DNA of 64,000 nt from Tubulanus polymorphus (taxonomy: Eukaryota; Animalia; Nemertea): NCBI RefSeq assembly GCF_964204645.1, contig NC_134032.1, forward strand, positions 8,296,275 through 8,360,274, written 5' to 3'. This document shows, piece after piece, positions 1 through 64,000 of the stretch. A program made the position numbers and the translations under genes. A model generated the notes under the pieces. It was not told where the DNA came from, made no database searches, and saw nothing but the letters and a program-made list of their open reading frames with translations. Position 1 is the stretch's first letter; each line of letters opens with the position of its first letter.

Positions 1-3000
1 CTTACGGAGACCTGAAATAAGACCTCTCACGGATAGAGCCCTTGTTGAGGTCCATTTCATCAAAATTGGGTTTGGAAGTCATTCAGGGATCAGACTGATG
101 AACTCAGGATTTTTTTCACACCCTTACAATTAGCTTTTCCCACAAGAAAATACCAGGACTTTTCAAATTTTTTTCACATTCCTTCACGAAAACACCAGCA
201 GTTTTGAGTTACTTACCGATCATAAGCTGGACAGATAAAACTAAAATTTTCTTAAATTTGAACACAGCCAGTGCATAAATTCTGAGCTCCACAGTATTAC
301 ACTTAAGCATAAAAAGATGAAAATACTAATGCAGTTATTTTCTTAAATTTTTCACATTTTGATGATTTTTTCAGTTTTTCGTACAATTCTTTAAGCAGAC
401 ATTCATTTTCACAATCAATTCATTCATTTACATCAATCTGACCCCTGGTTTGGTTTGTGGAAGCAGCAGCAGCACAGTGGTAGCACGGGTTATAAGATCT
501 CTAAGGCGCGCTTGAAAATTTAAAAAAAACTAGTTCGAAATCCTAATTTATACTCACAAGATAATCTAAAATCTGCGATTTCCACCTTTTCTATATTACG
601 TAGAGGAACAATGATTTAAGCGACTGAAAAACCCACACCCTCCCCGACCCAAACACCCTATAGGCCTACAGTGGAACCTCGTTCATACGAATCTTGAGAG
701 CAAACGTGAAATTGTCGTATTCAACGGGTTTCGTATTATCCAAATCTTGAATGATATATGTTAGCTGGGACATGCGGAACGGGTTTCGTCTTCAACAGAA
801 TATCAACGAGGTTCAACTGTACATGGTACAGAGGGTAGGGGGGAACTGGGACACCGTTAAATTTGGAGAAAAAAATTCTTCTGATTTGAATTTTTTTTTT
901 AAGGAGAACTTTTAACTACTACAGCCTATTTTAGACAAAATTTTGAAGTACTTTTTCAATATCAATTGAAACATGATATTGGTTAATTCTATTGATGAAA
1001 AATCAACTGGTTCCGCAGTTCTAATTTGAGTTGAAGAGTTATCTTAAAATGAGTTCAATTTCTATCACATGGATAAATCAAATTTTCGAACATAAACTCA
1101 GGGCTCAGTTTCATGAAGGATGAACTCCTAAACCAATTTAAGATAAACTTGAAATATTGACGAAACTCGATAATGAGATCAAACTTTTTTGTGAAACTGA
1201 ACCCTGCTGATCTTGAACTGTGAAACAAAGTGGACCCATTCGCTTTTCAAAATTAAGTCCCAACTTCAGAATCCCAGAAGCAATTCTACAGCCGCGTCAC
1301 ACAAGCATTTTTGGTCCGGGCCATATTGGTCAGCAAAAACTGTTCACACGGGGGCCAAACCAAACCAAATATGTCCAACCAAGCCCAAGCCAAACTTAAG
1401 CACGGGTCATATTATTGCCAGTGAATTGCAACTGGTTCCAGAAGTGACTCACTCCGCTTTGTTTATGCATTGTTTAGTACTGAGTGAGTGGTTTCCGTGT
1501 CTCATTAGGCACGGGTCAAATTTTACTCGGGCCTGATCCCTGCCAAATCAGCCATCAATCAATGGGGATTATAAAGCAAATGCATCATTTTCAATCACTT
1601 CGGCGATTTGGGTACAAAATGGTTAGATAGTGTTATATGTGACAGGTGCGTCGTACCTAGCTGGTGATAGATGAGGCAATGAATCGCTTGAATTATACCT
1701 ATTACTCCCCATTCCCGCACCGCTGCCACCATACATGTCCTTCTTGGCCGCTTCGTAGACCTGGGGATTGCGACCGGTTCTCATCGGTCGTCCATAGCTG
1801 TCCGTCTGTCGAGAGAATAGATACATCGACATGTCTTAAACCTTGGAAAATCGAAACGCTAAAATATTATCATTGATAGTCTCAATACACCGAAATGTTT
1901 TAGAAAATGAAGCTCATATTGTTATCCTTTCTGTGGATTTTAGGGTGCTAAAAGTCAATTAGAGTCTTAAAACATTGATAGTCTCAAAACATTGAAATAT
2001 TTTACTCGAATTAGAAAATAAAGCTTATATTGTTACCGCTTCTATGGATTTTAGAGCGTTGAGAGTCAATGAGAGTCTTAATACATAGTCTTAAAACGTT
2101 GATAATCTCAAAACATTGAAAGCCCTAAATCTTTGAGAGTTTTGTGGTTTAATACATTAAACATTGAACGTCTTGAAACATCACGAGTCTCTAAACATTA
2201 AGTCATAAAACATTGAGAGTGATAGTCTAAAAACATTACACGTCATAAAACATGAAGTCATAAAAGAATAGAGTCTTAAAGGCTGTCTATAAGGCTATAA
2301 AGTGGCTGTGAAGCAACAATTAAGCCATCAATTGAAAATTTGATGACAATATCCAAGGCCTCCAAGTTTTGCCTCTTTTTTTATGTAGCTTGCACTGGAT
2401 TTAACACTTACAGCCATCGTTCCGGTGCTTGTTGATTTTTTCATGTTTTTACTGCCATATCCACCTGGCCCGTACGCGCCACCGCCCGCGCCAAAACCTC
2501 CTGAAATGTTCAACAACCCTGATGTTATTCATGGTACTTTTAAAAACCTGGGCCCGGTTTCATAGACTGAGTATCGAAGTTATCCCTAGGGATAACTCCT
2601 AAATCTGGGTAACAACCACCATAGTAACAATGGAAACCATGGTTAAACTGACGAATTTCAAAATATTCCCAGGCATTATTTTTCTTCCACATCTATTAAA
2701 CCCAACCCAGATGTTTACAGTGATGTCAAAAAATTTAACTAAAAAGGTTAAGAAAATTAAAAATGAATGCTGCAGTAGGACTAGTGACTAGCATACTGAG
2801 AACTAGTAAAGTAAAATAAGCGCATGGGTGTCACCAGAGTTTTTTGATGGGGGTCGGATTTCCTAAGAACGCGACTCCATATGCGCACCAAGATGATCCT
2901 CCAGCAGACCCAGCTTGCAGACCCTACCCCAAAGAAATTTGAAACTTTGGTGTCGCAGAAACACATTTTCTAAGCTTTTACCATGGAATTATGACATACA

Positions 3001-6000
3001 TTGTCAGATGCATAGCAACTTGGAACTTCGATTTCAAAAAGGGTCGGTATTCGCATCTGCGCCTCCGCCCAGCTGGTGACGCCTATGGGTTCCCCTGTGT
3101 AGTTTACCTGCTGGTGAGGAAGTCTGTCCGTGTTTCTGACTAGAAGCTGATCTGACTGACCCAGCTGACCTTACTGCACTACCTACACACGCATAGAACG
3201 GCAGAAGAAATGAAATAACGAAGCAAAGCTGAGAAAATAACCACATAAAGAGCCGGTTTTATGAACCAGATTTAACTTCGATACTGTTTTATAATTCATG
3301 ACTACGTTCAAACCGGTTTATAAAACACCAAGCCTTAAGAGGTTATTAATTACTAGTATTATTGAAGCAGATAGCATCAATTGCTAAGTAATTGAATAAA
3401 TAGGAACTAAAAGAGTCTAAAAATATTTACACTGTACATGTATTGAGAACATTTACATGTTTTGATCAATATGTACGTATGCATATTACGGTACAGAACA
3501 GTTCAAGAAATCTTGGGCAATGAAATAGACCGCTCATTGAAGGGTTTGCGGCCAGGGTCTGTGTGTTGGCACGAGTTTCAGCCGGCCGCAATCATGCCCT
3601 GTCAAGTGAGGATGGTTCATTCACTGAGCATCATGCACGTACGCGTACAGAACAGTACAAGTGATAAACATGTAAATGTGAGAAATTTACATGTACAGGA
3701 ACCTGTGCATATACGGAACAACATATGCGTAAGTTACAGAATAACATGTAAAAAATAACATGTTAATGTACACTGTACAAGTTTATGTTCAGAATAATGT
3801 GTACATACTTGTACAGCACAGTACATGTTTAACTACAGTAATTTAATAAGTGAAGATTTAGTACTGACCAGTTCGTCCAGCAGGCGGAGGCCGAGAACCG
3901 TTTGGACTGGTGTCCTGTGTTTTTTTACTCGGTAACGGAGCTTTGTACTGAAAATGAAAATAGACGAAATTGCTGGTTGAAAAATTCGCTCCCTTCTCTC
4001 TATTTCTGCTCCCCTTTTGCATTGCCTCCGCTCTCTTGACCCCCTGTCGACGTGATTTACCTTTTTGCGCGCGTCGAATTTAGCCTTCTCGTTCGCGTTG
4101 ACGACCGGACGTTTGGATAATCGTTCGCTTTGTTCCTTGCAGAACGTGATGTGTCGCTCGGCAGCAGTTTCGTTAAACCGTCGATTACAATACATACACT
4201 GCACATAATCTGTGCATGAAAGAAAAATATAGAAATAAATAACCTCATAGGGAGATTAACAAGTGATGTAGTATGGGGATTTATTGAGGTGGCCTTCTTC
4301 TCTAAAATGGTTATAATCACCAAATCAACTAGATCATGGTGTATGGGGATGTATGGAGGTACCTGTATTCATATTTTCAGGAAATGCTTATCGGAATGAT
4401 TGGTTTCCAGGGGTACTAGGTTGATAAATTCTAAAAATCTCAGTCTTAGGGGGTACAATAATTTGAGGGTGTCATAGGGGATCTTTATGTGGAGCAAGGT
4501 GATTATGTCGGGAGGCAGATCTGGAAGGGCCGATAATGGTAATTGATGATGTCATATTGGGATTTATGGAGGCAGTCATCTTGTTTGGTTAGTATCTAAG
4601 GGAGTTATTTGATGATGTCATACGGGGAAATCTTTTCTAGAAGTAGTACTAATAGTAGTGAAAGTAATCAAATTTCTATTATCACGATGTTCAACTGGGC
4701 TTTCCATTTAATTGGTATTATTACCCCAGGTTATCTTACTCTAACCATGTATCAGTCATCTCTCCCTGAGGAGAAGTAACATCCGAGCAGCTACTAGACG
4801 CTCAGGAGTCTTCTATCAGGCCAGATACCCACTTACTCCTGGGTCAAGAGAGGCAATGAGGATAAGTGCCTTGCTGAAGGAGACTACGGTGGTTCGAACA
4901 CATGACCTGGATTCCCAGAGTCGAACGCTCAAACTACTAGCCCACACCGTTCTACATATCTATAGGGGTAAACTGATGATGATGTCAAAGGGGGATTTAT
5001 GGAGGTGCAGTCATCATGTTTTTAGGAAGTGTCTATAGGGCTAATTCGATTGTGGATTTATGATCGAAGAAGTGAGTAGTAATGAACTAACCTGGATTGA
5101 TGGATGGTTTAGGAGGGGGTGGAAGCGGAGCCCCGGTTTTTAAGGCGATGTCGACGCCCTTCGCCGACCTGATCGCGTTTATAAAATCTTCGTGTTTGGC
5201 CCGCCAGTTATTCTTGGAGGGCGCTTCACGCTGAAATATAAACCAGCCACCCCTCAAAAATGTGAAAGTAAAAAGAAAAAATCTACCGAAAATCCTTCAT
5301 TCCCGGATCCTTTCAAGGCTTGGTTTCACGAAAAAAGTAGTCAAATATTTATAAGAAATAAGATAACATCGGATACACGCTGAAAATACCGGGAAAGCTT
5401 GGTTATGACTGGTCATGATTGAATCCAAATATCGAGCCTCGAAAAATAAATTACACGATTCACTTTTCTACTCTCAGTGTTTAAGAATACCGGTAGTTTT
5501 CATCGATCACAGAAAAGATGATTCAATTTCAATTGAAAAATAGTCTATATTTCATCTTAAAGAGATTGAAGTGCAAAAACTGGAGTTACAACAACTAGCG
5601 ACATCAGGTGGACAGGCACTTGCAACAAGTGGAACCCTATATTGTCACAGAAGTTGATATCCTACTGCCATAATTACAGCAACATCGAAGGTTCCATTTA
5701 TTGCTCGAAATAGGAAATACTGAATGCGCGAAGTACGTGACCAAAACAGGTTGAACTTTTTTTCATGAAACCAAGGCCCTTGAAGGGTAAAAATGAGAAA
5801 AAATACTAATTCGATCGTAATACGAGGCATGCATGTTTCGGTCATCCAAGTTGGTGTGTGTCTAAAGCCTAGCGTACATCGACATTGCAATTGGAGACGA
5901 CTAGTTGCCGGGCAGTTTTCGGCGCATAAAAGTAACTGGCTAGATACCATCAGTTGCTTGAATTTTGTCGATGTGAGCGAGCTTACGACTGGTAAGCTAC

Positions 6001-9000
6001 GATCTATCTCCAGTTCGAACCAGTTGCCCATGTTCTACTTTTGAGCAACTACTCAGTTACTATCATATCCGTAGATGTCTATTCAATTATCAATTAAATT
6101 AAAATTCATTCAGATAGCACATCTCAGTTGCGGTCGATGTCCGCGCTGTGGATCTCAACGATCGCCACGCGCCACGCAGTTGCAACTGACTGGTTGTAAA
6201 TAGATTTTCGATCTGCGCGGGGTAATCGCTCAATAGCAAATAGTTGTCACCAGTTGCTTCGTCGATGTACGCTAGGCTTAAAACGGACCCGTCAAAGAAC
6301 ATATTTCACATCAGATTTAAACAAAATGACACCGGACTTAAATAAAGCCACGATGGAAAGATTTTTTCCATAAAAAGGCCAGATCCCCTGATAAAATCGT
6401 ATACATGCATCAAGTAGGGTCAGATCTAGACCAGGTCTACCCTCTCAACAATCGACGTTCCAAAAGATCAGTTTTACCTCTTTCTGAAATACATAAACCA
6501 TGTCAAAAGTACAGAATGCATTTCTTTTTAATCAAAATTTCCTTCAATTCTAATTTTTCACAATTTTTCTAAGTTCCTGCTTATATGAATTAGAATCACA
6601 GCACAAAATAGCTAAATAATTGTTAGGTCAATCAGTTGTTAGGTAAAAATCTTAGGTTTCATTTAATAAGACACCTCCAGAAAGCCAAATCCTCTTTAGA
6701 TGACGGCAGCTTTCTTCTCACACATTCTCGGGCGACTAGGAGTTTACTCATAGTTGTGGTTCTATCATCGTTGCTACTAGAGTATGCTCATAGCTGATCC
6801 TTCATGTTCACTTAGATATTTGCACTTGGGCGCATGGGAATGACGCTGTTCCTAATACGGGATATTGACAAATTCAAGTTCTTGAATTACTCGTTTGATG
6901 GCGCTAGTCAGAACCGGAAATTGGAACCTAAATCCGCCATGTTCTAGTTTATTTGCAATAAAAATCTCTCGCCTCAAGTTTTCAATCAGCGATATTTTAC
7001 GTACTATATATCGCCACGCATAATCCTTTAAATATGATATCTTACCGTTACGTTGGATATCATAAAACCTCACTGCAAAGGCTAGAAATCACTATAAATG
7101 TCCTAAAATTATCAAAAAACATTTTGCAACTGCTGACGATGCGGACTGATTGCCAGGTGTCACATGGTGGCAGCACTTGACAGCCCAATTTTGATTGTTA
7201 GTTCGAGTCCTGGTACTTTTCATATTTTTATTATGAATCTACGAGTTTAGTCCTTCTAAAATCAATTTTATTTCATAATATTATTTTATATTTATCAGTG
7301 TAGCCTGCAATAAATAAACCTTCAGAATCTTGAACTCAGCAACAAAACGATGACATCCGGCACCAGTCATTACTTCCGTTAGCTGCTTCGAGCGTCATCG
7401 CTAAATTTGTTATTTTTGGTAGTTTTTTACATTTCTAGTCATTTTTAGCGTTCGAAGTGAGGTTTTATCGAATTCAACACATTGTCAGGATATCATATTT
7501 AAAGGATTATGCGTGCCTATGTATAGTAAGTAAAATATTGCTTACTAAAAACTTGAAGCGAGATATTTTTATTGCAAATGAACTAGAACATGGCGGATTT
7601 AGGTTCCAATTTCCAGTTCTGACTAGCGCCATCAAATTCAATGTAGTTCAAGTAATTCAAGAACTTGAATTTGTCGATATCCCGTATTGGCTGGCATCGT
7701 AACAAACTCTGCTTTATCTCGTTCGTAAATATCGAGCTAAGGCTGACTATTTAACAGCTTCAGTGCCAGCTACGCGTACACCCATACTGGCAATTGGGAG
7801 CAGCTTTGTATTATTACTGTGGCAGCAAATGTGTTAAGCATGAAAATTTACCGGGTACTAACTTTCCGTGAAACCACTGCAGAAATATTCTGGTGACAAT
7901 TTGATGACGTCGTAGGGGGATTTATGAAATTGACAGCAATCATCTTTTCAAGGGGGTTTATAGGGGTAATTAGAATTATTCTGGTTGCACTTTGAGATGA
8001 TTTCATTGGGGGATTCATGAAATTGAAGGCAGTCATCTTTTCAAGGGGGGTTTATAGGGGTAATTCGATGCTGTCATACGGGGATTTATGACAGCGGCTA
8101 CATTTTCAAGATTAATTCGGCGATGTCATAGGGGGGATGAATGGAGGCAGCCATCTTTTCTGGAAGTGTCTTAATGATTAATTAGAGAGACTTAAGGAGG
8201 CAGCCATATTTTCTAGAAGTGTCTACAGAGATCACGATTTTATGATGTCATAGGGGGACACAATATTTGTAACTTACCTTGATAGGTTTCCCGGAATGGT
8301 TTACTTTACTGATTGGTATATCTGTACCCTGTGAGCGCTGTTTGCCCGAATCGAACACTTTTCGTTTTTTCGCCTGAGATTTCGCGCATATAGGTTCATG
8401 TCGGCGCTAGAGGAAAAACAATGGGAATTTTCTTTTAGATTAAAAACTAACGCTTCCACAGTTCAGCGAAATTAGTTATTTTAGACTCCGTTCAAGTCGG
8501 ATCTTTTCAGACAATATTTGTCCAACTTGGGAGGGATATCTGAGGGACTGGTATTTTGAGTAGACAAACTTATTTTGAAAAATGAAAATTTGTCTGACTT
8601 GAATGATTACTCCGCTCAAGTCGGATCGCTAGACTGCAGTGATATCTGAATTGGATGTACAGTAGAATCTGGTAAATTCGGATTGTTCGACTCAAGAGTG
8701 TTGTCCGAGCTAGAGGTTATATAAGACTCCGCTCAAGTCTTGGCCTTTTGACTTGAGAGTGACGTCTGAGTGTGATGGTACGGCAGACTCCTACGCTTAA
8801 GTTGGATCTTTTTTGAACACCATGGCAATTTTTCAGATTGGAGAATTTCATTGAATCCATAAATAGAGAGTAGGAAAATTATTCTATCATTCGAGCACTC
8901 AGAGTTGACTGTCGGCCTACTTCCAATGGGTCCCAAGTTCAGATCAAACTGACATCGAACACCTATTGTCGACCTTGGTTGATAAGTTATAGGAATAACA

Positions 9001-10448
9001 TTAAGATGTTTCTGATTGCTTTTTTTGATTTAAGCTTGCAATGAAACAATTCGTTTGGTCATCAAAATCGTGCCATGGCATACAGTACTTACTAATGCAT
9101 CAGGGAAAAATGACCGGCCACAAATTCCGCAAGGTACGGTGACTGCTGCAGATCCACCTCCTACATAGAAATACAGAAAAAAGTTTTAAAAAAATAAATG
9201 TACATACACAGGGCACCTTCTCCACTCTCAAATGAATGTGGTGTGTAAAGTAAGTTTAACATTGATTGTCTATCTAGTTAGTATAATATAGGGCCAGTGA
9301 TTGTGTGAGTGTCATTTGACATTTCACAGTGGATGTTTTACCGTATACGGCAGCGTGTTTATTTCCGCTATTTTACCGTACATCGTCGCTGATTGGCTGA
9401 TTTACGCCGCGCATGCGCACAGAGGTGCGCGACTTAGAAAATTTGAGGAAATTGTGGTGAACAGAGTTAGAGAAAATAGAGCGGATAGAGCGAGACTCGA
9501 ACCCGATCCAGTAAATTGCCAGCGCAGCATCATCCCACCGAGCTCGCTGAAAACCACCCGAATGTCTTAACTAGGCCTATCTATAGTTCCTCAACTTACC
9601 CTAATCCTATCCCTATAGTAAAACGGACCCTAATCCTAGCCTAACCCTCTGGGTCATTAGACCCTAAACCCATCGGAACCCTAAACCTAAACCTACAGGG
9701 GCTTAACTAATAAAAGTAACAATAAAATCATGTTAGGCCTATTGGGTTTAGGCACAGGGGCTTGTCACAATTTGATGGAGGATGGATGGATGATACCATC
9801 CCTGCACCGCAGTCAGTATTCCAGGGAAAATCATCCATCCTCCACTCCATCAAATTGTGCCAAGCCCCTGTGCCTAAACCCAATAAAATGATTTTATTAT
9901 TACTTTATTAGTTAATACCATAATATATAGTAATGATGTACGGTAAAATAGCGAAAGTTAACACTAACAGTTCGCCGTACGGTTAAATATCAACTTCGGG
10001 TAAAAGTGCAGATCCGCACCTCTCGTGATTGACGCAATCTACTAAATATAACAGAAGTCAGAATCCAGGCTAAAATCTTTCTAGTGAAGATTTAAAATTA
10101 ACCAATGACAATCGTACTGAATTGCTGATGACATTTTGAATCTGAAACAATGATATTTAATGTAATTGATTGAACCGTTTACGCGGAGAGGTGCGGATCT
10201 GCACTTTTACCCAATTTCGTCTTCTTCGTTGACGACATTTTTGTCATTTTTTAAGTCACCCTATAAGAAATTGAAGACAAAAGTGACCCCGCCCACACAA
10301 TGTCACAAAGTTCTTTTGATCCTGTCCAGTCTCTATTTATTCAGGCCTAAAAGACTAAGTAAACGGGTGAAAGATATCGGCATGATGATACGCGATCTGA
10401 AATGAAAACAGTATAAAAACACCAACCATCATCGTCGTAGTCCGCCAT
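1..10448 (-). CDS. ZC2HC1A: Zinc finger C2HC domain-containing protein 1A (3' end probably off-window)
   Basis: GT-AG, phase-consistent exons: 10448-10427, 9160-9093, 8406-8278, 5230-5092, 4209-4061, 3947-3869, 3182-3108, 2500-2412, 1805-1657, then an acceptor at 13/12. Translation MADYDDDG..VPCGICGRSFFPDALRRHEPIC..RKVFDSGKQR..NWRAKHEDFINAIRSAK..LPPPPKPSINPDYVQCMYCNRRFNETAAERHITFC matches the two C2HC fingers and linker of the ZC2HC1A family. The C-terminal finger is not seen in the window. Confidence 0.93.
669..819. mobile_element. Tc1/pogo-type MITE
   Basis: TA|CAGTGGAACCTCGTT...AACGAGGTTCAACTG|TA terminal inverted repeats with TA flanks. Confidence 0.75.
4715..4950 (-). mobile_element. 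tRNA-derived SINE with a conserved central domain
   Basis: Minus strand shows a B-box-like GTTCGAACC, then CAGCAAGGCACTTATCC and GACCCAGGAGTAAGTGGGTA, ending in a TAA-type tail. Confidence 0.55.
5866..6278. mobile_element. PIF/Harbinger-type MITE
   Basis: TIRs AGCCTAGCGTACATCGAC / GTCGATGTACGCTAGGCT, with TAA on both sides (5863-5865 and 6279-6281). Confidence 0.8.
6854..7688. mobile_element. MITE with about 270-bp inverted arms
   Basis: 6854-about 7120 is the reverse complement of about 7420-7688 (AATACGGGAT.../...ATCCCGTATT). This explains the mirror ORFs 6852-7073 and 7457-7702. Confidence 0.85.
9704..9914. repeat. Near-perfect palindrome centred on a small CAGGGGC-ended (hAT-like) MITE
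   Basis: CAGGGGCTTGTCACAATTTGATGGAG..CTCCATCAAATTGTGCCAAGCCCCTG (9756-9870), with inverted flanks extending about 50 bp on each side. Confidence 0.75.
9998..10212. mobile_element. MITE with GGG...CCC termini
   Basis: TIRs GGGTAAAAGTGCAGATCCGCACCTCTC / GAGAGGTGCGGATCTGCACTTTTACCC. No clear target-site duplication. Confidence 0.75.
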
Positions 10449-10460
10449 GTTGTTTAACCT

Positions 10461-10475
10461 GTTTGCAGTAGCAAC
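10461..10475. promoter_or_regulatory. RFX X-box-like site just upstream of the ZC2HC1A ATG
   Basis: GTTTGCAGTAGCAAC, 13 bp upstream of the ATG. Confidence 0.5.
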
Positions 10476-11646
10476 GACTCTGATCGAGGGTTCAAGTCCC
10501 GACACGACACAGCTTCAGACTGAGTCCCATTCCGCGTTTTATCAACAATATACACGTTTGAATCCTCTCTTCAACTCGAAGTTTTTATCTTTTTACCCAA
10601 CTTTGCTCTATCTTTCTCCTTTTATCTTATGTTGTACTACATTGTGGCTTGTCTTGCTTTTTGGTAATTAGACCGCCGGGTGGTCGGCGTTATGAGATGT
10701 TGAAAATTAAAAATTAAAAAATGTCCAAATCCGGATTTTTAGGTTAGCGCGATCGTCTTCAAACGTATTGCATCTAACACGTAGCTGGACAATTTGGTTC
10801 TTCGATAATAAATGTCATTTTTAGGTAACTTCTACTAGGCCTATCTCTATCCGTTATATTTGTTATCACCGAATTCTGTTGGTATTTAAAAGTTTTAATA
10901 GGCTGGTTAATGGCTTGTCTGTCTTTTTTCCATGATTGTTCTACGAACGTTTCAAATGACAAAAACCGATACTTCTCCGGTAGTGCTGCCACCTAGCGTC
11001 TGAGAAGTAAAGTAAAAAACCCATTGTTGGCCATTACCCACTGCTCAAATCGTGCCCGTTTGGTGATTAAATGAACATAATAAATGAAATGGGGGTGCAT
11101 GTAGCAATTAATCATGTCAAAATGACCTTTCACTTTACTGTCTAGAAATGAGAATTATGAACAATTTGATCGATCTCCACACTCCAGTAGGCAGTAGTAC
11201 AACAACGTTGTTGACGTTCGCTCCATTTACGGCAACTCTTGTTTACATTGGGTTACATTTAAGGTGAATGTCACTAACACACTGCTGTACATCACTAAAT
11301 GCGCCACCGACACCGTAGTCCTTCACGCACGCGCATAGTGAACGGCGTAACCAACCGGGGCCACCACAGCGTCAGCGGCGGAATTTACGTCCCTCTGTAA
11401 CTGGAGCCAGTTCGTAATTTGAAAAGGGCAGATTCGTAGGATTCTGGTGGCACTTCAAAATGGGGCTTTTTCTGTCCCATATCAGTGCCTGTGCGGGTTC
11501 ATTTTGCGTCTTTAAAATTGTCTTAAAACGACATACTTTTGAATTCGGGAGGCACATTCAAATTTTGAAAATCGGCCCTTGCTGAAAACAAGGATATCTA
11601 GTTGAGGTTGTGAAAATAATTTGTATTTTTCTACAGTTTGTGAAAG

Positions 11647-13750
11647 ATGGTAGTATTTGAAGGCGTCGGCGTGCAGGTGCATTTACAAGAAAACCTGATC
11701 AGACGCTACATAGAGGAACATCTTGAGTGGTTGGACGAGTTCATCGCTGGAGCCGATGACCAAACGTGGAGCAGATGGATTTCGATACGAAATCAAACCG
11801 GTTAGTTAAATGCTTTAAAATCGAAACCCGCTCGCCGATTTTAACGCGAATTTGCATCATTTTCGAAAGATGAAATCTGCTAGTTTGTAGAAGGAATCTC
11901 GACTACTGCCGAAATAGATGATTCAATCAGGTGTCCTGGGCATGCAGGGTACTATTTATTTTGGCAATAGAGGATTCCACTCGCGACAAGTGAAGATCCA
12001 CCCGTCACTTATGCAAAAGGACACCATTTCATATGGTATTGATAGAGGATCCTCACGTGCTGCGATTGAAGCGGTGTGGCCACTGCCCAGAAAAATCAGG
12101 GAATTTTACCAAAAACCTTGAAAACCCTTGAAAGTCTGGGAATTTGGAAAATTCTATTGACCATGTGTTTCTTTAGCATGCGATGCATTGAAAAATGGAT
12201 GATTTATTATTATCATTATACAAAATTTGTATAGCGCCTTATTCCAAAGAGGCTCTAGAGCGCTTTACACAAAATAACAAAGACGCGGTAATACATCCTA
12301 CAAAACATATAAAACATCTACATGGAAAATTCAGTCGAAATGTCTGGTGAAAAGTTAAGTTTTAAGAAGAGTTTTAAAACGATGTAGTGATTCAACAGAT
12401 CTGATGGCACTGGGTAGAGCATTCCATGAATTGTAACATTTTAAACCTACTGTCTGTCACACCTGCTCTCCGTGCGACGTTTTGGTCCGTAATTTCGTTA
12501 ATAATCCGTTTATCTACCTTTATTACGCATCAATTTGTTCAGTGAGGACTTTGCATTCAGAAATAAACAACAATTTTTACTAATTGTTTTTGTTTTCATT
12601 TATGAGCGATAGTTTACTCAGCATACGCTCGCGTAATGCTGAAAATTCAGCTCCGCGGGCGCTCGCAAATGTTACAGTGACGTAATCACCTGCTCATTAG
12701 CATATCAAAATACAGTAGGTGGCGCCACGTGATGGGTCATAAAAGCCATTTTTCGGCATTACGCGAGTGTATGGTAGGTAAAACTATCGCTGATTTATGA
12801 AAACACAAACAAATCTATGCCAGTTCATCATTTATTTCTGAATGCAAATTCCTTACTGAACTTATTGATGCATAATATTTGGAGATAAACCGATTATTAA
12901 CGAAATTACGGACCGAAATGTCGCACAGAGAGCAGGTGACAGACAATAGAAGTCTCTCTGAATCGACTCAGGGAATTTCTATAGGCCCAATCACAAAAAA
13001 AATCGGGAAAAACTAAGGGAATTTATAAAATGGATGTAAAAAGGCCACCCTGTAAGGGCCCACCAGGTGTCAGCGCGCTAATATGATAGGACGCAATAGA
13101 TGTGAGGTTGTTAAAATGAGGTTTCACTGCACCGAGTTTTATTCGTTTGTTTATATTTATTTCAGTTAATCTGACGGCTCAATGGCAGACGGGTAACCGT
13201 GACGACGATCCGCAGACGGCGACCACGCGGCAAATTCCCTGTTCTTCGAATCCCGCGCGAAAGCGCCGCCTCGAACTTTTGAGTCGTCGTTGTCAAGCGG
13301 CCGCGCGCAACTGGAAACGCCGTCGGGCTCTCACCGCGCCCGCCGTGCACCAACAAGCGCCGACAGACTACGACGTCGATTGCTCGGGCGACCTACCGGG
13401 GGCGTCGGACAATTCGAGTCATTGGAAATTAAAGCGTTCCCCGTCGGACGCCGAAGATTGCGACGACGAAAACGTCGATTCCGGTTCATTGACCTTGACC
13501 CCGGCTACTACGTCGGTGGGCGGAAATTTACCGACGACGGCGGTCGTAATCAAAACGGAGCCCCCCGGCGGCGAGGGGGAGGATCACGCTGGCGATTTTA
13601 TCGACGAAATGTTTTATTCGGATAACGCTAATTTGCGGATCGCCGATCCAAGCGATTCGGATTTCACCACGGCAGAGCAGAATTCATTCCCTAGTACGAG
13701 TACAGGTGGCGCCACTGTCTCATTGAATTACAGTCAAAACACATCACCGG
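11647..13750 (+). CDS. Shared 5' exons of an unnamed multi-isoform nuclear protein gene
   Basis: Exon 11637-11800 (ATG 11647; MVVFEGVGVQVHLQENLIRRYIEEHLEWLDEFIAGADDQTWSRWISIRNQT; donor GTTAGT, phase 1) joins in frame to exon 13166-13750 (acceptor TTTCAG; donor GTAAGA, phase 1). The second exon is a CpG-rich acidic, disordered linker with basic clusters RKRRL and KRRR and a SUMO-consensus motif IKTE. Confidence 0.8.
12205..12427 (-). mobile_element. L2/CR1-group LINE 3' end fragment
   Basis: The minus strand encodes WNALPSAIRSVESLHRFKTLLKT, followed by GCGCTATACAAAT and an (AAT)n tail. Confidence 0.75.
12450..12946. mobile_element. TA-flanked MITE with about 200-bp TIRs
   Basis: TA|CTGTCTGTCACACCTGCTCTCCGTGCGACG...CGCACAGAGAGCAGGTGACAGACAA|TA. 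Confidence 0.85.
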
Positions 13751-15205
13751 GTAAGAACAAAACATTTTATACATCTATCGCTATTTCACAAATTCATCTT
13801 AAAAACTGGTATTGAATGTTACCTCAAGTGCAGTAGATCGATTAAGATACCGAACTCCAGTTCTAGATCGACCCCTAAATTCGGGCGCGGATCCCCAGGG
13901 GATCTTTTGGGGCCTTATAGAAGACCTTCAAATGTTTTGATTTTTTTGTTGCGGTCAATGGCCTGGTTTTATAGACTGGAATCAACTTTAACCCACGGGT
14001 TAAATCTATTGAAAATGAATTAAGTTAGCCCCCGGGTTAAAGGTAATACCAGTCTATAAAACCAGCCCCGTAGCTCTTATAGACTGGTATTAACATTTAG
14101 CCAGGGGTTAGGCCTAACTCAATTGAAAATGAATTGAGTAAGCCCCCGGGTAAAAGTTGATACCGGTACCAGTCTATACTGGTAACCTTGAATTTAAATT
14201 AATTAATGTTTGGTTGATTTAGGAAGAGAATTCTACAGTAATTGGGATATGAAAGAAATGCGGGCCCCTATTTTGAAATTTTAAATTTTCTCCTTTGAAA
14301 CTCCTTAGGCTTATATGCAGGGAACTTCATATCCAGGGGTGACTGATCTGTAGGGACCTAGGATTATAAGATCCTATACGGTTCAAATGTGCTCCTCTAC
14401 CTAGCAATGTTCCTGCAATCCCTGACCCCTATTGTTTAACAATCTTTATGTGTATGCATTTTCATTATAGATTTGTATTAGCCTAATTTAATTGTTTTCT
14501 AGCCTTCTACTTGGGTATGTTGCTTAAAATTGGGGAAAATTATCGTGAAGGATGAACGTTTCGGAGTTCGCTCATCTGACCCCTTAACGTTATTGGTTTC
14601 AGCTGAAATAGAAGAAAGTGTTTTTTTTTCAATCATTCAATGTGCCCTTTATTTCAACGCAGCACAAAACCTTTCTAAAGTTGGCCCTGGCCTGGAACAG
14701 CTCCTGAAATCCAAAATAGTTCATTTTTAATAACTTAAAAAAATTATGTCTTCACGTATGCTGTTTGCTGTTCAGTGAAGTTCTGAACACATATTCACTC
14801 TGGACAATCACTTATGGAGTGCGCCTTGATGAAAGCTTGGTGTTCGTAGTTCATTTCTGATGTCTTGGGACTGTCTTGGGGTGAAGTCTATACCTGTGAA
14901 GAGTGGACAATTACTTTTTGAAAGTGTCCTGATAGAATGCCTGTCTGGCGTTTGTAGTCCATTGTTCATCGAAAGGGCCTTAGATGAAGTTGTGAACACC
15001 TTTTGAAGTCTGGATGATCAGTTTTCGTAGCAATAGTAGTCAATACGTCCAATTAGAACGTCGCGCGCATAGTTGTGAAGATTGATACCTAAAATTTCTG
15101 AAATGGTGACCATACCAATACCATATTTGGAAATTTCTAGTTACCAGATTATGATATTTTTTATTGATTTTATGCGCTAAAAAAATGAATTCAGTATTCT
15201 CCTAG

Positions 15206-15495
15206 GCGAGTCGCGCTTGTCGAGAATTCGGTGAAACAATTTTGTTTTCGAATTCGAGTTTTTTCATTCCGCGAGTAATTTGCGACGACTGTGACGAAGA
15301 AACCGCTTTCATCTCGTGGAAACGAACAGTTCCTGACACGCGGTAAGTGCGCGCTCTAATTTGACTTCTGATCTTTCGAGAAAGAAACTTATCAAAAAGA
15401 AATTATATCGATATATCGTTTAAGAATTTTGAACCTACGATGGCTTGAGATTTTGAACCCGGAGAAGAATTTGGAAACGATTCTGAAAGTGGTAT
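15206..15495 (+). pseudogene. Decayed paralogous copy of variable module B
   Basis: The patch is CpG-rich. 15445-15493 (TTGAGATTTTGAACCCGGAGAAGAATT..ACGATTCTGAAAGTGGT) nearly duplicates 17244-17293. ATTVTKKP..FLTRG echoes STTAVLRKRP..TLTRA of exon 16009. In-frame stops are present and the copy is truncated by a MITE arm at 15495. Confidence 0.6.
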
Positions 15496-15672
15496 ATGCT
15501 AGGTTAACTATCGCTGATAGATGAAAACACAAACAAATCTATGCCAGTTCATGATTTATTTCTGAATGCAAATTCCTTACTGAACAAATTGATGCATGAT
15601 ATTTGCAGATAAACCGATTATAAACGAAATTACGGACCAAAACGTCGCACGGAGAGCAACTGTGACAGACAG
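15495..15672. mobile_element. Right arm only of the 12450-12946 MITE family
   Basis: Close match to 12770-12946, ending GTGACAGACAG|TA. Confidence 0.8.
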
Positions 15673-16008
15673 TAATTTCTATCAGGCGTACTGATGATGG
15701 CTGATAGTATTTAGCCGAAGCGTTGCTCGAAATACATATATTTTTACTAGAACTTCTCTCTCGTTATTCATCTCACACGCATATCGCGTATCGTCTCGAC
15801 TCTTCGATAAATTGGAACGTTTAAAGCTAGAAATTTCTCGGGGAATCTCACTCGGGGAATCTTTTGTGGTCACGTGGAAAAATCAGGGAAATCTCAGGGA
15901 ATTTTAAAGGGCGTTAAGTGGCCACTATGGGTTGATAAGTTAATCGATTATTGAATTTTCGCGTAAATTTCGCCGCATTAATCGTCCGTGATTTCGATGA
16001 AATTTCAG

Positions 16009-17491
16009 GTTCGACGACGGCTGTGCTTCGAAAACGACCGAAAAACCGAGACAAAATCAAAAGAACGTTGACGCGAGCCGTCGTCTGCCTGGCCGAGACG
16101 GACGCGCTGTTGATACCGGATCGAGATGAACTAGCGCGGCTACTCGCGTCCGGGCTCGGCTTGCGAAAAATTACGTTCAACGCAAACGGATCGAAGCAGG
16201 ATCTATCGGATAAACTCTACGAGTAAGTTAGCGATTTATGGTCCCGTTCCATAAACTCCCCCTACGGTTGCCTTCGTAAAGACCCCTACGAAATCAAGTT
16301 CCATAAACGCTTACGGTGAAGATGACGGCTTCCATACATTTCCCCTGTGACATCGTCAAATTCCAGAAAAGATGGCTACCTTCATACCCCTACGATCCTT
16401 TTTTTCGAAAAAAGTTTCGACAAACATCATCTTTGTCCTTCTTTTTAACCCAAATCCATCCTTTTGATAAAAAAGTCCTTCCAAATTTGATTTTTTATGT
16501 ATTTTCGCATGCAATTTTGTCGCGAATTGTACTGTTGAAGTATTCTATTACTCGGGCCTGGTAATTCAATTAAATCATTAAGATTGAATAATTACCCTGA
16601 AATGTATGACCGGTCTACACGACTAGTATTCCAGCAAAGTCATTGCGAAAATGCTCCCTTATGGACCCTTTTACTGGAAAGAACTTCTTTCTGAGTCAAA
16701 AAGTCCCTCCTTTTGGGTCTAGAATTGTGGAAAAAGTCCTTCTTAGTACTTCTTTTTTCCCTGGCCTTACCACTGGAAACCCTGCCTAGATAGTTCCTGA
16801 AAGCATGGATCCATATATCCCCCTACGATAGGCCTATGATTGAATTACCGATGAGAGAGCCTTCCAGTATAGATGGCTCCTTCTATAAACCCCCCATGAT
16901 CACCCAGAGCTGCCAAATGTTCCTGATTTTCAGTGTTTATTACAATTTTATAACAAGAAATACCAATTTGATTTGTTCGATACTACAGAAATATGAAAGA
17001 TGTTACTGATGGTCTTATTGTTGAATGATGGAACATTTTCTTTCATATTCCAATGAAATGTTACTCAAAGAAATTAAACTTGTTACTAATAGCGCTTTTT
17101 AGAGGTTGGCAGCCCCGATATCCGTAGCGGAAACGATAGCTGCCTCCGTAAATTCTCCCCCTATGTCTATTATTGAAGAAATACTTTGCAAATGCGGATT
17201 GAATTTTTCAGGGAATACCCAAAGTTAAAACGTGGCGGTGGTTTTGAGATTTTGAACCCGGAGAAGAATTCGCGAACGATTCTGAAAGTGGTCCACGTCG
17301 GCGCCATCGAGTGTAGCCGACTTGGCGAGGTATCGGCGTCGAAATTCTACGTCCGTCCGCTGCAGGTCGACCTGTCTCGCGTCGTCGACGTGCAGACTCC
17401 GCACTCAGGTGGCACGATCGCGTGCGTTCGCTGCCGGCGCCGATTCAAAATCAACGACATCAGAAGTCATCGCGAGAAGTGCTTCGTTTGA
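16009..17491 (+). CDS. Variable 3' module B: uncharacterised globular domain plus a C2HC finger (isoform about 410 aa)
   Basis: Exon 16009-16222 (phase 1 in, phase 2 out, donor GTAAGT) joins 17212-17491 (TGA). Sequence: VVCLA..IPDRDELARLLASGLGLRKITF..YPKLKRGGGFEIL..FYVRPLQVDL..CVRC..HREKC. Shared exons plus module total 1233 nt, a whole number of codons. Confidence 0.8.
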
Positions 17492-18361
17492 AAAACGTAC
17501 GACGCGCCGACAGCTACGTGTTCCTTCGAAGAAGCGGTGCAAATGTTAGTATTTTTTCGATTTTGTCGTTATTTCGTAGTCGCTGTGTTCTCCGTATGCC
17601 GTCAGTTCAACGGTACAACTCCTTGATTCCTTGAAAACTCCTTCTAAACCAAAAATATTTTTCTAGGTACTTGTCGAGAACATAAGTGAGAATAATTGAG
17701 AATTGAGTTCTAACGAACAACGTAATTACATTTACTTACACTACACTTTACGGATTGACATAGGCTCTGCTCGCGAGAGCTGTAAAACGACCACTGCCGT
17801 ACCCATACCATACAGTCGATCATGCGCACTAATCGTGGTGCGAAAACCTTGGCGGGAAAATATTCCTGACAGTACTTGAATATCCTTGAATTTAAGCAAA
17901 ATGCCCAAAAGTCCTTAAAAACGCCTTGAATTTTGAGAAATTGGCAATTTTTTGGCTCTAGGCCTAGTTATTATATACACAGATTCCATCGATTGAATGG
18001 TTTACTGATAAAAACAGTACCACTGTGGCTGCTGAAATAGCAAGGCTTTCAATGCTCCACAAAATTCAGCTCGATTTCGGTGTAATCTTCTATTTTTCAC
18101 ATTACCTCAATATATTTCAAAGCGATTATCAACATTGATAGAATATTGACATCCGCTCTTGTGGGGGCAGCTGTTAATTTTTTAAGGGATAACTGATTTT
18201 CAGAGGGGTGGATGTAAAAATGTTGCGGAGAACACTGCGTGAAAATTATGGTTCTCTCTGAGGAAGAATTTTCAGCATAGCTAAGCAAAATTATGTTAAG
18301 TTACTAATGACGATCTTACTCTAATGATTCATTAAAGTAACTGATGACAGCCTTTCATTAA

Positions 18362-18661
18362 CCCTTTCAGCGCTGACTAATTTATACCCGAAAGTGCTGA
18401 AGATGATACATTGTATGAGAAAAATCTTCCAAATGCCACTCCAGTGTGTTGAATAATGGGCATGTCGCTACAGTGCGTCTACACCATCCTGCGGTGTATC
18501 ATTAGTTACTAATATTTTACAATGTTTGACAGGTTATAGTCATTCAATAGGGATAGAAACTAATAACTAATAGGCCTATATGAATACACTACGATGCAGT
18601 GTACTAGCTAAGTCCATCACCAATTTATACATCGTACTGCGGTGTAGATGCACTGGAAGGG
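18362..18661. mobile_element. piggyBac-type MITE (degenerate copy)
   Basis: TTAA|CCCTTTCAGCGC...GCACTGGAAGGG|TAA; same family as 25486-25768. Confidence 0.7.
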
Positions 18662-19880
18662 TAATGTTATGATTTATGATGACCTTCTCACGCTTGATGA
18701 CTTCAATGATATGATTTGATTGTAGTTACATTTGTGAAACAGGGCCGTATTGTTTGAAATGTTATTTATCACTTACCCGATCACTTACTTTACTTTGTCT
18801 ACACGAACTGTTGCCTATTTGGATGTCTGGCGAAAACTCAAAATGTACATTCGATTAATTTCAAAATAATTGTTAAATAAATGCGTTATCATTAAAAATT
18901 GTTGTTACGTTTAATTCATTCGCCAGGAGCCACAGTGAATAACCAGTGCTTGTTGCTCCTGACAGTCTTTTGGGCAGTTTATCAAGACAATCAGGACAAA
19001 TATCAGTCTTAAGTAGAGGGGAACTTACAGGCGTAACATGACTGAAATATGGATCTGCTTGAAAATTGTGAAAATAATATGAAAAGGTTAAAGAAGCATG
19101 TGAAAAATGCGAAGAAAAATATCCATCCCATCTACCGTGAGCTGTATGCAGCAAAAGCTGTGTAAAAGTTAACGAAATTTCACTTTTTTCCGTCCAAGTC
19201 GCGATCAGTAAATTCTTGTTATTGTACCCTGACGTGTAAAAAACGTGAAAAATCTGGAGCGAGGAAATTCATGTGAAAGATCCGGTGGTAGTTTGTTGTT
19301 AAAAAAGCAATATTGAGGATATGAAAAGGTGAAAATTTCAGAGTTCATCAGTCTCCCTTGACTGTCTTCATCAGTCTTGGAAAATGTTTCTTTAGGTGCT
19401 TGAAGCTCCCTTAATTTGAGCAAAATGTCAGGAACCCCTTCAATTTTTTTGAAAAAAGCAAAATAGAAATTTTCGTCTAGTTTATAGTTGTACAGTAGAC
19501 TATGCCTAAATCGATTAAGTTGGGATTCGTTTTTACCCAATTAGGCAGTGACCAAATTAGAAAACGAGTTAAGGTAGTGTAAAGGATGAACATTTGCTCA
19601 CAGAACTACAGAAAATGGTTTATACATGTACATATGAAAGTCATACAGACACTCCTTATATCCAGGAATGACTGTTCTGTAGGGACCCTGTCCTACCTTT
19701 GACGTCGGTTCGTATGTATGTGTAATTCTATAGTAGGATGATGAAATAATTGGATGGAAACGACTCAAAATTGAATGAATATTCAAGTATTCATTACGAG
19801 GAACAGCCCCGTTTGTTGCGCGCGTGCACGCCTGTCGGTGTAACTATGGTAACCTTCGGTGTTTGTTTGCCTATTTTCAG

Positions 19881-20296
19881 ACGGCGGTCGACGAATCGCA
19901 GCGGACGACGACAACGACGAGGTTACCGTGGTTACCGAGCATCGGCAGCACGCGACGCGTCGAGAAACGACGTATGACGACCCCCGTATATACGGTCTAC
20001 CGGCGCGACATTTCCAGCAGAGACAAGTCGCGCTCGATCGGATGATGAATTCGACGGTTCGAACCGCAGCGGTCGCTTCTCCCGGTACCGCGGCGTCAAT
20101 GCAGCACGTCTGCCATATTTGCGATAAGCATTTCAGTTACAAGTCGAATTTGTGGCGGCACATGAGTTTACACCCGGGAGTGTCGCCGTTCTCGTGTCGA
20201 ATTTGTCAGAAGAGCTATCGCAACGCGAACAACCTGAGAACTCACATGTTGAAAACGCACAGCGACCAGATGGATAGACTCGTGAGTTTATTCTGA
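19881..20296 (+). CDS. Variable 3' module C: two C2H2 zinc fingers (isoform about 384 aa)
   Basis: Phase-1 acceptor TTTTCAG at 19880. Encodes CHICDKHFSYKSNLWRHMSLH and CRICQKSYRNANNLRTHMLKTH. Shared exons plus module total 1155 nt. Confidence 0.85.
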
Positions 20297-21135
20297 GAAC
20301 CCGCGTGAAACTCACATGTTGAAAACTCACAGCGACCAGACGGATAGACTCGTGAGTTTATTCTGAGACCCCGCGTGAAACCCACATGTTGAAAACTCAC
20401 AGCGACCAGACGGATAGACTCGTGAGTTTATTCTGAGACCCCGCGTGAAACCCACATGTTGAAAACTCACAGCGACCAGACGGATAGACTCGTGAGTTTA
20501 TTCTGAGACCCCGCGTGAAACCCACATGTTGAAAACTCACAGCGACCAGAAGGATAGACTCGTGAGTTTATTCTGAGACCCCGCGTGAAACCCACATGTT
20601 GAAAACTCACAGCGACCAGAAGGATAGACTCGTGAGTTTATTCTGAGACCCCGCGTGAAACCCACATGTTGAAAACTCACAGCGACCAGACGGATAGACT
20701 CGTGAGTTTATTCTGAGAACCCGCGTGAAACTCACATGTTGAAAACGCACAGCGACCAGATGGATAGACTCGTGAGTTTATTCTGAGAACCCGCGTGAAA
20801 CTCACATGTTGAAAACTCACAGCGACCAGACGGATAGACTCGTGAGTTTATTCTGAGACCCCGCGTGAAACTCACATGTTGAAAACTCACAGCGACCAGA
20901 TGGATAGACTCGTGAGTTCATTCTGAGAACCCGCATGAAACTCACATGTTGAAAACGCACAGCGACCAGATGGATAGACTCGTGAGTTTATTCTGAGAAC
21001 CCGCGTGAAACTCACATGTTGAAAACTCACAGCGACCAGATGGATAGACTCGTGAGTTTATTCTGAGAACACACGTGAAACTCACATGTTGAAAACGCAC
21101 AGCGAATTGATGGATAAACTCATGAGTTTATTCTC
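20240..21135 (+). repeat. 60-bp tandem repeat, about 15 copies, with degenerate copies to about 21430
   Basis: Unit CTCACATGTTGAAAACNCACAGCGACCAGANGGATAGACTCGTGAGTTTATTCTGAGANCCCGCGTGAAA. The first unit is the coding end of module C. Confidence 0.97.
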
Positions 21136-22242
21136 ACAAGTTGAAATAACTCGCATGTTATAACTCAGGACCCAGTTCCACAGTTGTGAATTAGAGTTAA
21201 CTCTGAGTTGAAATTAGTTCATTTTCAATGTTTTAACTCAGAGTAAAATTTTAACTCACGACTGTGGAACTGGGTCCGGATGTTTATAACTCACATGTTG
21301 AAAGCTCGCAGTGACCAGATGGATAAAACTCTTGAGTTCATTCCGAGAATTCGCGTGTTGAAAACTCACACTGACCCGATGGATAAACTCGCAATTTAAT
21401 TCTGAGAACTCACATGTTGAAAGCTTGCAGTGAGTTTAAACTCGAGACTCTTATTATGTCAAAAGCTCACATTCACAATTGCTGATCAACTCATGCTGAG
21501 CGGTCACTACTCTCAATGGGACTGCCTACCATACTTCAAGGCCTCAGAATTTCTGGTTAAAAAAATCCATAGATAACTGAATGAATTTCAGACTGCACGA
21601 TTAGTCAAGATATGCACTAATAATCTTTACAATTTAATATGTCAATAACTTTAATGGTCATATTTTTTATTGATTTAGAATTTGATTTCTCATCATTATA
21701 CATTGTACATTATTTTTGATTACGACAATTGAGATTTGTGTAAGATTAAACATTGATTTCAATGCTAACTAAAAATAAACTATAAAGGCTGAAGATCATC
21801 AGTTTAAATTCTGATTATTTTAACCTTGAATCTTATGATTTCAATAGAATGTTTATGTTTGAAATATGTTCATGCTTGTTCTTGGTGAACCAAACCTTGA
21901 AGTAACAGGGTACCCCACAGCGCTACTGTCAGGGGTGGATTCAGGGGCATGTTGTGACCATGTCGACCAATAAAAAGGGCATATATTCTTAATCTAGGGC
22001 GGAAAGGCATATCAGCAAAATTTTTGAAATTTTCTATCATTTTAGAGCTTTCTGAGCATCTCTGAGAGGCATTTAGTCAAGAAACATTATATATTTAGGG
22101 AAAATATCTATTGTGTATCTCAGGTGGGCACTTAAAAATTCTGACTGTGTCGGGCGATACGGTCGACACGGCCTAAATCTGCCCCTGACTGTGGCAATTG
22201 AGGATTCCACGTATGGCAGGCGAAGATCCGCAAGGTTCACTA

Positions 22243-22405
22243 GGGGATCATTCATTTATTACGTACGCCCAAAATTTGAATTTTTCAACCCCCCTCCCCT
22301 CTACTCAAAATCGACCATTTTTTCATATACATTAAGCATTACAGTACGCAATTGCACTGACCCCTCCCTCCTCTCCTAATGCGTACGTAATAAATGAATG
22401 ACCCC
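22243..22405. mobile_element. Harbinger-like MITE
   Basis: GGGGATCATTCATTTATTACGTACGC / GCGTACGTAATAAATGAATGACCCC. Confidence 0.75.
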
Positions 22406-22927
22406 TAGTACATGTAGATAGTTGGTCTTCCACCAATTTCTTCTACAAATCTAAATGAACTTTTCTCTTAAATGAATCAATTTAATTTATGAAAACTATA
22501 CCGAGTAGAAGACCACACTTCACTGTATATCGCACCCCAAGAGCGGCTTCGACTACAGACATCAAATTGACAGCTGCTTTTACAGGGTCCCTACGACCCC
22601 TCGATTCTTTATCAAAAACTTCATAGAGGAAATGCTTTTAAATGGTGCTTGAAACTCCTTTAATTCAAACAAAATGCTCGAAACTCCTTCATTTTTGAGA
22701 AATAGGCAAGTGGAAATTTCATTTATTTTGCTTACAAAGCCACCCAGATAATACTAGCTAGATAAACAGTACCGGTTTAGGTGGAGTCTAAAGTAATTGG
22801 GACTAGTAATGTCGAAATTTGAAATTATTCCCTTATATCCAGGAATGACTGACCTATTTTAATAATAATGTTACCGTGCGTTGAATAGATGAATGTAAAA
22901 CTTTGTTTTTCGTTTTATTTTTTGCAG

Positions 22928-23849
22928 CGTACACGACGACATGGAATATGAATCGAAGGCTCGTACGAGGGTCGAGTTTATACGATAAAGTCATCAAAGC
23001 GGTGTGCGGTATACCGGGTCCGGCCGCGTTACCCAGGACCATACAACGTCGCATCAAGGGCTCTAAAATTCAGGAAATTCGAGGTAAATTGAAACTGTTT
23101 TTGTTTTAGGGTTTCGTTCGCCAAAGTAAGTCAAATAAAAGTAGCCACCATGTTCTGCTATTGTTATTCCAAATCAGGGAGGGATTTAGGGGAGGTTGCC
23201 CTTTTTGTGAAATCAAAGATCATTAAAACCTGTTTAAATTTGTTACTTATCCTTTCAAAAATTGCATTTTTCAAACATATTTCTAAGAATATCTAATAGC
23301 ATTGGTGGGACTCCTCTAGTAGCCTATGAAATGGCTGCTTTATCTGAAAAATGCCTTTTTCTTCTGGACCCCAGTCTTCCAAATTCACTTTGTCTATGGT
23401 CAGCCCTAGTCAGTAGGCCTAACCTGTCTGGTTGGATAATTTCACAAACCACAGTACATTGGTTTAAGCCCATCCGATTATTAAGCTTACCACCAACGAT
23501 GCCTGCAAATTCATTACCACCAATGATAGGTAGGCCTACTAACTATGGGGTCCGCCGCTGCAAATATGATATTGTCTATTTTACAGACGAACTTTGTCGT
23601 TTGGGTCGGCACGGTTTCGGCAAATTGAGCACGGTCGAAATCGGCGGGTCGCTGCGATCGTTATTCTTCAAAACTCCGCCCACCGCTGTGAATCCTGCCG
23701 CATTGAATACGTATTTGGTGAAGGCGCGGATGTCGCTTTTCGAGTACGAACTGTGTTTCAACGACGCCAATCAGACGGAACGATCCATCAAAGAAGCGTG
23801 TTTACTTCATCACCCGCAGAAACAATTTCTCGCTAAATTTTGGCGGTGA
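22928..23849 (+). CDS. Variable 3' module D: winged-helix-like domain (isoform about 385 aa)
   Basis: Exons 22928-23083 (phase 1-1) and 23587-23849 (TGA). Sequence: LYDKVIKAVCGIPGP..PRTIQRRI..KIQEIRDELCRLGRHGFGKLSTV..LFFKTPP..MSLFEYELCF. Shared exons plus module total 1158 nt. AATAAA follows at 24027. The winged-helix call is inferred from the residue pattern only. Confidence 0.78.
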
Positions 23850-24568
23850 CGAGATCGAGTGCCTTTTACGCACATGCCCCGACTCAGTTTCACAAATTAA
23901 GTTAATCGTCGATTCAGGATCACTGTATTATGTTTTACTGAGCTTGATGGATGGGTTTTATTCAAATTTTTGGTTTTTCGCTATTGTTGCGTCTGGAAAG
24001 ATCTTTTTCTGCGAATAATTTATTATAATAAAATATATCTAATTAACTATTGTATTATTGACAATGAAATATATAATGATTGTTTTTAATATATTATTTG
24101 GTATATAATATGCTTGTTTAATTTCTGTTCATCGGAGAAAATTGTACTGGTCCGGTCCGCCGGCCCGCCGTGGTGGCCCACTATTAATAGGTTTTGATGT
24201 ACCAACATCCGTTCATAGTACGACTGAGATTAAGATTAGTTCACATCTGGCAACGGTTGGTAACATAAGCGTTGGAATATCTATGAAATATGTTCACTTT
24301 AATAAATATCTCTCAAGTTTCACGCTACTGTGTTATCTTCAAAAAATCAAAAATTTCCTTTTGTTAAATCTGTGCATGTCCATATATATCCTATGTTTAT
24401 TCGTACTGTTATGAAAATGCATTTTTCTTTTCTTCGTTTATAATATTTGTATTGTTCTTGTATTTATTACTGTATTTAACCAATAAATGATTTGCTTGTT
24501 TTTTTTATATTAAGGTGTAATAAAGTAATTTTGAATTTGATCCAAATTGGCTGGCAGTTTTTTCTTTG

Positions 24569-24622
24569 TAGTAGGTGGCAGCACGAGCCGGTCTATATGC
24601 CTAGCAACCCGATATAAACAAC
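24569..24622 (+). promoter_or_regulatory. DRC1 proximal promoter: CTCF-like, RFX half-site and forkhead motifs
   Basis: GTAGGTGGCAGCAC (24571), TGCCTAGCAAC (24598) and ATAAACA (24614), 55-105 bp upstream of the ATG. Confidence 0.55.
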
Positions 24623-24673
24623 TCAGCCCTCACTCACTGAAATTATCCATCTCAATTTCTTCAGGCGATTAAA

Positions 24674-35376
<10,703 letters not shown>

Positions 35377-36907
35377 AATATCTGCCCGCCTTACAGCCCC
35401 GCCCCGGACGAGCCCCACGATCTTAAACTCACATATCTACCGTGGGATGTCTGGAAATTAGTTCACAATTTATTCCCGATCCGAGAATTATTATCGATGT
35501 TTATTTATGAACCGTGGGACGTCTGGAAGATACTAGCAATATTTTGAAATTCTAGAGGAGGCTATCCATAAGGTATGTACGCATGGAATATTGACTCGGA
35601 GATGATTCCTTTTCAAAATCAGGCCTATTTTGAATGCCTCTTTTACTTGGTCTAGCTCTAAAATTGGTGAAGTTAAAATATTTTTGGAAAGATTTCAAAA
35701 TTTTTCCTCCAATCCTTTTCTGGGTACGTAGGCCTATATGGTCAAATTTTTATGGACTCAACACATCCGAGTTCCTGATTCTCAACTGAAGACTACCGGT
35801 TAGTGAAATACTTGCGGCCCCAACTTTAAGGTCCTGCTCAGAAATGCGTACATATCTGATTGATACACTTTGTCTAGTATCTTGAATTGTTGTTAATTGG
35901 GGCTGTTATAGGCAATGGCATGAACAAAATTTTCTCGCTGAAAAAAGAGAAAATATTATTTTCCTGAAGTATCGAAAATTGAAAAAGTCAAATACGCAGT
36001 ATAGAAATTTTATTTTATTGATACAAAATAAGAATTATCTAAATATATTTGTAAGGAAAAAATTTGGCTTACGTTTCCGTCCATTTTAAATACAGTAGAA
36101 ACAGCGTTTTGATTTTATGGAATTAATTTGTTGATTTTTTTATAATAAAATATTGTTAATACACAATGTTCCTTTTAATACTCACTCATTGGTGGGTTGA
36201 ATATTGTAACGAAGAAGATTTTCTAATTCAACCATCGATGGACTGGTAGTATATACCCTAGGGTCAAATGATTGATGATGAAATATGAGTCAAAATTTCT
36301 ACTTAAATCCGGCCGAGTTTAGAAAATAATTTTCAGTGAAAAATATTTAACCCACCGCTGACTGTGGAAAAAAAATTCTTACGATTCCCTCCCTAATCAC
36401 GGGCAAGATTTTCCAGTCATTATTTTTGATTATTTCTAAAATGGAATTTTTGTCAACAATAAAATTCACACAAAATAGTTTTATCAATCTCTATAGTTTT
36501 TCACATTTCATTTTTTTCTTCATTCATTTATAGAGGCATTTCAGTCTAACAATATAATTATAATAATAACTTCTTAATAAGTTCTTATCCGAAAAAAATT
36601 TCGCTCACTGCGCTTTCTCCACTTGACTACACCATATTTATTGGCAAACACTACATGACAGGACCCTCAAAGTTTCTAAATTCCCAGGATCCAGTTCCAG
36701 TTGCCAGTTAGAAGTAACTCTTTGAGTTAAGATTACAGTATACGTAAATACAGTATAAGTAAATACATAATTAAATTAATGCCATTGTTAGGACAAATGA
36801 AAAAGAAACAAATTTGGCATTATAAAGAATGGTATTTTCATTGATTTAGAGTTAAATTGGGAAAATTTTTGCTCTAAAAATTGTTGGTTTTAAGTGAGCA
36901 GTGGTAT

Positions 36908-38163
36908 TACTAGGGGTCCAGGGACACCATGCCCACTTGGGAAGTGGTTTCAAATGCTTAACAATTTCAACATTCAACGCCCCCTGGTGACCATTTACAA
37001 AAACCAATGACCTTGAAACTCACCACAATCATAGAACATGTCAACAGCTACGATTTTGTAATTGATTGTGATAACAAAATATGCCTCGTACCAATTTAAT
37101 ATGGAAATACTAAGTCATTCTACTATTCAACGCCCCCTGGTGACCATATTCAAAACCCAATGACCTTGAAACTCACCACAATCATAGAACATGTCATGAA
37201 CTACAACTTTGCAATTGATCATGGTAACAAAATATGCCTAGGTACCAATATAATAAGGAAATACTAAGTTATTCTACTATTCAACGCCCCCTGGTGACCA
37301 TATAGAAAAACTTATGTCCTTAAAACTCGCAACAATCATAGATGATGTCATGAGCTACAACTTTCCAATTGATTGTGGTTACAAAATATGCATAGGTACG
37401 AATATAATAAAGAAATGCTAAGATATTGTATTATTCAACGCCCCCCTGGTGGCCATATACGAAATCCAATTACCTTGAAACTCACCACAATTATAGAACA
37501 CGTTATGAGCTACAACTTTCTAATTGATTGTGGTATCAAAATACGCTTAGGTATCAATATAATGTGGAAAAACTTTTTCCCACTTACGAATGAGTACTGG
37601 TGACACCAAGATGGCCGCCAATTGCGTCATAATTGGCTGATGAAAAATACCTGTCTCAGGTATAAAACATCCCTTTCCAAAGAATGCCCATCACAAATTG
37701 TAATGAGAAATGGCAAACCAGTAGGAAGCTACAGGACTCAGAATTCGGGCCAAAATTAACATTTTTGGGCACTAAAAAGGTCATAGGACGGCCATCTTGA
37801 GTCCGACCGACCCAATTTTTGTTATGTTGATGGGCCCTGGAGGGATTCACATATATCCGAAAGATCAAGGTAAATTGATCAAAGCGTCTTCAAAATTTCC
37901 CTCAAAAAGTTCAAAAATGTGTAAAAAGTGCTGATTTTGACGAACAACAATCATCAATATTATGGCTGCCAGTCGGCCATCTTGATTCTGACAGGGCCAG
38001 TTTTTGGGCTGAAGATGTGTCTAGGGTAGATACATGTGTAACCCAAATATCAAGACGTTACCTTGAAACGTCTTCAAAACTTCCCAAAATAACTGGATTC
38101 CGTCTACGGACGGACGACGGACGAAAAGTGAACGCAACTAAAGTCCCAAGTGGGCAAAAAAAA
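36908..38163 (-). mobile_element. Non-autonomous Helentron-like element (HINE/DINE-type), copy 1
   Basis: T-run start, subterminal inverted repeat GCCCACTTGGGA / TCCCAAGTGGGC, (CGTC)n microsatellite, four internal repeats of about 154 bp, and a short 3' hairpin GTCC-CT-GGAC. Confidence 0.8.
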
Positions 38164-38591
38164 GGAAGGCTTTTCAAGCGGACTGTGACTGTAGTTCATT
38201 TTTGACGAGTCAAATCTGAACTCAGACCATGAAACTAGATCCTGATCTTTTCTTGTTACGAGTGGCAAGGCTCCAGCACCAGTTGACAAATAAATGATGA
38301 CGTCAGGCGCTAGACATCTGTCCTAAAGGCGACTACAAGCAGGGGACGGAGGTGCTCAAAGGTAGGGGCCACATTCTGAAATTCTACGAATTTCAGAATT
38401 ATCTAAATTATGTTATCCTTAAGGTACATCATCACTATTTGGAAACCATTTTTTGCCAAAATTATTGTATTTTATATTTTTTGATTAAATAGTAGTTCAA
38501 TATGTATACTATTGGAATTCAAAATGTTGAGGGGCAAAAAAACATCTAAGTGGTGTAATTCTGAATTCACCATGTGGAACTGAACCTCGGT

Positions 38592-39785
38592 TCATATTTT
38601 GTGCGATTTGCTGGTTTTAAAAACTGACAGAGGCAGCGGAATAATCAAATAATACCATTTAGCACCGAATACTGATTTCAAATTCTCGCAAACGCCGGCG
38701 CTTGGCCGCGCGGCGTGAATCTTCTTCGAAAACTCGTGCGAAGTTTTGCCGCCGACGATCAACACGATTTGATGCCCGGTGTACGCGACGGCGGCGACGA
38801 ACCCGGCAACCGTTAAATACAGCAACAACGCCGTCGCGCACACCGACACCGTCTGGTAACCGCATAGCAACTGTATCACGGCGACGACCGGGAAATACAT
38901 CCAACACTGCGCGCCGAACGGGTCGACGTATTCGGCGCGGAGAAAACTCGCGATTTGCGCGAGGGTGAACGCCGCGCCTAGCACGCAATTCACGATCATC
39001 AGGAAGAAGTATTTCTGATTGTGAAGCCCGATGCAACGCGCCGTCATGAAACAGTGGTGATCGCGTTTCAAAACGCAACAGTTACACGTCACGCAGTGAT
39101 GCGCGCGCGGGGGCTTCACGATTTTACAATAACCGCAATAGTCGAATCCGTCCGCCCGATGGCTGTTCATCGCAGTCGCAGATGTAACAGATGCATTTTC
39201 TTTGTAGGGCATATCACATGCAATTTCTGCTGGTGCGATGCCCGCAGGTACATTCGCCCTACTGTATGCCAGCTGCCGAGTTTTAACATCTGATGCAGAT
39301 ACTGCTGGTACATTCATTTGTGCGGGTGCATTTTCTCTGAGCGCTTGCTGTTGGAAGACATTGAAATCGGTAGCTCTATCTACTTGCTGCTGCCAAAAAT
39401 CAGACGCATTTGCGGCAGGTACGTTCGTACCCCTTGCTCCATCTGGTCGCTTATCAGATGCGTTCGAATTTGGTACGTTCAACCGCGCAGCTGCGCGCAC
39501 CAGAAAGTAATTGCCGATTATTTGCATCCATGCGTAAATCGGGAATAAGAATTCGAAAAGATTATCGGAAATCGCATCTGAAGTCGTCAGCGCGTAACTC
39601 AGGTCGAAGGATAACATCGCGAAAACTAACGCGACGAAATAAACTGATAATCCGTAATTCAACCAAACGTAAATTTTCGTGACTGGCACCGAATTGTGAC
39701 CGATCCTAATTGAAACGTTGTTCACGATTTCTGGTGCGTTCAAGTCAATCTCTGATGATGACAACATTTTCATCGACTTTTCCAT
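38592..39785 (-). CDS. DHHC-type palmitoyltransferase (ZDHHC22/24-like), intronless CDS
   Basis: 397-aa ORF with about four hydrophobic segments and the DHHC cysteine-rich domain CGYCKIVKPPRAHHCVTCNCCVLKRDHHCFMTARCIGLHNQKYF. A TTxE-like KTSHE motif and C-terminal NLKSVFGAKW are present. The subfamily call is from recall. Confidence 0.93.
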   Translation of the reverse strand: MEKSMKMLSSSEIDLNAPEIVNNVSIRIGHNSVPVTKIYVWLNYGLSVYFVALVFAMLSFDLSYALTTSDAISDNLFEFLFPIYAWMQIIGNYFLVRAAARLNVPNSNASDKRPDGARGTNVPAANASDFWQQQVDRATDFNVFQQQALRENAPAQMNVPAVSASDVKTRQLAYSRANVPAGIAPAEIACDMPYKENASVTSATAMNSHRADGFDYCGYCKIVKPPRAHHCVTCNCCVLKRDHHCFMTARCIGLHNQKYFFLMIVNCVLGAAFTLAQIASFLRAEYVDPFGAQCWMYFPVVAVIQLLCGYQTVSVCATALLLYLTVAGFVAAVAYTGHQIVLIVGGKTSHEFSKKIHAARPSAGVCENLKSVFGAKWYYLIIPLPLSVFKTSKSHKI

Positions 39786-40114
39786 GTTCTAGCTAAAAAA
39801 TTCTCTAAAATTTGTTTTTTTTCTGAGTTCGAATTTCATGAATTTTTATCCCGAGACAGTTGTCCTTAAGTAATTGGGCCTGCTGCGTGTTTCCTTAGTT
39901 TGCTTTCAAATTGCCATTTTTCCGCCTTTCTGTTCAAGATTTCGTAGCAAATCTTTGGAAGACTGATTTTCTTCTGCGTCTTGTCATTTACTAGATTTTC
40001 CAATTAGATACTATTATTGTTCGGAACGATAATACGGCTAATAAAATTTAATTTGAACTTGAATTGTTCTTTTTTACGGAGGCAACGTGCTTTTATTTAC
40101 GTTTCGATGCGATA

Positions 40115-40225
40115 TTTACACCGGAAGTAACAATTCTATGAAGGCCACGTGCTTATATTTACTTTCCGGTACGAATATTTACACCGGAAGTTACGTTGTC
40201 GAAATCGTGCACATGCGCAAATAGC
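40115..40225. promoter_or_regulatory. Bidirectional promoter between the ZDHHC and PRDM genes
   Basis: The genes are head-to-head with ATGs 990 bp apart. ETS-type CCGGAA cores lie at 40121, 40164 (reverse) and 40184, with an NRF1-like GCACATGCGCA at 40209. Confidence 0.6.
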
Positions 40226-40774
40226 AACAGGCTTGGCGGTTAGAAAAACGAAGCGACACGAAACGCCTTCGATTCAGCGGCGGAAAAAATAAACGAAACG
40301 AACTCCGCGGCGGATTGTGATTGTACAGAATTTCGGTACGTATATCGCCGAGGTATCATCTACCCGGATGGGGTCGTTTCGGCTCAATATTAAGCATATA
40401 ATTTCTGCAAACATCGGTTCAGCTTCCTGGCCGATTTTTCTGCGTAGTCGCCATTTTAGTTCTCCCTGGCTGTTTCTAAATGTAAAAACCAAATCGGCCG
40501 TCATCGAAACGTTAATATTTCCAATCGAGCGACAAAAAGCGTCTTTTAAAAGCTCAAAAATTCGAGTATTCAGACCATACTTTAACAAATGTTTAAAAAG
40601 TACGAGATTTCTCACTGAGACGGCATTTTAAGTTTCCCCTTTGATAGTTCGTTATAGTAATACAAGGTGGCAGCACCCCCTGGGTAGATATTAAATTATT
40701 TCGAGCGTCTACTATTACATGATTCAAATTGCAATTCGCATTTGTTTACAGGTTTGTGGCGAATTTTACCCAAA

Positions 40775-43700
40775 ATGTCGTCAGCCGCTGATCTATCCCT
40801 AGATGAATGTAAGTAGCAACATCAATAACGTGCATACTCTTTACTGACTGAGATAAGACAATGAAAATAAGGCTGCCTATGCTATAGTATAGTCGATACG
40901 ATAACGTCGCCAGTCAGCGGCGCGTCATGCCTCCACTCGCAACCTTCTTCCATGATATACTGTCAGCATCAACTTATCGACTTATTGATGAATATAGGCC
41001 TACCTCTTAGCAAGCCATATAATAAAACCCCTTTGCACGTTTGCTAAAAAATTACCTAACACGTTCGCTGCCGACTTGATGATATGATGGTGCCGCACAA
41101 ACTCTAGAAGTCGGCGCTAGATCTGCTTACATAGTCAGCCTTTGTTCGAAATTGACCAATGAGCATGGAGTGTGAAACAGGAACTGTGTCATTCCCATTT
41201 GCCGGGGTGCGAATAAATAGGAAGAATGTACGAATATATTCGTAGCCGGCACTGGTGACAGAACCCCGAAGTACATTATATGCATAGCTGGCAGTGAACG
41301 TATTCCAGGGTTCCTGGGAAGATTAGGGAAGGGTTCTTTTTAGAGGCCGATGTCAAGAAGGACATCAAGGGGGTGCTGAGAGCTTAAGGGTTAGTCTAGA
41401 TATTAGAAAAGAACAGTTCCTAGTCGGAGTATCGGGTTTTGGATGGAATATCTTAAGAAATTAGATCAGATTTGTTTGTTTATGTTTTTTTAAGGTGATA
41501 TTTGCGGCGGCGATCATTACACGGAACAATGTCCCGAATTAGGAGTCGATGAAAACTCATTTCAAGTGTCGACAAGGTAAAATATTTCATTAACTGCAAC
41601 CCTCTGAAGTATCCTTATCCGCCCGCATGGATACCAGTTAGGCCTACCTATCCTCTGGTACCCCAATTGACCTTCACTCCAATACCTCGAATAAAATTCC
41701 TCTCCCAGAGGTCATCTCCAATGCCATCAATAAACAACTGTCCTAAGCTCCGGGAGCCTAAAAAAAACTTCCCCCCACCCCAATATCACTGGAAAATCCC
41801 CCCCCCCCCCATCCTCCCAAACTTGGCACCATTGCTCCTAATTTCTTTTCCAAGACCACCTGGTTAAACTATCCATTTTCTCTGAGGCCCCCTAGTCTCC
41901 ACCCCTGAAACGCTACCTAAACATCCAAGCCCCTAATCATCAGGAGATCCCCTACTAACCTCCAACCAACTTATGGGGCCAGTTCGTTCTAAGTCCAAAA
42001 AAAATTAAACTCAAATTTTTGGTGTAATTGCCAGTGGTTACTTCATGTTTTCAATGAGGACAACAATTCAAACTTAACCGTTTTAGGCTTAAACTTTTTC
42101 GTGAAACTGGGTCCCTGTCTTAAGTCGTCGGATTGGCTGTAGAACTAAGATGCTCTTAGATTGATCTTCTAAAGTTTAAGCCATCCCAATGGCTGTGCTA
42201 GAGATTTGTGATTGGCGCTGTAATCAACAAAGATCAAAGAAGCATGGTGGTCCACCATCTCTCTGATCCACCCCTCATTAATGAAAACCATTTCCACAGT
42301 GTCGTCTGTAAGCTTAGACTAACTAGTGAAATTTCACGTGACCAGGGTATTTCTTTCAAAGAAAAGACATTTTGCGTACGCAATCGAAATCTGCTTCTTT
42401 TAAACTGTCGAATTTGACATAGTTATTCAATGTTTGTGTCTATATTATTTGTAGGGCAAGGTCGACGCTGCCGAATAATTTAGAGGCACAGTCGCTCGAA
42501 AATGGGATGATTAACGTCATCGCGACGGCAGCGATACCGGCTAAAACGCGATTCGGTCCACTCGACGCCCAGCGTATACATGACGATAAAGATATCCCTA
42601 ACGGCTTTGTTCTAAAGGTAAATTACCCATCAGAGAATAGGTTTACTTCATTTCATTCATTTTTTTAAAGTTATGTGTTTGATTTGATGCTTGAATTGAT
42701 AACTGGTCAATTTTGATATAAAGTTACGCTAGCTAACTGACTTGTGACTAAGTTAGTTGACTGACTCAAGAGTTAAGTTAACTCCTTACCCAGTAGTTAC
42801 TGTTAGTAAAATTCTGACTAGTCTTTGTAGTTAACTGTCTCAAGAGTTGAATTGATTACTGACTATAATCAGGCAGTAAACTGAAGCAAGTAATCTTCTG
42901 ACTAGTCAAGGTAGTTAAATGACTCAAAAGCCTAGTTAATTGCTGACTCAAGACTCAAGGTAGTTAACTGACTCAAGTAAAGTTAGCTACTGCCTCTAGA
43001 ATGAAATTAGATTAATAGATTGATTCTATGGAGTCAAGGTAACTGCTGACGGCGAAAGTTTCATTAGTTATCCGACTGTGGAATAGATCGTCGCTACAAC
43101 TGATAAACTGCTGGGGAACTGTTCTATACTATTCTAATTACCGATAGAACTTACAAAATGTAAGTGACTCGCACTTACCCAGTACAAAGAAATCTAATTT
43201 ATCTAATCTCTTCATTAATCCAGTTTGCAATTTCATGTTGTTGTTTGTGAACCACTGGGTCCTGTGGTGATTGTAATGTTTCAACATCGGTTATTTTTGA
43301 TGCCGGTATTTTCTTTTTAGCTGGTCGGTCGAGGTCCTGTTATGACATTCGACTCGTCTAATGAAGATCAGTGTAACTGGATGGTCCTCGTACGAACCGC
43401 CGATTCGGAATTCACGCAGAATTTGATGGCTTTTCAAGTCGGCCACGACATCTACTTCAGGTAGAAGCAATTCACGTTTTATATTTCATTTCTCGAGAAA
43501 AAATATGAATTTTCTTAAAGAAAGTCTAGGAGAACATGTTTGTGAAAAGCTCTAACTGGAAAACTAAAGTTGTAAGAAAATGAAGTTTTCTGGGGAATTC
43601 TTTAAATGGCTTTGAAAATGCTTGGCAAAAATTTCCTAAAAATGTGTTGAACAAAATGTTGTCACCCCTCAATTATCTGCCACCCTCGGCTTGGCTTTCT

Positions 43701-46700
43701 GCTCTGAATTTGAATACCCTGGTTCCAAAGAAGTTTGTGCATTGTCAATTAAAATGATCTTCAGTTAGGCCTATCTGTCACTCTCATATTTCTGTCACTC
43801 TCACTCTTACTACTGTGACAAGCAGAGATGCTAGTTTTCCGGAAATATCCGGAATTCCGGAAATTTAGGATCGCCGATGTCAATTCCGGAAATTGGGTGA
43901 GAATTCCTCAATTGACAGCGGTATAAAAAATAAATTTAACTGGCACTGGCTAGAGTGTAAGGACAGTAACGGGGACTACTTATCGAACTACATTCGTAAG
44001 TTAGACTTAGCTGGCGTGGCGTACTGCGTCGTTTGTAAAGACCAGGTCAAATACGGTAGTGGCGGGAAAAAAGATATTCTTCGTCACCCGGATAGCGCGC
44101 GGCATAAGCAGCGAGGGATGTGAAGCACAACGAATGCCTGCTGTCGTATTTTCAGATACCCAGATCGCTCTAGAATGCATTTCCGGCGATGCAAAAACGC
44201 AAAATGACCCCCGTTCTAAATTCCGGAATTTTGGTACTTTGGCCCTAGCATCTCTGGACAACACAATGGTCCCAAAAGCTAGAGTTGAACTTATAAAGTT
44301 TCAAAAACGTTTGAAATAAGCTTAAAAAATCCTTGGAAAAGGTGTTTCGAAATTGTCAGCGGGCTATAACTCGATTAAGTGTTCCTAAATGACATGACAT
44401 TATTTTCTACCTTTTTGCTACGTATCCATGGCAAGATCATCAGCATCATTCATCATCTGATAGATGGTATTTTGAAGTTGTAGAACTTCGAATCGGTTAC
44501 AGTAGGCCTATGTTGTTATATTGGGTGGTCACGCTACTGCTGGAAAACCTTTTCTGTCCAGATTTAGAGCCATTTGCGTTGATGGGCCCCGTAAGCAGAC
44601 TGCTCTAATAGTTTATAATTTGTCAAGTGAAGAGCTTACCGTATGTCTTATAGTTGAACGATGGGAGTTTCCTTAGAAAATAGCCACCCTTCGCTCGGCA
44701 AATCAACAAAATCTAGCTTACGTACTTTAACCCATTAGCATTCAGGAATTTCACTATGTAATGTCTATCAGGGGGACAAAAGGTTTTCCGTGAACCGTTA
44801 ATTTGATGAGTTTCATACTCGATTTCGTGAAATCGAGGAAAAACTTCCCGTGAAAACGTGAATTTGAGAGGTAACTTGCACCTAAATTTCACAAAAAAAT
44901 CAGCGTGGTTTCATGAATCTCTTGATGATATATTTTCCGTGAATCGCGAATTTCTCGGCGAGCAACGAATCGATCGGGACTGGGATTCGCGCTTCATTCG
45001 GTCAGAATTTGGTCAGTTATTGACATATGACAAGTTAGGCTACATAGTAGACATTCATTTGCCTGTAAGTACATTGTAATGGCTTTGAGTGCCATAGTTG
45101 GATTGTTAAGACTTTAACTTCTTTTATTTTTTTTTTTCAAAAAAAAAAACTAACAATTTTCATGCTTGAATTGTGAGTTATCCGAAAAATGGCCATGAAA
45201 TAGTGTTCTCTGTTTTCTTGCATGAAGAAGTTAATTTATACCTGCTATTGTCCCATCTATCACGATACAGTAACTCTTTTGTAGTAGATTTTTATGAAAG
45301 TTCATGTTATTTCGTTGTAATCACGCTTGGGCTTTCACACAAGAAGCTATTAGATTTGATGAGGTGGGCCACCAAAATCATGACCATGAAATTAATCCAG
45401 ACATACTTGGATATAAGTGAGCGCTGGGATCTGTCATGTTCATAGTTCATGCTCCAGATACTCGAGAATTTCAAATAGGAAGATGTCGATTTCTGTACGT
45501 AATTTTGATGCCTTGTGTGTCTAGTTTATCCTAAGCTAATGGGTTTGAATCCAACTATAACCGTTTTATGTGTAGCAAATGCATAAAAAGTCTGAGCAGA
45601 TTCGGGTGGGTTCAGTGCTATACGGTAAAAAACAGCTCCTGAAGAAATGATTCGATGAAATCTAAATATTATTATGCAATTTATTTTGTAGTGCGTTGCA
45701 GGATATAGGCGTCGGTGAAGAGTTGAGGGTTTGGTATGCACCGCACTATGCCAAAAAACTGTCGAAACCAGTGAAACCCGACCCCAATATTCAGAGTACG
45801 TATCTCTTCTGCCGGTCTAAGCCCATAAGTTACTGCTTGTTCGAATCTGGTGTAATCAAAACTATCTCCGGGGTTGGTGTAATCCAGTAGCAAACGGAGT
45901 CGGGATGGGTCATTATTCAGGGCCGGCGTAGCCTGGGAGGCTTTGGCTGGGCCAATGATTTTGCAGATGATGATTTTTCAAAACGTATTTGTGATCGACT
46001 ATGCGTCTAAAACATTATGATCCGTAACATTCATGAAGAAATCGACTTGAATCATGATACCCGGGTCTCGAATAGCTCTGGAGCCTTCGAAATGTAACTA
46101 TTAAAAAAATGTCTCGTAGAAATGCCCCCGAACCCCTTGAAACAATAGGCGCGAATTTTTCGCGTGGTTAGGGCCTCGGATATGAGCCAAGCTAATGTCA
46201 GCTTGCACCCGCCGGCCCTGTTATTACGATGAATTTTAGTAAGAAAATTCGTTAACGTATCATAAGGAGCATGCAATAATCCAACGCAATCAACTCTAGC
46301 AACAGATGCCTTAAATACGTGTTAGGGGTTTATTGAGCGCCACATAATTGTTTGCAACTAACAAAATTGCCGTTGCCCAGTTCACACCAATACCTATAAG
46401 CTTATGGTAATCATGAACGTACGTACAGTCACATCTTAGTTAATTCGGGATGTAAGCTCTATCAATAATATAGATAAGACTGCTCCCAATATTGCGGTAA
46501 ACTTAGAAAAGAAAGTTGAACTGATTTTTTGTTTTGTTTTGTTTTTAGCTTTACTGTATATGCAAGGGGAGTGGCAAGAGGCTTTGGCAGATCAGACAAT
46601 TACTATTTATATCACTGAGGATGATGCAAATCAAATAACGGCACAGCAGCAGCAGCATACAGGTAAATAATATCACCCTCTCCTCGCGCCAGTCACAAGC

Positions 46701-49700
46701 ATGCGCAAGAACATTGTGGCGATATGATTTTTTTTTCTAATTCGAAAATTTCGAGTTAATAAGTAAAAAGAAAATTATATGGCTACAATGCTCTTCCGTA
46801 CTAACTAACAGGTTACTTAAAATATCCCCTCAACATCCCTCACAGCATAACCATACGGGTAAATAATATAACCCTTTCCTCTCTCAGTCACTAACAGGTA
46901 GGCCTAACTGAATATCCCCTCATCACCCCTCAGAGCAACAGCATGCAGATAAATGATATCACCCTCCCCTCTCTCGATCACAAACAGGAAACTAAAAAAT
47001 ATCCCCTCAATTCGCCTCACAGCGACAACATACACGTAAATAATGTCATCCTCTCCTACCTCACAAACAGTAACTAAGTAACCCTTCAACTCCCCTTACA
47101 GAGACCCGATAGGGACCCTGTTATCCTGTTATATAAGAAATTGTCACACGCAAATTTTCTAAAATCTTGAAAATTCTACAATATCATTCTCATCGATGTT
47201 TTTGATTCTCGTCCGCAACAGTTGAAGTTGCTGAGGAGAGGGATTTTATCGACGACAACGACGTAGATTTCGAGCCAGAGGATGAACGACGTCCGTCGAA
47301 GGCATCCGTGTTGAAGTTGAAAAAAGAGCCATTCTTCGGGCCACCGCCGAACCGGCCGCTACAGGCGCTTTCGTGCAGGCGTTGTAGTAAAGAGTTCTAC
47401 GATAAAGCGGAATTAGCCCTGCACATACAGGAACATTTGAAGGTTCGTTATAGAATTTCTTTTATGAAAAGTAGAATCAGAATTTGAACAATTGATCTTC
47501 GATATTAAATTCATTCATCAATTAAATTCTTTTTATGGCTAAAAAGATCATCACAAAAGTTGATTGTAATCGGAAGTTTCAGTCAAGAATAATTTATCTG
47601 AATTATTTCAGGTAATTAAATTACATGTAAATCTGTAGCAGTTTTCACGAAACTTGATCAACTTTCATGACGATTAAAAACCTACATCATTGTCCATCCT
47701 CACTTAAAACAAATTTTATCGTAATCATCTAGTGTCATGATTAGTGACTAATCATGACACTAGATGATTATGATAAAATTTGGTTTCACCAAAGGGTTTT
47801 ATACGAAGGGGTTGACAAAATCTTTTTAGAAATTCTAATTCAGATGTTAAAGAAATTACTTGGTTGTACATGTAATATATTTGATATCAGCAGTCTCACA
47901 CCAATACACCATTTAAACAAATTAGCTGTTAAATCATCGTTATAGCTGATTTGCTGCGTTACTAGACATTCTAGGGTTAATAACTTTTTAGAAATTTTAG
48001 AAGTCAGGTATGAAAAAAAAACATTCTTTTTTCTCCACACAGGTGAACTCTTGCGAAATTTGCGAAATGTCGTTCTTCCAATTGGACGCCTTGAAACGAC
48101 ACATGGCGATGTTCCACCGTAACCCGATGACCGGCGATTCGTCGACGTCGAAAATCAAAAAAGAGAAAGCCTCCGACTACGGCGACGAGCACGAGACGGC
48201 GGGCGGTCGCGCCAGTAAGAAGCGTCGCGTAAGCCCTCCGCCGCGCAACCACCGCTACTCGACGCGCGGCATCCGTTTAGACATGGCCAAATTGACAGGA
48301 ATCAAACGCGAACCGCAAAGCAGCGACGAGGAGTATGTGCCAGAGAAACGCGAGCCGAAAAAATCGCCCACCGTAAAACGTGGCAGAGGCCGGCCGCGTA
48401 AAGTGGTGACACCCGCGGCCGAGGTAAAAATACGCAAACCGCGAGCGTTCGAAGAGACAAACGTCGATGCCGACGTATTAACGTCGATCGCGGGAGCCAA
48501 CGTCGAAGAATGTCAGGAATCGGTCAAACGAGTAGTCGACGCGGTTGTCAACGCCGTCGAGTTGTCGACGAACGTCGCCGGGGAGGCCGACGGGCTGAGA
48601 GACGAGAATATCAACGACGATGATTTCGACGATCGTGCTGAACGCGTGGACGACGAGGCAAGACCGGACGACGTCGACGTCGAGGGGGATGAGGACGATG
48701 AGGCAGAAGAGGGAGAAGATGAAAGCGGGATCGCGGTGCCGGAGATGAACGATGAGGAACTAGCGAGCTACGAACGCGAGGAAGACGGGTTGGTGTTGGA
48801 TCGCGAGCAGTTGAAAATCGAATCGAACGACCGCGAAAAATGTTACATCGTGTACACGTTCATGGCTCGAGTGGACGACCTAGAGCAGCAGCCAACGCAA
48901 TCCGGTATCGAGCAAACACAATCATCAACTTTGGGTCAGACTGATGAGTCCGGTATAGGGCAGATGGAATCTGGTCTCGAGCAGATGGAATGCAGTTTAG
49001 AGCAGACACAAACTGATATCGGGCAAACAGAGTCTAATTTAGAGCAAATGGAAACCAATATAGGGCAGACTGAGTCCAGTTTGGAGCAGATTGAATCCGG
49101 TCTAGAGCAGATCGAATCCGTTTTGCAGCCAACGGCATCGAGCGTCGTCGAACGAATCGAACCTGGTGCGCAAATCTACGAGTGCCGGGCATGCGGGCGT
49201 CTCTTCAGCCGCGATGTGTTTGCTGAGAAGCACGTCAGCGTCACGCACGGCTTCGTCTGTTCGTACTGCACGAAGTCGTTTCGCAAAGACACCACGTACC
49301 AGGTGCACCGCTGCAAACAAATGGTCGAAGGCGTCAAACCAGATGCCGATGGTGTCTACCACTGTCCGGAATGCGATAAGAAATTTGCAACCGTCGACAC
49401 GCTGCACCCGCATTTGTTCGGGCACCGGCGCAAGCTGCAGTGCCGCCTGTGCAAGCGGTCGTTCATGCGTAAGGAAACGTACCGGAAGCACGCGTGTCCG
49501 GCGAAACGGCCGGCGGCGAAAACGTACCGCTGCGACATCTGCAACATGACGTTCGCGACGGCGAAATATCTGTTCCGGCACCTGGCTGCGCACACGGAAC
49601 GTTTCAAGTGTATCAAGTGCAGCCATTCGTTTTCGCGCAAGCAGAGTTTGCTGTCGCACATCAATAAATGCAATCCGGCTCAGTTCCGCGCAATGGGCAT

Positions 49701-51684
49701 CTCGGCGTTTCCGTGCCGCATTTGTAACCGCGTGTTCAGCGAGGCGGTCAAACTCGACAACCACATGGTCATGCACGAAGGCAAGTACAAGTGCGACGTT
49801 TGCTTCAAGAGCTTCACGAACATGAATACGCTGAAGCTGCACATTTGCTCGTCGTCGAAAACCGAGGACAAGTCGCTGGTGATCGACGCGGTCGTGACGC
49901 CGACGGCCGAGTTGCCGATCGTCAAATGCGACGGCGGTTACGCGTGCCGCCTGTGCGACAAACACTTCGCCACCGAGAGACTGCACGAGAAACACATGAC
50001 GGCGCACACTGAGAAACTGGTCTGTGACTTCTGCGACACGGCGTTCCAGCGAAGACTCGAGTTGAACTCGCACGTGGTCGTGTGTCGCGCGACCGGCGCA
50101 CTGAAGGAGACCGGACGCGTCAGCTGCGAAGTCTGCCCGCTCGTGTTCATCGACTTGGCCGAGTACAAACGCCATGTCGACGTGGCGCACACGCAGCCGT
50201 TCCGCTGCGACACGTGCGAACGCCACTTCCGCAGTTTGCTGCGCAAAATCGAGCATGAGCGCGTCTGCTTGAAAATGACGAACGACCAACTGGAGAACTT
50301 AGTCTGCCAGTCGTGCGGCAAAATATTCAAAGACGCGCAGAGCCTTGCGCGGCACATGATCGTGCATCAACGGCCGCAGCACCACTGCGATGACTGCGGC
50401 AAGGACTTCTACCGACGCGACTACTTCAACCAGCACACGTGTCGGCGCGCGGATGGCACCGTCGTGCAACTGCAGCGCGGCAAGTACGACGGCGCAGAGC
50501 AGAACACGACGCCGCACATTTGCCATTTGTGCGGCAATTCGTACATCAGCTATGGCAACTTGAACAAGCACTTGATACGGCACGGCGAAAAAACGGTCCC
50601 TTGTCCCGTCTGCGAGAAAATGTTCCACCTGGAATCCGCGATGAAGGAGCACCTGAAACACGTGCACTCGAACGACAAGTGCGCGCAGTGCCCGCACTGC
50701 GGCAAGATGATGAAGTCGAAGAACTCGCTCGGCGCGCACATCAAGCAATTCCACCGCGACAACGTCGTGTTGTATCCGTGTCAACACTGCGGCAAGGCGT
50801 TCCGACAGCGCGGCAACATGCTCAAACACATGCTCATGCACTCGTCGCACAAGACGTACGCCTGTCCGTACTGCGATAAATCGTTCAAGTACCCGGAACA
50901 GTTGCACAAGCACAAACTCGAACACGAACAAGGCCGACAGTTCAACTGCGCTGACTGCAATCGCTGGTTCGTCAAAGAGTACGAGTTGCGCAAGCACAAC
51001 GCCGTCTTTCACAGCGGCGTTATGTACACGTGCGAATTCTGCCCGACCGATTGTCGGCACATACACACGCTGAAACGGCACATCCGACGTCGGCATCCCG
51101 ATCGTTTGTACTTGCTGAACGACGCGTCGTACTTACGCAGTTTACAACGAATCGTCTCGGAAGGTGCCGTCGCGGCCGCGGCTGAAGACGATGATAACGA
51201 CGATGTCGAGAACATCGTCGCCAAGCAACCGAAACAGACGATTCAAACGATTCGCATTTTGCAGCCCGGTTCCGGCTCAGACCGCCTGCAAGAGATGGAA
51301 ATCGAGCTGACCGGCATCGACCAGCCGCCGCAGCAGCAGCACGTCGAACCTATGCAGGAGGTGACTATCGAAGAAATCCAAAACGACGCCGACCTTCAGC
51401 AGGTGCAGCGTTTGGTCGGCGAGGCGTCGGTGGCGCGCGAAGGCAACGAGGCGGCGCAGACGGTCAGCATCGAGTTCATGTCGCACGAGGCGGCCGAGGT
51501 TCTTCAGAGTTTGTCGACGACCAGCGGCGACGTGCAGACAGTCACGCTGGCCGATTTGACGCGTTTGACCGCTGGTCAAGAGGGCGCGACGCACATCATA
51601 CACCAGGACGGCGAGTCGCAGGAGTATATACTTGTACCGCTGATAAACGCCACCGATGAACAACACGCTATTACTACTGGTTGA
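40775..51684 (+). CDS. PRDM15: PR/SET domain zinc finger protein, PRDM10/15 clade (1499 aa, 23 fingers, AT-hook)
   Basis: Exons 40775-40808, 41495-41576, 42455-42617, 43321-43460, 45692-45795, 46549-46662, 47222-47442, 48043-51684 sum to 4500 nt in frame. Features: zinc knuckle CDICGGDHYTEQCPELG; PR domain RARSTLPNNLE..TRFGP..CNWMVLVR..QNLMAFQ..ELRVWYAPHYA; AT-hook KRGRGRPRK. Orthology to PRDM15 versus PRDM10 is not resolved. Confidence 0.88.
43823..44256 (+). mobile_element. Internally deleted hAT-like transposon in a PRDM intron
   Basis: TIRs CAGAGATGCTAG / CTAGCATCTCTG. It retains a transposase N-terminal zinc-finger fragment KFNWHWL..AYCVVCKDQVKYGSGGKKDILRH..SARHK. Confidence 0.75.
45918..46220. 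mobile_element. hAT-like MITE
   Basis: CAGGGCCGGCG / CGCCGGCCCTG termini; the target-site duplication is poor. Confidence 0.6.
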
Positions 51685-53413
51685 TCGATCAGTTGATATA
51701 CTAACTTATGTGCCAATAGATCGAGATATTGGTTAATTGATTTATGAATTTGCAGTATCAGTCAATAAGTTTGCTATGATTAATAAGGTTGATATTTGTT
51801 AATTGATTTAGAAATAGGTCGATATAGGTTAGGCTACTGGATTTATATTTTGATTAATTTACTAATAGATTGATAGTGGTGGATAAATTTGCAAATATAT
51901 TAATATTGCTTAATCAATTTGCAAATAGAATGAATGATTAAATTTGTTAATGCAACTGAAAAAAATGTACATTTTTAACATCAAATTTATCAATTTTGAA
52001 TTATTGAGTAATGGAAATTGATTGATTAAAATTGAATTAGTTACTGTGTATAATTAATTGATTGCCATTCATTTACTCACTATTTTTATAATTTATATTA
52101 ATTCGTTTACGGTGTCTTGGGTTAGATAGTAATTGTCATTGTATTTGATATATTTTTTGTATGGCGTGGTGAAATTGACTCCAGAGTAAAAGAAATTGGA
52201 ATGAACTCCAAGTAGACTCCGTCCATAGCGGCACTGTTCTAATCAGTGATAATCAGTTCAAACCGGTAGAATGATAAAAAGATTATCTGTCCCTACTGTT
52301 TGTCAAAGTGAAACAAGTCTGAAAATTTATAGGCCTACCTTTGTTTAGAGGAATAAAAGCGAATTTTATTCATGAAAAAAGTAAAATCCAAAGACAACGT
52401 TTCAGACTCCTAGTGACCATCGTCAGGTGTGCGCCGTTTGACCTTTGAAATTTTGCATATACAGTAAAAGGCCTTTGATAATGCCTCCGTTAGGACCAAT
52501 GAAAAACAAGGCATTTTCATTCAATATGAGTTAGATTTGGCAAATTTGTTCTCTGAATAATGTTGGTATTAAATGAGCAGTGGTATTAAAAAGGATAGCG
52601 TTATGATGGACTTTGACTGTAGCGATGTTTTCGCCTATCTATACATCTATACCGGTATTGTCCTAGCGCTATGGACAGCATCTCCTGTGATTCAAACTCT
52701 GTATATTCGGACATATCTCAGCAAGGGTGGATAAAGGACAGAGTGTAAGAAAAGCCCTTCTTAGTCCTAAATCCTCTTTGGGAGGGCCACCAGAAGTCCA
52801 CACTAATTTTCGTGCTTAATTACAGTCCTCGCATTACCAAATCTGCCCTTTTCAAAAAGTGCAAATTCGCTTGTCCATCCCTTCAAAGAGTCCTAGATCC
52901 GCCCTTGCGCAGCTGTGTGGAACTGGACCTTAGAGGGCTAGATTTCATTTTGACTCAATTAAATTCCTTTCAATGTTTTAACCCTGGGGTAAATTTTGAT
53001 CCAGAATTGTGGAACTGACGATTTTTTTTTTGTTTCAATAAAAACGTGTCTTTGTTTTATGAGATTTTTTTTCAAGAGTAGTGTGTTCTTGCGTAATGAA
53101 AATACATGTTGATGTAGAACTTAAAAGGTTTCCAGTAAAAAAAAAAGAATTGTATTTTAAAAACTTGTATATTCCCAAGTTTTCCTTCTTTCGTTTTTAC
53201 ATGCTGAAACGAAATATGCCAGAGAATTGTGAATATATTTATTTGATTCATTGAATAAAGATCTGACACTGCATTTTTTCACCTAAAGATTTGTCAGTTT
53301 TTTTTGTTTTCATTTCTTCGGTTATCGCCACCCGCCTGGGTGTTTTTTTTTGCCACTTCGGGATCAACCTGGGTTGACCTTTATAGACCTATGTGTAGAA
53401 TGGTTCTGAGAGT

Positions 53414-53525
53414 GACCCCAGTGAAGTTCATAACTTGTTCCTTATTCCGTTACTTATTGAGAATTCATCTCCCAATAAGGAACAAGTAACAAGTTACTTT
53501 TTCCTTATTGGGAGATGAATTCTGT
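53414..53525. repeat. Left arm of a foldback-like inverted repeat
   Basis: GACCCCAGTGAAGTTCATAACTTGTTCCTTATTCCGTTACTTATTGAGAATTCATCTCCCAATAAGGAAC is the reverse complement of about 58790-58870. Confidence 0.85.
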
Positions 53526-53777
53526 TGAATTTTTTTTTTTGTATTTGTACAACAATGAACGGTTTCCGCTGCTGCAATACCTGTTTTATACAATGATTCA
53601 CATCGTTATTCTCTTTATCTCTAGTAGTTTGAATTTACTGTGTTGTTTTTCTGAAATTGCTTTATCGTTCACGATTCGATATCGTTGTTTTAAAAGACTA
53701 TATGTTACAATACACGAATTTATACCCTTTCGATCGGATCGCAACAGGGCGGCGGCCTTCGAAGAGTTGCACACAAT

Positions 53778-53850
53778 CAGCCGACAGGGTTTGAACCGAT
53801 AGCGAATACAACAGCATCACGCCTTTTCCAACTGAGCTACTGAGGCCGCT
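53778..53850 (-). mobile_element. tRNA-like SINE head
   Basis: Minus strand has A-box TAGCTCAGTTGG and B-box GGTTCAAACC, but no complete cloverleaf. Confidence 0.5.
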
Positions 53851-54407
53851 GTTCGGGCAGGGTTGAGAAATCCATGTGGTGAAAAACGAACTAGATTTTT
53901 TGCCGGAATAATATGAATAACTATTAAACTAACACAATTAATAAATTACTGCCAAAGCTTGATCACGTTTATTTCTCCATAGATCAGAATTGTTTTAAAT
54001 TCGTATATTTAAGGTTTTAATTTCGAAAGCTCGTTGAGTGGTGCCATCAAGTCAGCGATCTTAGAAATATCTTCGGCCTGAAAGACACGATTATGATACG
54101 ATGTAATGGAAGTCATTCCTATGGTAAATACTGCAAGGTTGCTTCAAAGGGGGACAACAAATCATAATACGATATCAAACTTAACCAAAATATGCAACGC
54201 CATCCTCGCTTGCCGGGGTTTTACTGCCTCCCGTCGAAGCTCACGCCAACACTAACTGGTCCTGGTCGGAGTACCTTCATTGGTCTAATTACACCGGCCT
54301 AGATTTGTAGCTGATCGGCGGGAGGCAATCAAACACCAAGTGACGCATACGACGACAAAACGCATAGATGCAGTTCCACTGGGAGTTGAAATTTGACCGC
54401 CTTGTTA

Positions 54408-56147
54408 TTACGTTATTACAACCAACGCGGATAGATGGCGCATGGGAATAAATTTCTGGCATCATCGATGACACAACAGCGATAAACGATGTGAATTGAT
54501 TGAAACATTTAGCGATGATCAACGAAATAAACATGAAAATACTTACGCTTGACTTGGACATATCGATAGCCGGGTTAGGACATACACCAGGTATCGGGTG
54601 CGTACCAGCCACGGTATCTACTTTCAATGTCAAATCTACCACGCCTGGAATATAGTGTAAATATGTTCAAAGTGCCCTTTTCTGTTGTTGGTTCGGTTGG
54701 AAATCACCCCGAGATAAGATGCCGTTCTTGACTTACCCATGAAAAAGTTCTTAGCTGTAATTGTCTTCAGTTGACAAGTTTGAGCATCGAACGCCATGTC
54801 TCCGAGTATGAATGTGTGGTAGGTGATGACGCCGTTAGTTGTCGTGTTTTTAGACATATCACCTGCCAATTGTTGTTAATTATGCGTGATAAATACCAAA
54901 AAGTATCAGATAAGTGATAGTAAACTGTGATAGTGGGTGATAGTGCAGAGTTGAGAATCAGGGAACTCGCTAGCTTTTTTCCAATAGTTTCATTAGGGTT
55001 AGAAATCACTGCTGTGAGTGGTTTAGCTGGTTGACCAATGCCGAGCTTAAGTCTGAATACTAAAATTGCGTCTGAATACTAAAATTGCGTCTAAATAATG
55101 GCGTGAATCAGAATTATATCAATAAACTTACGATGAAGACATCTGTTCTTGATACCATGTTCAAAATAGTCATCTAATACTTTGAAGAGTGATGGGGATA
55201 GTAGTCCGTTCAAACATTTTCTGTTGCCTCCCGGGATAATCTGTAAATGCTAAAAAAGGGTCGCAAGCGGTCAGTACTTATTATGCGTATTGTCAAATCA
55301 GGCGCATATCCGATAGATTGTTTCCCAAGAAAAATCCATTGAATAAATGTTTGATTTCACAAAATGCCCAAACGACTGGACAGCTGTTTGGAGCCGCGGC
55401 CGAAGATAAAGAGAAGTTTTTAAACTCTTATTGCAAAAATCACGACAATGCATACGTTTTTCAATAGTTTAATATAGGAATCAAATGCGAATGTTGTGTT
55501 AATTCCTGTCTCAAAGTCAGCGTTCCAAACGTTTGTATGCAATCGTTTATTCGGTAGGTCCAGGTCAAAACTGCAAACATAAAAAGAGAATAATATAGTA
55601 TATTAATTGTCGAATCTGTAATACGGATACTGTTAGCGGTCCGTAACGATAGAATAAAATGATGCGTTTTAAATATCCATTTTGATGGATATTAAATTAA
55701 CATAATTTGTTTTTAATCCCAACGTAACACATTCAAGGCCTACAACTCAGATTGAAGCTGTCGCAAATACGTGGCTTTCTTCATATAAGGCCTCAATAAG
55801 CCAACATAGAATTCTTTTTTACAAATACGCACAGAACACAGAAACGCGGAATCATTTGATCTCGTAAACATTGTTTCCCGAAACCATGTTTATCGTACAC
55901 TATACATATGGAAACGCTCGGAAACATGAATCTGTTTCCTTCCCGTTCGTTTGGCTTAAGAAAGACATGCTTACAATCCGTTAATCCTGAATTGTTTGAT
56001 CTCGGGAAGTCTTCTAGCCAGGATACTCGTCGTTTTCATGTCGAACTCCCCGGATATCTTCAAGGGAAAGCAGCCGCACTCGTTGTTTGCTGGTGCCGCG
56101 GATATCAAACCGACCAGAAAACTAAAAAGCATAATCATCACCGCCAT
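54408..56147 (-). CDS. Secreted ependymin-related (EPDR)-like protein, about 250 aa, with a possible frame lesion at the exon 4/5 junction
   Basis: Exons 56147-55975, 55570-55456, 55240-55132, 55059-about 54971, 54862-54737, 54644-54547, 54455-54408. A signal peptide MAVMIMLFSFLVGLISA is followed by CGCFP..GEF, FDLDLPNKRL, NRKC, NRCL, TCQL and PGVCP, a cysteine spacing reminiscent of EPDRs. All junctions are GT-AG and in phase except exon 4, whose only donor-like site is GCGAGT, one base out of phase. Confidence 0.62.
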
Positions 56148-57637
56148 ACTGAGGTATTCGAACGATCAGCAGAATTGTATATATCTTGACACCGAAACTA
56201 ATCGTAACAGGACACACGCTGTTTTATATAGTAACTGTGTAATCATATCATTCTGGTTAAACATAGCGCAGACAAACAACAGTTTGTTCAGTTGCATAAT
56301 TTCGCATCACAAGCTGTTTTTTAATCAACATCGATTATATACGAACCAATCGACGGAGATATTTGAGATGCGCGTGGGCAAAACAATGGTGTCAACGTAC
56401 TTTAGGTCGTTAGATCGAATCGTATCCGGTGTTTTTCGCTGTGTTTAGGGGGAATGACCTCAAATTTCAGTTTGTTAGGAACTGAAGATGTGTATATTAT
56501 TTCTTTCGTTAAATGACTTATTTCATCTGTGGTCTCCTGCAAAAAGAGTTAAGACCAGATATTCGATATACAAGAGAATAGAAATTATAAGAGAGATGAA
56601 AAAAGATATATACATTCATCCACGAAGTCACTTATTTGCGGCGTATTACTACATCACTTGGTGTAAACGCGTCGCTGTGCTGAGAGGTGCGAAAACAGCA
56701 AAATCGTTTCCAATCGAACATGAAATCATGGAATGATGTGGCAGAGCACTGATTCATTTCTTGAGGATTGACAAATTCGATGTTCACATTTTTGAATGTT
56801 TGGGGCTACAAGAACCAAGACTAAAAACGGTATCATTACCATAATAAGCTTTGTCTATTATCTATGAGAAATACACGGTCCGACCGATTAGTTTGGAATT
56901 GATTGGAGCGCATTTAATTTTGGTCAGATATCGAGGCCTACACCCACCTCACATATCAATAACTGTAACCTTCCCAAAACTAAGCCGCCAGATAACGCTG
57001 CTCAATGGGAAGTATTACTGCTAAACTTGTCAAATCAGGTCTATAATGTTTATGATTCCATCCGGTAGTATGTAAATAGTATGTTCTGTAAATAACGCTT
57101 GTTATGTCTTAAAATACGTTTTCATTTACCTCCTAAATGAATACTGTTTTTTTCTCCTCCATATACCATAGAAGTGGTTGGAGTGTAATGAATATTCGTA
57201 TTCGTGTTAAAAGTATTGAGAGCAATCTGATCGAATATGTATTAAAACATGTGTGTAACTGAAGCTTTTATGCGTACATATTGTTATTGACTGCATGTTG
57301 TTTTTGTAGAACGATTTTATCTTTTATACGATATATAATCTGTATCCTAAATGTACATTTGTTGTTTGTGATGAAAGTGAAGTTTAAGTCTAGACTTCGG
57401 TCTGTCGAATATCTGGTCTTAACTCGCTGAACGGCGTAAGCCAACCTCGACGTTAAAACACGATTGCATAACTATTTCTGCTAAAGTGAGCGTTTTAGTG
57501 AGCGTTTAACCTGAACCTTTAGCTACGTCACTAAGTTGCATTAATTTATATACAGCTATGTGAATACATTACAAGGCGATGTCTGATTCGTTTCTTGTAA
57601 CTTATTCGCTAGATGGCGCGAGTATACTATTGTAGTT

Positions 57638-57813
57638 GAAGATTATGTTTGTCTCGGAGTAAAATTTAATTGGAATGGTAACTTTGCTAAGGCAAACAAC
57701 TATCTTTACGATAAAGCTATGGGAGCTATGTTTTCGATCGTTCAAAAAGGCAGACGTTTGAAATTGCCCATAGATGTCGTGTTTAAATTATTTGATATGT
57801 GTGTTGCTCTATA
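57638..57813 (+). mobile_element. Non-LTR retrotransposon ORF2 fragment
   Basis: DYVCLGVKFNWNGNFAKA..KAMGAMFSI..LKLPIDVVFKLFD..LYG resembles the YLG motif and thumb region of LINE reverse transcriptases. Confidence 0.7.
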
Positions 57814-58186
57814 CGGAAGCGATAAGGGGCCTCGAGATGTCGCGTTCCAACTCGACAAGTCGCCATATTTATGTCGACATATTGCGATATATCGCGTCAA
57901 GTCGACATGAATATGTTCACATAGCGTGACGTTTTCACGACAAATTTCGCTTTTTCGCCCATTTTCCACGGGACGAGTCGTCATTTGAAGACATGTCGAA
58001 ATGTAAGATGAGGACACCAGCGATATGACGACTGAGTTTGAAGTCGTCATGAATATGTCGACTTGTCGCGAGGAAAGTGGTCGAGAGAACGAAATATGTC
58101 GTCAAAACGTCAACGCGATATGTCGACATGAATATGGCGACTTGTCGAGTTGGAACGCGACAACTCGAGGCCCTTTATCGCTTCCG
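57814..58186. mobile_element. TA-flanked palindromic MITE
   Basis: TA|CGGAAGCGATAAGGGGCCTCGAG...CTCGAGGCCCTTTATCGCTTCCG|TA, with inverted arms and GTCGAC-rich subrepeats. Confidence 0.85.
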
Positions 58187-58394
58187 TACGTAACCGCTCT
58201 CGCGGTCGACACACGTGGTAACGCAATCGTGTTTACTACGTCTGGATTGGCTCGCGCCATCACCTGGCGATTTGTTGTCAAGGTCGAGGTCGAGTTTGTT
58301 TATCAGCAGAGTAGACATCGTTACGTAAAATATCTGGACTACGGCAAAGTGTATACCAGTGCCACCTGGCGAATAAGTACAGCGAGAAAATCTG

Positions 58395-58870
58395 ACTTGT
58401 TCCTTATTGGGAGATGAATTCTGAATAAGTAACGAAAATTGACCCGGTAAAGACGAAAATCTGAATAAGAAACAAGGAACAAGTTACTTGTTCCTTATTG
58501 GGACATGAATTCTCAATAAGTAACGAAAATTGAACAGGTTCCTTATTGGGAGATGAATTCTCATTAAGTAACGACAATTGAACCGGTAAAGACGAAAATC
58601 TGAATAAGGAACAAGTAACAAGTTACTTGTTCCTTATTGGGAGGTGAATTCTCAATAAGTAACGAAAATTGAACCGGTAAAGACGAAAATCTGAATAAGG
58701 AACAAGTAACAAGTTACTTGTTCCTTATTGGGAGATGAATTCTCAATAAGTAACAAGATAAATCTGAATAAGGAACAAGTAACATGTTACAATGTTCCTT
58801 ATTGGGAGATGAATTCTCAATAAGTAACGGAATAAGGAATAAGGAACTAGTAATGAACTTCACTGGGGTC
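58395..58870. repeat. Right arm of the foldback-like repeat, built of about 91-bp tandem units
   Basis: Five to six copies of CTTGTTCCTTATTGGGAGATGAATTCTCAATAAGTAACG, ending ATGAACTTCACTGGGGTC. Confidence 0.9.
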
Positions 58871-59994
58871 TCAGAGTGACATTCTGGTGACGCTCTTGGT
58901 AATTGTAACCACTGGATATACACACCTATATTGTCATTAGGAGGGTAATGGGGTTGGAATTAATATGGAAGAAATTTCGTCCATTAGTCCATTAGCCGTT
59001 TGGAAATACTGGGAGAAGAAAATGAGCAAAATTTCAGTGAATTTCGCCATTCTACTTATCGAGAATTGTCCCTGAAACGAATCGAAATTCCAGTATTTTA
59101 TTCCAATTTAAAACAAGATTTGTGCAACCGAGTCCTAGGTGCCCTAAAATACCAGAGTATCTCCAGGAAGCAAACTAATTTCAAAATTCGATAAAAGGTA
59201 ACTTCCGGGAAGAAAATTTGTTCGGAATCCATCTCTTGGAAGTTTAATTCCGTTACGCCTGAAATAGAAAGCAATAAAAGATTTTAAAATTTTTTTTTGG
59301 AAGCTTGGCCGATCGCATTGGGTGTTGTCGTTCATAAGAGGTCCGTAGCGTAATATTCTCATTATTATTATCATTTTTTGTATCTTTTCATAAAAATAGT
59401 CCCTATCCTGCAGTTTGTCCTACATTTAAAATGATTCTATTCGTCAGAAAGTGGCAGCGTCAATCCGCGTAGTGTAATGGACAAAGTTCCAGACGTTTCC
59501 AATTATTTCTAACATTAATATGAACGAACGTAATCCATGAATTTGAAAATATATTTTCAACCGACACACATTATGCAGTTATCATTTAGTCAGAAGTTAT
59601 AAACTTGAATTATATATTTTTCATACAAATCATACGAAAGTATCGGACCGATGTAAGAAATGAAACCTAATCATGTTGCGACATGTCATTGTGTCAGATT
59701 ATTATTACCCTGTACCACACGGCACCAATCCCTTTTACATTCATACACTGACGGCTTTTCGCTGACCCATCTTCTACACAACACCGTGAATTCAGACACC
59801 TTGCGAAATGCGGACACGTATATGAAGCCACATATTCAGAGATAAGAACAGAACGCATGACTTGGCCGCACTATAGCTCAGTCTACTACCAACCACGACA
59901 ACCTGTGGACATGCGGCACCTGTTCGACATCCATTGTTCCTCCAACATCATGAAATTCGACTCAGCAAAATAACTTCGACGCTAAACGTAAGTA

Positions 59995-61247
59995 ATTTTT
60001 AGCCCACTTGGGACTTTAGTCGGGCTATTGCGTTCACTTTTCATCCGTCGTCCGTCCGTCATTCCGTAGACGGAATCCAGTTATTTTGGGAAGTTTTGAA
60101 GACGCTTCGAGGTAATGTCTTGATATTTGGTTTGTACGTGTATCTACCCTAGACACATCTTTAGCTCAAAAACTGGCCCTGAGTGATTCAAGATGGCCGA
60201 CTGGCAGCGATTGTTGTTCGCCAAAATCGGCACTTTTTACACATTTTCGAAGTTTTCGAGGGAAATTTTGAAGACACTTTTATCAATTACCTTGATCGTT
60301 CGAATATATTTGTATCCCAAGGGCCCATCAGCATGAGAAAAATTGGGTCGATCTGTCTCAAGATGGCTGTCCTGTGACCTTTTTTTACCCAAAAATGTCA
60401 ATTTTGGCCTGAATTCTGAGCCCTGTAGCTTCCTAATGGTTCGCCATTTTTCATTCGAATTTGTGATGGGTAGGAAAGGGATATTTTATACCCGAGATTT
60501 GGTATATGTGATCACGCAATTATGACGCAATCCTGGCAGCCATCTTGGTGTCATCAGTACTCATTCATAGGTGAAAAAAATTTTTTCCACATTATATTGA
60601 TACTTAAGCATATTTTTTACCACAATCAATTGGAAAGTTGTAGCATGACATGGTCTATAATCGCGGTGACTTTCAAGGTCATTGGTTTTTGTATGTGGCC
60701 ACCAGGGGGTGTTGAACAATGCAATAACTTAGTATTTCTATATTTTTTTCGTACCTATGACTATTTTGTTACCACAATCAATTGGAAAGTTGTAGCTCAT
60801 GACATGATCTATGAATGTGGTGAGTTTCGATGACATTAGTTATTCTATATGGTCACTAGGGGGCATTGAATAGTAGAATAACTTAGTATTTCCTTATTAT
60901 ATTGGGACCTAGGCGTATTTTGTTACCATGATCAATTGCAAAGTTGTAGCTCAGTACATGTTCTATGATTATGGTGAGTTCCAAGGACATTGGCCTTCGC
61001 ATATGGTCACCAAGGGGCTTGAATAGTAGAATAACTTAGTATTTCCATATTGCATTGGTAACTAGGCATATTTTGTTATCACAATTACAAAATTGTAGCT
61101 GCTGACATGTTCTATGATTGTGGTGAGTTTCAAGGTCATTGAATTTTTCAAGGTCATTGGATGGGGGGGCGTTAAATATTGAAATAGTTAGATTGTTGAG
61201 CATCTGAAACCACTTCCCAAGTGGACATGGTGTCCCTGGATCCCTGT
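59995..61247 (+). mobile_element. Non-autonomous Helentron-like element, copy 2 (inverted relative to copy 1)
   Basis: TTTTTTAGCCCACTTGGGA..CGTCCGTCCGTC..internal 154-bp repeats..TCCCAAGTGGAC..GTCCCTGGATCCC. It is colinear with the reverse complement of 36908-38163. Confidence 0.82.
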
Positions 61248-64000
61248 CGGTTGAATTAGAACCAGTTTCCTGACCCATTCGAAATACTGGTGTCCAGTTG
61301 AAAAAACAGTGAAATTGAAAGTTTCCTTGAAAATCTCCGATCAATAGACTGTGAAAGTTATCTCTGGAGATAAGATATGCAGAGAAGCCGTGCTTACCTG
61401 GTAATGATTCGATAAAACGTAGAGACGTATCCTAGTATGTTATAGGTAAACTAGTTTATTTAGGATACGAGCTTTTGATACTAATGCATAGTCACTTATT
61501 ACACACAATACAATGATGGACAACAATCCTTTGAGTGTTTCTACACGTGAAGCCTAGTAAACTGAGCAGTCACTTCGTTATTAGAATCAAACACAATTTG
61601 TGTTCTCTTGACTAGTATTTCCAGAACTCAACCTGGTTTACATTGTACGGTCAAGCTCAAATCTCTTTTTTGTTACAAACAAATGGTCAGTAAACTTCAT
61701 GATTTGTAGACCAATCGGCGATAACAATAAGCCTCTGGTCGAAGTTGATACTGACGTTTATGGATTACGAAATCATTGAAGATAGGCAGCTGAAAGCCAG
61801 ACAGACACAGACACATTCGATTGACTCCCGCTGCTAAACAGTGTATGATATTGCACGGAGGGTAGGGCATCTTAACCCTTCAAGGGATTCGAACTCACTA
61901 CGCTAAAGCCATTCCCCAAATCCCTTGACCTCACGAGTCGTTGGAATCGTAACTAGCCGACTAGAATCCGGTCGTACCAAATACAGCGCTTGTAATATTA
62001 GGCTCCTGTTGGAATTCTCGGACCAATCAGCGAACGTTTTACTGAACAAGAAAGTATCGATGTATGACGTCATGTGCAAAAGCGCCGGTAACGAAATCAT
62101 GCGTCGTGAGGCCAGGGGGCTGGTGGAAGCGAGTTCGGGGAGCAATACCGGGTCCCAGGCAAGCGAGGAGGGGGGTTAGGTGAATAGAACGTTGTGACGA
62201 TATCTACCATGTCGAAAATTACCCGTTTCCAATAGATCTGGCTTCAATAAAATCCCTATTTAGTGCGATCGTACGAACAACACTAATGGAAACTATGAAT
62301 AAAGTCTCCATTTTCAGCCGATAAAATCAAACAGAAATACGTAAGAAAAAATATGCTTCGGTTTCGATCCATTCACCTACTGCTCACCAGACCAGCTCGT
62401 TACCTGCTGCGCTATTGGGTCTATTCAATCGTTATTCAATTCCGGACCGATGTTAGTCTGAATCCGTGATTTACGGTTGAGTTTGACGCTCCGGTAATTT
62501 GTAGTCATTTCGGGATGTATTTTATCAATGGATGACGATTCTTTGCGTTATTCTTGTCGCTGTTTAGACCCGGTAATTACGCGGGATTAATTCATAATAC
62601 ATTACTATTGTTGTGACATAGGCATTTTAATCAATTTAACTACGTATCACTTTCTGCTAATACGCTATCTCAAGCTCGTGGGACAATTCCTGCTGGTTAG
62701 TAATTATAGAATAATTAAAAGCTTTATGTTCAAACCCGGAATTGGATAAGATAAATTTCTAGAATAAATGCACGGTACTCCCGGGGAAAAACGGAGAGGG
62801 AGAGCAACATTGGCGGCATCTACCAGAGCAGAGGCAGCGTACCAAGCAGGGTAAGGGTGATATGATATTGTCAGTTGTCATTTGTTTAAGTTTCCTGCAA
62901 TAGAACCCTTGCATCATCTTATCAACCTGAGATTAGTTGTTGGTTATGTTTGGTCTCTGGTTTCTATATCGCCGTGCAGGACAGGAGGGGAAGTGCATAC
63001 GTCACGAACAAGAACAGCGGCGCTCTCCCACAGCAATTTCGGGCTTCCCCCTCCAGGTCGCACGACACTATACACAAATTACGTCTATAAGCTATTAGTG
63101 GTCAAATCCGAGAGGAGTTTTTGGCTGGAAAGTGGAAAAGAAATAATGATAATAATCAAGAGAATTACAAGAGGGTTTCTGCGAGAGCAGCAGAAACCCT
63201 AATAATCACGAGAATAACATCTGTATCTGGCGAAAGGTAAACATTTTGATGAATGAATATTTTCTATACGTGGAACTGCAACTATTTAATAGGGAATTTG
63301 TACTCTTACTAAAAGAGTAGTCAAAGTCAATAGTAAACACAGAACTTAAAATGTCTATTGGTGTTCTGCACCACGGATGGAACGACACATCTTATTGGTA
63401 TTACTTCGAAAAACGTCACCGACGAAATTTAATCATGGATTTTTCTACATAGTTTAATAGTCAAAATGTATCTTATAATTTATCTGTAAAATACGATATT
63501 CATGTGATAGCCGGCATGAGTAGAGATATGTTGTTTGTCTTGCCTTAGGCAAGGCATTCAAATCCACATTTGTTACTGGACAGACGTAGAACCTTGTATC
63601 GCTGAAGTGCAGATCAGGAACTACAATCTCCACAGGGAGATTAAGATGAAAGTCTATGCTAGTTAAGGTCCGGGGTAATAATAATCTTCGTGGAGCGCCT
63701 ATGAACATGGTCGTCGTCGTCGTTGGAGTTATCATCATAGTCTGGATAGTTTATTGTTAATTTTGCAGTCTGTCACAGTTTGGATCACATCTTCTCAGAT
63801 CTCAGATCATTACTCGTGTTTATTATCTAATAAACACTTAGTCAGGGAGAGAGTTGTAATTAGTCAGATAGACCGTATAAGTCTTGAGGCTTGATCACAA
63901 CCGATCACAACCGATAAGGGCAAACCCTTAAAGAATCAATATTCACTGCGCATCGCATCGAAAGATAGTAAATGTAGTTACGTTCTCCTCAAAACAGGAT

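Follow-up and report, generated by a model that had tools for sequence, protein, structure and literature searches.

LOC141910074 of the nemertean Tubulanus polymorphus is probably one gene of a Tubulanus-restricted family, in which a constant two-exon head is spliced to alternative last exons entered in phase 1, and in this gene two tails (A and C) have been added to the family type of zinc-finger tail (B). The constant exons connect to the alternative 3' exons in one single splice phase, and for two of the three joins RefSeq has an identical isoform, which bears out the architecture proposed in the first-pass annotation (one constant head without BTB domain, followed by alternative phase-1 last exons). 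All positions given here refer to the window, i.e. the complete stretch of 64,000 nucleotides that was analyzed, and all features are located on its forward strand; the annotated span of the gene corresponds to 11647-23849. Recomputing the exon coordinates and phases gave the same values throughout, including the two shared exons and their phase-1 donor at 13750.

The constant part is encoded by exon 1 (11647..11800), which holds the 51-aa head domain of the family and ends in a phase-1 donor, and exon 2 (13166..13750), which ends in the shared phase-1 donor (CCG G|GTAAG). Together they encode 246 aa. An acceptor at 11637 directly precedes exon 1 and points to a non-coding first exon upstream of 11647. 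The core of the head is acidic and aromatic (WLDE..DD.TW..W), while exon 2 contains basic, NLS-like KRR clusters that are common to the paralogues, a low-complexity acidic/Ser-Thr linker and a SUMO consensus (IKTE). Pfam searches with exon 1, exon 2, residues 1-110 and the family alignment returned no domain, and a PDB profile search with the head family was empty; with a head of just 51 aa, the constant part can indeed be described as free of BTB. Likewise, the head, tail A and tail C gave no match in Pfam, PHROGs or PDB sequence searches. From the basic clusters and the SUMO consensus we infer that the head acts in the nucleus as a small module for interactions or effector functions, possibly an analogue of KRAB, ZAD or BTB in the form of a small uncharacterized effector domain.

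The first exon has relatives elsewhere in the genome, as the first-pass annotation had suggested to look for. A phmmer search of the whole library with the head retrieved 10 paralogous proteins at E-values of 1e-5 to 8e-4, all of which come from T. polymorphus and share one chromosome; identities are 44-48%, and 20 columns of the alignment are invariant. In addition, 14 more head copies were found within the fetched loci. No head was found outside Tubulanus among 1.84 billion representatives, and this also upholds the claim that the system arose independently of the insect genes. The paralogues include zinc-finger cassette genes at a distance of 2.4-3.3 Mb, namely LOC141910263 and a gene cluster situated around 11.4-11.65 Mb of OZ123233.1. 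An exon 1, a long exon 2 and a phase-1 donor recur in P0013, P0008, P0005, P0003, P0006 and P0011, and LOC141910263 carries at least six zinc-finger-pair tails in phase 1. One further candidate, P0012, was discarded since it represents a metagenomic repeat match. By these comparisons LOC141910074 does not stand alone but belongs, as an outlier and the most divergent member found, to a family that shares its two-exon head and its tails in phase 1. None of the literature searches run brought up a publication on this family.

Downstream of the shared donor all three acceptors are in phase 1, and each combination of the constant part with a tail contains a single, terminal stop. The whole-codon isoforms claimed initially could thus be reproduced from the exon coordinates, with lengths of 410 aa (tail A), 384 aa (tail B) and 385 aa (tail C). 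Residue for residue, the constant part with tail A equals the annotation model XP_074656889/890/891.1 (isoform X1) and the constant part with tail C equals XP_074656892.1 (isoform X2). That X1 comprises three accessions for one protein implies transcript variants differing outside the coding sequence; in the NCBI pipeline such variants are normally supported by RNA alignments. A protein combining head and tail B is absent from the protein collection, even though its 384 aa fall within the length range searched. The tails are CpG-rich coding modules, as described before, with an observed/expected ratio of 1.7-2.0 in their exons against 0.3-1.1 in the introns. None of them has an evident first exon of its own. 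In-frame stops immediately precede all three acceptors; methionine is lacking in tail A and occurs at residue 55 in tail B and at residue 8 in tail C. Given this lack of methionine and the upstream stops, tail A cannot be translated alone. The pyrimidine content of the acceptors rises from A to C (12/22, 16/22 and 18/22), as would be expected if the distal exons have to compete. The three AATAAA motifs listed in the first-pass annotation as following the tails are present (18876..18881, 21774..21779 and 24027..24032, the last one 177 nt past the stop of tail C) and are candidate poly(A) signals, those behind tails A and B being the first AATAAA encountered there, but they add little weight as an argument for polyadenylation: with one such motif per kb across the window, their occurrence is not above chance (P of 0.75, 0.78 and 0.16 for tails A, B and C, respectively).

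Tail B is a single exon (19881..20296) with two C2H2 fingers at about 20105-20173 and 20189-20260, found by the Pfam search, in agreement with the earlier description. The fingers are connected by a rare HPG linker, which is seen in only 2 of 72 linkers, namely those of tail B and of the first tail of LOC141910263. These two tails are also reciprocal best matches among the fetched loci (43% over 68 aa). Instead of being a newly captured module, as was first thought, tail B is on this comparison an inherited tail of the family type. Its last codons and stop have been amplified into a 70-bp tandem array (20239..21134; 12.8 copies, 96% match), which holds 12 GTGAGT donor-consensus motifs and thereby 12 of the 38 GT[AG]AGT motifs in the window.

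This array might have consequences for the output of tail B, and a lowered or silenced output is our speculation. It has been described (PMC4474610, PMC3826338 and PMC9074902) that U1 sites present in a terminal exon suppress the processing of the 3' end, and that 5' splice-site motifs lead to nuclear retention and decay. Consequently, a serious possibility is that the gene effectively has two isoforms: A and C are used, whereas B is a vestigial ancestral tail, being skipped or degraded as a consequence of the 12 donor motifs that the array introduced into this last exon; U1 bound there would prevent polyadenylation or retain the RNA in the nucleus. The lack of a head-plus-B protein on record fits such a course, as does the finding that splicing from 20281 to tail C results in a premature stop 7 codons into the first exon of C. 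On the other hand, the frame of tail B is intact over 137 codons, both fingers are complete, the CpG level is exon-like (1.76) and the acceptor is good, and the missing annotation could also reflect low expression or read alignment hindered by the repeat. The main architecture would remain unchanged, with one of the three junctions idle.

Tail A is divided over two exons. The first (16009..16222) runs from a phase-1 acceptor to a phase-2 donor and covers the N-terminal half of a domain with a probable beta-grasp fold (ubiquitin/PB1-like); the second (17212..17491) provides the remainder, a finger and the stop of the 410-aa isoform X1. The pattern search located the finger at 17423-17482, with the arrangement C-x2-C-x11-H-x3-C, which we take to be UBZ/Rad18-type spacing. 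It has no Pfam match; by its spacing it is assigned to the UBZ type, with putative ubiquitin binding. The Atlas structure neighbours of tail A are animal HECT, SAM-HECT and Neuralized-HECT clusters (TM 0.58-0.69) together with unnamed animal clusters (TM up to 0.73), and a fold search of the PDB gave weak beta-grasp matches (Z under 5). Hence the 'unknown domain with a C2HC finger' of the first-pass annotation keeps its finger, and its domain resembles by predicted structure the N-terminal domain of animal HECT ligases, probably a ubiquitin-like domain rather than a DNA-binding fold. An intronic copy of part of the second exon (49 nt at 15445..15493, 94% identical to 17244-17292) represents a local duplication or relic; a dispersed repeat was considered as well, but no further copy occurs in the window or the fetched loci. 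Alternative acceptors for this exon at 17103 and 17105 run into stops.

Tail C also consists of two exons: 22928..23083, with a phase-1 acceptor that has the highest pyrimidine content among the three and a phase-1 donor, encodes the first part of a probable winged helix, and 23587..23849 completes the 385-aa isoform X2 including its stop. An alternative donor of the first exon at 23125 gives a stop. Its Atlas neighbours are winged-helix families (feature score 0.84), in line with the winged-helix-like fold noted at first but at lead level only. The single-sequence AlphaFold models of tails A and C are of low confidence (pLDDT of 40 and 45), and the fold searches with these models stayed under a Z of 5, without a firm PDB match. 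Taken together, the earlier idea that alternative tails retarget DNA binding is only partly right, as not all tails appear to be of a DNA-binding type: it would hold for B with its two C2H2 fingers and perhaps for C, but apparently not for A with its HECT-associated, probably ubiquitin-like domain.

With respect to the origin of tails A and C, neither has a relative in the fetched paralogous loci, the homologue search with tail C found no sequence relative, and scans of viral and metagenome contigs with the second exon of each tail gave no match. The repeat scan detected only small intronic inverted repeats, none of which bracket tail A or C, and neither transposon ends nor a transposase around them; old insertions lose their element ends. 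On the basis of the Atlas neighbours, it is plausible that both tails were captured from transposon cargo genes (SAM-Ubl-HECT for A), the source of C perhaps being a DUF3987/MCM-like helicase. No publication on IS3EU elements that carry HECT turned up in the literature searches, and a sigma-70 promoter scan was set aside as not applicable to animal DNA. It might also be argued that the head donor merely splices at a low level into phase-compatible relics, with A and/or C being recent neutral transposon remnants. The failure to find an orthologous fusion or close sequence relative for either tail could be read this way, yet the same observation points to old, diverged sequence of which the frame was kept open. 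Moreover, in both A and C the frame is still intact across the two exons, the internal phases match and the tail ends in a stop of its own, the repeat scan shows no element around them, and A corresponds to the three transcript variants of X1. Such functionless exon trapping is therefore unlikely.

Upstream of tail A lies a CpG-rich, exon-like piece (15206..15342) with a TAG acceptor and a GTAAGT donor. It is open solely as phase 0 to 2, contains no ATG and has the wrong phase for tail A; when entered in phase 1 a stop follows after 9 codons. B and C could be separate small genes with their own promoters and the fused models annotation artefacts: this piece could be a non-coding first exon, both tails have internal methionines, and cassette tails of the paralogous loci are found split or merged in the annotation. 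We consider this very improbable, as tail A has no methionine, all three acceptors are in phase 1 and keep the frame of the head, two alternative RefSeq isoforms share that head, and a paralogue shows the same layout of a head plus phase-1 tails. Least probable of all is trans-splicing of tails from internal promoters (e.g. near 15200, where a CpG-rich stretch with a donor precedes A) to head transcripts, as occurs for all isoforms of mod(mdg4) and some of lola (PMC13490949), since all tails follow in colinear order on one strand, less than 10 kb from the donor, so that cis-splicing suffices.

Under the cis-spliced constant-head architecture favoured here, the single donor at 13750 would be joined to one of three acceptors, a choice coupled to cleavage and polyadenylation behind each tail. 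The ancestral gene would have consisted of the head and the zinc-finger pair of B. Tails A (ubiquitin-like domain and UBZ-type finger) and C (probable winged helix) would be later additions, gained when splicing reached foreign exons compatible with phase 1; these exons are most likely what is left of cargo genes of transposons. Given their differing folds, B (and perhaps C) would send the head to DNA and A would send it to ubiquitin- or PB1-type protein partners, with the head playing the part that BTB has in lola and KRAB in vertebrate fusions. A bolder version, which we put forward tentatively and regard as rather doubtful, is a lola-like splice-socket family that nemerteans built independently around a new effector domain, and of which this member uses captured cargo domains (the HECT-ligase ubiquitin-like domain with UBZ, and the helicase winged helix) as main isoforms while B is muted by the donor array. 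If true, one gene would switch between DNA-targeted and ubiquitin-targeted forms.

The constant-plus-variable design of transcription factors is known from the arthropod TTK-BTB genes, and a version without BTB in a spiralian indicates convergence. In addition, the variable slot can hold more than duplicated zinc fingers: an inherited tail is found beside two foreign folds within one 12-kb gene, which opens the gain of tails by exon capture, and the possible loss of an old one, to study in that gene. The results suggest that a design like that of fly lola also takes in unrelated, possibly transposon-derived domains, and the locus points to a small effector domain that can be tested.

Within its own family, LOC141910074 shares the 51-aa head, the basic region, the two constant exons and the phase-1 junctions and tails, but it is a long-branch outlier at least 2.4 Mb away from the others. 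It has a single zinc-finger tail where its relatives have many, and its annotated isoforms are those with the two tails foreign to the family. In Drosophila, the TTK-BTB genes lola, mod(mdg4), broad and fruitless likewise join constant 5' exons to one of several 3' exons with differing C-terminal domains. TTK-BTB is arthropod-specific; lola has about 20 isoforms, 17 of them with C2H2 fingers, and mod(mdg4) at least 30, mostly with FLYWCH (PMC11426971). A two-finger cassette such as tail B is also present in lola, whereas LOC141910074 lacks BTB, has a head found only in Tubulanus and carries three tails of three unrelated folds instead of a duplicated series, one of which is apparently not DNA-binding. 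In contrast to the situation described in PMC13490949, its tails are all colinear on one strand, with no sign of trans-splicing or opposite-strand exons. In the KRAB-transposase fusions of host and transposase genes (Cosby et al., bioRxiv 10.1101/2020.05.07.082677) a lineage-restricted effector similarly acquires new C-terminal domains when alternative splicing reaches foreign exons, and the gene retains its original zinc-finger tail; here, however, the candidate captured parts resemble domains of cargo genes rather than of transposases, the head is not KRAB and the transposon origin is a candidate one. Finally, tail A resembles the N-terminal domain of G2E3-like, SAM-HECT and Neuralized-HECT ligases by predicted structure, not by sequence alignment; unlike these ligases, LOC141910074 has no HECT or SAM and presents the ubiquitin-like part and the UBZ-spaced finger alone.

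A search with the frame of the second constant exon returned a single protein, isoform X2 of LOC141910074 from the ribbon worm Tubulanus polymorphus, and the gene lies on chromosome record OZ123233.1 at 8,307,921-8,320,123 (11647-23849 of the window). Two constant coding exons on the forward strand (11647-11800 and 13166-13750; 246 aa, ending in phase 1) precede three tails on the same strand: A (16009-16222 and 17212-17491), B (19881-20296) and C (22928-23083 and 23587-23849). Joined as claimed in the first-pass annotation, these exons exactly rebuild models of 410, 384 and 385 aa, respectively, constant part included. The proposed joins to A and C match RefSeq isoforms X1 (three accessions, one protein) and X2 with every residue identical, but head+B has no recorded isoform and was not returned in two protein searches whose length range included the 384-aa size. 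The junctions to A and C are based on RefSeq models; alternative RefSeq models are normally built on RNA alignments. Overall, the locus combines one donor and three in-phase acceptors with two annotated products; A and C are very probably genuine alternative isoforms, while use of B is only slightly favoured.

All three tails have in-frame stops immediately 5' of the acceptor, and tail A contains no methionine, so that A cannot form a stand-alone gene without an upstream coding exon. Upstream there is a single exon-like piece (15206-15342), which lacks an ATG and is in the wrong phase. An AATAAA does follow each tail, as reported earlier, but at one per kb the motif is no more frequent than expected by chance. 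The exon-like piece is CpG-rich with a strong donor in phase 2, the phase of the acceptor of the second exon of tail A, and is adjoined by a 49-nt copy of part of that exon (15445-15493); together they may be what is left of the donor gene or of a former second copy of tail A. Intron 1 contains a MITE-like inverted-repeat element (12448-12938), and intron 2 holds part of another copy (15506-15674).

Upstream, a zf-C2HC_2 (ZC2HC1-like) gene is oriented head-to-head with its start about 1.2 kb away, and 10448-11647 is probably a common bidirectional promoter region. An NYD-SP28 (DRC1-like) gene follows downstream at 24674; past it, an uninterrupted 1224-codon frame (48010-51684), apparently a gene of its own, encodes many C2H2 fingers and includes a 21-bp repeat region. 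The window also holds a 397-aa single-frame DHHC palmitoyltransferase (PF01529; 38592-39785, reverse strand), apparently intronless, and two related 154-bp tandem arrays (36972-37574 and 60584-61141) in apparently opposite orientations.

As previously claimed, the head is no BTB domain: it matched no entry in Pfam, PHROGs or PDB. A search of exon 1 against 1.84 billion representatives gave 10 genuine relatives besides the gene itself; every one is a T. polymorphus protein from the same chromosome, and seven have C2H2 fingers. The fetched loci hold 14 further head copies. Family proteins share a conserved acidic/aromatic head core, a basic region in exon 2 and an exon layout (a short exon 1, then a long exon 2 ending in a phase-1 donor). 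LOC141910074 belongs to this Tubulanus constant-head family on all three features tested, and forms the longest branch of a head tree that is otherwise without resolution. In the fetched stretch of the paralogue LOC141910263, at least six phase-1 two-finger tails are present. In locus L001 (18988-26799) the paralogue's alternative two-finger tails are run together in the annotation as a gene of their own (751 aa), apparently an artefact.

Tail B encodes two C2H2 fingers. Among the fetched loci, B and the first LOC141910263 tail are each other's best match (43% over 68 aa; 71-73 bits, against at most 59 for others), and only these two of 72 linkers read HPG; on both grounds we regard B as the inherited tail. 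A young 70-bp tandem array (20239-21134; 12.8 copies, 96% match), with degenerate copies to about 21440, starts within the second finger, indicating that it grew out of the last codons of B. Every unit carries GTGAGT, contributing 12 of the 38 such motifs in the window. Splicing from the first of these (20281) into tail C would meet a stop after seven codons, well 5' of the C intron. According to three papers (PMC4474610, PMC3826338, PMC9074902), U1 sites in a last exon suppress 3'-end processing or lead to nuclear retention; we hypothesize that the array's donor motifs could explain why only tail B is without an isoform.

Tail A has no match in Pfam. When its Atlas model is aligned, animal HECT, SAM-HECT and Neuralized-HECT proteins score TM 0.58-0.69 and unnamed animal clusters reach TM 0.73; a fold search with a weak model gave low-Z matches enriched in PB1 and beta-grasp domains. 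The C-terminal end reads C-x2-C-x11-H-x3-C, which is the UBZ spacing. We read A as a putative ubiquitin-like domain plus UBZ-type finger, apparently a protein-interaction tail rather than a DNA reader. For tail C no relative was found by sequence homologue search; in the Atlas it neighbours winged-helix families, both in its features (0.84) and in the structure of residues 255-332, making a winged helix a lead only. Of the folds claimed earlier, the C2H2 pair of B holds and the winged-helix-like domain of C stands as a lead; A is apparently not DNA-binding.

The paralogous loci contain no relative of A or of C. Derivation from transposon cargo is somewhat favoured for A, the likeliest source being transposons with SAM-(ubiquitin-like)-HECT ligases; for C it is a tentative idea, and transposons with DUF3987/MCM-like helicases are a less certain source. 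LOC141909522 (L003, 12588-14666), another family member, has an annotated tail without C2H2 array, in which a Cys/His-rich domain is followed up by an end of Myb-like type; the two resemble Crypton/SET-associated element proteins, and there is no Pfam match. In this gene, too, a foreign tail may have been captured.

In the mechanism that we propose, alternative last-exon choice coupled to polyadenylation would select among the tails. A small nuclear effector head would be carried to DNA by B, perhaps by C, and to ubiquitin/PB1-type partners by A; A and C would have been acquired via splicing into phase-compatible foreign exons. We consider this mechanism and history, taken as a whole, likely. 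The three-tail locus itself is a real feature, with a predicted B isoform and an inferred capture history. The constant-plus-variable design is already known from insects, where lola and mod(mdg4) have the same architecture (PMC11426971, PMC13490949); LOC141910074 is however no member of that group, as it lacks a BTB domain and TTK-BTB is arthropod-specific (PMC11426971). Its history may resemble KRAB-transposase capture (bioRxiv 10.1101/2020.05.07.082677), though the transposon source is putative here. What sets LOC141910074 apart is that an inherited fold stands beside two foreign ones, and that one of them is apparently not DNA-binding.
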